From IMG/VR virus record IMGVR_UViG_2718217885_000001: DNA of 34,427 nucleotides; one strand, 5' to 3'. The DNA comes from a virus. Lineage: Duplodnaviria; Heunggongvirae; Uroviricota; Caudoviricetes. Within the stretch, counting starts at the first letter, position 1, and each line of letters begins with the position of its first letter. Positions 1 to 34,427 of this stretch are shown here, piece after piece. Both the position numbers and the translations under genes were made by a program. The notes beneath the pieces are model-generated. The model saw only the letters and a program-made list of their open reading frames with translations. It was not told the origin of the DNA and did no database searches.

Positions 1-1023
1 TTATGTGGATGAAATGTGGATGCCTCCTTTTAACGGATTAAGTGAAATTGCATCCTGGAGGAAATCAGGAGCGAGGTGCGCATAGGTCATAGTTTGCTGG
101 ATCGTGGCGTGCCCCATAATTCGCTGGAGCGTAAGTATATTTCCTCCATTAATCATAAAGTGAGCAGCAAAGGTATGGCGTAGAACATGTACAGCCTGTC
201 CTTTTGGTAGGTCTGGCTTAACACTGCGAAGCACCTTGCGATATTCCTCATAATTGACGTCAAACAAAAGGCCGGATTTCTTTGTTTTGATCTCACTAAC
301 AACTTCATCAGAGACAGGAATAATTCGAACTTTTCCGTTTTTAGTTTTGTTAAACGTCACGCGATTATTGATGATGTGTTCCGCGCGCAGATTTTTCGCT
401 TCTCCCCATCTCGCCCCAGTACTGAGACAAAGTAGCGTAATCCGCCGGGCATCACCGCTTACTGCATCCAGTAATTTGGCGATTTCTTCCGTGGTGAGAT
501 ACGTCATTTCGGGTGATTTTCGTTTCAAAGAGGGGAGGGCGCGGAGCGGATTTTCTCCGTGAAATTCCCCGGCATTTGCCAGGAGTGTAAACATTCCTCC
601 GAGATCCGACTCATCACGCCGAACAGTAGACTCTTTTACTCCCAAGGATAAACGGGAGCTTCGATAAGCGGCCATGAAACGAGCATTAATCTGGCTAACC
701 CTTGGATCATTCATTTCTTTGATGATTTTTTTCAACCTGGTTAGAACGCCGTTAGCATATGGCTTATTGCGTCCACCCAATTCCCACCATAACGGAAGCA
801 GATCTGAGAGATGACGTTGCTCTGTTGGCTTTTCAAGCCATTCCTTATCGTGCATGTGGCTGAGAACATAACGCTCAAAGGCCACTGCATCTGCCTTTTT
901 CTTAAAAATCCGCTGAATCCGACGTCCACTTCGGCCACGCGGTCTAACATCCACTTTATACCGTCCACCATCGAGCGCTTTAATTGCCATTGGCAAGCCC
1001 TCCGGTGAAACGAGGAAAGACAT
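1..1023 (-). CDS. int: Tyrosine site-specific integrase (P2 Int-like)
   Basis: 340-aa ORF; C-terminal catalytic signature VLRHTFAAHF ... GHATIQQTMTYAHLAP (R..H-x-x-R ... Y); sits downstream of the repressor on the same strand as in P2. Confidence 0.9.
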   Translation of the reverse strand: MSFLVSPEGLPMAIKALDGGRYKVDVRPRGRSGRRIQRIFKKKADAVAFERYVLSHMHDKEWLEKPTEQRHLSDLLPLWWELGGRNKPYANGVLTRLKKIIKEMNDPRVSQINARFMAAYRSSRLSLGVKESTVRRDESDLGGMFTLLANAGEFHGENPLRALPSLKRKSPEMTYLTTEEIAKLLDAVSGDARRITLLCLSTGARWGEAKNLRAEHIINNRVTFNKTKNGKVRIIPVSDEVVSEIKTKKSGLLFDVNYEEYRKVLRSVKPDLPKGQAVHVLRHTFAAHFMINGGNILTLQRIMGHATIQQTMTYAHLAPDFLQDAISLNPLKGGIHISST

Positions 1024-1056
1024 TTCCAGTTTGTAAAACGTAAGAATAATAAAGGG

Positions 1057-1374
1057 TTAGCCAATTTTCCTTTCGGATGGGGGTAAGTCCGTTGGCTCTT
1101 GCCCATAGTGTGCGAGAGCCGGAGCTATCTGCCCGGATTCAGGCGCAATTTTCCCAGTCATAAACCACAACGCATATTTCTCAAATCTGGGGTTGTTTAG
1201 TATTTGCTCAATTACTTCAGCATTAGGGATAGTTTTACCGCTTTCATATCTCCACAGAGCATCACGGTTTAAACCAAGCATTTTTGCTGTATCCGGGAGG
1301 CTAGTAAGTCTCTCGCTTTCACGCATGATTTTTATGCGCTCTCCAATAGTCATACGCATGTTGCAATTCTCCAA
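1057..1374 (-). CDS. C: Immunity repressor (P2 C-like, HTH)
   Basis: 105-aa ORF; recalled similarity to P2 C (ERIKIMRESERLT..., ...YALWFMTGKIAPESGQIAPALAHYGQ); upstream of and co-oriented with int. Confidence 0.8.
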   Translation of the reverse strand: MENCNMRMTIGERIKIMRESERLTSLPDTAKMLGLNRDALWRYESGKTIPNAEVIEQILNNPRFEKYALWFMTGKIAPESGQIAPALAHYGQEPTDLPPSERKIG

Positions 1375-1454
1375 CGTCTGTATTAATGTTTATACAAATG
1401 AGTTTGATTTGGGGCATCCGTCGCAAGAAATACCCCAAACAGGGAGATTATCAC
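1375..1454. promoter_or_regulatory. Divergent early promoter/operator region between the repressor and cox-like gene (Pc/Pe-like switch)
   Basis: 80-bp AT-rich spacer between divergent starts; -10-like hexamers (tattaat, tatacaa); 7-bp inverted repeat tttgggg (1408-1414) / ccccaaa (1433-1439). Confidence 0.5.
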
Positions 1455-1781
1455 ATGAATGAAGAACTATTGAGGGCATTGTTTAAGATCCCAGACCCCA
1501 TCACCGTCGATGAGTTTTCCCGCCGCACAGGTAAGACCGAATCAGCCGTAAGAAAGTTGGTAGAGCGTCGACTCATCCCTCTAACTACTGAGCGCGAGGT
1601 TTTAGGCGAGGAAGGGAGTTCGCGCCGTCTTCTCATCCTTTGGAATGAGTGGCTCGAAATGGTCTATGACGCAACGAAACAGCTTCCTCCTGAGCGTAAA
1701 GATTGGCGCAATCACTGGCTTAAGAAAGCCAAGAAGCTGGCGGAAGATTTGGGATTAGGCTTTCTTAATTTTGCTGCATGA
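1455..1781 (+). CDS. cox: Cox/Apl-like excisionase-regulator (small HTH protein)
   Basis: ATG at 1455 with agggag RBS 9 nt upstream; first gene of the rightward early operon, divergent from the repressor; HTH-like segment VDEFSRRTGKTESAVRKLVERRLIP. Confidence 0.6.
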   Translation: MNEELLRALFKIPDPITVDEFSRRTGKTESAVRKLVERRLIPLTTEREVLGEEGSSRRLLILWNEWLEMVYDATKQLPPERKDWRNHWLKKAKKLAEDLGLGFLNFAA

Positions 1782-1799
1782 GATGCAGGGAGTTTTGAT

Positions 1800-2141
1800 A
1801 TGAAACAGCAACGTAATTCACGCTTTCGTAATGGTGCTGAACGCCACGCTAACCGTTTCGCTACCAGTGCATCACGCAGCAACATCCGCTACAGCCTGAG
1901 TGATACACACGCAACGCCGGATGGCTACCCAGTAAAACAAATCGGCGAGCATGCCTGGCTGATTGAGAAAGCTGGAATCGTGGTCCACAAATGCCCACGC
2001 AATCCGTTTACCGGAAACCGCATTTTTGCATTGAGCTGCGGCGACAATCAATTCGGGCAGGATTTCACATTATACGAAGCACTTCGCACGGTTGATCGTC
2101 TGCTTCGTGGGCAAAGTTTTATTAAACAGGCTGATTTATAA
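1800..2141 (+). CDS. Hypothetical early protein (113 aa)
   Basis: ORF packed tightly in the early operon after cox; no motif recognised. Confidence 0.5.
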   Translation: MKQQRNSRFRNGAERHANRFATSASRSNIRYSLSDTHATPDGYPVKQIGEHAWLIEKAGIVVHKCPRNPFTGNRIFALSCGDNQFGQDFTLYEALRTVDRLLRGQSFIKQADL

Positions 2142-2151
2142 CAGGTGCTTT

Positions 2152-2430
2152 ATGACCAAAGAGCATGCACAAGGTGTATTTATCCGTTTTATTGATTTTC
2201 GCGGTGAACTGTTATTACGCGCATCAGCCATTGACGGAGTTGTTCCATCCGAAAAAAACGCAGCTACTTACGTTTATCTGAACGGTACGCGCCTGACTGT
2301 GGAGCTTCTGTACCAGACCGTGCGAGAAATCATTAGCGAAGCTGAAAAGGCACGTCAGGTTAATGGCGATGAACCATATATCGAAATTATTTGTATGGAT
2401 TCAGAAGCTGAAATTCAGAAAGCAGATTAA
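2152..2430 (+). CDS. Hypothetical early protein (92 aa)
   Basis: ATG at 2152 in frame with the 2092..2430 ORF; operon context. Confidence 0.5.
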   Translation: MTKEHAQGVFIRFIDFRGELLLRASAIDGVVPSEKNAATYVYLNGTRLTVELLYQTVREIISEAEKARQVNGDEPYIEIICMDSEAEIQKAD

Positions 2431-2441
2431 AGGGCGTTGCG

Positions 2442-2684
2442 ATGGGCAAAGAATATAAAACTCTCATTAACAAAGCACTTGAACGATTTTATTTTCGCTT
2501 AAGTGCATCAGGCGCTCATGCTGAACGTGCAGCCCGTGACTCATTGACCAGGGCAATCCGGAGTTTGTATGACGTCGCTTTTTACGCTGATGATCTGGAT
2601 GCACTTAACGAACTTTCCGAGCTGATCTGTGCCGCAGAATGCGGGGAACATATTGAACCGTATAAGCTGGGGAATATCGCATGA
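2442..2684 (+). CDS. Hypothetical early protein (80 aa)
   Basis: ORF with start 11 nt after the previous stop. Confidence 0.5.
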   Translation: MGKEYKTLINKALERFYFRLSASGAHAERAARDSLTRAIRSLYDVAFYADDLDALNELSELICAAECGEHIEPYKLGNIA

Positions 2685-2794
2685 GTATATTTATCTCATG
2701 GCTTGTTCTGATTATTTCGGTGGCCTGCGCCATTGGAATTATGCGAATTATTCATTCAGTAAAAAAGATTGAACGTTTTTTCACTGGTGAATAA
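2681..2794 (+). CDS. Small hydrophobic peptide (37 aa, single predicted TM helix), translationally coupled (ATGA overlap)
   Basis: Read directly: MSIFISWLVLIISVACAIGIMRIIHSVKKIERFFTGE; ATG overlaps the upstream stop; below the ORF-track length cutoff. Confidence 0.35.
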   Translation: MSIFISWLVLIISVACAIGIMRIIHSVKKIERFFTGE

Positions 2795-2887
2795 CGATAC
2801 AAATAAAACATCAAATTAAATAAGAAAACGTGAAAACCATCCGTATTAACGGAGGTATTCGCACACGCAAATAACGGAGATACAAAA

Positions 2888-3298
2888 ATGCACGCAAAAG
2901 AAGAAGGTATCATCAGAGCACTGAAAGAAATTTCAAAGACAGAAAACGAAGTAGCGAAAAAAGCCATAGCAAATAATCATATGGACGTCGCAACCCACAC
3001 ACTGATAGTCGCAAGAGTCACGGCAGAAGCAGCCGAAATTATCGCAAAACAGGATGCTGAACTGGCGGTTCTCAGAACACAACCAGTCACCGGACTGGAT
3101 TTGTCTAACACCGGACGCCTTATTTACACAATTGGCCCGGAGCTACAGCGATACACCATTATCGCCGGGTTACAGGATAAATACCTGATCACTCCTCACC
3201 CCATAAGGGAATCAGAAATTCTGACAAATCTCCGCCTGATAGAGCGCTCTCAAGTCGCATTCATTGATGACGCACAGTGCACCGTATTTAACGCATAG
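2888..3298 (+). CDS. Hypothetical early protein (136 aa)
   Basis: ORF with acggaga RBS; AT-rich leader. Confidence 0.5.
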   Translation: MHAKEEGIIRALKEISKTENEVAKKAIANNHMDVATHTLIVARVTAEAAEIIAKQDAELAVLRTQPVTGLDLSNTGRLIYTIGPELQRYTIIAGLQDKYLITPHPIRESEILTNLRLIERSQVAFIDDAQCTVFNA

Positions 3299-3321
3299 AG
3301 TTACTGGACAAAGGGGGCGCA

Positions 3322-3525
3322 ATGGCAATTAAGCATTTTCCCGTCGTTCGCTTTACCTCCAGAGGGCGCGAATACGAGGTCGACGAACGCCTGATTACCA
3401 CTATCGACAAACATCGTTCGGAAAAGGATGCACACCACATCTACCTCACTGACGGCACTTACTTCTGCGCCACTAATGTGGCGCGGGTAAACCTTATCCG
3501 ACAGGTACAGGAGCCACGCAGATGA
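3322..3525 (+). CDS. Hypothetical small early protein (67 aa)
   Basis: ORF with aaggggg RBS; 4-nt overlap with the next gene. Confidence 0.5.
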   Translation: MAIKHFPVVRFTSRGREYEVDERLITTIDKHRSEKDAHHIYLTDGTYFCATNVARVNLIRQVQEPRR

Positions 3526-3788
3526 CCATTCTGGACTACATCGCTACTCATCCGGGGTGTAGCGGCGGAGAGATCGCCGCAGCACTGAATACTCCAACCA
3601 CAGCCATTAATGCTGAGTTACGCCAACTTTGGCGCGGCGGCTTAGTCATCAGAACAAACCGCAGCACAGGTGGTCGCGCTCGCAAAACTGGAGGCCAGGC
3701 TTCTTACCACGTAAACCCGATGCCGTTCGGGTGTAGCAATCCACTTACTCACATGTTTAACCAGCTACTGAAGGAAGCCAGAACATGA
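3522..3788 (+). CDS. Hypothetical protein, possible winged-helix DNA-binding (88 aa)
   Basis: ATGA overlap with the upstream gene; segment ILDYIATHPGCSGGEIAAAL resembles winged-helix regulators (weak). Confidence 0.5.
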   Translation: MTILDYIATHPGCSGGEIAAALNTPTTAINAELRQLWRGGLVIRTNRSTGGRARKTGGQASYHVNPMPFGCSNPLTHMFNQLLKEART

Positions 3789-4084
3789 GCACCATCAACC
3801 ACCAGAAGCTACGCGAACTGGCATTTGCCCTGCAACGAATGGCAACACCTCAAAAATTACTGGCATTTCGCGCAATGCTCTCGCCGTCTGCTGCGCTGGC
3901 ATTGCTGGATGAGCTGGAGCACGCCAGAACCACGGCTCCTGCCATTCGCCTGACGCTCCATCATGAAATCGCTGATTTCTGCGCGACATTGGAGGTGCCA
4001 GGCGAACCGGAAACGCCGGAAGCAATACAGCAAGAGCTGCTGCAACGTATTGACAAGGTTTTTGATTTTTTTTTGAACCAGTAA
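3785..4084 (+). CDS. Hypothetical protein (99 aa)
   Basis: ATGA-coupled ORF; followed by a terminator-like hairpin. Confidence 0.5.
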   Translation: MSTINHQKLRELAFALQRMATPQKLLAFRAMLSPSAALALLDELEHARTTAPAIRLTLHHEIADFCATLEVPGEPETPEAIQQELLQRIDKVFDFFLNQ

Positions 4085-4204
4085 GAAACCAGAGCATGCA
4101 CACACAAAAAAACCGCTTGCCATGCCGCAATCAGTCAGGTTACATTTCCGCTGCACCTCATAAAACGGGTGCCGGGTTTCGCAGCCTGCTGACTACAAGA
4201 GCGC

Positions 4205-4232
4205 ACAACCGCGCCAGCGGTTTTTTTGTGCG
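4205..4232 (+). terminator. Putative intrinsic terminator inside a structured intergenic region
   Basis: cgcacaACCGCgccaGCGGTttttttgtgcg: GC stem followed by T7, nested in an outer cgcacaa/ttgtgcg pairing. Confidence 0.45.
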
Positions 4233-4406
4233 TACTGTATTGCCACGTTTTTTTCGCGTCAGAATTATGGCGGGGCGTACGGGGCCGACTTCGGTCGGGC
4301 CGGGATCTCTTGTAGCCGGTACTGCGAACCTCGTACGTCTCGCCACCCACAGTTTCGCAGCTCTGGATGGTGAGTTTTCACAACTTACTACAAGAGGCCA
4401 CATATC

Positions 4407-4637
4407 ATGGCAAACCGCAAACAGCACCGCACTATCGCGGAGCGTCGTCACATCCAGACTGAAATCAACCGCAGACTTTCCCGCGCATTCCGCGTCGCTA
4501 AAATCATGCACATCAATATGCTGCATGAGCGTAGCTGCGAACTTTCAAACCTCTATTCATCCGCTGTTTTCAGCTATCTGGCGGATGATCTGCGCGAGCT
4601 TCAACAGCTCATCCAGCAGCAAAACAAACTCCATTAA
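4407..4637 (+). CDS. Hypothetical small basic protein (76 aa)
   Basis: ATG at 4407 preceded by aagagg RBS; sits before the gpA-like gene where P2 has small orfs. Confidence 0.5.
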   Translation: MANRKQHRTIAERRHIQTEINRRLSRAFRVAKIMHINMLHERSCELSNLYSSAVFSYLADDLRELQQLIQQQNKLH

Positions 4638-4709
4638 TTCCTGTTCCGGGCCTTTCCTGCACCTTGCGGCGGGAGGCCTTCGCACATCTGTAACAAGAGG
4701 ATTGCCGCA

Positions 4710-5075
4710 ATGATTCTCGCCAACGACTTTCTTGAATACCTGCTCAACACAGAACGTGATCTTGCCGCTCGCGTGCGTGATCGTTATGACATGTACCTGA
4801 AATCCCTGCCTGTACCGCAGCTCGCTGACGGAAAGATTGTTATTGATGGTCGCTACATGATTGACAGCCACGAGGGAAATTACAGGCTTTACCGCATTGA
4901 AGGTGGCACCCCGTCCGTTATTGGCATTTACCAGCGCTCATCCTCTGCAATCGTCGATGTGATTGCCGACAGCATCCGCATCACACATCGCCATGCCGAC
5001 ACAGAAGACACCGTGCTGGAAATTCAGCGGCTGGCTGCCGTCTGCCGCGACACCCTGAATGGCATGACGAAGTAA
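4710..5075 (+). CDS. Hypothetical protein (121 aa)
   Basis: ORF with aagagga RBS. Confidence 0.5.
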   Translation: MILANDFLEYLLNTERDLAARVRDRYDMYLKSLPVPQLADGKIVIDGRYMIDSHEGNYRLYRIEGGTPSVIGIYQRSSSAIVDVIADSIRITHRHADTEDTVLEIQRLAAVCRDTLNGMTK

Positions 5076-5081
5076 ATCACT

Positions 5082-7904
5082 ATGACGGCAGAGTACATCA
5101 GGGACTGGCAACAACCGCGCCACGCAGTGGGACGTGAAGGAACGGGGATCCCCGTTCCTGAATCTGCGCTTTCCTCCTGGCTGGATGCCTACCGGGCAGA
5201 GAACGAGCGCCGCCAGGAAATGGCTGATGCGGCGTTCTCCGCCACGCCGCTGGGCAACCTGATTAATAAAAGCCTGGATGCACAGGAAAAACAGGACAAA
5301 ACCATCACACTGGCAGGAGACGCCAGAAAACAGGCACGCGGCGCGGTGGATGAAGCCATGGCCTCGCTGCGCCTGCTGCCGTCCTATCTGCGCGATCCGC
5401 TTATTCGCCACCTCTCCTTCCTGCGCAAAAAACAGGAAGTCGATCGCCGGAAAGGCAAAAAGAGCTGGCAGGCTGAACGCTACGCGCGCGGAACCCTGCG
5501 CAAAATATTCGAACGTCTGGACCGCACCGACCACCGCTGGCTGACACCGGGTTATCGCTCCCTTGCCGGACGCGAACGCCTGGATGATTTGCTTTACCTG
5601 CCGCAGCTCAACAAGCACCAGATACAGACGCTGGCCACCATGACGGCGGCGATGTTCAGCAGCACCTTCGAAAAACTCTGCGATGGCTTTGGCGCGACTG
5701 ATGGCGAACTGACCATGGATGTAACGCTGAAGGCGTATCAGATGCTGGCCCGCATGGCGTTACACCTGCACGCCATGCCTCCACATTATGACGCACTGAC
5801 AACAGACAAAGACCGGAGGAACGAACCGGACACGGAGCTGCTGCCGGGCGCAATCCTTCGCCTGACCTGTGCGGAATGGTGGAAACGCAAACTGTGGCTG
5901 TTACGTTGCGAGTGGAGAGAAGAACAACTCCGCGCCGCCTGTCTGGTTTCCAGAAAAACATCACCCTATCTGAGCCAGGACGCGTTAAGCGAGTTTCGCG
6001 CACAGCGCGAGAAAACACGCGATTTCCTGAAAAGTTTCATGCTGGAAAATGAAGACGGGTTCACGATTGATCTCGAGACAGTGTATTACGCGGGAGTAAG
6101 TAACCCGGTTCACCGTAAGGCAGAAATGATGGCCACCATGAAGGGACTGGAACTTCTGGCCGAAGCCCGTGGCGACAGAGCGGTGTTTCTGACTGTCACC
6201 TGCCCGTCAAAATACCACGCAACAACGGAGAACGGTCATCCGAACCCCAAATGGAACGGGGCCACCATGCGCGACTCCAGCGATTACCTGGTTAACACGT
6301 TTTTTGCGGCGGTCCGCAAAAAACTGAACCGCGACGGCCTGCGCTGGTATGGCATCCGCACGGTGGAGCCTCACCATGACGGAACCGTGCACTGGCATAT
6401 GATGGTCTTTGCCCATCCGGAAGAAATCGACACCATTGTGTCCCACACCCGCGATATTGCCATTCAGGAAGATCGTCACGAGCTGGGCGATGATATTACT
6501 CCGCGCTTTAAGGCGGAGTATGTAGACGGCTCAAAAGGCACGCCAACCAGCTACATCGCCACCTACATCGGAAAGAACCTGGACAGCCGCGCCGTGGATG
6601 GCATCGACCCGAAAACGGGCAAACCACGCGTTGACCACGAAACAGGAAAATCAATGGCCGAGAGCGTGGAGCGCGCCATCGGCTGGGCGCGCCTTCACCG
6701 GGTCCGCCAGTTCCAGTTCTTTGGCATTCCCTCCCGTCAGGTGTGGCGTGAACTCCGCCGCCTTGCCAGCCAGATGGCACGCAACCCGGAGGGCCCGCAA
6801 CGGCTGAAGGATGACGCAATGGATGCGGTTCTTGCTGCCGCTGATGCCGGGTGTTTTGCCACCTACATTGAAAAACAGGGTGGCGTACTTGTTCCGCGCA
6901 AGGACTACCTGATTCGCACAGCCTACGACCTCGCAGATGAGCTGAACGATTACGGCGAACAGAGTGTACAGATTTACGGGATCTGGTCGCCACTCATCGG
7001 GGAATCCTCCCGTGTGTGCACGCACCCGGATAACTGGAAGCTGGTAAGACGTAAACCGGAAGCGGAAGACAGCACCCACGAAAATGGTTTTGACCTTCAG
7101 GGCGGCCCTGCCGCCCCTTGGACTCGTGGCAATAACTGTCCCCGTGTACAGGAAACGGACAACAACGGGACAGAACAGCCGGAAGAACGGCCAGCACCGT
7201 GGCCGCAGCTCCCTGACGGCGTTGAAGTGAACGAATGGATGCGCTCACTGAAACGGCACGAACGCCGGGCGCTGATGCGTTCGCTTCGTGACAAACAGGC
7301 AAAAAACAGCAGTGATGAAATGCAGAGCTGGACACAGAGCCGCAAACAGCAGCGGCCTTTGCCTGATAACCACGAATTACTCGCTAAAGAATGGCGGGAG
7401 TCTGCTGAATCTCTCGGCCTGCATATCGGTGAACAACAGATGCAGCACCTGTTACGGGGCGGCAGTCTGTACGTTGACGGCAGCATCATTGCACCGCAGG
7501 GGTTTGAAATTGTACGCAAACCGGATACCCGCCCGGACAGCCGAATCACGCAGCTCTGGCAGCGCCTGAGCCGTAATCACGGCGTAAGCAGCACGGAGAT
7601 CCGCCATAACCCGGTCGCCAGCTATCTGGCGCAACTGGGGGCATCAGACCCTGAAGCCGCCGCACGCCTGGCATCCACACTTCAGCAGGACCAGAACACC
7701 ATGAAAACACCCGTTACCGTGCTTTCTGACATGCTGCGCGCCATCCGCGACACAGAGCACGCACAGAGAATCAGTGAAACCACTGAACGCGCCCGCCGCA
7801 AAGCAGACCTGCTGCGGGGTGGCCTGACCATTGGAAACAAAAAACAGACAGAAACGGGATTCACAAATCCCGTAAATGAGCAAAAAACGCGCCGCGATAT
7901 ATGA
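5082..7904 (+). CDS. A: Rolling-circle replication initiation endonuclease (P2 gpA-like, HUH superfamily), unusually long at 940 aa
   Basis: HUH-type motif GTVHWHMMVF and paired catalytic tyrosines YIATYIGKN (Y-x3-Y) as in P2 A / phiX174 A; canonical position after the small early genes. Confidence 0.85.
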   Translation: MTAEYIRDWQQPRHAVGREGTGIPVPESALSSWLDAYRAENERRQEMADAAFSATPLGNLINKSLDAQEKQDKTITLAGDARKQARGAVDEAMASLRLLPSYLRDPLIRHLSFLRKKQEVDRRKGKKSWQAERYARGTLRKIFERLDRTDHRWLTPGYRSLAGRERLDDLLYLPQLNKHQIQTLATMTAAMFSSTFEKLCDGFGATDGELTMDVTLKAYQMLARMALHLHAMPPHYDALTTDKDRRNEPDTELLPGAILRLTCAEWWKRKLWLLRCEWREEQLRAACLVSRKTSPYLSQDALSEFRAQREKTRDFLKSFMLENEDGFTIDLETVYYAGVSNPVHRKAEMMATMKGLELLAEARGDRAVFLTVTCPSKYHATTENGHPNPKWNGATMRDSSDYLVNTFFAAVRKKLNRDGLRWYGIRTVEPHHDGTVHWHMMVFAHPEEIDTIVSHTRDIAIQEDRHELGDDITPRFKAEYVDGSKGTPTSYIATYIGKNLDSRAVDGIDPKTGKPRVDHETGKSMAESVERAIGWARLHRVRQFQFFGIPSRQVWRELRRLASQMARNPEGPQRLKDDAMDAVLAAADAGCFATYIEKQGGVLVPRKDYLIRTAYDLADELNDYGEQSVQIYGIWSPLIGESSRVCTHPDNWKLVRRKPEAEDSTHENGFDLQGGPAAPWTRGNNCPRVQETDNNGTEQPEERPAPWPQLPDGVEVNEWMRSLKRHERRALMRSLRDKQAKNSSDEMQSWTQSRKQQRPLPDNHELLAKEWRESAESLGLHIGEQQMQHLLRGGSLYVDGSIIAPQGFEIVRKPDTRPDSRITQLWQRLSRNHGVSSTEIRHNPVASYLAQLGASDPEAAARLASTLQQDQNTMKTPVTVLSDMLRAIRDTEHAQRISETTERARRKADLLRGGLTIGNKKQTETGFTNPVNEQKTRRDI

Positions 7905-7946
7905 AGCGCGCATAAAACAGGCAAAAACGGGATTTCAGAATCCCGT
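7854..7946. repeat. Two copies of a 20-bp palindrome ACGGGATT-N4-AATCCCGT (7854-7873 and 7927-7946), 73 bp apart, upstream of the parM-like gene
   Basis: Read directly; both copies sit in an AAA-flanked context; first copy overlaps the 3' end of the gpA ORF; candidate centromere/operator. Confidence 0.55.
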
Positions 7947-7980
7947 AAACGATTAATTAATCAACATAAGGAAAAGCGAC

Positions 7981-8940
7981 ATGAAAATTTGTATCGATGA
8001 CGGCTCCACCAACATCAAGCTGGCATGGACTGAGAACGGCGAACGCCGCAACGCCATCAGCCCGAACAGCTTCAAGTCGGAATGGTCTGCGCCGTTCGGT
8101 GGCACGCAGCCCGCGAACTACATGCTTGATGGCGTGCGCTATGGTTTTGATCCGGTCAGCGATCGCTTTGTCCAGACGACCGACACGCAATACCAGTACA
8201 GCGATGTGAATGTCATTGCCATTCATCACGCGCTGGTCAAATCAGGCATCACACCACAGGAAGTGGATGTGGTTGTCACCCTGCCACTGAGCGAATATTT
8301 CGACACAAACGCACAGCCGGACATGGCCAACATCAACCGCAAAAAAGCAAACGTCATGCGCCCGGTGGCGTACCAGAACGGAAAAGCATTCACTATCCGT
8401 AACGTACGGGTTATGCCTGAATCCATTCCGGCTGGTTTTAAAGCACTGGCTGACATGAGTCCGTTTGAATCCCTGCTGATTGTGGATTTAGGCGGAACCA
8501 CGCTGGATGTGGCAAAGGTTCAGGGACAACTGGCAGGTATCAGCCAGGTGTTTTGCGATCCACACGTAGGCGTTTCCCTGATGGCCGATGCCGTACTGTC
8601 GGTGATGGCCACTAACGGTATGCGTACCAGTCACCACATCGCCAATACCATTATCGAACATCGCCATGATGAAGCCTGGCTGCGCCAGCACATCCACAAT
8701 GACGCGCATTACGCCAGCCTGATGGCGGTTATTCGTGAAAAGGAAGAAACACTGAAACAACGCGTGATCCGCGCGCTGGCGGGTTTTTCGGGTTACGGGC
8801 GGGTGATGGTTGTCGGTGGCGGGGCGGAGATTGTGGCACCCGCTATCCGCGAAGCCTGCGGAGTTAATGCGACTTTCATCGCGGACGGGGTGCCACAGTT
8901 TGCTCTGGTTAATGGGCTGTACGCAATGGACAAGGAGTAA
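7981..8940 (+). CDS. parM: Actin-like ATPase of the ParM/StbA family (type II plasmid-partition NTPase homologue)
   Basis: 319 aa; recalled similarity to plasmid R1 ParM across the length (IDDGSTNIKL, ISPNSFK, YSDVNVIAIHHAL, VMPESIPAGF, LLIVDLGGTTLD, VGVSLM, VMVVGGGAEI, LVNGLY); aaggaaaag RBS. Confidence 0.8.
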   Translation: MKICIDDGSTNIKLAWTENGERRNAISPNSFKSEWSAPFGGTQPANYMLDGVRYGFDPVSDRFVQTTDTQYQYSDVNVIAIHHALVKSGITPQEVDVVVTLPLSEYFDTNAQPDMANINRKKANVMRPVAYQNGKAFTIRNVRVMPESIPAGFKALADMSPFESLLIVDLGGTTLDVAKVQGQLAGISQVFCDPHVGVSLMADAVLSVMATNGMRTSHHIANTIIEHRHDEAWLRQHIHNDAHYASLMAVIREKEETLKQRVIRALAGFSGYGRVMVVGGGAEIVAPAIREACGVNATFIADGVPQFALVNGLYAMDKE

Positions 8941-8944
8941 ACCA

Positions 8945-9256
8945 ATGACGACACCAACCAGACGAATAAGTTTCTATCTGAAGCCCGCCGCCGTCAAGAA
9001 CGAAGGCGAAGCATGCGCCTGGCTGGACAGCCTTACACCAGAAGCCCGCAAAAGCGGCCAACGTGTGGCTTTTCTGGCCGGGCTGGCACTTCTGAAAATG
9101 AATCCGGCAGAGGCTTACCGACTGGCTGCATGGGCTGATGATGAAGCGTTATCAGTGACACAAACCAGGACAGAACGCCCCGCATCACAGCCAGTATCAA
9201 CCGCACAGATAACCAGTCAGATGGCCGGAAATATCCGGGCGTTATTTCCCGAATAA
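8945..9256 (+). CDS. parR: ParR/StbB-like small DNA-binding adaptor (103 aa)
   Basis: ATG at 8945 with aaggag RBS 9 nt upstream, 4 nt after the parM-like stop; recalled weak similarity to R1 ParR (YLKPAAV, FLAGLAL, RALFPE); classic parM-parR order. Confidence 0.55.
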   Translation: MTTPTRRISFYLKPAAVKNEGEACAWLDSLTPEARKSGQRVAFLAGLALLKMNPAEAYRLAAWADDEALSVTQTRTERPASQPVSTAQITSQMAGNIRALFPE

Positions 9257-9261
9257 TACAA

Positions 9262-9285
9262 CATCAGGGCGCATCCGCCCTGATG
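9262..9285 (+). terminator. Intergenic hairpin between the parR-like and ClpX-ZBD-like genes (possible weak terminator or processing site)
   Basis: catcagggcg-catc-cgccctgatg, 10-bp perfect stem; no strong T-tract. Confidence 0.35.
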
Positions 9286-9319
9286 ACTTTAATCCGGGAA
9301 CACAAACAAAGGGGACACA

Positions 9320-9652
9320 ATGCAACACATTGACAGAGAAAAAGCGCAGCGACTGATTGAGCGGATGGAAGCGCTGGCGAAAGAAGAAAATGTCAACATC
9401 CAAAAAATAGCTGAATGTGGCCAGATAGTTCTTCGTCGTGAAAAAAACCTCAAACAACTGATGTCTGGCGAAACCAGCAAAACATGGACTTCAGGCGAGA
9501 AGACGGTTTATTGCAGTTTCTGCAATAAATCCCAGTACGAAGTCACAAAGGTGATTGCCGGACCGTCTGTTTACATCTGCAATGAATGCGTGGATTTGTG
9601 CAATGAAATTATCAGGAAAGAAGTGACAGACAAAAAGGAAAAAAACGCATGA
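9320..9652 (+). CDS. Small protein with a C-terminal ClpX-type N-terminal zinc-binding domain (C4 zinc ribbon); no AAA+ module
   Basis: 110 aa; C-terminal half [41 protein letters not shown] closely resembles the ClpX N-terminus ([39 protein letters not shown]); aggggac RBS; AT-richer than neighbours. Confidence 0.75.
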
Positions 9653-10056
9653 ACAGAAAACAGAAACAAGAGTTGAAATACTTCTTACGTAAAGAAATTG
9701 CCAGGCTTGAAGATGCAGAGTCACAATCATCAGAAATTCCGTTCGGAATGGATATCAACGACGCCCGTATGCTTCAGGCATACCGTATAGCTCAGGCTGC
9801 ACTACAGACAAAACCGTTAAATAACATACATGAAAAGTATGATTATTTTACGGATACCGCTTGCTTGCTGACATCAGAAGAACAAAAGATAGCCCAACTT
9901 TTAGGCGACGCATGGAACCTGTATTTAACATTGCCAGTTGAGCATCCAATGGGTAGAGATGAATTTTGCCGGGCAATTCATCATTGCCAAAATATGGTGT
10001 TGGCACGCCCGGCCATCAGGGCGTTGGCCAGGAAGGGGCAAGGCTATAAAAGATAA
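9649..10056 (+). CDS. Hypothetical protein (135 aa), translationally coupled to the ClpX-ZBD-like gene
   Basis: ATGA start/stop overlap; no motif recognised; AT-rich composition. Confidence 0.5.
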
Positions 10057-10061
10057 GTAAA

Positions 10062-10087
10062 ACGCCCTCCTCCAGGGCGTTTATTTC
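10062..10087 (+). terminator. Rho-independent terminator closing the accessory cassette
   Basis: acgccct-cctcc-agggcgt stem-loop followed by TTTATTT. Confidence 0.7.
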
Positions 10088-10089
10088 AA

Positions 10090-10116
10090 TGCACAATAGT
10101 GCACAAATTTGCACAA
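10090..10116. repeat. Three direct TGCACAA repeats at exact 10-bp phasing
   Basis: tgcacaatagtgcacaaatttgcacaattttttt read directly; lies in the noncoding region between the accessory cassette and the portal gene, where P2 has cos. Confidence 0.5.
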
Positions 10117-10480
10117 TTTTTTTGAACGACTTTTTACCCTTCCGGCCCGCATGGCGGCTGGATCCGTCAAGGATCCGTGCGTGCACAAAAAAACGCGCTT
10201 TTTCTGCGCGCAGGTGACGGGGGAACAGCCCGCGTTTCAGGGGGTAAATAGCGTTCCCTTAACGATGTCGCAGCGACACGACAGAATGGCCGTATTTCTC
10301 ACGCTGAGCGTGAAAAATACGTGAGGGATTCTGATTTGATGGGGTGAAAGGTAAGGCCGTCAAAATCGCACTGAGGCGGCGAGAACATGCAGTCAACGCG
10401 GTGGGATTGCGTAAGAGTCTGACCGTCGATGGTGGCGATAAACTGGAAGGCGTCGTGAAATTATCTGACTGATACAGGAG

Positions 10481-10505
10481 CTGGAGAGTCGGGGCATAAA
10501 TTTTT
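10481..10505 (-). terminator. Palindromic hairpin downstream of the portal gene (putative terminator of the leftward Q-P transcript)
   Basis: cggggcataaa-ttt-tttatgccccg perfect palindrome 36 nt past the Q stop; no classic T-tract. Confidence 0.45.
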
Positions 10506-10540
10506 TATGCCCCGGCGAAGCAGCAGACAAGCGAAGCGCG

Positions 10541-11587
10541 TCAGGATGTGGGCTGGATGTCTAACAGTGCGTAAGGGTTAAAGCGGATCACCTCTTCGCC
10601 AAGCCAGTCATTGATGTGCTTCATGGCCTCCATGACGGGCATCAGCTCGTTAATTGCGTAAACTCGCGCGGCCTTCTCCACATCACCAAACGCACTTTTT
10701 TCACCCGGCATCGCCCCCATCAGTTGCGGCGGAACGCGGTGCGCAGCCAGCACATCATCACGGGATGCCGCCTTAACATTCATGAACTCATCCTTTGCGG
10801 TGATCTGCTGGAACGGCAAAATTTGCACCCCCTCTTTGCCCCCGTTGGGCGCATGAATGAGCACGTTTTTAAACGCACCACCACCACGCGCACCCTGTAG
10901 CGTTTCTTTCAGGGAGTCCATGCTTTCGCGGTTTACCTGCGCTGCACCGATGTAGATGATGCACCCGGCGTGGGATCCGTTGTCGTAATACAGTTTTCTG
11001 AACATGTCCGCCGAATGAGACAGGCTGGCCGAGAGTAATGCGCCGAGATATTCCGGCATGCCGTAGATTTCCTGGTTAATGTCAGGATTCATCAGGTGAC
11101 ACACTTTGCCTGGGCGAAACTGAAACGCATCCTTGCCATCCTGCACATACCACCATGATTCAAGATCGCTTCCGCGTCGCATGTATTTCGCCAGGGCGTG
11201 CCGTAATTTAAGCGGTTCGCCGAGCATATTGCTTCGAAGCTCAAGGAATGCGTTACCGAACACAAACCAGTCCAGCGCCAGCGCCGAGAAATCCTGCCGG
11301 GAAAGCAGCGGGTGCGGGATGTAGCAACCGAGCAATACATTGCGCTTAAAGTAAAGCGCAGACTGATGCCAGGACGTTTGCCGGGCAGCTCTTGCCAGAC
11401 CGTACCAGTCCACCGGGGTTTCATACCACCGCCCGTTATCAGCACAGTACATATTGTCCAGCAGGTCATGCCCGGTCAGGCGATAAGGACCATCAAATGT
11501 GAATGCACTGAGCGATGATTCTTTCCTGAGCGCATCAGCGAGATCAATGCGTGAACTCATGCGCACTTTTTTATTTTTTCTGCTCAT
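10541..11587 (-). CDS. Q: Portal protein (P2 gpQ-like)
   Basis: 348 aa; size, position and orientation match P2 Q; start overlaps the terminase stop. Confidence 0.85.
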   Translation of the reverse strand: MSRKNKKVRMSSRIDLADALRKESSLSAFTFDGPYRLTGHDLLDNMYCADNGRWYETPVDWYGLARAARQTSWHQSALYFKRNVLLGCYIPHPLLSRQDFSALALDWFVFGNAFLELRSNMLGEPLKLRHALAKYMRRGSDLESWWYVQDGKDAFQFRPGKVCHLMNPDINQEIYGMPEYLGALLSASLSHSADMFRKLYYDNGSHAGCIIYIGAAQVNRESMDSLKETLQGARGGGAFKNVLIHAPNGGKEGVQILPFQQITAKDEFMNVKAASRDDVLAAHRVPPQLMGAMPGEKSAFGDVEKAARVYAINELMPVMEAMKHINDWLGEEVIRFNPYALLDIQPTS

Positions 11588-13338
11588 CAGAACTCCATAA
11601 CCGTGAAACGCTCGTTTTCTCCTTCGCCGCCAATCGGTTCGTTAATGACAGCAAGCATGGTTGCCCACGCAAGGTCGCCGTGGCTGATCCCCCTCGCGCG
11701 GTCCGTTTCGTAAGTGATAAAGCCGCCCGGTGTTTTCACCTTACGCACGGCGTTAAAGGCCGCGACCAGCTCGCGTTCGGCGCGATCGTATTCCCACCGC
11801 CCGGCACGCATTATTTGCAGCATTTTCAGTACCAGCGACCGTTTTGATGACAGCGTGAAGGTGTACGGAATAGCAGCAGGGAAAAACCGTTTCACTATCT
11901 GATAAACAGCCTCCCCGTTCCCGCCCGTCACATCAATGCCGATGTGTTCCACGTTGTAACGATACGTGAACTCTTCAATGACTCTGGCCTGTTCTTCAAA
12001 CTCCAGCCCCTGAACGCGTCGCGTCTCCACCGTTCGAAAACGGCCACCAGGAACAGCCGGAGGAACCACCACGGACACAGCGCCGCTGTCGCCGTTGCCA
12101 CTGCTGCCGTTTGCGTCATATCCAATCCATACCGGACGATTTCCCATCGGGCGGGGAGCAAAAGGTTTCCAGTCTTTCCAGTCGTCGTATCCATCAACGC
12201 CGCAGCCAATCAGGATATTCAGGTTAAATGCCGATTCCCCTTCGCGGACAAACTCACACATATAGAGATTGAGGAACTCGTCTTCGGTGTTTTCATCACG
12301 AATTTCGTCGATATCGGTGTGTTTCCAGCCGTGATTAACCACATCTTCCAGCGTGACAATTTGCCGCCACGTCCGGTCAGGGCAGATAAGCCCGTTATGC
12401 AGCGTTTTCCAGTCCACAGAAAAACGCTGGCGTTTATGCGTGGCCTTTTTCTCGTTCCAGCGGTCGCCGTTCCAGTAGGCGTATGCTTCGTGCGTTTCGG
12501 TGGATGGCGTGGAGAAGTAGGTGCGCCGCAGTCCGCTGAGGGTTGCCATAGCGCCAGCCACCTTGCGCAGTTCAGCAAAGCGACTGACCCAGAAAAATTC
12601 ATCAAAATAAAAATTGCCCGTATAGGACTGCGCCGACGCAGCAGAAGTGCCGAGAAAATGCAGCTCTGCGCCGTTGGAGAGGATGATTTTATCGCCCCCT
12701 TTCAGCTCCACATCAACTTCAGCCGCAGCCTTCTGAATAATGCTTTTAAACTGGAACGCCTGACGACGCGACGCAGACAAAAAAATCTGGTTACGCTGGT
12801 AAGGTTGCGCCACATCGTCACGCAGCGCCATCAGCAGTGCTTCCTGTGCAAAATACCAGGTCGCCCCAATCTGTCGGGATTTCAGGATCATCCTGTTACG
12901 TATCCCGGCTTCCCTGCAAAGGGTCAGGGAGTCAAACCAGCCCCGCTGATGCCACTCCAGCCTGCTGATGATTTTTTCCCGCAGTGCGGCAATCTGTTCC
13001 GGCGTGAAATGATTTTTGAGTTTTTTCGCCCGGTCTTTCTTTCCTGTGGCCGTCGCATCCGGCTGGCCATCATGCAGTTTTTTAAGCTGCCGGGTCAGCA
13101 GGTCTATTTCCTTGAAGTCACCACCTGTTTTATTCTGTTTTTCAGTGAGCTGGATGAGGCGCGCATCGATGGACTGCGTGACACGCTGCACGGGTGGCGT
13201 TTCATCCCACTGGTCGCGTTTTTTCCACGCATAAATCGTGTTCGGGTTTATTCCCATCAGACGTGATATTTCTGCGGGCGGATAACCCTGCCAGTAAAGT
13301 TGTCGCGCACGCTGGCGCACAAAAGCGTCCTGAATCAT
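11587..13338 (-). CDS. P: Terminase large (ATPase) subunit (P2 gpP-like)
   Basis: 583 aa; divergent from the scaffold gene as in the P2 P/O promoter region. Confidence 0.85.
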   Translation of the reverse strand: MIQDAFVRQRARQLYWQGYPPAEISRLMGINPNTIYAWKKRDQWDETPPVQRVTQSIDARLIQLTEKQNKTGGDFKEIDLLTRQLKKLHDGQPDATATGKKDRAKKLKNHFTPEQIAALREKIISRLEWHQRGWFDSLTLCREAGIRNRMILKSRQIGATWYFAQEALLMALRDDVAQPYQRNQIFLSASRRQAFQFKSIIQKAAAEVDVELKGGDKIILSNGAELHFLGTSAASAQSYTGNFYFDEFFWVSRFAELRKVAGAMATLSGLRRTYFSTPSTETHEAYAYWNGDRWNEKKATHKRQRFSVDWKTLHNGLICPDRTWRQIVTLEDVVNHGWKHTDIDEIRDENTEDEFLNLYMCEFVREGESAFNLNILIGCGVDGYDDWKDWKPFAPRPMGNRPVWIGYDANGSSGNGDSGAVSVVVPPAVPGGRFRTVETRRVQGLEFEEQARVIEEFTYRYNVEHIGIDVTGGNGEAVYQIVKRFFPAAIPYTFTLSSKRSLVLKMLQIMRAGRWEYDRAERELVAAFNAVRKVKTPGGFITYETDRARGISHGDLAWATMLAVINEPIGGEGENERFTVMEF

Positions 13339-13492
13339 TGCTCCCCCTGAGTAATTACAGGAAGATTACCCGCGCACGAAACTGTTCTCCTTAACCCCCT
13401 GTTCTGGCCGTTTTCTTACAACAAAAGCCCTTTGTATCAGCCTGTTACGCTTTGCCATCATGACTGAAGAACCAGTCAGAGGGGCAAAAACT
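13339..13492. promoter_or_regulatory. Divergent late promoter region between P (leftward) and O (rightward)
   Basis: Position equivalent to the P2 P and O late promoters; no exact TGT-N12-ACA Ogr box could be confirmed. Confidence 0.4.
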
Positions 13493-14329
13493 ATGGCTAA
13501 TGAAAAAAAGACATCCCGCAAAAAGTTTCGCGTGGCTGTCTCCGGTGTAACGGCAGACGGGCGCGAAATCAACGGCGACATGCTGAAAGCTGCCGCCACC
13601 AGTTATAACCCGTCCGTTTATGGTGCACGTGTGAATATTGAGCACATCCTGTCACCACTTCCCGGTAGCGAGTTTTCCGCTATGGGCGATGTTGTGGGGT
13701 TGAGCACCGAAGACATAACCGATGGCCCGCTGGCAGGTCGCACGGCGCTGTATGCCGAAATTGAGCCGACCGCTCGCATGATGTCCCTGCTTAACGATGG
13801 TAAAAAAATTTACTCCAGTATTGAGCTGGAACCACAGTCAACCATCACGGGAGGCCCTTACCTGCGCGGGCTGGCAATGACCGACACCCCTGCCAGCCTG
13901 GGCACGGAACGTCTGGCCTTTGCGGCACAACAACGTATGCAACTGATGACATTCAACTGTCAGCAGGGAGACGTGGCGATGTTTACCGCCGCTATGGAGT
14001 CAGAACTTATCGAACTCACCGAACAACGTCAGGAAGAAGGCACCCAGTGGTTTAACCGCGTTATGGGGATTATTGGCCGTGGCCGCAAAGCGGATGACGC
14101 CAGTTTCTCCCGTATTCAGGAAGCGGTGGAAGGTGTCGCAACGTCACAGGCCGACATTATCGACCGTTTTAATGTGCTGGAAACCCGCCATCAGCAGGAC
14201 AGCCAGAAAATCACTTTACTGACCACAGAGCTGGCAGCACTGAAGGAAAAACTGCGCACGCAGGACGGCGATCCGCAGAACCGGTTCACCGCAACAGGTG
14301 CAGCCTCCGACCAGCTGGCTGACTTCTGA
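13493..14329 (+). CDS. O: Capsid scaffolding protein (P2 gpO-like)
   Basis: ATG at 13493 (MANEKKTSRKKFRVAV...) chosen for its agagggg RBS and N-terminal match to P2 O; the ORF is open from 13460. Confidence 0.8.
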   Translation: MANEKKTSRKKFRVAVSGVTADGREINGDMLKAAATSYNPSVYGARVNIEHILSPLPGSEFSAMGDVVGLSTEDITDGPLAGRTALYAEIEPTARMMSLLNDGKKIYSSIELEPQSTITGGPYLRGLAMTDTPASLGTERLAFAAQQRMQLMTFNCQQGDVAMFTAAMESELIELTEQRQEEGTQWFNRVMGIIGRGRKADDASFSRIQEAVEGVATSQADIIDRFNVLETRHQQDSQKITLLTTELAALKEKLRTQDGDPQNRFTATGAASDQLADF

Positions 14330-14352
14330 TAAGACAAAGGAGCAAATTTTTT

Positions 14353-15405
14353 ATGAATCTGGTGATGTCAGATATTACCCGCAACAAGCTGGGTTGCTAT
14401 ATGGCGCAGCAGGCGTCGCTTAACAATATCCCGGTTTCTGCACTGGTATCGCGATTTACCGTGGAACCCGCGGTGCAGCAGCGTTTTGAAAACGCCTCAA
14501 AGGAAAGTACCGAATTTACGAAAAGAATTAACGTGATCGGCGTGACCGACCAGAAAGGCGAAAAAATCCTCCCGGATACCACAGGACCGATTGCGCGCAC
14601 GAATACCAGTTATGACGGCACAAAACGCCGTAACCCGAATAACGTGGTTGATCTGAAAAACCGCAAATACCAGTGCGAACAGGTGAACTACGACACGTTT
14701 ATTTCGTATCCGCAGCTTGATGCCTGGTCGGCACACCCTGATTTTCAGTCCCGCATCAGCGCACAGATTGCCCGACAGGTGGCACTTGACCGCATCATGA
14801 TCGGTTTCAACGGCACGTCTCACGCGGATGAGTCCAACTTCAGCACCAACAAGTTGCTTCAGGACGTTAACGTGGGGTGGCTGGAGCACATCAGAACCGA
14901 CGCCAGCGAACGCGTTATGAATGACGTGACGCTGACCTCCCGTAACATGGACAACACCGTGGCGCACGCGGGTAAGTATGCGAACGCTGATGCACTGGTA
15001 CAGGACGCGCGCTCATCCCTGCTGGATGAATGGCACAAGGAAGCTGACGACCTCGTGGTGATTATGGGGCGCAACCTGTTTAACTCGCTGCGTCTGCCCG
15101 TGCTGAACAGCATCAGCGGCCAGAATCCCAATGCGGAATTACTTGCCGGGCAGCTCATTCTGTCATCGCGCACCATTGGCGGGCTGGGCGTGTTCCTTGC
15201 GCCGTTCTTCCCGGATTCAACGATGCTGATCACCTCGTTCAACAACCTGTCGATTTACTGGCAGAAAGGTTCAATGCGTCGTCTGATGAAAGATGAACCG
15301 GAATACAACCGCATCGCCACCTACCAGTCCATCAATGACGCTTATGTCGTTGAAGACTATGGCAAGTGCGCGATGGTCACTGGCCTGAAGTTCGCCGACA
15401 GCTAA
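14353..15405 (+). CDS. N: Major capsid protein (P2 gpN-like)
   Basis: 350 aa; aaggag RBS; recalled conserved blocks with P2 N (FTVEP, DQKGEKI, NKYQCEQVNYDTFI, IMIGFNG, LQDV.VGWL, YVVEDY). Confidence 0.9.
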   Translation: MNLVMSDITRNKLGCYMAQQASLNNIPVSALVSRFTVEPAVQQRFENASKESTEFTKRINVIGVTDQKGEKILPDTTGPIARTNTSYDGTKRRNPNNVVDLKNRKYQCEQVNYDTFISYPQLDAWSAHPDFQSRISAQIARQVALDRIMIGFNGTSHADESNFSTNKLLQDVNVGWLEHIRTDASERVMNDVTLTSRNMDNTVAHAGKYANADALVQDARSSLLDEWHKEADDLVVIMGRNLFNSLRLPVLNSISGQNPNAELLAGQLILSSRTIGGLGVFLAPFFPDSTMLITSFNNLSIYWQKGSMRRLMKDEPEYNRIATYQSINDAYVVEDYGKCAMVTGLKFADS

Positions 15406-15413
15406 TCAACTCA

Positions 15414-15432
15414 CGGCGGGCATCATGCCCGC
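15414..15432 (+). promoter_or_regulatory. Strong GC hairpin immediately after the major capsid gene (candidate attenuator or mRNA-stabilising element)
   Basis: ggcgggcat-c-atgcccgcc perfect palindrome; no downstream T-tract. Confidence 0.4.
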
Positions 15433-15450
15433 CTGTAACGGAGAGAAAAA

Positions 15451-16251
15451 ATGATTACTCCTGCACAGCAACACTGGCAGAACGTGATGGCACAGCGCGC
15501 AGGCCGGGCGAATGAAGGCGTGGACCACGCCGCGCGTACCGCGCATGAAGAGGTGCTGTATCGTCTGCGTCTGGCACAGGCCCGGCTTAAGGGCGTACAG
15601 GCCAGAAGCGCCAAAGCCGCCATCAAAAAAGAGTTGTTGCCGGACTTTTCCGGCTGGATTGAGGGAACACTGGAGGCTGACGGCGGGCAGCAGGATGAAG
15701 TGATTGCCACGCTGATGGTGTGGGCGATTGACTGCGGCGATCTTCCGCTGGCGCTGCGTATTGGTGCATATGTGGTCCGTCACAACCTCATCATGCCGGA
15801 TAACTTTGGACGTACTGCTGCTACGGTACTGACCGAAGAAATCTGCAACCCGGTACTGACGCAGGCCGGGACGGATGCCGACGCGGATTTGTCCGCCTTT
15901 ATCGAACCACTGGATACCCTCCGGGAGATTGTCACCGACCAGGACATGCCGGACGAAGTGCGCGCCAAATTATGCAAGGCGTGCGCCTTTGCCCGCCGTG
16001 GCCTGACCGATGCGGACAGCATGGCCTCATCACTGAAGCTGCTGCGCGAAGCGATGCACCTGAACCCGAACGCAGGTGTGAAACGCGAGATTGCAACCCT
16101 TTCCCGCGCTCTGAAAAAAGCCGATTCCGCAGCCGCACCAGAAGATGCCAGCACACCGCAGGCGCAGGACGAAAGCAGCAAAAGTAAAAAGATAACGCGG
16201 AAGCCTGCAACACGAAAAACCACCGCGACGCAGAAGGCGAAGCGCGGTTAA
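15451..16251 (+). CDS. M: Terminase small/endonuclease subunit (P2 gpM-like)
   Basis: 266 aa; position after N; basic C-terminal tail. Confidence 0.75.
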   Translation: MITPAQQHWQNVMAQRAGRANEGVDHAARTAHEEVLYRLRLAQARLKGVQARSAKAAIKKELLPDFSGWIEGTLEADGGQQDEVIATLMVWAIDCGDLPLALRIGAYVVRHNLIMPDNFGRTAATVLTEEICNPVLTQAGTDADADLSAFIEPLDTLREIVTDQDMPDEVRAKLCKACAFARRGLTDADSMASSLKLLREAMHLNPNAGVKREIATLSRALKKADSAAAPEDASTPQAQDESSKSKKITRKPATRKTTATQKAKRG

Positions 16252-16352
16252 CGACTGACCCCGTCAGCGGGCGGCGTGCGCGGTGTTCCGGTTTGACTCC
16301 GTGACCGTTTACACCGCGCACCCACCGCCCGATTTTTTCAGGAGTGAACCCC

Positions 16353-16847
16353 ATGAGTATGGTTGCCAGGACCAACCCCGGACCCGCAGAGGACGACATC
16401 ACCGATACCGATGATGGTGATACCCGTATTTCAGCGGGTGCATTCTGGCCGGATATTGTGCTGCGTGAGCTGCGTCTGGCGGTACGACTGCCGGGGCGCG
16501 TGACCACCTCCCGCCTGCTGCATACCGCCACCGGAGCTGTGGCACACGTTACCCGCGAGCTGGAAGCATGGCAGCAGGAACAGCAGGCGGCTGGCCATCA
16601 GACGCTGGCCGATGTTCCGGCACCCGTAATTAACGGAGAAAGCGTCAATCTCTGGCACTGGCGCAATGCTGTTTATACCGCCACGCGCGCCCTGATTCTG
16701 GAGCGTTATCGTGATGCAGACACAACGGACAAGGGCGACCGCCGGGCGGACGCACTAGATATACAGACATCGGATTTGTGGCGCGATGTGAGCTGGGCCA
16801 TCTCTGACATTCTGTGCCGCCCGCGAATCTTTGCGGAGTTGTGCTGA
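16353..16847 (+). CDS. L: Head completion/stabilisation protein (P2 gpL-like)
   Basis: ATG at 16353 with aggagtg RBS; about 164 aa; position after M. Confidence 0.75.
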   Translation: MSMVARTNPGPAEDDITDTDDGDTRISAGAFWPDIVLRELRLAVRLPGRVTTSRLLHTATGAVAHVTRELEAWQQEQQAAGHQTLADVPAPVINGESVNLWHWRNAVYTATRALILERYRDADTTDKGDRRADALDIQTSDLWRDVSWAISDILCRPRIFAELC

Positions 16848-17047
16848 TGAAAGTGAAGGCACTGGAAGGCGACACCGTGGATTCGCTCTGTTTCCGGTAC
16901 TACGGCACGACGCAGGGCGTCACCGAAAAGGTGCTGGATGCCAACCCCGGACTCTGTCAGCAGGTATTTCTGGACGCCGGGCAGGAAGTGGAGATGCCGG
17001 AGCCGGAGAAGAAGAAACGAGAAATGATTCAGTTGTGGGGGGAGTAG
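16847..17047 (+). CDS. X: Tail protein X (P2 gpX-like)
   Basis: ATGA overlap with the L stop; MKVKALEGDTVDSLCFRYYG...NPGL matches the P2 X N-terminus. Confidence 0.8.
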   Translation: MKVKALEGDTVDSLCFRYYGTTQGVTEKVLDANPGLCQQVFLDAGQEVEMPEPEKKKREMIQLWGE

Positions 17048-17049
17048 TA

Positions 17050-17373
17050 GTGAGCACCATTCAAACAGGGATCACAGAGCAGGTTATTGCGTGGCTCTTT
17101 GACCACCTGCCAACGGTGTATGCAGCAGGCGCGGCGGTCAGCATTTCCGCGCTGATGAGTCTTTATGACGGACGAACGCTGGTTCAGACCGTAACGGGAT
17201 CGCTGGCGTGCGGCGTTCTTGCCATGGCCGTGGCCGGGTCGTTGCGCTTCTTCGGAGTTCCTGAAGATGCCGTGACGTTTTTCGGCGCATCTATCGGTTT
17301 TATGGGCGCAGAAAAAGCACGCGACAAGATCATTGCCGCCTTTAACCGCATAACCCAAAAGGGAGATGAATAA
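17050..17373 (+). CDS. Y: Holin (P2 gpY-like), GTG start
   Basis: GTG at 17050 preceded by ggggggag; three hydrophobic segments; directly before the endolysin. Confidence 0.7.
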   Translation: MSTIQTGITEQVIAWLFDHLPTVYAAGAAVSISALMSLYDGRTLVQTVTGSLACGVLAMAVAGSLRFFGVPEDAVTFFGASIGFMGAEKARDKIIAAFNRITQKGDE

Positions 17374-17427
17374 ATCGCAGGCTTAAAGCCGGTAATCACC
17401 ATAAAAATCATTCACAGAGGTGACGAA

Positions 17428-17973
17428 ATGAAATCGAAAGACGAAATTTTTGATGCCGTTCTTGGCAAAGAAGGCGGCTACGTCAATCACCCAGATGACA
17501 GAGGCGGTCCGACAAAATGGGGCATCACTGAAAAGGTGGCACGGGCGCACGGATACCGTGGCGATATGCGTGATTTAACGCGCGGACAGGCACTGGAAAT
17601 CCTTGAAGCTGATTACTGGTACGGACCGCGTTTTGATCAGATAGCGAAGCTGTCCCCGGATATTGCCGCAGAACTGTGTGACTCCGGAGTAAATATGGGA
17701 CCGTCTGTGGCAACCAGAATGCTTCAGCGCTGGCTGAACGCATTCAATCAGGGCGGGAAACTGTATCCCGATATGGACACGGACGGACGCACTGGCCCAC
17801 GCACGATTAACGCATTGCGTGCATATCTGGAAAAACGCGGTCGGGACGGCGAGATGGTGATGTTAACAGCACTGAACTGTACACAGGGTGAACGCTATCT
17901 GGAGCTGGCGGAAAAACGCGAAGCCAACGAATCGTTTGTCTACGGCTGGATAAAGGAACGCGTGGCAGCATGA
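17428..17973 (+). CDS. Endolysin, glycoside hydrolase family 108-type with a C-terminal peptidoglycan-binding domain
   Basis: N-terminal GH108 signature KEGGYVNHPDDRGGPTKWGIT; lysis-cassette context. Confidence 0.75.
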   Translation: MKSKDEIFDAVLGKEGGYVNHPDDRGGPTKWGITEKVARAHGYRGDMRDLTRGQALEILEADYWYGPRFDQIAKLSPDIAAELCDSGVNMGPSVATRMLQRWLNAFNQGGKLYPDMDTDGRTGPRTINALRAYLEKRGRDGEMVMLTALNCTQGERYLELAEKREANESFVYGWIKERVAA

Positions 17974-18377
17974 AGTTATGGACTTCTCTGGGCGTCGCTT
18001 TTCTTCTGATTGCCGCATGGGGAACATCCATGCGTCTGTCGTGGTCGCTGGGCCGGGAGAACGCCAGAAACGAAGCGCAGGCCAGCACCCTGAAAAGTAC
18101 CGTCGACACCCTGAATATCATCAGCACCGGGGTACAGGATATGCAGCAGGTGCTGGCGCAACTCCGCGTGGAAAATCAGCAACGCAATCAGGACGGAGAA
18201 GCCAGACGTGAACAGCTACGCAACGATATTGCAAAAGATGAATGCGCCCACGCTTTGCCTGATGCTCGTTTTACTGACAGGTTGCGCAGGCACGCAGAAC
18301 GCGCCACGGCCAGCGCCGTCAGTCCGGCTTATACCGCAGACGCTGACCATACCGGTAACGCCTCCCCCCTTCCCTGA
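17970..18377 (+). CDS. lysB: i-spanin (Rz/LysB-like inner-membrane spanin)
   Basis: ATGA overlap with the endolysin stop; N-terminal TM segment (LGVAFLLIAAWG) followed by a charged coiled-coil-like region. Confidence 0.7.
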   Translation: MKLWTSLGVAFLLIAAWGTSMRLSWSLGRENARNEAQASTLKSTVDTLNIISTGVQDMQQVLAQLRVENQQRNQDGEARREQLRNDIAKDECAHALPDARFTDRLRRHAERATASAVSPAYTADADHTGNASPLP

Positions 18378-18528
18378 CACTCCCACATGGGGAAATCTCG
18401 GTATATGGGGCGACCGCCTTCTGGATGCACTGGAAACCTGTAACGCAGATAAACGGGCCATTGAATTACTGGAACAGCGCAGGCTGCAACGACTGAACAA
18501 CGAGGACAACAACCATGCTGAAAACTGA
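18208..18528 (+). CDS. lysC: o-spanin (Rz1/LysC-like outer-membrane lipoprotein), start embedded in the +1 frame of the i-spanin
   Basis: Lipobox LLTGC|AG; proline-rich mature region; GTG at 18208 (ggagaa RBS) or ATG at 18238 possible. Confidence 0.65.
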   Translation: MNSYATILQKMNAPTLCLMLVLLTGCAGTQNAPRPAPSVRLIPQTLTIPVTPPPFPDTPTWGNLGIWGDRLLDALETCNADKRAIELLEQRRLQRLNNEDNNHAEN

Positions 18529-18982
18529 TTCCCTGCGTGAAGCCATGACCCGTTCATGCCGATGGTGTCAGGCCAACCCGGAAAAATTCACCATTTTCGT
18601 GGAGAGCGGCAACATTGAAACGACCGGAGAAACGCCCTCGTTTGTTTACCGCTATCAGATGGTGATGTTTGTCATGGATTACGCCGGGGAGCTGGACGAC
18701 CTCACGCTGCCGCTACTGGCGTGGTTATCAGAAAATCAGCCACAGTTGTTGCTCAATCCGGAGCGTAATCAGGACATCAAATTCTCCGCCGTTATCAATG
18801 ACGATGACAGCGCCGATCTCCTGTTTACGCTCCCTCTGCGGGAACGCGTTCGCATCACGCGCAGCAGTCAGGGCACGCCGCAGGCAGAACACCTGCCGGA
18901 GCCAAAACCCCGCCTGCTATCTTCCGAAGGCGACTGGTCGCATGTATTCCAGGATGTGACGTGGGGTGAAAGCGATGGATAA
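18515..18982 (+). CDS. R: Tail completion protein (P2 gpR-like)
   Basis: 155 aa, same length as P2 R; N-terminus MLKTDSLR and LPLLAWLSENQP resemble P2 R. Confidence 0.8.
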   Translation: MLKTDSLREAMTRSCRWCQANPEKFTIFVESGNIETTGETPSFVYRYQMVMFVMDYAGELDDLTLPLLAWLSENQPQLLLNPERNQDIKFSAVINDDDSADLLFTLPLRERVRITRSSQGTPQAEHLPEPKPRLLSSEGDWSHVFQDVTWGESDG

Positions 18983-19610
18983 GGCATTCACCCGCGTGGA
19001 TGAAACCTTTGAGGCCATCCGCGACAGCCTGAATCAGCAGGCCATCAATAACATCGCCAGAAAGCTGGCACAGGATTTACGCCGCGCCCAGCAGGCGCGT
19101 ATCCGGTCACAGAAAGCGCCGGACGGGACCGCGTGGACACCACGCAGACGCCGCGTAACCCGGATACAGGAACGCATTCGCTTTATCTGGAATAACGAAG
19201 CACGCACGCTGAAAAACTGGCATCACGACACGGGGAAATACGGGCGAACCATTACCGGGTGGGATGAGGATAAAAATAATATCCGCACGTTTTACCGGGA
19301 TGACATCGACCGTTTTCTGGAAATACGCACCCGGCGCATCAACCAGGACAGCACAAAGCGCGTCCCCATGTTCGTAAAACTGCGCACCGCCCGCTACCTG
19401 AAAGCCCGTGCAGATGCTTCCGGTGTGACGGTGGGTTACAGCGGCGTGGCCGCACGTATTGCACGCGTTCATCAGTTCGGTGAGCGCGATCAGGTTATGC
19501 CGGGCATTTTCACCGATTACCCGGTACGTGAGCTGCTGGGTATCAGCCAGGCAGATGAGCGCCTGATTTATAACACGGTGCTGGGCCGGATTGCGGAGGC
19601 TGTACGGTGA
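18975..19610 (+). CDS. S: Tail completion / virion morphogenesis protein (P2 gpS-like)
   Basis: ATG at 18975 overlapping the R stop; position between R and V. Confidence 0.7.
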   Translation: MDKAFTRVDETFEAIRDSLNQQAINNIARKLAQDLRRAQQARIRSQKAPDGTAWTPRRRRVTRIQERIRFIWNNEARTLKNWHHDTGKYGRTITGWDEDKNNIRTFYRDDIDRFLEIRTRRINQDSTKRVPMFVKLRTARYLKARADASGVTVGYSGVAARIARVHQFGERDQVMPGIFTDYPVRELLGISQADERLIYNTVLGRIAEAVR

Positions 19611-20188
19611 GCGCAGAACTCATGCGACTGCTGAGCAACATCATCCGCACCGGGATCATCTCTGAAGTTGATGAGAAGTCCTGGCGCGTGCGCGTTCGCA
19701 GCGGCGAACTGGAAACAGGCTGGCTGCGCTGGAACACCACGCGCGCGGGAGCCTTCAATGTGTGGCTGCCGCCATCACCAGGCGAACAGGTGGTAATAGC
19801 CTGCATTGGCGGCAACCCGGAAACCGCCATGATAATTGGCAGCCTGTGGAGTGATGCCAGTCCGGCCCCCGGCGAAAGCCTGAAAGAAATCGTGGTCAGT
19901 GCGCCGGATGGCGCGGTGTTCCGCTACGACGCGGACGCAGGCGCACTGAGCGCCAGCGGCATGAAAACAGCCACCCTGCAGGCATCCGTCAGCGTGACAC
20001 TGGATACGCCCGTCGTGGAATGCACAGACCTTCTGAGAACGGCGACGCTTGACGTCACAAAAGGGGGAAAGATGAGCGGCAATATCACGCACAGCGGCGG
20101 CAATTTCACCTCAAACGGCATCACAGTGCATACGCATAAACACGGTGGCGTTAAAGGTGGCAGCGATTCGACAGGAGGCCCGCAGTGA
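19607..20188 (+). CDS. V: Baseplate spike protein (P2 gpV-like)
   Basis: GTG start overlapping the S stop; 193 aa; position and size match P2 V. Confidence 0.8.
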   Translation: MSAELMRLLSNIIRTGIISEVDEKSWRVRVRSGELETGWLRWNTTRAGAFNVWLPPSPGEQVVIACIGGNPETAMIIGSLWSDASPAPGESLKEIVVSAPDGAVFRYDADAGALSASGMKTATLQASVSVTLDTPVVECTDLLRTATLDVTKGGKMSGNITHSGGNFTSNGITVHTHKHGGVKGGSDSTGGPQ

Positions 20189-20535
20189 CAACCCGCTACA
20201 CAGGAATGAACCCGGACGGAACGGGAAACCTGAACGATATGGAGCACCTGAAACAGTCAGTCAGGGACATCCTGACCACCCCGCTGGCCAGCCGGGTTAT
20301 GCGACGGGAATATGGCAGCCTTGTGCCTGATTTGATTGACGAACCCATGAATAACACCACGCGTCTGCAATGCATGAGTGCTGCCGTGATTGCACTGACA
20401 CGATGGGAACCCCGCATTGCCCTGGATGCCATCGATGTTGTCTGGAAAGCAGGAGGCCGCGCTGGGGTGACGCTGTCGGGCACTGTCATGCAGACCATGC
20501 AGAATGTTGAATTAACCATCACGCTGAGAGAGTAA
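20185..20535 (+). CDS. W: Baseplate wedge protein (P2 gpW / T4 gp25-like)
   Basis: GTG at 20185 with aggagg RBS; 116 aa; position after V. Confidence 0.8.
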   Translation: MTTRYTGMNPDGTGNLNDMEHLKQSVRDILTTPLASRVMRREYGSLVPDLIDEPMNNTTRLQCMSAAVIALTRWEPRIALDAIDVVWKAGGRAGVTLSGTVMQTMQNVELTITLRE

Positions 20536-20538
20536 ATC

Positions 20539-21435
20539 ATGCCTGCCGTTGACCTTTCCCAGTTACCGGAACCCGCCATCATAGCGGAGCCTGACTTTGA
20601 GGCAATTCTGGCTGACACAAAGGCCATGATGATTGCGTCCTATCCTGCCGAACAGCGTGAAGCCGTCTCCGCCGCGCTGGAGCTGGAATCGGAACCCCTG
20701 AACGTTATCGCTCAAACCATGTCTTTTCGTGAAATGCTGTTACGCCAGCGGGTTAACGAGGGGGCACGCGCCTGCATGTTAAGCCACAGCGCCGGAACAG
20801 ACCTGGACAACCTCGCGGGTAATATGAACACAAAGCGCCTGACCATCACTCCGGCAACGGATACCACCGATGCGGTGATGGAGAGTGACACCTCGCTGAG
20901 ACTGCGGGCGCAACGGGCGTACGACGGCCTGAGTGTTGCAGGCCCGTCAGGTGCATACGAGTATTTTGCCCGCAGCGCCAGCGGTCTGGTGCGTGATGCG
21001 CGGGCTATCAGTCCCTCTCCGGCAAATGTGACGGTTTCCATCCTGTCCACTGAAGGCGACGGCACAGCAACGGAGGCGTTGCTTAATACCGTTCGCGCCG
21101 TTCTGAATGCAGAGGATACCCGCCCGGTGGCCGACCGCCTGACCGTACAGAGCGCCAGAATCGTGACATGGCGGCTGAATGCAAAACTGTACTTTTACCC
21201 CGGCCCGGAATCCGAACCTATTCTGGCTGCGGCTGAATCGTCGTTCAGGAAGTGGCTGGCTGAGCAGGGGCTTATCGGTCAGGACGTGGCGTTGTCCGCC
21301 ATTGCTGCCGCACTGCATGTGCACGGTGTGCAACGCGTGGAGATAATCGAACCCACACAGAATATGGCCATCAGCGACATACAGGCGGCGCGCTGTGAGT
21401 CATTCACCATCAGCGAAGGTGGGCGTAATGAGTAA
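20539..21435 (+). CDS. J: Baseplate assembly protein J
   Basis: 298 aa; position and size match P2 J. Confidence 0.8.
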   Translation: MPAVDLSQLPEPAIIAEPDFEAILADTKAMMIASYPAEQREAVSAALELESEPLNVIAQTMSFREMLLRQRVNEGARACMLSHSAGTDLDNLAGNMNTKRLTITPATDTTDAVMESDTSLRLRAQRAYDGLSVAGPSGAYEYFARSASGLVRDARAISPSPANVTVSILSTEGDGTATEALLNTVRAVLNAEDTRPVADRLTVQSARIVTWRLNAKLYFYPGPESEPILAAAESSFRKWLAEQGLIGQDVALSAIAAALHVHGVQRVEIIEPTQNMAISDIQAARCESFTISEGGRNE

Positions 21436-22036
21436 TTCACTGTTACCACCATCAGCCAGCAATTTCATGCGTTGTGCCGAAGCCGTCGGAACACGCATTA
21501 CAGACATTCCGGTAGACCTCAACACGCTGTGGTCGCCGGACACCTGCCCGGCGCATCTGCTGCCTTATCTCGCCTGGGCGTTTTCCGTTGACCGCTGGGA
21601 TCGCAACTGGCCGGAAGAGACAAAGCGACAGGTGATTCGTGATGCATGGCTGATACACCGACACAAAGGGACCATCAGCGCACTGCGAAGAGCCGTGGAG
21701 CCTCTCGGCTACCTGATTGAAGTAAAGGAGTGGTGGCAACTCAACGAGGAGCCAGGAACATTTCGCATTGTTGTCGGAGTACTTGATCAGGGCATCACCG
21801 ATGAAATGTATCAGGAACTTGAGCGCCTTATTGCGGATGCAAAACCAGTAAGTCGCCATCTGACAGGGCTGGCGATCAGTCTGAGTGTGAACGGAAAGAT
21901 TTTCGTTGGTACGGGATGCTATCACGGCGATGCCCTGACGGTTTATCCCTACACCCCGGAGTCCATTATTGTCGAAGGGGATTATTTCCCTGCCCCGGCC
22001 ATTCATTTAATTGATAATCTGAGAGTAAACGCATGA
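21428..22036 (+). CDS. I: Baseplate assembly protein I
   Basis: ATG at 21428 overlapping the J stop; position before the tail fiber gene. Confidence 0.75.
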   Translation: MSNSLLPPSASNFMRCAEAVGTRITDIPVDLNTLWSPDTCPAHLLPYLAWAFSVDRWDRNWPEETKRQVIRDAWLIHRHKGTISALRRAVEPLGYLIEVKEWWQLNEEPGTFRIVVGVLDQGITDEMYQELERLIADAKPVSRHLTGLAISLSVNGKIFVGTGCYHGDALTVYPYTPESIIVEGDYFPAPAIHLIDNLRVNA

Positions 22037-23538
22037 CAGTGAAATACTACGCCATTCTGACTAATCAGGGCGCGGCACGACTGGCTAACGCGACGATGCT
22101 CGGCAGTAAGCTGAATCTGACGCAAATGGCCGTTGGTGATGCAAATGGTGTGTTACCAACACCAGACCCTGCACAAACAAAACTGATTAACCAGAAACGC
22201 ATTGCACCGCTGAATCTTCTGAGTGTTGACCCGAACAACCAGAACCAGATTATTGCGGAGCAAATCATCCCTGAGAACGAGGGCGGATTCTGGATACGTG
22301 AGATTGGGCTTTATGATGATGAAGGCGTACTCATTGCGGTGGCGAACTGCCCGGAAACGTACAAACCGCAGTTGCAGGAAGGCAGTGGTCGTACCCAGAC
22401 TATCCGCATGATTCTGGTTGTCACGAATACCGAAGCTATCACGCTGAAAATCGACCCGTCTGTGGTTCTGGCAACCCGCAAATATGTGGATGACAAAATC
22501 TCAGAGCACGAACAGTCACGACGCCACCCGGACGCCTCGCTGACCGCAAAAGGTTTCACTCAGTTAAGCAGTGCAATTAACAGTGAATCAGAAACACTGG
22601 CCGCAACACCGAAAGCGGTTAAGGCTGCATATGACCTGGCTAGCGGGAAATATACCGCCCAGAATGCCACCACAACACAAAAAGGGATTGTTCAGCTCAG
22701 TAGCGCCACGAACAGCACGTCTGAAACACTGGCAGCGACACCAAAAGCCGTTAAGGTGGTAATGGATGAAACAAACAAGAAAGCCCCATTAAACAGCCCG
22801 GCACTGACCGGAACGCCAACAACGCCAACAGCGCCACAGGGGACTAATAATACTCAGATCGCAAGCACGGCTTATGTTATGGCCGCGATTGCCGCGCTTG
22901 TAGACTCGTCACCTGACGCACTGAACACGCTGAACGAGCTGGCGGCGGCGCTGGGTAACGACCCGAATTTTGCGACAACCATGACTAACGCGCTTGCGGG
23001 TAAGCAACCGAAGGATGCTACCCTGACGGCGCTGGCAGGACTTGCTACAGCAGCAGATAAACTCCCTTATTTTACAGGTGCAGATCGCGCCGCGTTAACC
23101 GCACTGACAAGTGTTGGACGTGCCATTCTTAGTAAGCCCAGCACGCAGGGGGTTCTTGATTACCTTGGTTTGGGAGAAGCGGCAAAACGGGAGGTGGGGA
23201 CAGGGGAAAATCAGATACCGGACATGGCTTCTTTTGCCAGTGGTGATGGATGGATGAAATTACCCAACGGGAAAATCCTGCAATATGGTCGAGGTGCGGT
23301 TACGCCAACATTATCGACGCAAACAATGAGAATTACATTCAGCATCCCTTTTCCTAAAAAAGTGGACTGCGCCATGCTTACCCATTCTGGTGATGGTGGT
23401 GCGCCTTTAGGCGCTGGACGGGGATTCGTGATGACTGCAGAAGGTCCAACACTAACCGGTTTTAATTCCGCTTACAGAACTGCATCAACCAGCTCCACAG
23501 TATCGATGAATTACAGTTGGTGGGCTGTTGGTGAGTAA
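22033..23538 (+). CDS. H: Tail fiber protein (P2 gpH-like): constant N-terminal part plus currently expressed variable C-terminal part
   Basis: ATGA overlap with I; internal near-repeats SETLAATPKAVKAAYDLA / SETLAATPKAVKVVMDE typical of fibers; hix-like crossover site inside the gene at 23153-23178. Confidence 0.85.
   Translation: MTVKYYAILTNQGAARLANATMLGSKLNLTQMAVGDANGVLPTPDPAQTKLINQKRIAPLNLLSVDPNNQNQIIAEQIIPENEGGFWIREIGLYDDEGVLIAVANCPETYKPQLQEGSGRTQTIRMILVVTNTEAITLKIDPSVVLATRKYVDDKISEHEQSRRHPDASLTAKGFTQLSSAINSESETLAATPKAVKAAYDLASGKYTAQNATTTQKGIVQLSSATNSTSETLAATPKAVKVVMDETNKKAPLNSPALTGTPTTPTAPQGTNNTQIASTAYVMAAIAALVDSSPDALNTLNELAAALGNDPNFATTMTNALAGKQPKDATLTALAGLATAADKLPYFTGADRAALTALTSVGRAILSKPSTQGVLDYLGLGEAAKREVGTGENQIPDMASFASGDGWMKLPNGKILQYGRGAVTPTLSTQTMRITFSIPFPKKVDCAMLTHSGDGGAPLGAGRGFVMTAEGPTLTGFNSAYRTASTSSTVSMNYSWWAVGE
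23153..23178. promoter_or_regulatory. Left recombination site of the invertible tail-fiber segment (hix/gix-like, 26 bp)
   Basis: ttcttgattacc|ttggtttgggagaa; inner 14 bp is a perfect inverted repeat of 25044-25057; half-sites fit TTnTCnnAAACC. Confidence 0.75.
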
Positions 23539-23558
23539 TTTTATTCAGGGTGATTTAT

Positions 23559-24002
23559 ATGAACGAATATGTTTATAGCGCAAGGCATAATGCTTTTTTC
23601 CCTGTGGATATGATTGATAAATATAAATCAGAGGGATGGGATTTATCAGATGCAAAGGAGGTGAATCAAAATATTATCAGTGAGTTTATGGCTGAACCGC
23701 CACAAGGAAAAATCCGTATTGCCGGAGATGATGGGCTGCCTGCGTGGGCAGATATTCCTCTACCCACGCATGAAGAGCTTATTGAAATTACTGAATCAGA
23801 AAGACAGCTACTAATTAACCAGGCCAACGAATACATGAACAGTAAGCAATGGCCCGGTAAAGCCGCTATTGGTCGTCTGAAAGGTGAGGAACTGGCGCAA
23901 TATAATTTGTGGCTGGATTATCTGGATGCACTGGAGCTGGTTGATACCTCCAGTGCACCAGATATTGAATGGCCTACGCCTCCAGCAGTACAGGCCAGAT
24001 GA
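23559..24002 (+). CDS. G: Tail fiber assembly chaperone (gpG/Tfa-like), expressed orientation
   Basis: ATG at 23559 with aggg RBS; immediately downstream of H. Confidence 0.75.
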   Translation: MNEYVYSARHNAFFPVDMIDKYKSEGWDLSDAKEVNQNIISEFMAEPPQGKIRIAGDDGLPAWADIPLPTHEELIEITESERQLLINQANEYMNSKQWPGKAAIGRLKGEELAQYNLWLDYLDALELVDTSSAPDIEWPTPPAVQAR

Positions 24003-24576
24003 CCTCCGGCGCGGTGCTGGTATCTGTTGCCGTCACCGCGTCAATGTAATCCAGCACGGCGTTAAGTCGGGTTGTTTCTGCCTGCGTCAACTTCCGTCCG
24101 GCCTGCAATTTCAGTTGAATCAGACTGATGGAGGCCATCGCAGCATCAATCAGTGACTGGCGCTGTGCTTCTGCTGCTTCTACTGCGGCGTTATGCTGTG
24201 CCTCAGTATCTGTCACCCATTTCTCACCATCCCATTTATCGTATAGCGTTAACGGGGCGATAGTGGTTGTATTTTCAGGGTAATTACCCGGCACCGTGAT
24301 TTCTTTTGCTTCTCCTGTTTCGGTGCTATAGATAATTTCACCGCGATGGTCTGGCATATATTCCCATGAGTTTAAATCTACTGAACGGCAGATTGCATAA
24401 CCAGCCTTATATGTGCCAGGAGCATCTAAACAGGAATATGCCGGGATACCGACACCAACAGCAAGATATTCATTTGAAGTGGAAATATATTCCCGTGTTT
24501 CACCATCATAGTTATAGACGGTAATATTCCCCGCCTTCGTGGCAATAAGTTCGCTATTTAATACGGCTTTATCCAT
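23974..24576 (-). CDS. Alternative tail fiber assembly chaperone (Tfa'), silent orientation
   Basis: 200-aa ORF convergent with G and overlapping its 3' end; directly downstream of the alternative fiber C-terminal exon. Confidence 0.7.
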   Translation of the reverse strand: MDKAVLNSELIATKAGNITVYNYDGETREYISTSNEYLAVGVGIPAYSCLDAPGTYKAGYAICRSVDLNSWEYMPDHRGEIIYSTETGEAKEITVPGNYPENTTTIAPLTLYDKWDGEKWVTDTEAQHNAAVEAAEAQRQSLIDAAMASISLIQLKLQAGRKLTQAETTRLNAVLDYIDAVTATDTSTAPEVIWPVLLEA

Positions 24577-25097
24577 TATGCAGCTCTCACGATATAGTTA
24601 AATGCAATATTTCGTGGACGGGTTTCGCTCCCACCTGTGTTACCAATACTCCCTCGTGTATGTAGCGTTGGTGATGGAATCAGAGTTCCTCCGACATCGG
24701 CAGCATCAAGCCCCCGGCCTTGCGTATATGCTCTTCTGAAGATTGTCGCCAGTTCCCATTCCTCTTTTGAATCATACCCATCGTTGGCAACAACAATATG
24801 GCGGTGCTTCTCCAGCATCCCAGTCTGAATGCTCAATAAAGCACGTCCAGCATCAACGCCTCGTCCGTCATCCCAGCCACGAATAAACTCACCACGGAGA
24901 TCAGGTAGTTTCCCTGATGGATATGCTGTAGCAAGATGGGGATATTTAACCTTATCAAAGGCGGCGCCATTGCATTTCAACCAGCCTGTCGGCAAAGTGG
25001 CTGAAGGCCATGGAACAGGCACACCAACGGGTAATGCAGAGCCTTCTCCCAAACCAACGTTTGTGAAAATGCAGAGATAACGGGTAACTGGCATCAT
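24576..25097 (-). CDS. Alternative tail-fiber variable C-terminal exon (Hv'), promoterless in the current orientation
   Basis: Minus-strand ORF whose 5' end carries the right hix-like site; shares the junction peptide GLGE with H. Confidence 0.7.
   Translation of the reverse strand: MMPVTRYLCIFTNVGLGEGSALPVGVPVPWPSATLPTGWLKCNGAAFDKVKYPHLATAYPSGKLPDLRGEFIRGWDDGRGVDAGRALLSIQTGMLEKHRHIVVANDGYDSKEEWELATIFRRAYTQGRGLDAADVGGTLIPSPTLHTRGSIGNTGGSETRPRNIAFNYIVRAA
25044..25069. promoter_or_regulatory. Right recombination site of the invertible segment (hix/gix-like, 26 bp)
   Basis: ttctcccaaaccaa|cgtttgtgaaaa; inverted partner of 23153-23178. Confidence 0.75.
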
Positions 25098-25124
25098 CTC
25101 CGGTTTTTATTCAGGGGGATGCTC

Positions 25125-25715
25125 ATGCTTATTGGTTATGTTCGCGTATCAACAAATGACCAGAACACGGAATTGCAGCGTAACGCGCTGGAGTGCGCAG
25201 GATGTGAACTGATTTTTGAAGATAAAATCAGCGGAACGAAATCAGCCAGACCGGGATTGAAAAAACTGCTCAGAACGCTATCAGAAGGAGATACGCTGGT
25301 TGTCTGGAAGCTGGACAGGCTGGGCAGGAGTATGAAACACCTGATCACGCTTATTGAGGAATTGCGGGAAAAAGGTGTTAATTTCCGTAGCCTGACGGAC
25401 AGCATTGACACATCAACACCCATGGGGCGTTTCTTTTTTCACGTCATGGGAGCTTTAGCAGAAATGGAACGTGAATTAATTGTAGAGCGTACACTGGCCG
25501 GGCTGGCAGCAGCACGAGCACAGGGACGCATTGGCGGACGTCGCCCGAAGTTGACAAAAGAACAACATGAGCAAATAGAAAGGCTGATTAAAAACGGCCA
25601 TGACAGGAAACAACTGGCGATCATTTACGACATCGGTATATCGACGATTTATCGTTATCACCCTGTAGGCGATATACAGGCTGAAGAAACAACCGGGCAG
25701 ACTCAGGGAAAATAA
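25125..25715 (+). CDS. Serine DNA invertase of the Gin/Pin/Cin/Hin family
   Basis: N-terminus MLIGYVRVSTNDQNTELQRNAL with catalytic Ser, plus VVWKLDRLGRSMKHL and GRFFFHVMGALAEMERELI, nearly matching recalled Mu Gin; abuts the invertible segment. Confidence 0.9.
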   Translation: MLIGYVRVSTNDQNTELQRNALECAGCELIFEDKISGTKSARPGLKKLLRTLSEGDTLVVWKLDRLGRSMKHLITLIEELREKGVNFRSLTDSIDTSTPMGRFFFHVMGALAEMERELIVERTLAGLAAARAQGRIGGRRPKLTKEQHEQIERLIKNGHDRKQLAIIYDIGISTIYRYHPVGDIQAEETTGQTQGK

Positions 25716-25716
25716 A

Positions 25717-25745
25717 AAACCGCTAATCTGACCATTAGCGGTTTT
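25717..25745. terminator. Bidirectional intrinsic terminator between the convergent invertase and gpU genes
   Basis: aaaaccgctaat-ctgacc-attagcggtttt: 12-bp stem flanked by an A-run and a T-run. Confidence 0.7.
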
Positions 25746-25752
25746 GCGTTAA

Positions 25753-26247
25753 TCAAAACAGCCCTTTAACGGAGCTGGCCGCGCTGTTAAGGGATGATGT
25801 GACCTTATCTTTGAAGCCGGACAGCATATCACTGAACGATGAGGATTGCAGGCGCTCCCGCAAATCCTCATCACAGCGTTCAAGAGTCAGTGAAAATTCT
25901 ATCTTTTTCGCCTTACCGTAGCGATCAAACTCGGAACGGGTCGTATTCGTTTCAGTCAGCACATACATGCCGTAAATCTGCCCGACACCATCAATCAGAG
26001 GCCAGGGGCGTCCTGTATATGCCTGCGTGGTCAGCAACGAAAGCGACACTTCGCCACCTGTAATTTCAGGATAAAGCACGCCGGAAAGCACAATGCGATC
26101 ATCACCTGCACCGATATACTGCCAGCTTGCTGAACGGTTAACGCGTTCATTTTTCACATGCCGCCAGCTTTTGTTTTGCTGTAACTGCTGATGCGGCAAT
26201 GTGCGCAGCTCAAAAACAAACATGCCGTAGATCATCATCATGACCAT
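25753..26247 (-). CDS. U: Tail protein U
   Basis: 164 aa; recalled similarity to P2 U (MMMxxGxFVF, RSWRH, GGxxSLSxL, WPLIDGxGxIYGMYV). Confidence 0.8.
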   Translation of the reverse strand: MVMMMIYGMFVFELRTLPHQQLQQNKSWRHVKNERVNRSASWQYIGAGDDRIVLSGVLYPEITGGEVSLSLLTTQAYTGRPWPLIDGVGQIYGMYVLTETNTTRSEFDRYGKAKKIEFSLTLERCDEDLRERLQSSSFSDMLSGFKDKVTSSLNSAASSVKGLF

Positions 26248-26253
26248 GACTCC

Positions 26254-29070
26254 TCAATCTTTATCGTAAAAACTGCCACGTCCGGCACGGGCGCGCCGTT
26301 CCATCTCTGCCCTGACCATTTCACCGACCAGTTTCGCCAGTTCGCGGGGATTCTGCGTAACAACGTTATGCAGATGAACATGAATTTCACCGCAAAATCC
26401 GGAGACAGCAGGCTCCCGGTTACGGGAAGTTGCAGGAACTGATGCCACTGGCGATCGTATAGCCTCCGCCACCGGGCGGGAGCTGGCCGCAACAACAGGG
26501 ACCAGCGCCGGAGGCAGCGGAGCCGGGACCACGGGTGTGATGTTGATTGCGGAAGCAGGCTTACTGACCTGTGCAATCTTCCGCTCCTGCCACTCCCCAC
26601 GAACAGCAAGTGCGCGGGGCAGGTTCTTAAAGACAATATCGCCGGGGCCAATGCGTTTTTTCGTCTCATCAACCAGCTTACCTGTGTTATCAGCAATTTT
26701 GCTGAGTCTGCGCAGCGTACCGGTATTGCTGTCTGTGAGCGGTTTATTGTCTTTGGGGTTATCACCTCCGGTGCCATTGCCATTTTCCACAGGCTTCGGC
26801 GGATTGATTTTCGCCAGGTCCCCCTGAAGCAAGGCAACCTTGTCCTGAAGAATGGCCGCACGCTGTGCGTCTTCGATTTTCTTGCGCGCCCTTTCCGCTT
26901 CATCCGGAAGAACACCGAGTTTTTCAAGTATCCACGCCAGCGTATCCAGCAACATTTTTGCAGGCGTCAGAACAAGCTGTAACGCGCCACCAAGAACGTT
27001 ACCGAATATCTCGCCAGCACTGGTACATTTATCCAGCGTTTCCTTGCTGGACTCCATCGGTGACAGCAGCGATTTAAACCAGTTAAACACCTGACTGATC
27101 CCGCTTCCGATTGCGTCAAAAACAGGGCCAAACCGTTCAAAGGTTTCACGCAACGGGTTCAGCCTTTCCATAATCCCGCTGAACACCCCGGCAAAAAATG
27201 CCCTGATGGGATCCCAGTATTTCCAGATAAGAACGGCAGCTCCGGCGAGCGCAGCCACAATAAGACCAACCGGACTGAACAGCGCCCCGATAGCGCCTCC
27301 CAGCAAAGAAACGGAACCCGTCAGCATTCCCCACAGCGCAGGCAACACCCTGACGACATTCATTGACCGGGTAAGAATGTCAAAACCAAGACGCAAGGTG
27401 GCCAGCTTTCCGTAAAGCACCCCAATAACCAGCGACAACGAGCCAATCGTTGCAGTCATTGCCAGCAACGCACCGCCTGCTATCAGTAGCTGGCGTGTCA
27501 GTACCGGATGGGCCTGCGCCAGCGAGGTGATTTTTTCAAGCACACGCGTGAGCCACTGCGTGACAGAACGCAGCGGACCGTCAACCAGATCACTGATGCG
27601 AATACGAAGACCTTCCCATGCGCTGTCGAGATTTTTCAGGTCCCCATCAAGATTATCGGCCATTACTTTTGCAACGCGATCGGCCTCTCCCCTTGCCCCC
27701 TGCAATTCTCTGGTCAGTTTTTGCAGCTCTCCTGAACCAGCCGCCGCAACAAGCGTCTGCAAACCAACGAACGCCTCTTCTCCGGCGATGTCCTTGAAGA
27801 AGGAGACCTGGTCCACCTGTCCGTATTTTTGTGTCGCCTTATAGAGATCAAGCAGCACATCCTCCATCGGGCGCATTTTGCCTCTGGCGTCAGCAACTGA
27901 CACCCCCAGCTCTTTCAGTGCATCAGCCGCAGCTTTTGGCGGTGATGCAAGGCGGGACAGACTTGCGCGCATGGCCGTGCCAGCATCGCTTCCGCGAAGA
28001 CCATTATTGGCAAGCATCCCGGCCATGGCCGCCGCTTCTTCAAGACTGATACCAAGTTTTGCGGCAACCGGACCGGTATACTTCATGGTTTCGCCCAGCG
28101 CGCGTAAATCAGTATTGGTCCGGGTGAATGCTGCTGTCAGCGTATCGCCCACCCGGTCCATTTGATCGGCTGTCAGGTTGAACTGTGTGAGGATATTGGA
28201 GCCTATATCAGCCGTCTCGCCGAGTTCGACGCCACCTGCCAGCGCCATATTAAGAACACCGGGCAATGCGGCCTGAATGGCCTGCGGAGTAAAACCAGCC
28301 ATTGCCAGAAAGCTCTGCCCACTGGCGGCATCACTCGCAGTAAACTGTGTTTCAGAGCCAAGTTTTAACGCCTGCTCACGCAGCGCCTTAAACTGCGGGC
28401 TGTTTTTGTCGATTCGCGTCAGTGCCTGAACGCGGGACATCTCTTTGCCGAACCCGATCGCAGGCTGCAAAAAACGCCCGGCAGCATAGCCGCCCGCCGC
28501 TGCCGCACCAATTGCCAGCGCACCACCTGTTTTCAGTTTTCCCGCGGTTTCCTGCGCGCGCGAATACCGCTCACGCGCCCGCGTTACACGCGCAAGCGCC
28601 TGCCGTTCGCGTTCAAGCTGGTTGTTGTACTGTTCGGTGCGTCTGATGGCCTGCTGGATGGTGTTATCGCTGCCTGTCAGGGAAATGCCGTGGCGTTTCA
28701 GCTCTCCGCCAAGCTCCCGCATTTTCTGAATTTCCCGTGTGCGCGATTCATTCAGGCGTTCAAGCCGGGTGCTTAACTGCTGCATCAGCTTTTGTTGTTT
28801 TTCGCTGAGCACTGTACCCGTGCGTTGTAACTGATTAAGGGCGTTAAGCTGGCGTCGTGCTTTCACGATACCCGCATCCGCTTTACTGACAGCGTCGCGG
28901 GCGCGCTCAAATGATCGCGCCTGACGCTCGAGATTTTTGATCGCCCCCTGCGTTCGCTGGATGGAGTCACCAAACTGCCCCATCAGGCGGCGGGCGTTTT
29001 CGGCAGGCCGGGTCAGCCTGTCAACGGCGCTGAAAGCGACCCGGATATCAAGAGTCTTCATTGTCTGCAT
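26254..29070 (-). CDS. T: Tail tape measure protein (P2 gpT-like)
   Basis: About 940 aa, coiled-coil rich N-terminus and Gly/Ala-rich hydrophobic middle; start uncertain (ATG 29070 or 29061, or GTG 29097); overlaps the end of E'. Confidence 0.85.
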   Translation of the reverse strand: MQTMKTLDIRVAFSAVDRLTRPAENARRLMGQFGDSIQRTQGAIKNLERQARSFERARDAVSKADAGIVKARRQLNALNQLQRTGTVLSEKQQKLMQQLSTRLERLNESRTREIQKMRELGGELKRHGISLTGSDNTIQQAIRRTEQYNNQLERERQALARVTRARERYSRAQETAGKLKTGGALAIGAAAAGGYAAGRFLQPAIGFGKEMSRVQALTRIDKNSPQFKALREQALKLGSETQFTASDAASGQSFLAMAGFTPQAIQAALPGVLNMALAGGVELGETADIGSNILTQFNLTADQMDRVGDTLTAAFTRTNTDLRALGETMKYTGPVAAKLGISLEEAAAMAGMLANNGLRGSDAGTAMRASLSRLASPPKAAADALKELGVSVADARGKMRPMEDVLLDLYKATQKYGQVDQVSFFKDIAGEEAFVGLQTLVAAAGSGELQKLTRELQGARGEADRVAKVMADNLDGDLKNLDSAWEGLRIRISDLVDGPLRSVTQWLTRVLEKITSLAQAHPVLTRQLLIAGGALLAMTATIGSLSLVIGVLYGKLATLRLGFDILTRSMNVVRVLPALWGMLTGSVSLLGGAIGALFSPVGLIVAALAGAAVLIWKYWDPIRAFFAGVFSGIMERLNPLRETFERFGPVFDAIGSGISQVFNWFKSLLSPMESSKETLDKCTSAGEIFGNVLGGALQLVLTPAKMLLDTLAWILEKLGVLPDEAERARKKIEDAQRAAILQDKVALLQGDLAKINPPKPVENGNGTGGDNPKDNKPLTDSNTGTLRRLSKIADNTGKLVDETKKRIGPGDIVFKNLPRALAVRGEWQERKIAQVSKPASAINITPVVPAPLPPALVPVVAASSRPVAEAIRSPVASVPATSRNREPAVSGFCGEIHVHLHNVVTQNPRELAKLVGEMVRAEMERRARAGRGSFYDKD

Positions 29071-29577
29071 TCCCGCTGCGAAGTGCCGCCCGCTCACGCC
29101 AGCTAACCACTTCGCCGGGCGTCATCATGAAGATTTCGGCGGGCGACCAGTTAAAAATGGCGGCAATATCCGCCACAAAGTCTTCTATGTGCTCAAAGCA
29201 CACAACCGTGATCAGGCTTCCGTCGCCTGTTCGTTCTTCCCGCCAGAGTCCGCACCGCTCAAAAAATTTACGGCAACCACACATAACTGAATAAAGTCAC
29301 GGGATGCCATTTTTTTGATCGTCACTTCATCCAGTCGCGGTGATGTCACGCGTGACAGCAGCGTAAACATGGATTCCGCTTTCAGATTCAGCACATCAGA
29401 CAGCGACAAATCTCGCAGAGATCCAGCCTGCTCAATAGCCCCGGTGATCTCCACATACGTGATTTTTTCGCCGCCTCGCTCAATTGGTTGGGTAAGTTTT
29501 ACGCCACGCTCACTGGTTTCTTTCACAGTGTCAGTAACTACCGTGTTTTCGGTATCGATGTTTTTCGTCTCTTTCAT
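29048..29577 (-). CDS. Tail assembly chaperone E+E' fusion made by programmed -1 ribosomal frameshift
   Basis: -1 frame stays open from the slippery site down to 29048, overlapping the T start, as in P2 E/E'. Confidence 0.6.
29212..29577 (-). CDS. E: Tail assembly chaperone E (in-frame product)
   Basis: 121-aa ORF between the tube and tape measure genes; slippery heptamer near its 3' end. Confidence 0.75.
   Translation of the reverse strand: MKETKNIDTENTVVTDTVKETSERGVKLTQPIERGGEKITYVEITGAIEQAGSLRDLSLSDVLNLKAESMFTLLSRVTSPRLDEVTIKKMASRDFIQLCVVAVNFLSGADSGGKNEQATEA
29260..29266 (-). other. Slippery heptamer T TTT TTG for the -1 frameshift in E
   Basis: Minus-strand gta aat ttt ttg agc (E frame) versus cgt aaa ttt ttt gag (E' frame); same heptamer as the P2 E/E' site. 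Confidence 0.6.
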
Positions 29578-29631
29578 CAGGAAACTCCTTTCAGTCAGAG
29601 GCGACGCACTGCGCCGCCTGCATATTACTTA

Positions 29632-30144
29632 TCAGCCAAGCCCAAGCGCGGAACGGATGCGATCGGGCACAATGTCCTTGCCGTCCTTCCGGTAAATGAA
29701 GTTCAGCAGGTCAATCTCCCACAACGGGCGATCGTTAACACTCAGCTTGTAGTAGGTGTTTTTAATGGCGTAAGTGTGTGATGTGGCTTCGCCCTGTTTG
29801 GCTTCCCCCATATCAATTTCCGTCACACGTCCGCGCATTTCGACTTCATACAGGTCGCTTTCTGCATCGGTGTAGTATTCACCCGCAAAACGCAGCAGCG
29901 TGCCGTCAATCGTGCCGCCATACTTAAGGAACAGCTCACGAACTGCGCCCCCCATGACAAAGCTCGCATCAAGCGCGGAGTCGTCCAGACCGAGATCAAT
30001 ACTTACCGCACCCATCATGCCGCCCCCCCGGTAGCTGTCGGTTTTGCGCGTCAGCTTAGGCAGAGTGACGGACGTCACCTTACCCACTTCGTTTTCACCA
30101 TCCACAAACAGCGTAAAAAAGCGAAGATGTTTTGGTACAGCCAT
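29632..30144 (-). CDS. FII: Tail tube protein (P2 gpFII-like)
   Basis: 170 aa; immediately downstream of the sheath gene. Confidence 0.85.
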   Translation of the reverse strand: MAVPKHLRFFTLFVDGENEVGKVTSVTLPKLTRKTDSYRGGGMMGAVSIDLGLDDSALDASFVMGGAVRELFLKYGGTIDGTLLRFAGEYYTDAESDLYEVEMRGRVTEIDMGEAKQGEATSHTYAIKNTYYKLSVNDRPLWEIDLLNFIYRKDGKDIVPDRIRSALGLG

Positions 30145-31328
30145 CAGGCACCTCCCAGCACCGCAAATGCGGGACCAAAGAATTCATCAGTAAACGACTG
30201 GTAAAGCTCCATGTCTTCCAGCGGGGGAACAGGCGTATATTTGTAGCGAATACGCACGCGCCCCTGACGTAAATCCGTGGTGCCGTTATCCACCACGTCA
30301 TACCAGCACGACGCCCCAATCAGTTTCCCGGCAGTAACCAGTGAATCCAGTTTTGCCCTGATGGCACTGATAACATCTTTCACGTTCGCAGGCGTCAGTG
30401 GACTGTCGATGGTTTCAAACTGCGCTTCCGCAATTGAATCAGCCAGCACCTGTGCGGTTCGGGTATACACCTCAAAGATGTAGGCGTTCGTTTCCGGTGT
30501 GCGGTTGCCCCAGAAGCGGAACCCGTTGCGACGAATAATGGTCGTGATTTCTTTGTTGTTGAGGCTGTTGGCATCACTGTCTTCGGCCTGCAACGACCAG
30601 AACACATGCCTGGACATCCCCAGCACATTTTTAACCGGAACGTTGGACAGCGATTTGTGCCAGCCCTGCTCATGGTCAATGTACGCACGAAGGCCGCACG
30701 CATAGGCAGGCGCGGGGAACGTTTCGTTTTTGCCACTTTTCGGGTTGTAGGCGATGAAGTCCGGCCATAAGAGCATCACCTCACGTTCGTTGAATTTCTG
30801 GCGGTAGGTAATCGCCTCAGCCATCGTGTTACAGCCGTGACATGAGGCATACACAAACGCGCGCAGTTTACCCGCAATCACGCACAGGGATTTTGTTACC
30901 GCCTCCGTGTCCAGCTCCGGCGCGGCCAGAATACGCGGACGGTATCCGATGCTTTCATCCTGCTCTGCAACAAGCAGCGCATACATCCCCGTATAGCTGC
31001 CGTCATCCTCAGAACCACCGATAACCAGTTGATCCTGCGTCTTTCCGTCTTCTTCTTTGTGTTCAGCCACGCGAACGACGATCACCTTTGTGCTCACCTG
31101 GTCTGCGATGGCCTTAAGCGCACGATAAAGCGTCCCCGTTGTCCCGCATTTTCCCAGCACGTCATTGACGCGGGTCAGCAGTGTGGGCTTGTTCAGCGGG
31201 AACAGCTTCGCGTCCGCATCATCCGCCGTTGCCACGATACCGATAACGCTGGAATCAACATCGTTAATCGCTGTTACCAGGTCGGTATTTTCCGTAACAC
31301 GGGCACCATGAAAACGAGTTTCACTCAT
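30144..31328 (-). CDS. FI: Contractile tail sheath protein (P2 gpFI-like)
   Basis: 394 aa; aagggg RBS; first gene of the minus-strand tail operon. Confidence 0.85.
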   Translation of the reverse strand: MSETRFHGARVTENTDLVTAINDVDSSVIGIVATADDADAKLFPLNKPTLLTRVNDVLGKCGTTGTLYRALKAIADQVSTKVIVVRVAEHKEEDGKTQDQLVIGGSEDDGSYTGMYALLVAEQDESIGYRPRILAAPELDTEAVTKSLCVIAGKLRAFVYASCHGCNTMAEAITYRQKFNEREVMLLWPDFIAYNPKSGKNETFPAPAYACGLRAYIDHEQGWHKSLSNVPVKNVLGMSRHVFWSLQAEDSDANSLNNKEITTIIRRNGFRFWGNRTPETNAYIFEVYTRTAQVLADSIAEAQFETIDSPLTPANVKDVISAIRAKLDSLVTAGKLIGASCWYDVVDNGTTDLRQGRVRIRYKYTPVPPLEDMELYQSFTDEFFGPAFAVLGGA

Positions 31329-31485
31329 AGCTTCAGCCCCTTGTATCCGTTAAATGATTCGGCAACAATCATCACCCACCACGCGCGTAATCTCACCCCT
31401 GCGCTATTCTCCCGCCACGGCGACAACAAAAAGCAGTAACCCACTCCGCACACACATGCGACCATGCCGCACAGGGAGGGAACAG
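31329..31485. promoter_or_regulatory. Divergent promoter region between the sheath operon (leftward) and D (rightward)
   Basis: 157-bp noncoding spacer between divergent starts; has no counterpart in canonical P2, where FI...U-D are co-linear. Confidence 0.4.
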
Positions 31486-32595
31486 ATGACCGACACCACC
31501 ATGCAATTGCTCAGTCAGGGCACAGACCCCGTGAAAATGCCGGATTTTGATATTCTCGCGGAGGGTAAAACGCTGTCCGGCGTGGCAGAGCGCCTGATGA
31601 GCCTGTCGCTGACCGACAACCGGGGATTTGAGGCGGACCAGCTCACCATCACGCTGGATGATGCCGATGGCCAGTTGCAGCTACCGCCACGGGGCGCGCG
31701 TCTGACGGTTCTCATTGGCTGGAAAGGGGAACCGCTGACAGAAAAAGGCACTTACATTGTTGATGAAATCGCTCACGAAGGACCGCCGGACAGGCTGACT
31801 GTTTCAGCCAGAAGCGCAGATTTTCGGGATGAATTTAACGTTAAACGTGAGGTGTCCTGGCATGATGTGACCGTTGAGCGTGTGGTATCCGCCATCGCTC
31901 ATCGGTACGGTCTGAAACCGCAAATCAGCGAAATGCTGATGGATATCGAAATCGACCACGCCGACCAGACCGAAGAAAGCGACATGTCCTTCCTTACGCG
32001 CATGGCGGAAATGCTGGGCGCAATCACCACGGTAAAAAGCGGTAATCTGTTATTCATCATGCCCGGAGGTGGCGTGAACGCGCAGGGCCAGCCGTTGCCA
32101 TCGTTTGCCATCACACGCAGCAGCGGCGATCGCCATCAGTTCCGCATTGCTGACCGCGAGGCGTATACGGGTGTACGCGCCTACTGGCTTGATCTTAATT
32201 ACGGGAAAAAGAAAAAAGTCAGCGTGAAACGCCGCAAACCGCCAAAACCCAAAAAGGAGAAAAGCAGCAGCCGCGAAGGTGACTATATGGAAGGTGCGGA
32301 AGGCAACGTATTTGTGTTACGCAAGACTTATCAGAACGAGCAGGCAGCAAGACGCGCAGCGGCGGCAAAGTGGCAGCAGCTACAACGCGGAGCCGCATCA
32401 TTTTCCATCACGCTGGCACGTGGACGCGCAGAACTCTACCCCGAAATGCATGGCACGGTAACAGGATTTAAAAGCGAGATTGATAATCAGGACTGGATTA
32501 TTGCAAAAGCCGAGCACACCATTGATAACAGCGGCTTTACCACGCAGCTTGAGCTTGAGGCAAAAATCCCGGAATGGATAGCGGAAACAGACTGA
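31486..32595 (+). CDS. D: Tail protein D (late-gene product, P2 gpD-like)
   Basis: ATG at 31486 with gggaggg RBS; about 369 aa; followed by the ogr-like gene. Confidence 0.75.
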   Translation: MTDTTMQLLSQGTDPVKMPDFDILAEGKTLSGVAERLMSLSLTDNRGFEADQLTITLDDADGQLQLPPRGARLTVLIGWKGEPLTEKGTYIVDEIAHEGPPDRLTVSARSADFRDEFNVKREVSWHDVTVERVVSAIAHRYGLKPQISEMLMDIEIDHADQTEESDMSFLTRMAEMLGAITTVKSGNLLFIMPGGGVNAQGQPLPSFAITRSSGDRHQFRIADREAYTGVRAYWLDLNYGKKKKVSVKRRKPPKPKKEKSSSREGDYMEGAEGNVFVLRKTYQNEQAARRAAAAKWQQLQRGAASFSITLARGRAELYPEMHGTVTGFKSEIDNQDWIIAKAEHTIDNSGFTTQLELEAKIPEWIAETD

Positions 32596-32637
32596 GCAAC
32601 TTAGAATAGCGGCAGCACCACGTTAAGGGAGGTCGCT

Positions 32638-32898
32638 ATGTTCCGTTGTCCGCTTTGTGGCGCATCTGCCCGTATCCGCACCAGTCGTCCGGAAAATGAT
32701 TCAAACACCGTGCGGCAAAAGTATTACCAGTGTAACAACCTGGAATGCGGCGTATGCTTCTCAACACTGGAAGCCTTCCATAAATTCACATCAAAACACG
32801 CCTCCGGCGTTCACTCTTCAGAAGGTATCCCGTGGCATGAGCTGCCAGCTTCACACAGGGGAAACAATCAGATGAGTTTGCCTTTATCTCAGAATTAA
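32638..32898 (+). CDS. ogr: Ogr/Delta-type zinc-finger late transcription activator
   Basis: N-terminus MFRCPLCGASARIRTSR...YYQCNNLECGVCF, C-x2-C...C-x4-C like P2 Ogr (MFHCPLC...YHQCQNVNC); gggagg RBS. Confidence 0.8.
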   Translation: MFRCPLCGASARIRTSRPENDSNTVRQKYYQCNNLECGVCFSTLEAFHKFTSKHASGVHSSEGIPWHELPASHRGNNQMSLPLSQN

Positions 32899-33315
32899 CA
32901 GGCAGAATTGCCGGAGTAACAAAAAAGCGATAGATTACGCGCGGGTGCCTTTCGGCTGATGGTCGGAGGGAATACCCGAAGGCCAGATGTGGAAAGGCCC
33001 GGAAAACATTTTTGTTTAACCGAGGCCCTAACACTTCTTACCTTCGCAAGTAGAAGGTTAGCGCCTCTCCTCTCAGGAGACAAGCGTTATGACGCAAATT
33101 CCGTTAAAAACCCTGTTACTTTGCATAACTGCGGTAGCGATAATCTGGATCCTCCACACATCACCGTGCGAGTTACGATTCAGGTTTGCTGGCACGGAAA
33201 TTGCGGCATTCTTACTATGTAATAAGTAAGATAACCGCGACGGGGGAGTAATCCCCCGTCAATCGGTTGCTAAGGTTGGTCGAAACGGCACCCTATCTCA
33301 CAGACATGAACAACA

Positions 33316-33349
33316 AACCCGCAGCGTAAAAACTGCGGGTTTTCTTTTT
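33316..33349 (+). terminator. Strong rho-independent terminator
   Basis: aaacccgcag-cgtaaaaa-ctgcgggttt followed by tctttttg. Confidence 0.75.
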
Positions 33350-33396
33350 GCTACCCTCACAAATGAGGGCAGCATCCATAAGCAATAGGCATAACA

Positions 33397-33431
33397 GATC
33401 GATGCAATAAATCCGATCGATAAAAACGATC
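33397..33431. promoter_or_regulatory. Cluster of three GATC (Dam) sites inside ATCGAT palindromes, just upstream of a -10-like element and the com-like gene
   Basis: GATC at 33397-33400, 33415-33418, 33428-33431; then ttgttatcat. Confidence 0.5.
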
Positions 33432-33478
33432 GATTTGTTATCATATCGGCAGCAGTAACCACACAAGAGGTGCCGCAA

Positions 33479-33676
33479 ATGACGCAAAATGTACGATGCA
33501 AAAATTGCAACAAACTACTTGCCCGCGCCTCATTTCACTACATTGAAATAAAATGTCCGCGCTGCAAAACACTTAACCAGATAACGAGAGCCATCGAGCA
33601 CCCCACACACATGAGGAGTTATGACCGTGGGGATCGCAATCCAGCACCAACCAGCACATACACCGGAACACACTAA
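33479..33676 (+). CDS. com: Com-like zinc-finger translational activator (Mu Com family)
   Basis: MTQNVRCKNCNKLLARASFHYIEIKCPRCKTLNQ...EHPT resembles recalled Mu Com (RCKNCNKLL...HIEIRCPRCK...EHPT); ATG at 33479 with aagagg RBS; 3' end overlaps the next gene. Confidence 0.75.
   Translation: MTQNVRCKNCNKLLARASFHYIEIKCPRCKTLNQITRAIEHPTHMRSYDRGDRNPAPTSTYTGTH
33601..33632 (+). promoter_or_regulatory. Hairpin enclosing the methyltransferase RBS and start codon (candidate Com-responsive translational operator)
   Basis: ccccac (33601-33606) pairs with gtgggg (33627-33632); loop holds GAGGAG and the ATG at 33621. Confidence 0.45.
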
Positions 33677-34427
33677 GGTTTATCAGACTGACAATGCCAC
33701 GCTCTGTCGTGGGAATGCGCTGGAAATATTGCCGCTGATTGAGCCAGAAAGCATTGATGCCTTAATCACTGACCCGCCTTACAGTTCGGGCGCGACACAC
33801 AAGGCCGGACGCACCAACCAGGGCAGCCATGCAAAATATCTGAACGGTGAGAACCTTCACCGCTTTGATGGGTTCGCGGGTGAAAACATGGACGCCCGTT
33901 CGTGGGCTTACTGGACACAATTATGGATGGCACAGGCACACCGCGCAGTCAGGCCGGGCGGTTATGCCCTGGTATTTACTGACTGGCGACAACTACCAGC
34001 TTTAACCGATGCGTTTCAGGCCAGTGGCTTTACATGGCGCGGCATCATTGCGTGGAACAAGGGGAGGGGGTCACGAACACCACATACCGGGTATTTCCGG
34101 CATCAGTGCGAATACATCGTCTGGGGCAGCAAAGGCCATTTAGATAAATCGCCTTCGGGACCGTTCGACGGCTGCATGACGTTCCCGGTTATTTCGTCAA
34201 AGAAAATGCACCCGACCGGAAAACCAGAAGAACTAATGGCGGAACTGGTCAGGACTGTGAATAGTGGCGGAACAGTCCTTGATCCTTTTATGGGGTCAGG
34301 GACAACGGGTGTGGCTGCACTGAAAGCAGGGCGAAAATTTATTGGTATAGAAACCAGCGATCATTATTTTGAGGTAGCAGCGCAGCGGCTTCGGGGGACT
34401 ATTACCACAACCATTTCGGCTACATAA
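33621..34427 (+). CDS. DNA methyltransferase, beta-class (DPPY before FxGSGTT), probably N6-adenine
   Basis: Motif IV ITDPPYS upstream of motif I DPFMGSGTTGVAA; start overlaps the com-like gene; GTG at 33627 is an alternative start. Confidence 0.8.
   Translation: MTVGIAIQHQPAHTPEHTKVYQTDNATLCRGNALEILPLIEPESIDALITDPPYSSGATHKAGRTNQGSHAKYLNGENLHRFDGFAGENMDARSWAYWTQLWMAQAHRAVRPGGYALVFTDWRQLPALTDAFQASGFTWRGIIAWNKGRGSRTPHTGYFRHQCEYIVWGSKGHLDKSPSGPFDGCMTFPVISSKKMHPTGKPEELMAELVRTVNSGGTVLDPFMGSGTTGVAALKAGRKFIGIETSDHYFEVAAQRLRGTITTTISAT

Follow-up and report, generated by a model that had tools for sequence, protein, structure and literature searches.

We consider it reasonably likely that the parM–parR cassette of this prophage is a genuine type II ParMRC (R1/StbAB-like) module, which P88-like (Xuanwuvirus) peduoviruses carry as part of their core early/replication region and which acts on the extrachromosomal phage circle. 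The cassette lies within a stretch of 34,427 nucleotides (hereafter the window) that is 100% identical to a chromosomal prophage of E. coli GB089 belonging to the P88-like (Xuanwuvirus) lineage. The window has the layout of a P2-family prophage, in which an integrase, a repressor and gpA are followed by the opposite-strand portal Q and terminase P genes, and the integrase and attachment site adjoin pheA. The analysis supports the first-pass annotation in describing an integrase-bearing P2-family prophage with type II (R1-like) parM–parR genes and a repeated upstream site, which comprise or adjoin the following features:

5082–7904, + strand: gpA replication endonuclease, 940 aa, a context gene outside the cassette
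7838–7879, + strand: putative parC unit 1, a 42-nt direct-repeat unit in the last gpA codons, containing ACGGGATT-caca-AATCCCGT
7911–7952, + strand: putative parC unit 2, the second 42-nt copy, containing ACGGGATT-tcag-AATCCCGT
7981–8940, + strand: parM, encoding a 319-aa actin-like segregation ATPase, with an AAGGA ribosome-binding site upstream
8945–9256, + strand: parR, encoding a 103-aa putative centromere-binding adaptor and starting 4 nt past the parM stop
9262–9285, no strand assigned: GC-rich hairpin with a 10-bp stem directly after the parR stop (−26 kcal/mol, z = −6.3)

Homology and conservation of ParM and ParR

HMM searches placed both proteins in the families that had been proposed for them from the sequence. 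The 319-aa protein, described earlier as ParM/StbA, matched the Pfam StbA_N (6.9e-82) and ParM C-terminal (1.3e-68) domains and, in a comparison with the PDB, aligned over its full length (residues 2–316) with the R1 ParM structures 1MWK and 4A62 (E = 1.6e-92). The motifs IDDGSTNIK, MPESIPAG, DLGGTTLD and GGGAE align with R1 ParM, and the aligned regions comprise the phosphate-1, E148, phosphate-2 and adenosine regions. With its nucleotide-binding and catalytic motifs intact, the protein qualifies as an actin-fold ParM ATPase. The dN/dS of parM is 0.04–0.08 across lineages with dS values of up to 0.64, indicating that the gene is maintained by selection.

The 103-aa ParR-like ORF, confirmed to start 4 nt after the parM stop, matched Pfam Plasmid_stab_B (1.6e-24) and PHROG 2515; PHROGs 691 and 2515 are both 'partition protein' families. 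The top PDB match of the phage ParR profile was the ribbon-helix-helix domain of ParR from par2 of pB171 (2JD3, E = 0.005), a distant similarity spanning residues 8–73 of the phage protein and 10–74 of 2JD3, and ParR is 33% identical to IncFII StbB over 61 aa. Because the AlphaFold (AF2) monomer of ParR has low confidence (pLDDT 56), the ribbon-helix-helix fold is assigned from sequence homology only. The protein consists of an N-terminal ribbon-helix-helix-type domain in which PTRRISFYLKP is invariant, a linker and a conserved C-terminal tail, NI(R/Q)xLFPE. Among 23 phage ParRs the tail is invariant as NI..FP and the linker is hypervariable, and the pattern N-x-x-x-L-(F/I) in the tail is common to the phage ParR and the R1-type, IncFIA and IncL/M ParRs. 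The tail aligns with the plasmid motif K-N-x-x-x-L-(I/F) and is predicted to dock onto ParM. The N-terminal domain shows dN/dS values of 0.15–0.25 at dS of up to 0.64–0.96, and alleles and linkers of ParR vary strikingly, with recombination joining them to nearly identical parM genes. A small, predicted ribbon-helix-helix-type ParR is thus encoded directly 3' of parM.

The parMRC loci of R1/R100 (stbA-stbB-parC) and of other IncF and IncL/M plasmids have the same order of sites, parM and parR. R1-type plasmid ParMs are 46–52% identical to the phage ParM over the full length with the ATPase motifs in common, and the R1-type and phage ParRs belong to one Pfam family and are homologous in their N-terminal domain and their C-terminal tail. 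The same cassette is carried at 95–98% DNA identity by Escherichia phage P88, PhiR44_2, Xuanwuvirus P884B11 and Citrobacter phage phiSM, whose records already label ParM or a partition protein, so that the window represents a further member; both cassette genes are likewise already named in RefSeq. Rousset et al. (2022) noted that roughly one in four P2-like phages has a putative partition system, perhaps for plasmid maintenance (PMC9122126). The cassette is therefore a known and annotated observation with a predicted role.

Position relative to gpA and the variable cargo region

All genes from ~1.4 kb through gpA to parM and parR lie on the same strand. A crude consensus scan for sigma-70 promoters gave no match in the gpA–parM interval, and a + strand terminator was not detected there either. 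Expression of parMR with the early programme would fit the co-orientation of the genes, the negative promoter and terminator searches of this interval and the hairpin after parR, and we infer that parMR is co-transcribed with gpA from the early promoter. In P2, the early-operon endonuclease gpA drives replication and should be repressed in the lysogen. A weak autoregulated promoter inside the putative parC, of a kind that the crude promoter scan could miss, would allow expression in lysogens.

The hairpin at 9262–9285 is the likely place where the transcription unit ends and a variable cargo region begins. Homology to P88-like phages with other cargo ends at query positions 1450–1483, which correspond to 9249–9282 of the window. 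In the window, the cargo 3' of the hairpin consists of a ClpX-zinc-finger protein and a 135-aa ORF; among relatives, parR and the portal gene are between 0.5 kb and over 2.7 kb apart, and in a Hafnia-type locus parMR is present and the cargo is absent. The parMR genes were found in 1331 records compared with 1386 records with gpA at at least 90% identity. The cassette thus accompanies this gpA type in ~96% of records, which identifies it as a core module of the lineage.

In P2, the hotspot cargo genes tin and old are anti-phage. The cassette had earlier been assigned to the tin/old slot, but it is placed upstream of the variable tin/old-type hotspot and outside it. Its classification as hotspot cargo was rejected on the basis of its linkage to the gpA type and of the variation that starts only after the hairpin.

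Palindromic repeats upstream of parM

The two palindromes described ahead of parM were confirmed at 7854–7873 (ACGGGATTcacaAATCCCGT) and 7927–7946 (ACGGGATTtcagAATCCCGT), with a start-to-start distance of 73 bp. The first falls within the 3' end of the gpA ORF, an overlap that the first-pass annotation had not recorded, and the second is separated from the downstream parM ATG by 34 nt. When up to three mismatches were allowed, these two were the only matches to ACGGGATT-N4-AATCCCGT in the 34.4-kb window, against an expected 0.12. Perfect 8-N4-8 palindromes of any sequence occur six times in the window compared with 0.61 in Markov resamples, and among these six only the pair upstream of parM has a sequence in common. 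The palindromes form the cores of the 42-nt direct repeat (7838–7879 and 7911–7952), whose units are 81% identical. The diverged Hafnia-type locus (parM dS 0.64) still contains the GGGATT-N4-AATCCC core, with both palindrome cores kept at 12/12 positions and the flanking bases altered. Across 88 loci the core of unit 2 is conserved, and its spacer (TCAG/TAAA/TGAA) and outer bases are variable.

In the R1-type systems and in the phage cassette alike, parM is directly preceded by repeated sites. In R1-type parC, however, a clear promoter is flanked by two clusters of 11-bp direct iterons, whereas the putative phage parC comprises two 42-bp units with inverted 8-N4-8 palindromes. The two 42-nt units are probably binding sites for ParR.

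The sites are only two in number and inverted, so that a simple operator is possible as a counterpoint to a segregation role. R1 ParR proteins are known autorepressors, and the palindromes might accordingly serve as an operator for ParR autorepression or for regulating the end of the early operon, with parMR being of no segregation benefit to the phage and a hitch-hiking remnant of a past plasmid recombination. This reading would account for sites that are fewer than those of characterised centromeres and palindromic like classical operators, but we regard it as unlikely, given the strong purifying selection on a 319-aa ATPase with intact catalytic motifs, the conservation of the predicted ParM-binding tail of ParR and the retention of the module in most phages of the lineage. 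ParM would, moreover, be superfluous for a mere operator.

Distribution and proposed role of the cassette

The cassette was present in 1330 of 5426 complete E. coli genomes, about a quarter, and 1478 of its 1480 places in these genomes were chromosomal prophages rather than low-copy extrachromosomal replicons. The phage ParR clade is nearly absent from plasmids: this ParR type was found in 7 of 72,556 PLSDB records. Very large replicons and incomplete contigs account for most of the seven, and a single one is circular and of phage size. That record, NZ_CP148288.1, is a 34,461-bp circular 'plasmid' that represents a complete P88-like genome; it carries int, cox, the repressor and parMR and is free of host DNA. 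The annotation of the prophage in the window contains no plasmid-type replication initiator or plasmid Rep gene. With its integrase, its attachment at pheA and its chromosomal distribution, the prophage falls outside the P1/N15/SSU5-like phage-plasmid class.

An episomal or dual lifestyle had been suggested for this phage, and the idea had already been published, in a single speculative line on P2-like phages (PMC9122126). In its explicit form, ParMRC would keep P88-like phages as low-copy plasmid prophages for many generations, for example where attB is occupied or absent. The circular genome NZ_CP148288.1 and the presence of a complete, selected partition module fit this proposal, but the circle could be an excised, replicating phage that was assembled separately, and both the chromosomal distribution and the scarcity of the ParR type in PLSDB speak against a regular plasmid-like existence. 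Since a plasmid-type initiator is not annotated and gpA replication should be repressed in the lysogen, we consider such maintenance improbable. A role in exclusion or defence, also raised previously, in which prophage ParR/ParM would disturb incoming phages or plasmids, for example by misplacing foreign DNA or through partition incompatibility, is very unlikely: the cassette does adjoin the gpA–Q defence hotspot of Rousset et al. (PMC9122126) and has variable ParR alleles and linkers, but it matched none of 5027 PADLOC defence models, its presence tracks the phage lineage without hotspot-like turnover, the invariance of the predicted DNA-contact strand of ParR and of the palindrome cores is a misfit with an arms race at the DNA-recognition interface, and plasmid ParR/parC (at most ~33% identity, iterons versus palindromes) are too different for cross-reaction.

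We therefore return to the reading of the cassette as a segregation module for the phage circle. ParR dimers would bind both 42-bp units upstream of parM through the N-terminal ribbon-helix-helix domain, and the conserved tail (NIRALFPE) would capture the growing ends of ATP-ParM filaments, which would then drive ParR-bound DNA molecules apart. The R1-type systems serve a theta-replicating plasmid, whereas the phage cassette lies in an integrated prophage beside a rolling-circle replication gene. Because the phage lives integrated, the module most likely acts on its extrachromosomal circular genome, either after infection and before integration or after excision during gpA-driven replication. 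Phage circles would be spread or positioned so that daughter cells, or sites of replication and packaging, receive them; long-term maintenance of a plasmid prophage would not be the job of the module. It counts against a segregation role that ParMRC best suits low-copy replicons, whereas lytic rolling-circle replication makes many copies.

Two characterised systems offer parallels. The closest functional analogy is srpMRC of the SXT/R391 ICEs, a type II partition locus of a normally integrated element that stabilises the excised form; experiments demonstrated that it works on this transient circle, and its expression goes along with the excision/transfer programme (Carraro et al. 2015; PMC4489591). 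The phage side of this comparison is known from sequence; SrpM and SrpR are only distant from R1 ParM and ParR and are carried by an ICE, whereas the phage ParM is a close relative of R1 ParM. In the Corynebacterium glutamicum prophage CGP3, AlpAC/alpS, whose genes are switched on early once the prophage has excised, connects actin-like filaments with the circular DNA of the phage, which needs the system in order to replicate efficiently (Donovan et al. 2015; PMC4446434). CGP3 is likewise an integrated prophage that encodes an actin-like protein together with an adaptor that has binding sites in its own upstream region, but AlpAC differs in its actin-like family, its actinobacterial host, its reversed gene order (alpA then alpC) and the lack of sequence kinship of its adaptor to the phage ParR. 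By analogy, action on the excised circle, as in srpMRC and AlpAC, is the best reading of the phage cassette. A more tentative possibility, which we regard as doubtful, is that P88-like peduoviruses use R1-type ParMRC in an undescribed life stage, namely facultative low-copy plasmid carriage or actin-driven spacing of circles. The circles meant in the spacing version are the monomeric ones that P2-type phages replicate and package.

Our analysis adds to the existing annotation that the cassette is a core module rather than hotspot cargo, that it is under strong selection and that its database distribution speaks against a regular plasmid lifestyle. Plasmid carriage or circle spacing, if true, would provide the first case of a type II segrosome that functions in an integrating phage of Gram-negative bacteria. 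If the cassette acts on the extrachromosomal circle, plasmid-type actin segregation would be a routine part of the cycle of a common temperate phage, and the border between prophages, ICEs and plasmids would blur further.

The partition cassette and its two genes

The cassette consists of two repeat units, two genes and a hairpin, arranged in the window as follows.

7838–7879 and 7911–7952: units 1 and 2, 42-nt direct repeats, 81% identical, with the palindromes as their cores
7854–7873: palindrome 1, ACGGGATTcacaAATCCCGT, within unit 1
7927–7946: palindrome 2, ACGGGATTtcagAATCCCGT, within unit 2; start-to-start distance from palindrome 1, 73 bp
7981–8940, rightward: parM, 319 aa; Pfam StbA_N (6.9e-82) and ParM C-terminal (1.3e-68)
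8945–9256, rightward: parR, 103 aa, starting 4 nt past the parM stop; Pfam Plasmid_stab_B (1.6e-24) and PHROG 2515 'partition protein'
9262–9285: hairpin right after the parR stop; perfect 10-bp GC-rich stem, −26 kcal/mol, z = −6.3

The palindromes and both genes lie exactly as the first-pass annotation had described them, and the Pfam matches bear out its assignment of the proteins as ParM and ParR homologues. The crystallised ParM of R1 (1MWK/4A62) aligns with the phage ParM from end to end (E = 1.6e-92), and the motifs IDDGSTNIK, MPESIPAG, DLGGTTLD and GGGAE are all in place in this alignment. It is near certain that the cassette is homologous to ParMRC.

The best PDB match of a profile of 23 phage ParRs is the ribbon-helix-helix (RHH) domain of pB171 ParR (StbB, 2JD3; E = 0.005), and IncFII StbB, an R1-type ParR, is 33% identical to the phage ParR over the N-terminal 61 residues. 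Within the clade of phage ParRs, the N-terminal strand (PTRRISFYLKP) and the helices that follow it are invariant or nearly so, residues ~64–90 are hypervariable, and the C-terminal motif NI(R/Q)xLFPE is conserved and also aligns in the R1-type, IncFIA and IncL/M ParRs. The C-terminal tail of ParR docks on ParM, as is known from the structure of R1 ParM with a ParR peptide (4A62). The layout of the phage protein is that expected of a ParR, with a predicted DNA-binding domain, a flexible linker and a putative ParM-docking tail. An AlphaFold2 monomer of ParR had low confidence (pLDDT 56) and an unfolded N-terminus; the RHH fold requires a dimer, and its assignment here is a prediction from sequence comparison.

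Repeat units and selection

Unit 1 lies inside the last codons of the gpA ORF (5082–7904), so the sequence encoding the C-terminus of gpA is also the first unit of the putative parC. No further copy of the palindromic site was found in the window, even with up to three mismatches (expected 0.12). The window contains six perfect 8-N4-8 palindromes when any sequence is allowed, versus 0.61 in Markov resamples; some lie inside gpA, at 5139 and 6302, and the only sequence common to two of the six is that of the cassette pair. In a Hafnia-type relative both GGGATT-N4-AATCCC cores are intact, whereas changes have accumulated in the spacers, in the outer bases and in much of the inter-unit sequence. 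This arrangement differs from that of an R1-type locus, in which two clusters of 11-bp CA-rich direct iterons surround a promoter, and from the T-rich direct repeats of IncFIA and IncL/M loci. By eye, AAAC motifs in and around the units (7839–7954) place their C at 7845, 7855, 7888, 7918, 7928 and 7950, and the spacings of 10, 33, 30, 10 and 22 nt approximate the helical phase (~10–11 bp). The phasing recalls that of the 11-bp iterons in R1 parC, and the stretch of DNA that protein would occupy may extend past the two palindromes.

An Rfam scan of 7600–10600 returned zero matches, so the palindromes correspond to no known RNA element. They were also rejected as terminators, their terminator-like score being on the minus strand only, with no plus-strand T-run after them; nothing on the minus strand needs termination there, with terminators already present at 10193–10211 and 10060–10082, below portal Q. 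The interval between gpA and parM contains no plus-strand terminator and no consensus promoter match, only weak candidates picked out by eye (TTTCAG-17-ATTAAT over palindrome 2 and ATGAGC-16-TATATG between the units), and we therefore claim no promoter.

Comparison of parM with the Hafnia-type relative gave dS = 0.64 and dN/dS = 0.04, and comparison with two E. coli variants gave dN/dS of 0.06–0.08; values for the N-terminal domain of parR were 0.15–0.25. Across 88 loci, ParR alleles that are only ~52% identical overall follow parM genes of 97% identity and palindromes that do not differ (for example, 2501–2815 of locus L007 versus 8945–9256 of the window), which implies recombination inside the cassette. 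The divergent alleles leave the DNA-contact strand and the tail unchanged and differ mainly in the linker and the second half. Co-variation of ParR specificity with site sequence was considered, and the DNA-contact strand and palindrome cores proved both invariant, which fits the hypothesis and does not discriminate. The dN/dS ratios, the retained cores and the allele pattern all point to a selected, working ParM–ParR–site system.

Genomic location and distribution

The window is 100% identical to the chromosome of E. coli GB089, where the P2-family prophage is integrated beside pheA/pheL. Integrase and repressor are followed by a rightward early operon with gpA-parM-parR as its last genes, then by a ClpX-zinc-finger protein, a 135-aa ORF and, on the opposite strand, portal Q and terminase P. 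The nearest phages (P88, PhiR44_2, Xuanwuvirus P884B11 and Citrobacter phiSM) are 95–98% identical, and their records already name the genes ParM or partition protein. Of 5426 complete E. coli genomes, 1330 carry the cassette; it occurs there at 1480 places, 1478 of them chromosomal. The phage ParRs form a narrow clade of 84 clusters, nearly all from Escherichia, a search of genome contigs for related loci recovered three near-identical loci only, and phage-type ParR occurs in 7 of 72,556 plasmid records in PLSDB, where more than 5000 plasmids carry ParMs at most 52% identical to that of the phage. One 97%-identical ParM locus comes from a 226-kb contig (NZ_JBQPOM010000071.1) attributed to Vagococcus sp., whose genus is Gram-positive; this is almost certainly contamination or a mislabelled enterobacterial contig.

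The first-pass annotation had placed the cassette in the tin/old slot, a position that needs correcting. The gpA type (≥90% identity) was found in 1386 records and parMR in 1331, so the cassette accompanies ~96% of the lineage. Among P88-like phages with different cargo, homology breaks at the hairpin (9262–9285), which is likely both a terminator and the recombination boundary of the hotspot. Beyond it, the parR-to-portal distance ranges from ~1.0 kb to >2.7 kb among 76 IMG/VR loci and is ~0.5 kb, without cargo, in the Hafnia-type relative. This linkage, with the variable spacing past the hairpin, identifies the cassette as a core module bordering a tin/old-type hotspot rather than as hotspot cargo.

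The variable cargo proper occupies 9320–10056, between parR and portal Q. Its first protein (110 aa) is essentially one ClpX-type C4 zinc finger (Pfam zf-C4_ClpX, 2.6e-18; PHROG 6797, no assigned function), and the stop of its gene overlaps the start of the 135-aa ORF, which belongs to no family. A ClpX N-domain on its own could be a decoy to which the adaptors or substrates of ClpX bind, and on that reading the two genes would be a candidate moron or defence system. Neither protein has a PADLOC match. Elsewhere, gpA encodes a 940-aa replication endonuclease; P2 gpA has ~761 aa, so the enzyme would be substantially longer in this lineage. In the tail-fibre region (~22030–25720; 34234–37916 in locus L001), one fibre gene carries the annotation 'truncated', and there are opposed tail-fibre assembly genes and an invertase-like gene of the recombinase family; together these suggest a host-range segment that can invert, as in Mu and P1.

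Possible role in the phage life cycle

Our literature search on ParM or ParMRC in P2-like phages, P88, Xuanwuvirus and phage-plasmids found no experimental study of the cassette. Two integrating elements provide precedents. In SXT/R391 ICEs, expression of srpMRC is confined to the excision/transfer programme, and the system stabilises the circle that exists transiently after excision (PMC4489591). In CGP3, an integrated prophage, AlpAC attaches circular phage DNA to actin-like filaments, and efficient replication depends on it (PMC4446434). In the window, the position of parMR after gpA on the same strand, the lack of a consensus promoter or plus-strand terminator between gpA and parM and the hairpin after parR fit expression with the early programme, while the genome would be extrachromosomal. 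Because of these two precedents and three local features we favour, with moderate confidence in the statement as a whole, a ParMRC homologue that would be expressed with the early programme and act on a transient extrachromosomal phage circle.

A regular plasmid lifestyle is unproven, and the chromosomal distribution and the dependence on gpA argue against it. An episomal state was one of the roles that the first-pass annotation had suggested for the cassette, and Rousset et al. (PMC9122126) had already speculated in print that a putative partition system, present in about a fourth of P2-like phages, perhaps permits maintenance as a plasmid. The reading retains a low probability because of one circular 'plasmid' entry of 34,461 bp (NZ_CP148288.1), whose sequence is a complete P88-like phage. 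That entry, from E. coli strain Z1323PEC0009 isolated from a cat, lacks host DNA and includes genes for integrase, Cox, the repressor and gpA as well as parMR; it represents either a genuine episomal prophage or an excised, replicating circle that was assembled separately. The earlier proposal of exclusion or defence finds no support, since neither ParM and ParR nor the two proteins encoded downstream gave a meaningful match in a PADLOC scan, and the linkage pattern speaks against it. That the palindromes are purely an operator, or the cassette a mere remnant, conflicts with the strong selection on ParM.

The cassette genes themselves are already known: RefSeq, GenBank and PHROGs annotate them, and published work mentions them.

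Follow-up and report, generated by a model that had tools for sequence, protein, structure and literature searches.

How does a P88-like prophage come to carry two tail-fibre tips and two fibre chaperones, set in convergent pairs beside a gene for a serine DNA invertase, and does this arrangement act as a switch? The window analysed here, by which we mean the whole stretch of 34,427 nt, is a P88-like (Xuanwuvirus, Peduoviridae) prophage in E. coli MFDS1022581. Its placement in Xuanwuvirus follows from the P88 gene order, in which the FI-U tail block lies on the opposite strand, and from the high DNA identity (93.6–95.7% to P88, NC_026014, across 11 kb out of 15.5 kb of P88 sequence compared). 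With a probability of roughly 93%, we read the locus as a site-specific inversion switch of the Gin/Cin/Pin type that serves phage host range. Its mechanism and its family are already established, as is the occurrence of this family in P2-like prophages, and the switch is in that sense textbook and ordinary. A prophage able to present two receptor-binding tips nevertheless bears on host-range prediction for P88-like phages, and the switch is relevant to reading E. coli assemblies and to their correct annotation; otherwise its importance is small.

Two 26-bp crossover sites of the pix/hix type delimit the segment, at the positions and with the letters described in the first-pass annotation. The left site (L, 23153–23178) lies inside the tail-fibre gene H and reads TTCTTGATTACC TT GGTTTGGGAGAA, with the core TT at 23165–23166, and the right site (R, 25044–25069) reads TTCTCCCAAACC AA CGTTTGTGAAAA, with the core AA at 25056–25057; the two are in inverted orientation and their central dinucleotides match (TT/AA). 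The inner 14 bp, previously called perfect inverted repeats, are so indeed, and the perfect stretch is longer, 15 bp (23165–23179 / 25043–25057); a repeat search returned it as 18 nt at 94%. All four half-sites had been said to fit TTnTCnnAAACC. Over its nine specified positions they match at 6/9, 9/9, 9/9 and 8/9, and thus the fit stands for three half-sites but not for the outer half of L, which the 6/9 match marks as degenerate. Judged on the letters, this poorly fitting half may count as a point against an inversion switch. A perfect repeat of 15 bp is also short, and on length alone L and R could be chance inverted repeats beside an unrelated resolvase gene, with no programmed inversion. 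However, when the whole 34-kb window was scanned for dyad sites at a threshold of at least 14/18 positions, with shuffled windows as the null, L and R were the sole hits (two observed against 0.1 expected per shuffled window) and stood exactly where a switch requires them. Run as a positive control, the same scan found the known sites of e14, the cixL crossover of P7 and the G-segment boundaries annotated in Mu. Because the breakpoints of the natural flips described below also fall within these repeats, coincidence is already refuted and retains practically no probability.

H itself is an intact ORF (22033–23538, 501 aa). Its constant N-terminal part extends up to the crossover (22033–23164, + strand; Pfam Phage_tail_fib, E 2.5e-63, and Phage_fiber_2 repeats) and is followed by the variable C-terminus currently expressed, a gp53-like tip (23167–23538, + strand; Gp53-like_C, PF21882, E 7e-12), and by the 147-aa assembly chaperone of that tip (23559–24002, + strand; Caudo_TAP, E 1.6e-30), which is 53% identical to TfaP of e14. 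The opposite strand holds the alternative variable C-terminus, of the tail-collar type and silent as oriented here (24576–25055, − strand; Collar, PF07484, E 4.5e-14), together with its TfaE-type chaperone of 200 aa (23974–24576, − strand; Caudo_TAP, E 2e-29; PGAP name tfaE), 88% identical to TfaE of K-12. The two chaperone genes are convergent and overlap by 29 bp, and the tips belong to separate Pfam families. These Pfam matches confirm the earlier proposal of two C-termini and two chaperones within the ~1.9 kb between the sites; when the invertase, the tips and the chaperones were compared with NCBIfam, no model reached its cut-off. Because H is read in frame through the left site, its constant part can be joined to one or the other tip. 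In-silico inversion replaced AAKREV by GSALPVGV directly after YLGLGE with the frame kept, turning H (501 aa) into H' (537 aa), as anticipated from the aligned sites. Each orientation yields an in-frame fibre with its own C-terminus, followed by the cognate chaperone. The two tips presumably bind different receptors.

A Gin-like serine invertase had been placed just outside the right site, and this is where it lies (25125–25715, + strand, 196 aa; Pfam Resolvase, E 5e-52, and HTH_7), outside the segment and starting 55 bp beyond R. The likely start is revised from 25119 to 25125, which has the ribosome-binding site GGGGGA and gives the same N-terminus as in Gin, Cin and Pin. The protein has the layout of a small serine recombinase, with an N-terminal catalytic domain containing Ser9 and a C-terminal HTH, and it matches the Mu Gin structures 4m6f/3uj3 (E about 3.5e-91) in a gapless alignment to Gin residues 1–182 that includes S9; the catalytic serine is thus unmutated. 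Amino acid identity is 76% to Mu Gin and, in the catalytic domain, 90% to PinE, whereas the DNA-binding domain is of the P88 type (60% to PinE, 89% to P88). Residues S9, R42, K46, K47, R50, Q150, R153 and L154 are all present. In Hin, the residues touching Fis or the enhancer are K47, K/R48, K/R51, Q151, R154 and L155 (PMC3798978), and these have counterparts in K46, K47, R50, Q150, R153 and L154 here. A hairpin terminator with a 12-bp stem and T runs on both sides (25716–25745, not assigned to a strand) separates the invertase gene from the convergent gpU gene.

Both orientations of the exact sequence occur in nature. Contig AAROQQ020000034.1, from another isolate (locus L013), shows 0 mismatches across 9,614 bp to the window as flipped in silico, and at NCBI the exact flipped 537-aa fusion is found on eight contigs and the unflipped protein on five. 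Similarly, the near-identical prophages of O157:H7 strains BB24-1 and FRIK944 differ by one SNP across 19,120 bp and by an exact 1,884-bp reverse complement, this flip of the homologous segment being bounded by the same 15-bp repeat; in FRIK944 the annotation gives the flipped form as a full-length protein of 544 aa. Matching complete genomes carry the window orientation in eight cases and the flipped one in nine. Between isolates, the segment does invert at these sites. In this lysogen, the switch could still be a fossil, its parts intact but inversion ceased, for example with the invertase unexpressed, and the database orientations would then be rare past events. The exact window sequence is indeed found in one complete genome only, and a simple scan detected no sigma-70-like promoter upstream of the invertase, an absence that would fit a fossil and may speak against an inversion switch altogether. 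Nevertheless, the invertase ORF and all its key residues are intact, relatives carry the two orientations at similar frequencies, and the flipped isolate without a mismatch over 9.6 kb implies a very recent flip; a defunct switch is very improbable. A side observation concerns annotation: in one of the two orientations PGAP wrongly calls the fibre gene a fragment, which the inversion switch accounts for.

An enhancer had been suggested as something to seek in the 5′ end of the invertase gene, and there the outcome was divided. By homology to the annotated P7 cin enhancer (nt 19–86), a conserved, enhancer-like stretch at 25143–25210 (no strand assigned) is a candidate Fis-dependent recombinational enhancer, but a scan with a naive Fis consensus was equivocal, giving several candidates and no clear 48-bp pair. 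The Fis-like cores (25146–25160 and 25195–25209) were placed only by homology to the P7 cin annotation, which replaced the naive scan. These two G...C 15-mers are 49 bp apart, the Din-family criterion being two Fis sites ~48 bp apart. Within the candidate stretch, GTATCAACAAATGAC is identical across the window, Mu gin and P7 cin, and nucleotide identity is 79–81%, compared with 63–64% over the rest of the invertase gene. The proximal core lies ~96 bp from the centre of R; the corresponding distance from Fis site to crossover in Hin is ~100 bp (PMC3798978). Dependence on Fis, and likewise the flipping rate, are points that we infer. In the proposed mechanism, invertase dimers would bind both 26-bp sites and, with Fis on the enhancer (the first ~90 nt of the invertase gene), would form an invertasome on supercoiled DNA; cuts at the central TT/AA dinucleotides, rotation and religation would then flip ~1.89 kb. 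The constant N-terminal part of H (377 residues) would end either in the gp53-like tip (501 aa, as here) or in the tail-collar tip (537 aa), and in either orientation the cognate chaperone gene would lie directly downstream of the joined tip on the same strand.

The closest known relatives of the segment are the P segment with PinE of e14 in E. coli K-12 and the e14-like elements of O157:H7. Their inner half-sites and TT/AA core are identical to those here, the e14 right site is one base apart from R, and the e14-like elements share 88.8% DNA identity with the window over the entire segment and on into the invertase gene, for its first ~440 nt. The e14 invertase likewise lies outside its segment, both orientations occur among strains, and inversion has been shown by PCR too (PMC4272514). 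In e14, the inverted product StfE2 blocks T2 adsorption, a reported defence role (PMC12529663). By analogy, the flip might serve the host, in addition to phage host range or in its place, one fusion product acting as a receptor-blocker against other phages in the lysogen, and the StfE/TfaE type of the alternative tip and chaperone, with the TfaE and segment identities given above, agrees with this. Unlike e14, a defective lambdoid element, the present element is a myovirus prophage with an intact fibre gene. Against a host-serving role, this gene belongs to what looks like a complete late operon of the P88 kind, subject to phage late control; P88 can be induced and is active as a phage, and the sequence carries no sign of expression in the lysogen. 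We consider such a host-serving role quite unlikely.

The host-range switch shares its logic with other phage systems, and the earlier comparison to Mu G, P1 C and e14 pin holds in its sites, frames, domains and natural flipped product. In Mu G/Gin and P1-P7 C/Cin, too, the fibre gene contains one of the sites, two pairs of tip and chaperone converge, and the invertase (76–77% aa identity to the one here) is encoded just outside the right site; the enhancer in the 5′ end of its gene has the candidate stretch as its counterpart here. The segments of Mu (3 kb) and P7 (~4 kb) differ from the 1.9 kb here in size and in their tips. The core dinucleotide is TT/AA, as in hix, cix and pix, while gix has TC/GA. 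Salmonella Hin/hix belongs to the same recombinase subfamily, also uses 26-bp sites whose core is AA/TT, has Fis-contact residues that are conserved here and presumably shares the Fis/enhancer control, but the hin gene lies within its own segment, which flips a promoter and not coding exons. The Fin invertase of Fels-2 is reportedly a further parallel, ascribed to Kutsukake in 2006. That canonical P2 has no such switch is true, but the unusualness this implied was overstated, since P88, pro483 and Peduovirus magyaro share the architecture. The latter two have the same pix-type sites and, like the P2-like loci of EPEC E2348/69, are P2-family cases with the invertase between fibre and tail genes; all of these are of the Peduovirus type and differ in having the tail operon on the same strand. 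In EPEC E2348/69, invertible tail-fibre loci in P2-like prophages were shown by sequencing to undergo phase variation (Goldberg et al., 2014, PMC4272514). One of these loci has three repeats and four variants, whereas the window has two sites only.

P88 itself matches the window in gene order (H, tfa, tfa′, H′, invertase, the opposite-strand genes U-T-E-FII-FI, then D) and in DNA identity, which is 94–96% both over the genes of the baseplate and over the stretch running from the invertase gene across those of the tail. H is 73–87% identical to P88 H at 22240–23078, and 23079–25125 has no similarity to P88, whose own cassette is of the Mu G type, with gix-type sites (core TC/GA) and chaperones resembling those of Mu. 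Homology to the e14-like elements starts within the left site, the sequences upstream being unrelated. This boundary, together with a different, Mu-type cassette at the same place in a P88 backbone, points to a cassette that might be a mobile unit, swapped among unrelated prophages by invertase recombination at the crossover sites; we regard this as unlikely. Pointing the same way is a draft contig found in four samples (L012), in which two convergent P2-like fibre operons are linked through one segment common to both, with a hybrid site. Recombination between the sites of two prophages would be expected to give this arrangement; it would amount to a large chromosomal inversion and leave two prophages sharing one switch. 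None of 5,426 complete genomes covers at least 80% of L012, which may be a draft-assembly chimera.

Two further ideas about the surrounding prophage were rejected. The reversed FI-U tail block (25753–31328) might have arisen through the invertase acting at secondary sites, but the window has no more such sites and the order is the normal one of P88. Gene D, annotated by PGAP as truncated, is an intact ORF with a ribosome-binding site, running from 31487.

The invertible segment of the tail-fibre gene H was followed from in-silico inversion to its naturally flipped counterparts. When 23165-25057 was reversed in silico, both crossover sites were left unchanged, and H was converted from a 501-aa protein reading ...VLDYLGLGE-AAKREVGTGENQ... 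into a 537-aa protein reading ...VLDYLGLGE-GSALPVGVPVPWP...IAFNYIVRAA, with a 200-aa chaperone directly downstream; the proposed in-frame fusion of constant H to an alternative tip is thus borne out. The window itself matches the E. coli MFDS1022581 chromosome at 100% identity, and at a coverage of at least 80%, 8 complete E. coli genomes were recovered for the window orientation and 9 for the flipped query. NCBI contains an identical copy of the predicted 537-aa fusion of the window allele on 8 contigs and of the 501-aa form on 5, and over 9,614 bp contig AAROQQ020000034.1 (GCA_012110325.2) shows 0 mismatches to the in-silico flipped window (18033-27646). The predicted inversion has therefore happened in nature on the exact window sequence, and its crossover falls inside the proposed sites. 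A second exact flip is provided by O157:H7 BB24-1 and FRIK944, which share one prophage (about 93% identity to the window) and differ over 19,120 bp by one SNP and the exact reverse complement of 1,884 bp (0 mismatches), bounded by the same 15-bp repeat as in the window. The PGAP annotation of NZ_CP169399.1 breaks the intact 501-aa H ORF (22033-23538) into a 'partial' pseudogene and a short gp53-like ORF, whereas the flipped, fused fibre of FRIK944 is annotated full-length (544 aa); the PGAP fibre annotation thus depends on segment orientation.

The crossover sites read as the first-pass annotation had described them, namely as 26-bp sites with perfectly inverted inner halves. The left site (23153-23178, TTCTTGATTACC TT GGTTTGGGAGAA) lies inside the 501-aa ORF and the right site at 25044-25069 (TTCTCCCAAACC AA CGTTTGTGAAAA); the perfect inverted repeat spans 15 bp (23165-23179 / 25043-25057) and was extendable to 18 nt at 94% in the repeat search. 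Of the 9 positions specified in TTnTCnnAAACC, the four half-sites match 6, 9, 9 and 8. In inverted orientation the central dinucleotides, TT and AA, are identical, as strand exchange by a serine invertase requires. When the whole 34,427 bp were scanned for dyads, only these two sites scored at least 14/18, where a shuffled window would be expected to give 0.1. The criterion is meaningful because, on reference loci, the same scan recovered both e14 sites, and its hits were centred on the Mu G-segment boundaries and the P7 cixL crossover as annotated.

Pfam assignments agree with the proposed arrangement of two tips and two convergent chaperones bracketed by the sites, with a Gin-like invertase outside the right site. 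Within 22033-23538, the N-terminal part of H matches Phage_tail_fib and fibre repeats and its current C-terminus Gp53-like_C; chaperone 1 (23559-24002, + strand) and chaperone 2 (23974-24576, - strand) both match Caudo_TAP and are 36% identical in their C-terminal parts, and the alternative tip (24576-25055, - strand) carries a tail Collar domain. The constant part of H also contains a 77-nt direct repeat (22548-22624 / 22680-22756, 73% identity), the counterpart of two Phage_fiber_2 protein repeats. The invertase gene (25125-25715, + strand; Resolvase and HTH_7) is followed by a hairpin terminator (25716-25745) between it and the convergent gpU gene.

The invertase aligns without gaps to Mu Gin (PDB 4m6f, 3uj3) over residues 1-182 (E about 1e-91), with 76% identity to Gin and 77% to P7 Cin, and the nucleophile Ser9, whose mutation would have spoken against the switch, is in place. 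It is a mosaic protein: the catalytic domain is nearest to PinE and pro483 (90-92%), while the DNA-binding domain is nearest to P88 (89%) and only 49-60% identical to PinE/pro483. One type of DNA-binding domain works on pix-type sites in the window and on gix-type sites in P88. An invertase matching at E<=1e-40 is encoded by 114 records of the phage collection, and the Fels-2 prophage of Salmonella LT2 encodes the same kind of invertase, Fin. Residues specific to Fis/enhancer-dependent invertases are, in Hin, K47, K/R48, K/R51, Q151, R154 and L155 (PMC3798978); the window invertase has K46, K47, R50, Q150, R153 and L154. The suggested search for an enhancer in the 5' end of the gene yielded a conserved stretch at 25143-25210, the counterpart by homology of the cin enhancer annotated at cin nt 19-86 in the P7 record. 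Its DNA identity to Mu gin and P7 cin is 79-81%, against 63-64% in the rest of the gene, and codon identity at conserved residues is, in a small sample, about 50-55% versus about 30% elsewhere. A conserved G...C 15-mer, GTATCAACAAATGAC (25146-25160), is identical in the window, Mu gin and P7 cin, and a second, GCGCAGGATGTGAAC, lies at 25195-25209; the former is about 96 bp from the right-site centre, similar to the reported Hin spacing of ~100 bp. From this conservation we infer that Fis would bind the candidate enhancer.

The prophage has the gene order of P88 (Xuanwuvirus, Peduoviridae), an inducible, active phage, including the opposite-strand U-T-E-FII-FI block followed by D, with 93.6-95.7% identity over 18878-21871 and 25126-33098. 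No similarity to P88 was found in 23079-25125; at the same position in H, the P88 cassette is of the Mu G type and has gix-type sites with core TC/GA (P88 locus, 4276-7501). In contrast, the P segment and pinE of e14-like elements are 88.8% identical to window 23162-25565, with homology starting within the left site and unrelated DNA upstream. By these comparisons, the cassette is a module of e14 type set in a P88 backbone. Phages pro483 and Peduovirus magyaro have the same pix-type cassette in canonical P2 gene order. The mosaic boundary at the left site, together with the arrangement of draft contig PTRO01000028.1 (GCA_002966065.1), suggests, as a reading of low probability, that cassettes may be exchanged, or prophages recombine, at the crossover sites themselves. 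In that contig (4001-9614), a P88-like H is fused to the collar tip and followed by the remainder of the segment, a hybrid site (TTCTCCCAAACC AA GGTATGCGAGAA) and the convergent second H (473 aa), I, J and W of another P2-like prophage, such that two convergent fibre operons share a single segment with no invertase between them. Such an arrangement reflects either an inversion between two prophages, made by the invertase, or a chimera in the draft assembly; since none of 5,426 complete genomes shows it, it may be the latter.

The first-pass annotation is correct in both observation and interpretation. In all respects tested, the switch conforms to the Gin/Cin/Pin design, with the e14 P segment as its nearest relative; both this type of system and the phage lineage that carries it were known before. 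Inversion has been shown by sequencing for e14, with PCR confirmation also reported, and for the tail-fibre loci of two P2-like EPEC prophages (PMC4272514), and a 2024 preprint describes the Z/fun hotspot of P2-like phages as often having an invertase. StfE2, the product that e14 makes in its inverted state, is reported in a 2025 paper to block adsorption of T2 (PMC12529663), and by analogy an additional host-defence role could be imagined for the window switch, with low probability.

Several other features of the prophage were observed. The tail sheath-to-U block (U, T, E/E', FII and FI; 25753-31328, - strand) is reversed relative to canonical P2 and pro483; the window invertase was rejected as its cause, and the reversal is a genus trait, since invertase sites are absent from the flanks and the order is normal for P88. 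Within 31354-32595 of the window, PGAP calls D short with an upstream pseudo fragment in NZ_CP169399.1, but truncation is ruled out by an intact ORF with an RBS from 31487 (31487-32595, + strand). The replication gene A homologue (5082-7904) is unusually long (940 aa), and after it, at 7981-8940, comes a full-length ParM-type actin-like segregation protein gene (StbA_N and ParM_N), a plasmid-partition gene within a P2-family prophage. The right end (about 32638-34427) carries ogr, a Hok/Gef toxin gene, a Com-family regulator and an N6/N4 DNA methyltransferase, a layout that recalls Mu, in which com-mom follows gin.

Follow-up and report, generated by a model that had tools for sequence, protein, structure and literature searches.

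A fixed inversion of the FI-to-U tail block in P88-like prophages, with a predicted bidirectional late promoter

The divergent tail gene order in which the FI-to-U block lies opposite to D and ogr is the normal, fixed order of a large and common P88-like group of phages, with relatives in ~28 Enterobacterales genera. Taken jointly, a fixed inversion of this block and a dyad shared by the late promoters on either side of the FI-D spacer are, in our judgment, very probably the best explanation of the data. We propose that a module comprising PF, FI, FII, E/E', T and U underwent a single, ancient inversion between the end of the tail-fiber region and D. The inverted order would have been fixed ever since, and would now be standard in a large Enterobacterales clade of Peduoviridae. 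We rate the arrangement itself as already known because it is plain in many annotated public records. Our literature searches found no explicit description of this inversion, and the P88 paper is silent on orientation. The only new element is the predicted bidirectional late promoter, and it is a modest one.

The DNA that we analyzed (hereafter the window, 34.4 kb at full length) is a P2-family prophage. From the left, it carries an integrase (1-1023, minus strand), replication genes, Q/P, O-N-M-L, lysis genes and R-S-V-W-J-I-H-G. These are followed by an invertible tail-fiber segment, a serine invertase, the U-FI block, D and ogr; to the right of ogr lie a hok-type gene and then a com-like gene with a DNA methyltransferase. 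The E. coli MFDS1022581 chromosome carries region 21900-33000 at 100% identity. Phage P88, the type member of the genus Xuanwuvirus, matches window bases 1-25000 with 95.0% identity over 77%, and region 21900-33000 with 93.1% identity over 76%. The ICTV genus criterion is at least ~70% nucleotide similarity across the genome; the similarity to P88, estimated from these two partial comparisons, is ~71 to 73%, just above the genus threshold. The window is thus a P88-like (genus Xuanwuvirus) P2-family prophage.

Gene identities were assigned with Pfam and PHROG profile searches, which bore out the strand assignments of the preliminary description: U, T, E/E', FII and FI (25753-31328) are on the minus strand, and D and ogr are on the plus strand. 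The P2-family contractile tail set is complete, with Pfam or PHROG matches for FI, FII, E/E', T, U and D. Starting from the invertase side, the minus-strand genes encode the gpU tail protein (25753-26247; Phage_P2_GpU, 5.5e-39, and phrog_76), the gpT tape measure (26254-29097, with a PGAP start at 29061; PhageMin_Tail, 1.6e-56, and phrog_28), the E' frame of the GpE family (29048-29284; Pfam Phage_P2_GpE, 2.6e-12), the gpE tail assembly chaperone (29212-29577; phrog_103, 2.3e-35), the gpFII tail tube (29632-30144; Pfam Phage_tube, 7.5e-47), and the gpFI tail sheath (30144-31328; phrog_23, 2.9e-125, with Phage_sheath domains). The E' frame overlaps the 3' end of E, and a slippery TTTTTTG lies at 29260-29266 on the minus strand; E' is predicted to be reached from E by a programmed -1 frameshift. 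On the plus strand are gpD, the baseplate hub or late control D protein (31486-32595; Pfam Phage_GPD), and, 42 nt downstream, an ogr/delta-type zinc-finger late activator (32638-32898; Pfam Ogr_Delta, 5e-14). The order D then ogr is found in nearly all relatives. The cysteine pattern of Ogr in the window is CX2C-X24-CX4C, compared with a spacing of X22 in P2 Ogr (PMC3931495).

FI and D were described as diverging across a 157-bp spacer (31329-31485), and this holds. The start of D at 31486 is fixed by a ribosome binding site and ATG that are conserved among relatives, within a long enclosing open reading frame that opens at 31354. At the other end of the block, U converges with the serine DNA invertase (25119-25715, plus strand; Resolvase and HTH_7 domains), and the bidirectional terminator noted between them is also present. 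The 37-bp gap contains a hairpin with a 12-bp stem (25716-25745; terminator scan and folding), whose folding energies are -15.2 and -15.6 kcal/mol for the two strands (z of about -5), with none of 200 shuffles as stable. Its T-run is stronger on the U side. This shared hairpin would stop both convergent transcripts, that of FI-U and that of the invertase and H-G.

One feature of P2 is missing from the window, namely a co-directional operon from FI to D, since FI-U run leftward and D rightward, and its absence defines the whole clade. The co-directional order FI-FII-E-T-U-D, which had been cited as the established one, is indeed found, with ogr following D, in fiAA91-ss (Peduovirus) and in a Klebsiella Kapieceevirus, and is documented for P2 (PMC3931495). 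It is an order feature of P2 and not of the family Peduoviridae; the ICTV places divergent-order phages in that family.

The preliminary description implied that the arrangement is unusual. Its relatives show the reverse, a common and fixed order. In the RefSeq annotation of P88 the order is the same, with the invertase on the plus strand, U-T-E'-E-FII-FI on the minus strand and D on the plus strand. We compared 82 close loci (80 IMG/VR contigs, P88 and the source genome), and FI is on the minus strand with D on the plus strand in 82/82. Furthermore, every close locus that reaches U has U, T, E, FII and FI on the minus strand and D on the plus strand, with the exception of one rearranged contig (L037). 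The divergent FI-D junction extends well beyond this group. It also occurs in the Klebsiella phages 3LV2017 and Kp4860-2 (Reginaelenavirus) and ST16-OXA48phi5.4 and Kp4846-1 (Reipivirus), as well as in Enterobacter phage phiT5282H (Novemvirus) and Serratia phage KSP20. The FI and D of these distant phages are ~68 to 78% identical to those of the window, and four ICTV genera have the divergent order.

A wider scan used one genome per GTDB species, with a D-protein alignment as the query, and the 80 best loci were classified by tblastn. Among these 80, the inverted order (U, T, E, FII and FI minus; D and ogr plus) is present in all 62 loci whose D shares at least 61% identity with that of the window, and all 18 loci with a D at most 53% identical have the P2 order, with FI, FII, E, T, U and D on the plus strand. 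The 62 inverted species-representative loci span ~28 Enterobacterales genera, including Salmonella, Citrobacter, Enterobacter, Klebsiella, Kosakonia, Serratia, Erwinia, Pantoea, Pectobacterium, Brenneria, Edwardsiella, Hafnia, Yersinia, Xenorhabdus, Photorhabdus, Providencia and Morganella. Thus, of the readings offered earlier, an ancient inversion that was fixed in the lineage and needed a late promoter of its own for D is the one that the data support, both by the invariant order across the clade and by a conserved, promoter-like spacer facing D.

How D and ogr are expressed is the question raised by this order. Upstream of D there is no plus-strand gene or promoter other than those antisense to the FI-U block. 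With nothing co-directional upstream, the promoter must therefore sit in the spacer. A sigma-70 consensus scan of the FI-D spacer returned nothing above background. P2 late operons are driven by Ogr at TGT-N12-ACA dyads (PMC3931495), and Ogr-box-like dyads had been suggested as a target for searches of the spacer. In its strict form this motif is absent from the late spacers: TGT-N12-ACA has five matches in the window against 7.9 expected, none of them in late spacers. A relaxed form is present and conserved, and emerged on aligning relatives and allowing T[GC]T, as T[G/C]T-N12-ACA(ACAAAAAG). In the window, it is a candidate Ogr-type dyad, TCT-N12-ACA, at 31408-31425 (center 31416.5), which with its conserved extension ACAACAAAAAG covers 31408-31433. 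One half of the window dyad reads TCT where the consensus is TGT, and relatives have TGT-N12-ACA at this place. T.T-N12-ACA occurs at the dyad position in 62 of 68 inverted-clade spacers, and the other six are one half-site base off.

For a gap-free stack anchored on the dyad, we used 61 distinct spacers; these sequences are related, and the counts out of 61 are not counts of independent events. Nearly all of the spacer has diverged, apart from two mirror-image hexamers at invariant spacing. The FI side has three conserved positions (A at -40, T at -39 and T at -36, each in 59/61 spacers), and its hexamers read GATGAT, GAATAT or GATTAT on the FI strand. The D side has A at +36 (58/61) and T at +40 (56/61), and its hexamers read GACCAT, AATCAT or AACTAT. 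In the window, the -10-like hexamer for FI (PF) is GATGAT at 31368-31373 on the minus strand, with a predicted start at ~31361, and that for D (the proposed PD) is GACCAT at 31460-31465 on the plus strand, with a predicted start at ~31472. Each of the two hexamers ends 40 nt away from the edge of the dyad. With starts 7 nt past the hexamer, the dyad center would be at -55.5 for both promoters, and the two predicted starts are ~111 bp apart. This position was calibrated internally on ten canonical-order loci; in work by Christie and Calendar, the Ogr dyads of P2 late promoters are reportedly centered near -55. In the ten canonical-order phages, the FI side has A at +36 and T at +40 in 10/10, whereas the mirror positions carry them in 3 to 4 of 10, which is the chance level.

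We propose, as the most parsimonious reading, that the inversion carried PF along with its palindromic Ogr-binding dyad, leaving the far side of the dyad facing D. D and ogr would then form a two-gene unit of their own, transcribed from a second promoter, PD, on the same dyad, and a single Ogr site ~55.5 bp upstream of both starts would activate FI-to-U leftward and D-ogr rightward. On comparative sequence evidence, we slightly favor the view that one Ogr dyad serves both divergent late promoters. We give about even chances to the further suggestion that the inversion was tolerated because the dyad is palindromic, and that a mirror -10 then evolved at the same distance. With ogr in the rightward unit, the shared-dyad reading would entail a positive feedback loop through Ogr, which we place at the same even chances.

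The P-O spacer may offer a parallel within the same genome. It is 154 bp in the window once the start of O is corrected to the ATG at 13493, and it contains one TCT-N12-ACAACAAAAG dyad at 13403-13429, the same motif as in the FI-D spacer. Its -10-like hexamers are TAATCT toward P and CATCAT toward O, and this design is conserved in phiT5282H. With the same pattern, no perfect dyad was found in the P-O spacer of the P2-type phage fiAA91-ss. In Smp131, the same dyad coordinates have been assigned to both PP' and PO' (PMC3931495).

Alternatively, the inversion may be fixed but D-ogr transcribed from a sigma-70 or other-factor promoter that is independent of the FI dyad and of Ogr. Several features point this way. 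A -35-like T on the D side is conserved at +12 (59/61) and +13 (51/61), and distant members have a TTGTCT-like -35 element 17 bp from the hexamer. Between the -35-like T and the hexamer lies a conserved alternating CG tract (CA/CG in the window, at ~31445-31459), which occurs on the D side in 56/61 spacers compared with 9/61 on the FI side. In addition, a sigma-70-like site lies inside the 3' end of D (32458-32487), and Ogr can act only once ogr has been expressed, which calls for some expression independent of Ogr. Against this, the distance from the D hexamer to the dyad equals that on the FI side and that of canonical PF, without indels over ~28 genera. Such constancy would be difficult to account for if the dyad had no bearing on D. 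In P2, moreover, D is a late structural gene. We therefore consider an Ogr-independent origin of D-ogr transcription unlikely. Nevertheless, the CG/CA tract hints at further control on D-ogr, and, given this tract and the -35-like T, PD might be Ogr-independent or answer to another regulator.

The polarity of the change can be read from phages outside the clade. With a U-D chimera as the tblastn query, 388 of 521 phage records have U next to D on the same strand, and the hosts include Pseudomonas (phiCTX), Ralstonia, Burkholderia, Acidovorax, Mannheimia and Xanthomonas. Since co-directional U-D is found far outside Enterobacterales, the P2 order is ancestral and the divergent order was derived in one Enterobacterales clade. 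We also clustered D, which lies outside the block, and FI, which lies inside it, from identity matrices. In this distance-based, unrooted hierarchical clustering, the first split in both proteins matches arrangement exactly under three linkage methods, and the nearest neighbor shares the arrangement in 84/84 cases for D and 80/80 for FI. A single origin of the inversion is well supported by these trees, but not proven, as they are distance-based and unrooted. The converse scheme, in which Peduoviridae started out with the divergent order and the P2 order is derived, or in which the inversion arose several times, draws on the lack of a root and on identity ranges that nearly touch (for D, a within-clade minimum of 0.58 and a between-clade maximum of 0.59). 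Given that the divergent order was seen only in one Enterobacterales cluster and that all nearest neighbors agree, we regard this scheme as very unlikely.

Far less probable still is that the 5.7-kb block is switchable by the adjacent invertase or another recombinase, with the window caught in one of two states. This reading would account for a serine invertase that directly adjoins the block, and two relatives (L037 and CP052639.1) are in fact rearranged. However, the only invertase crossover sites in the window are at 23154-23180 and 25044-25069, flanking the H/G tail-fiber segment. At the boundaries of the block (25753-31485), pattern and inverted-repeat searches found no hix-like site with up to three mismatches, in agreement with the preliminary description, and only chance-level repeats. 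Of 5426 complete E. coli genomes, 1357 (approximately a quarter) carry the observed FI-D junction (31000-31800) intact. By contrast, a synthetic flipped junction, in which the 3' end of U is joined to the 5' end of D, is contiguous in none of the 1415 E. coli genomes that carry these sequences. The order is also unchanged in many relatives that have no invertase: ~29 of the 82 close loci lack one between H and U, and no invertase homolog was detected in the Klebsiella loci L083 and L084. As for the two rearranged relatives, their rearrangements are destructive because the breaks fall within T or FI. We considered a pseudo-hix site in T (CAAACCAACG, 27760-27769) as the break site in L037, and rejected this, as the exact junction maps to ~27732-27737; its breakpoint is not at a hix-like sequence. 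The invertase serves only the H/G tail-fiber segment and has no part in the inversion of the block, and the earlier suggestion that the block undergoes large-scale inversion does not stand.

The least probable reading of all is that the orientation is an assembly artefact of a single genome, as had also been suggested; it has only a priori possibility in its favor, and the same order is present in a complete chromosome, 80 IMG/VR contigs, 62 species-representative genomes and the phage isolates P88, PhiSM, 500465-2, 3LV2017 and phiT5282H. Hundreds of separate assemblies share it, as do viable phage isolates. Both P88 and PhiSM form plaques and are viable, infectious temperate phages (PMC5285337, PMC6456863). 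We exclude both reversible flipping and misassembly because the boundaries have no sites, invertase-free relatives have the same order, complete and purified genomes agree, and the phages are viable.

The divergent order is aberrant only against the textbook map of P2, and is standard in one of the commonest families of E. coli prophages. It should not be taken as a sign of rearrangement, switching or misassembly. It is also a clean synapomorphy that could aid the classification of Peduoviridae. A shared Ogr dyad for FI and D-ogr is a testable regulatory prediction. If true, it would illustrate, in nature, how an inversion can split an operon with control retained when the activator site is symmetric.

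The closest known systems are P88 and its relatives in Xuanwuvirus: PhiSM (Citrobacter), 500465-2, 520873 and PhiR44_2. Like the window, P88 has the order H-G-(G'-H')-invertase, then U-T-E-FII-FI on the minus strand and D-ogr on the plus strand, as well as a 157-bp FI-D spacer with few substitutions. The two differ only in the variable tail-fiber tips and accessory genes. The annotation of P88 itself places a 132-bp hypothetical open reading frame in the FI-D spacer.

The late operon of P2 and other members of Peduovirus shares its genes, its E/E' slippery site and its PF geometry with the window. The -10 hexamer of canonical PF also ends 40 nt from the dyad edge, and the distance from the dyad center to the ATG of FI is 75 to 89 nt in the inverted clade compared with 77 to 83 nt in canonical loci. 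The difference is that PF-FI..U is inverted here and D is uncoupled from U, whereas U and D overlap or abut in the canonical order. D and FI are only ~47 to 52% identical to their canonical-order counterparts.

As in the Gin/Hin/Cin/Pin (Din-family) systems, a serine invertase in the window adjoins DNA that is inverted. The element that properly belongs to this type is the invertible H/G tail-fiber segment just upstream, with its 26-bp crossover sites. The FI-U block does not belong to the Gin/Hin type of invertible segment, as it has neither flanking crossover sites nor a second state among the 1415 genomes. A nearer likeness to the FI-D spacer is found in the PP/PO region of P2-family phages, where late promoters also lie back to back in a spacer of ~155 bp. 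The FI-D spacer would be a second such pair, present only in the inverted clade.

The D side of the FI|D spacer carries an alternating pyrimidine-purine tract (window 31445-31459), which in related loci occupies positions +15 to +34 relative to the dyad. Of the 61 distinct spacers, 56 had such a tract on the D side, compared with nine that had one on the FI side; the G+C content of the segment was 77%. The tract reads CGCGCGCG in most relatives and CCGCACACACATG in the window. On the D side only, this conserved tract sits between the -35-like and -10-like elements. The layout of FI|D, with a single dyad and two hexamers, is also present in the P|O spacer (window 13339-13495). There, translation of O probably begins at the ATG at 13493 (MANEKK..., with GAGGGG just before it) rather than at the first ATG of the open reading frame (ORF), at 13460.

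Both H (501 amino acids) and D (369 amino acids) are intact ORFs in the sequence (window 22033-23538 and 31486-32595), unlike in the PGAP annotation of the source genome, the E. coli MFDS1022581 chromosome (NZ_CP169399.1, 3134-4639 and 12843-13696). In that RefSeq record, H is called a truncated pseudogene with a separate 'gp53-like' ORF, and D is given a start at window 31795, preceded by a small pseudogene. The prophage block is contained in a 226-kb contig assigned to a Firmicute, 'Vagococcus sp. WN89Y' (NZ_JBQPOM010000071.1), whose D protein is 98% identical to that of E. coli. This is likely to be contamination or a mislabelled assembly.

Two relatives were further rearranged. In L037, a close relative (IMGVR_UViG_2654587728_000014, 1-7612; approximately window 24861-27770), the T gene is broken at window ~27732-27737, and the inverted piece comprises the invertase, U and the C-terminal half of T. 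Identity to the window is just 87% over this piece, compared with 96% elsewhere in the locus. The two pieces are separated by a stretch containing a second invertase and three hix-like sites, and both junctions share a 6-nt overlap. No hix-like sequence was found at the breakpoint itself. The other relative, L089, is a clade member on a linear 32-kb K. pneumoniae 'plasmid unnamed' (CP052639.1, locus 11670-19471), and shows a secondary inversion: the segment with the N-terminal part of FI, D, ogr and a hypothetical gene is reversed with respect to that with the C-terminal part of FI, FII, E, T and U. Because this inversion splits FI, the gene is present as two pseudogene fragments; the element may be defective, or the record misassembled.

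PhiSM virions have been described as siphoviruses with long non-contractile tails (PMC6456863). However, the deposit 'Citrobacter phage Shae_phiSM' (OR565851.1) is P88-like, and its match to the window spans the whole tail region, including the U-to-FI block with its sheath and tube genes. The annotation of OR565851.1 under this match lists tape measure, tail proteins, gene D, ogr and invertase. The records of phages 520873 and 503458 are likewise P88-like, apart from IS100 (IS21 family) insertions annotated inside or beside the tape-measure gene.

In relatives, the interval from G/invertase to the U 3' end (for example, L090 4195-6098) holds variable cargo encoding PIN-domain, TIR-domain, DUF3800 and DUF262 proteins. 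The position corresponds to the Z/fun accessory hotspot of P2; in the window, no cargo was present there. In the window, only 11 nt separate the end of S (19610) from the start of V (19622), compared with 66 nt in fiAA91-ss, a Peduovirus with P2 gene order. A P2-type PV promoter spacer cannot fit, and the late operon structure of the clade may differ from that of P2 at S-V too. The right end of the prophage (window 33480-34427) carries a gene for a Com-family zinc-finger protein and, after it, one for an N6/N4 DNA methyltransferase. The TGT-N12-ACA match at 33554-33571 is simply coding sequence for the Com CPRC zinc-finger motif. The layout of this right end is similar to that of Mu com/mom, except that a methyltransferase is present here.

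Follow-up and report, generated by a model that had tools for sequence, protein, structure and literature searches.

In bacteriophage Mu, where the com-mom mechanism has been described (PMC6483171, PMC3378877), the Com protein binds the mom mRNA beside a translation-inhibition hairpin and activates its translation (cited in PMC6483171), and the RNA motif that Com recognizes, GAGNNCC(N)2-3GAGNNCC, was defined by SELEX (PMC6483171). Com is also linked to adenine methyltransferases of Mu-like prophages (FluMu Hin1523, Hia5, Pnm1 Nma1821, and B3 ORF47/48), and these Com-linked enzymes protect DNA against many restriction enzymes (PMC3299994). In the P2-like phage KS5, a Com and methylase pair (gp21/gp20) has been annotated (PMC3091744), while M.EcoGII and M.EcoGI are non-specific prophage methyltransferases that are silent in lysogens (PMC5778455). 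The pairing of Com with a methyltransferase is published for FluMu/Hin1523, Hia5, and B3 and annotated in the P2-like phages KS5, Smp131, and Chuche; the arrangement is already known in other phages, and the cassette described here is a further example of it, not a new principle. In the literature on the Com family (PF10122, Zn_ribbon_Com) and on P2-like prophage methylomes, we found no report of this cassette.

The DNA analyzed here (IMG/VR record IMGVR_UViG_2718217885_000001; 34,427 nt, hereafter the window) ends in what is quite probably a self-contained attR-end cassette that puts a beta-class DNA methyltransferase, probably an N6-adenine enzyme, under Mu com-mom-type control. An earlier note on this DNA had suggested that the two-layer logic of Mu drives a conventional methyltransferase here, and all of the features that it listed (open reading frames, hairpin, GATC sites, and a −10-like element) are present where it placed them. 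Protein and nucleotide homology uphold the Com/hairpin and Dam-site operator parts of that suggestion, but the transcription step does not carry over in full, with C/Mor and the C site both absent. Judged by sequence comparison, the control elements are homologous to the Mu com-mom region and not a chance resemblance, and it is the comparison with other phages, not the window alone, that carries the evidential weight.

The cassette is an accessory element of ~1.1 kb at the right end of a P2-like E. coli prophage, situated between the hok terminator and attR. Its left boundary is a bidirectional terminator-like hairpin with a T-run (33315..33350; found on both strands by the terminator scan), which ends the hok unit, and homology with the P2-like phage P88, which is without the cassette, ends at ~33352. 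Whether the com-methyltransferase module belongs to the prophage or to flanking DNA had been left unclear in the earlier note; it lies inside the prophage, as the att repeats enclose the cassette and the genome of the isolated Escherichia phage Chuche carries it too. This version of the cassette is found in ~3% of complete E. coli genomes (170/5426).

The com gene (33479..33676, + strand; ATG 33479 to the stop at 33676) is preceded by a ribosome-binding site, AAGAGG, at 33465-70 and encodes a 65-aa zinc-ribbon protein that matches Pfam PF10122 Zn_ribbon_Com with an E value of 9.5e-12 and 44.6 bits (cut-off, 22.9). The product is 49% identical to Mu Com and 100% identical to "gpCom" of phage Chuche, and its four zinc cysteines (C7, C10, C26, and C29, in the pattern CxxC ... 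CPRC) are invariant in an alignment of the Com proteins of the window, Mu, the relative L004, and KS5. Assignment to this family makes it a putative translational activator acting on its own mRNA target. The reading frame overlaps the start of the methyltransferase gene, as had been noted before, and does so for 56 nt when ATG 33621 is counted as that start.

The methyltransferase gene (33621..34427, + strand; 268 aa from the ATG) matches PF01555 N6_N4_Mtase (E = 2.1e-33), and its motif order, with DPPY at residues 51-54 N-terminal to FMGSG at 223-227, confirms the beta class to which it had been assigned. Its best solved relatives, 5hek (E = 3e-21) and CcrM, are adenine methyltransferases, which is what makes N6-adenine the probable target. 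Identity with M.EcoGII was ruled out, since M.EcoGII is a protein of 349 aa from a different prophage whose paper does not mention Com (PMC5778455). Membership in the Hia5/Hin1523 family was likewise ruled out, since those enzymes are alpha-class (PF02086, with FxGxG before DPPY) and the window enzyme has its motifs the other way round; BLAST searches gave no link between the window enzyme and the Hin1523-like cluster.

RefSeq places the start of this gene at ATG 33621. The earlier note had located the ribosome-binding site and this ATG in the loop of a ccccac/gtgggg hairpin, and both are there, but the in-frame codon GTG 33627, within the 3′ arm, is probably the conserved start (266 aa), as in Mu mom. 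The loop ATG is variable (TTA in L072 and no ATG in L004), whereas GTG 33627 never varies in the relatives compared and stands at the canonical 8-nt spacing from GAGGAG, again as in Mu mom. In addition, 266 aa is the length of a protein cluster with 1486 member sequences. These observations suggest that RefSeq probably has the wrong start codon, and the name given to the product, "DNA-binding transcriptional regulator," is probably wrong as well.

Around this start, the mRNA contains two elements expected of a Com target. A candidate Com operator, GAGAGCC-AUC-GAGCACC (33586..33602, + strand), fits CC(N)2-3GAG and the bipartite SELEX motif, the latter of which occurs once in the window when both strands are searched (0.16 occurrences expected); it lies directly 5′ of the hairpin, and the last CC of the motif forms the first two bases of the hairpin. 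Cassettes including those of Mu, KS5, and the FluMu-like group conserve a related motif, GCC-N2-3-GAGC(A/G)YC, on the 5′ side of the start. The operator stem drawn by homology with Mu amounts to only 2 bp (GC/GC) with the loop CAUCGA, and the minimum-energy fold pairs CGA/UCG around GAGCCA instead. Rfam contains no family covering the Com operator or the hairpin, and its sole match was a sub-threshold, sok-like one located upstream.

The translation-inhibition hairpin itself (33601..33632, + strand) was assigned from folds, arm conservation, and homology with Mu. Its arms, CCCCAC at 33601-06 and GTGGGG at 33627-32, pair across a 20-nt loop that forms an inner helix (33610-14/33619-23), so that the structure encloses the ribosome-binding site GAGGAG (33613-18), the AUG at 33621-23, and the GUG at 33627. 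An 86-nt segment folds at −18.4 kcal/mol (z = −2.1), and 4 of 200 shuffled sequences fold equally well; the folding statistic alone is modest evidence. Among 32 distinct relatives, variable columns number 0 of 12 in the arms, 8 of 20 in the loop, and 18 of 27 downstream (Fisher p = 0.0006), although the arms encode residues of both proteins and part of their invariance could therefore be coding constraint. The Mu hairpin, UCCCAC/GUGGGA, differs from that of the window by a compensatory change of C-G to U-A; in the DNA, homology with Mu takes in GAGC..CCCAC and the GTGGG start.

At 19 junctions located 3′ of diverse com genes, the start codon usually lies in a hairpin stem, with arm sequences that differ between families. 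Since loop lengths and arm sequences are too divergent between families for reliable automatic alignment, folds were made per family and anchored at the start codon. The mean pairing probability of the start codon was 0.75 at the 19 com junctions versus 0.48 at 40 control gene starts (p = 6e-4), and the pairing partners follow the codon, GUG starts pairing with CAC and AUG starts with CAU.

Upstream of com lies an OxyR-like tetramer site with three Dam sites (33394..33430, + strand), assigned by consensus score and GATC spacing. The GATC sites, at 33397, 33415, and 33428, span 35 bp upstream of the −10-like TATCAT, in agreement with the earlier description, and all three are GATCGAT heptamers, the only three in the window. 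Their spacing of 18/13 bp is that of the Mu mom promoter (agn43 has 19/13), and the second and third GATC are invariant across the window, Mu, L004, and L072. Scored against the OxyR consensus ATAGnTnnnAnCTAT-N7-ATAGnTnnnAnCTAT, the site reaches 15/20, the top score in the 34-kb window, and the published OxyR targets Mu Pmom and agn43 reach 13/20 and 14/20 in the same register. By count, the clustering is weak evidence alone, as three of the window's 88 GATC sites fall within 35 bp in ~22% of random placements (P about 0.22). All three sites are retained in 28 of the 32 distinct sequences. The diverged L072 (OxyR score, 15/20) and L059 keep sites and spacing despite substitutions between them. 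Natural losses also occur, with one site left in L007, none left in L069-71, and site 2 gone in L046, which indicates that the Dam/OxyR layer is dispensable in some lineages. Compared with neighboring columns in this shallow clade, the GATC columns showed no significant extra conservation (p = 0.27), and com cassettes outside the enterobacteria have no GATC triad.

A sigma-70 promoter is predicted at 33417..33444 (+ strand), with a −35 element TCGATA (33417-22), a 16-bp spacer, and an extended −10 element TGtTATCAT (TG at 33436-37, TATCAT at 33439-44), which would place the transcription start near 33451. One of the nine columns of the extended −10 varies in the 32 relatives; the promoter scan found 1 site versus 1.0 ± 1.2 in shuffles, which is not above chance, and the promoter is therefore a prediction only. 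A tblastn search of the window for the Mu C/Mor activator returned only noise (best E, 0.49-2.1), and the sequence 3′ of the third GATC is without the C dyad (TTAT-N6-ATAA) and without the T-run. No Ogr-type TGT-N12-ACA, an element that in P2 late promoters stands ~55 bp ahead of the transcription start, was found between 33300 and 33480 at up to one mismatch, in a search of low power given that the window's own P/O intergenic region yields only 1-mismatch matches; an exact TGT-N12-ACA at 33554 was rejected as a late promoter element because it falls within the CPRC codons of com, leaving too little distance to the start. Since the predicted promoter overlaps the OxyR-like site and both C and its site are absent, the timing of transcription probably differs from that in Mu. 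The extended −10 makes the promoter look reasonably strong, and the searches turned up no phage activator site, so it might be on in a dam+ lysogen, which fits expression that is "late only" badly.

Taken as a Mu com-mom-type cassette, the locus would be driven by its own promoter, with the terminator insulating it from hok. OxyR would bind unmethylated or hemimethylated GATC sites and repress transcription, and full Dam methylation would exclude OxyR and permit it. The com gene would be translated first, while the ribosome-binding site and start codon of the methyltransferase would, by homology with Mu, stay locked in the hairpin. Com would then bind the motif abutting and overlapping the 5′ arm and open the hairpin, allowing initiation, most likely at GUG 33627, and the enzyme would methylate replicating phage DNA before packaging so that the progeny resist restriction in the next host. 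From elements present in the sequence, and from how homologous and conserved they are, we infer binding by OxyR and Com and the timing of these events. Such tight control suggests a methyltransferase that would be harmful when expressed at the wrong time, with toxicity assumed by analogy with Mom, Hia5, and M.EcoGII.

Each of the two layers could be explained differently. With regard to translation, ribosomes moving along com might open the hairpin in cis without any binding of Com in trans, given that the com frame (to 33676) spans the entire hairpin (33601-33632) and its translation must unfold it. However, the SELEX-defined motif sits exactly at the hairpin, in published work on Mu, Com binds the mom mRNA beside the hairpin and switches translation on (cited in PMC6483171), and com in the FluMu-like cassettes ends before the hairpin, yet motif and hairpin are both retained there, so that activation in those cassettes must be in trans. 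We therefore regard cis coupling in place of Com binding as very unlikely, although the two could be additive. With regard to transcription, the GATC/OxyR-like element might be an inherited Mu-type relic with no regulatory role left in its P2-like setting, leaving control to Com and the hairpin and transcription constitutive or dependent on read-through. The persistence of variants with one or zero GATC, the unremarkable conservation of the GATC columns relative to their neighbors, and the com cassettes outside the enterobacteria that have no triad would all be in keeping with a relic. Even so, a relic seems unlikely to us, because most distinct sequences (28/32) keep all three sites, L072 and L059 keep them with their spacing despite the intervening substitutions (L072 still matching 15/20 of the OxyR consensus), and the strong upstream terminator speaks against read-through.

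The same element could instead work as an agn43-like epigenetic switch, in which Dam and OxyR compete for the three GATC sites and com and the methyltransferase are thereby set heritably ON or OFF in single-copy prophages. The predicted promoter, which is activator-independent and overlaps the OxyR-like site, would suit such a switch, as would the 18/13-bp GATC spacing, which resembles the 19/13 of agn43, and the searches that found neither a Mu C/Mor homolog nor an Ogr-box-like TGT-N12-ACA upstream; moreover, PMC2909390 leaves open whether mom expression phase-varies. Yet both the promoter and the binding of OxyR are predicted, published reports describe related prophage methyltransferases as silent in lysogens (PMC5778455, PMC4659465), the ON state of an enzyme with broad specificity would carry a cost, and GATC-less variants exist, all of which leads us to consider the switch improbable. 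It is similarly doubtful that the cassette acts as a Dam/OxyR-driven "phasevarion" in E. coli lysogens, or that it senses copy number or replication and so times methylation with no phage transcription factor involved. Were the switch real, it would mean phase-variable host methylation or expression that tracks phage genome copy number after induction.

The cassette, for which we favor Mu com-mom-type control, shows the Mu com control region to be a portable unit made up of the com gene, the RNA motif, and the start-codon hairpin, to which a Dam/OxyR-type operator is added in enterobacterial phages. At the loci examined, this unit is joined right at the hairpin GUG to unrelated modification genes, namely Mom and alpha-class, beta-class, and C5 methyltransferases. 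The closest methyltransferase relatives outside the clade (43-56% identical) are mostly without com, the exception being L104/L105 at 43%, which suggests that the com-methyltransferase linkage arose independently. Control of this kind would also account for the possible silence of such prophage methyltransferases in surveys of methylomes, and the cassette, together with the isolated phage Chuche, offers a simple activator-free system for asking whether mom-type Dam/OxyR promoters phase-vary.

Compared with the systems described to date, the cassette shares parts with several of them. Like agn43 (flu), it has three GATC in one OxyR site, and the two consensus scores, taken in the same register, are similar. 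In agn43, however, the annotated 5′ end of the IsrC transcript falls at the first GATC, placing the three sites at or downstream of that start, whereas the OxyR-like site of the window overlaps the predicted −35; agn43 also has no Com layer. M.EcoGII and M.EcoGI are, like the window enzyme, beta-class DPPY methyltransferases of E. coli prophages, and their uncontrolled expression is harmful, but they are distinct proteins (349 aa) from a different prophage. FluMu, Hia5, Pnm1, and B3 share a com homolog immediately 5′ of a DNA methyltransferase that replaces mom and a presumed anti-restriction role, and the FluMu-like loci also share the Com motif and the start-codon hairpin. They differ in having alpha-class D12/Dam-like enzymes (PF02086), in belonging to Mu-like phages, in having no upstream GATC triad, and, for the FluMu-like cassettes, in a com gene that does not overlap the hairpin.

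Closer in phage family are the Com and N4/N6 methylase pairs of Peduoviridae (KS5, Smp131, RsoM1USA, and Escherichia phage Chuche), which also share the methyltransferase Pfam family and the overlapping com-methyltransferase layout. The window methyltransferase is 97% identical to that of Chuche and 40-47% identical to the others, whose pairs are located elsewhere in the genome, close to tail or portal genes, and have no GATC/OxyR-like operator; KS5 Com, the only one aligned of the non-Chuche pairs, is 32% identical to window Com. The control region itself resembles that of Mu com-mom. The two differ in their host phages (P2-like versus transposable), in the downstream enzyme, which in Mu is Mom (PF25680) and in the window a beta-class methyltransferase (PF01555), and in the promoter region, where the window is without the activator C gene, the C site, the T-run, and the poor promoter with its 19-bp spacer. 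The third GATC lies 51 bp from the com ATG in the window and 78 bp in Mu, and the predicted promoter overlaps the OxyR site of the window, whereas that of Mu lies downstream of its OxyR site. Common to both are three GATC at 18/13 bp in an OxyR-type site, a Com zinc ribbon, a com gene overlapping the downstream gene, and a Com RNA motif beside a CCCAC/GUGGG hairpin with a GUG start in its 3′ arm.

The window, a P2-like prophage, opens with a minus-strand integrase gene (1-1023) and ends with the last gene's stop codon, and each feature listed in the earlier note was found in it: the com ORF (33479-33676; 65 aa; PF10122, E=9.5e-12), the methyltransferase ORF that it overlaps by 56 nt (33621-34427; 268 aa; PF01555, E=2.1e-33), the hairpin CCCCAC (33601-33606)/GTGGGG (33627-33632) with GAGGAG (33613-33618) and ATG 33621 in its loop, the GATC trio (33397, 33415, and 33428), and the -10-like TATCAT (33439-33444). 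The enzyme has the beta-class motif order, with DPPY (residues 51-54) ahead of FMGSG (223-227). Judged singly within the window, these features carry modest weight: the fold of the hairpin region has an energy of -18.4 kcal/mol (z=-2.1), placing the window's 88 GATC sites at random brings three of them within 35 bp in ~22% of cases, and the promoter scan returned one site, the same as in shuffled sequences. The case was therefore built on comparison with other phages.

Whether the module lies inside the prophage or in flanking DNA had been left unclear. In the isolated P2-like Escherichia phage Chuche, the com-methyltransferase pair (94% nucleotide identity) is followed by attP and the Chuche integrase; in a near-identical E. 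coli lysogen, whose prophage is flanked by pheL and raiA, the 20-bp repeat ACAAAAAACGCGCCCGAAGG occurs left of the integrase and again ~100 bp past the methyltransferase stop; and homology to P88, a P2-like phage without the pair, stops at ~33352, directly past the hok terminator. Therefore, the module is an accessory cassette within the prophage. The cassette is carried by 170 of 5426 complete E. coli genomes, and only the flanking hok-terminator region is present in ~1000 genomes. The integrase of the near-identical lysogen differs (329 versus 340 aa), and prophages of this group are therefore mosaic. The window end, 34427, coincides with the methyltransferase stop codon; just beyond it, before raiA (6199-6330 of the related locus L002), lie the methyltransferase terminator hairpin (AAGCCCGCA-TTTTTT-GCGGGCTT) and the attR repeat.

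To the left, gpD (31354-32595) and ogr (32638-32898; PF04606) precede a hok/sok-type toxin module (32943-33229), in which a mok-like ORF (32959-33222) overlaps the hok-family toxin ORF (33089-33229; PF01848, E=2.5e-8); an Rfam sok match over 32943-33100 is sub-threshold (36.7 bits versus a gathering score of 59). A bidirectional terminator (33315-33350) separates the hok unit from the com region, and at the cassette's left edge stands an inverted repeat, CCCTCA-CAAA-TGAGGG (33355-33370), that is variable or deleted in relatives.

The GATC spacing of 18 and 13 bp is identical to that of the three sites in the Mu mom promoter, Pmom (AF083977), while the agn43 phase-variation switch has 19 and 13 bp. 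In Mu and the window alike the sites are embedded in (C)GATCG(A) repeats, and these three are the window's only GATCGAT heptamers. Against the OxyR tetramer consensus, 33394-33430 matches at 15 of 20 positions, and no other stretch of the window does better; Pmom and agn43, both published targets of OxyR, match at 13 and 14 when aligned in that register. In a four-way nucleotide alignment, the invariant blocks were the second and third GATC, GAG..GCC...GAGC.CCCAC, and GTGGG. Among related loci, L046 has GAAC in place of the second GATC (window 33415-33418), L007 retains a single GATC after a 31-bp deletion between GATCGAT repeats (window 33397-33428), and L069-L071 have none, combining that deletion with a G-to-A change. 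L007 (NZ_JBQPOM010000071.1, labelled Vagococcus sp. WN89Y) is an enterobacterial cassette on a contig assigned to a Gram-positive; its Com is 92% identical to the window Com, and the likely cause is contamination or a wrongly labelled assembly.

The window Com shares 49% identity with Mu Com, with all four zinc cysteines kept, and 61% with Com of L004, a Mu-like phage of E. coli known from insertions in Stx phages. RefSeq names the product a 'DNA-binding transcriptional regulator', at variance with the RNA-binding translational activator of the literature. The Com SELEX motif is NGAGNNCC(N)2-3GAGNNCC, and the element actually bound, CC(N)2-3GAG, adjoins the hairpin containing the mom GUG start (PMC6483171). 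The motif occurs once in the window (33586-33602; 0.16 expected), its final CC forming the first two bases of the hairpin 5' arm. A related element, GCC-N2-3-GAGC(A/G)YC, precedes the post-com gene's start codon in Mu, FluMu-like, Cardiobacterium, Burkholderia/KS5, and other loci; in the FluMu-like loci it falls outside the com reading frame. Weaker Com-like matches (L020, L034, L036, and L038), in certain Firmicutes and other metagenome-assembled genomes, precede non-methyltransferase genes (encoding a sigma-70 region-4-like protein, an AMP-binding enzyme, and products of unknown type) and may be unrelated zinc ribbons or other uses of Com.

Among 32 distinct enterobacterial versions, none of the 12 hairpin arm positions varies, compared with 8/20 in the loop and 18/27 downstream (versus arms, Fisher p=0.0006). 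The Mu hairpin, UCCCAC/GUGGGA, differs from the window's by a compensatory change of the outer pair. Arms in other families are their own (GCCAUAG/CUAUGGC, UGCCAU/AUGGCA, CGUCAUCU/AGAUGACG, and CAUCGA/UCGAUG), yet the start codon is still paired, GUG with CAC or AUG with CAU. Mean start-codon pairing probability was 0.75 at 19 com-linked junctions, not all independent, versus 0.48 at 40 gene starts taken from the window as controls (p=6e-4). The ribosome-binding site does lie in the loop, as the earlier note held, but its ATG is probably not the start: ATG 33621 is only 2 nt past GAGGAG and unconserved (TTA in the related locus L072, no ATG in L004), whereas the in-frame GTG 33627, 8 nt past GAGGAG, is invariant and is the counterpart of the mom GTG and of the GTG at which the L004 enzyme starts. 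In a large protein cluster (1486 member sequences) the length is 266 aa, fitting GTG; RefSeq places the start at ATG 33621 (268 aa), at odds with that cluster. Because the first two codons, GTG GGN, are part of the hairpin and the next ~25 residues are not common to com-less relatives, the N-terminus looks like a fusion joint.

Transcription control probably differs from that of Mu. Comparing the window with Mu C and Mor, we found no homolog of either encoded by the prophage, and past the third GATC the window stretch lacks the C dyad, T-run, and poor promoter of Mu; the com ATG follows that GATC by 51 bp in the window and L004 versus 78 bp in Mu. The sole promoter-like element, a predicted one (-35 TCGATA, 16-bp spacer, TGtTATCAT), overlaps the OxyR-like site. 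A low-power test found no Ogr box upstream of com. The P2 Ogr-box pattern TGT-N12-ACA is matched exactly at 33554-33571, within the com CPRC codons; this match is too near the methyltransferase start to be a -55 element and is probably incidental to the zinc-finger coding sequence. With C and Mor absent and the predicted promoter over the OxyR-like site, an agn43-like switch is conceivable. The proposed two-layer Mu logic is thus matched by homology in operator, Com motif, and hairpin, but lacks the activator C of Mu.

Com followed by a DNA methyltransferase replacing mom has been published for FluMu (Hin1523), Hia5, Nma1821, and B3, with putative Com sites already noted for hin1523 (PMC3299994); those enzymes are alpha-class (PF02086), whereas the window enzyme is beta-class. 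Annotated pairs of Com and an N4/N6 methylase exist in P2-like KS5 (PMC3091744) and also in Smp131 and Chuche, and RsoM1USA has an annotated methyltransferase with an unannotated Com-like ORF directly upstream. Apart from that of Chuche, these Com-paired enzymes of P2-like phages share 40-47% identity with the window enzyme, and its viral relatives at 43-56% identity are mostly without com, except for L104/L105 (43%). The window enzyme probably acquired its com linkage independently, when an enterobacterial Mu-type cassette was captured. Across the loci sampled, genes downstream of com encode Mom and alpha-class, beta-class, and C5 methyltransferases. In L004 (LC727881, 1801-3007, inside an Stx2c phage), com lies upstream of a C5-cytosine methyltransferase (PF00145, E=2e-42), the hairpin CCCCAC/GUGGGG and GTG start are the same as in the window, and two GATC sites, -64 and -51 from the com start, occupy the positions of window sites 2 and 3. 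The earlier note needs correcting on where the methyltransferase starts, where the module lies, and the lack of activator C; its interpretation, Mu com-mom-like control placed on a conventional methyltransferase, is supported by sequence homology, and the cassette would join the com-methyltransferase pairs already described.
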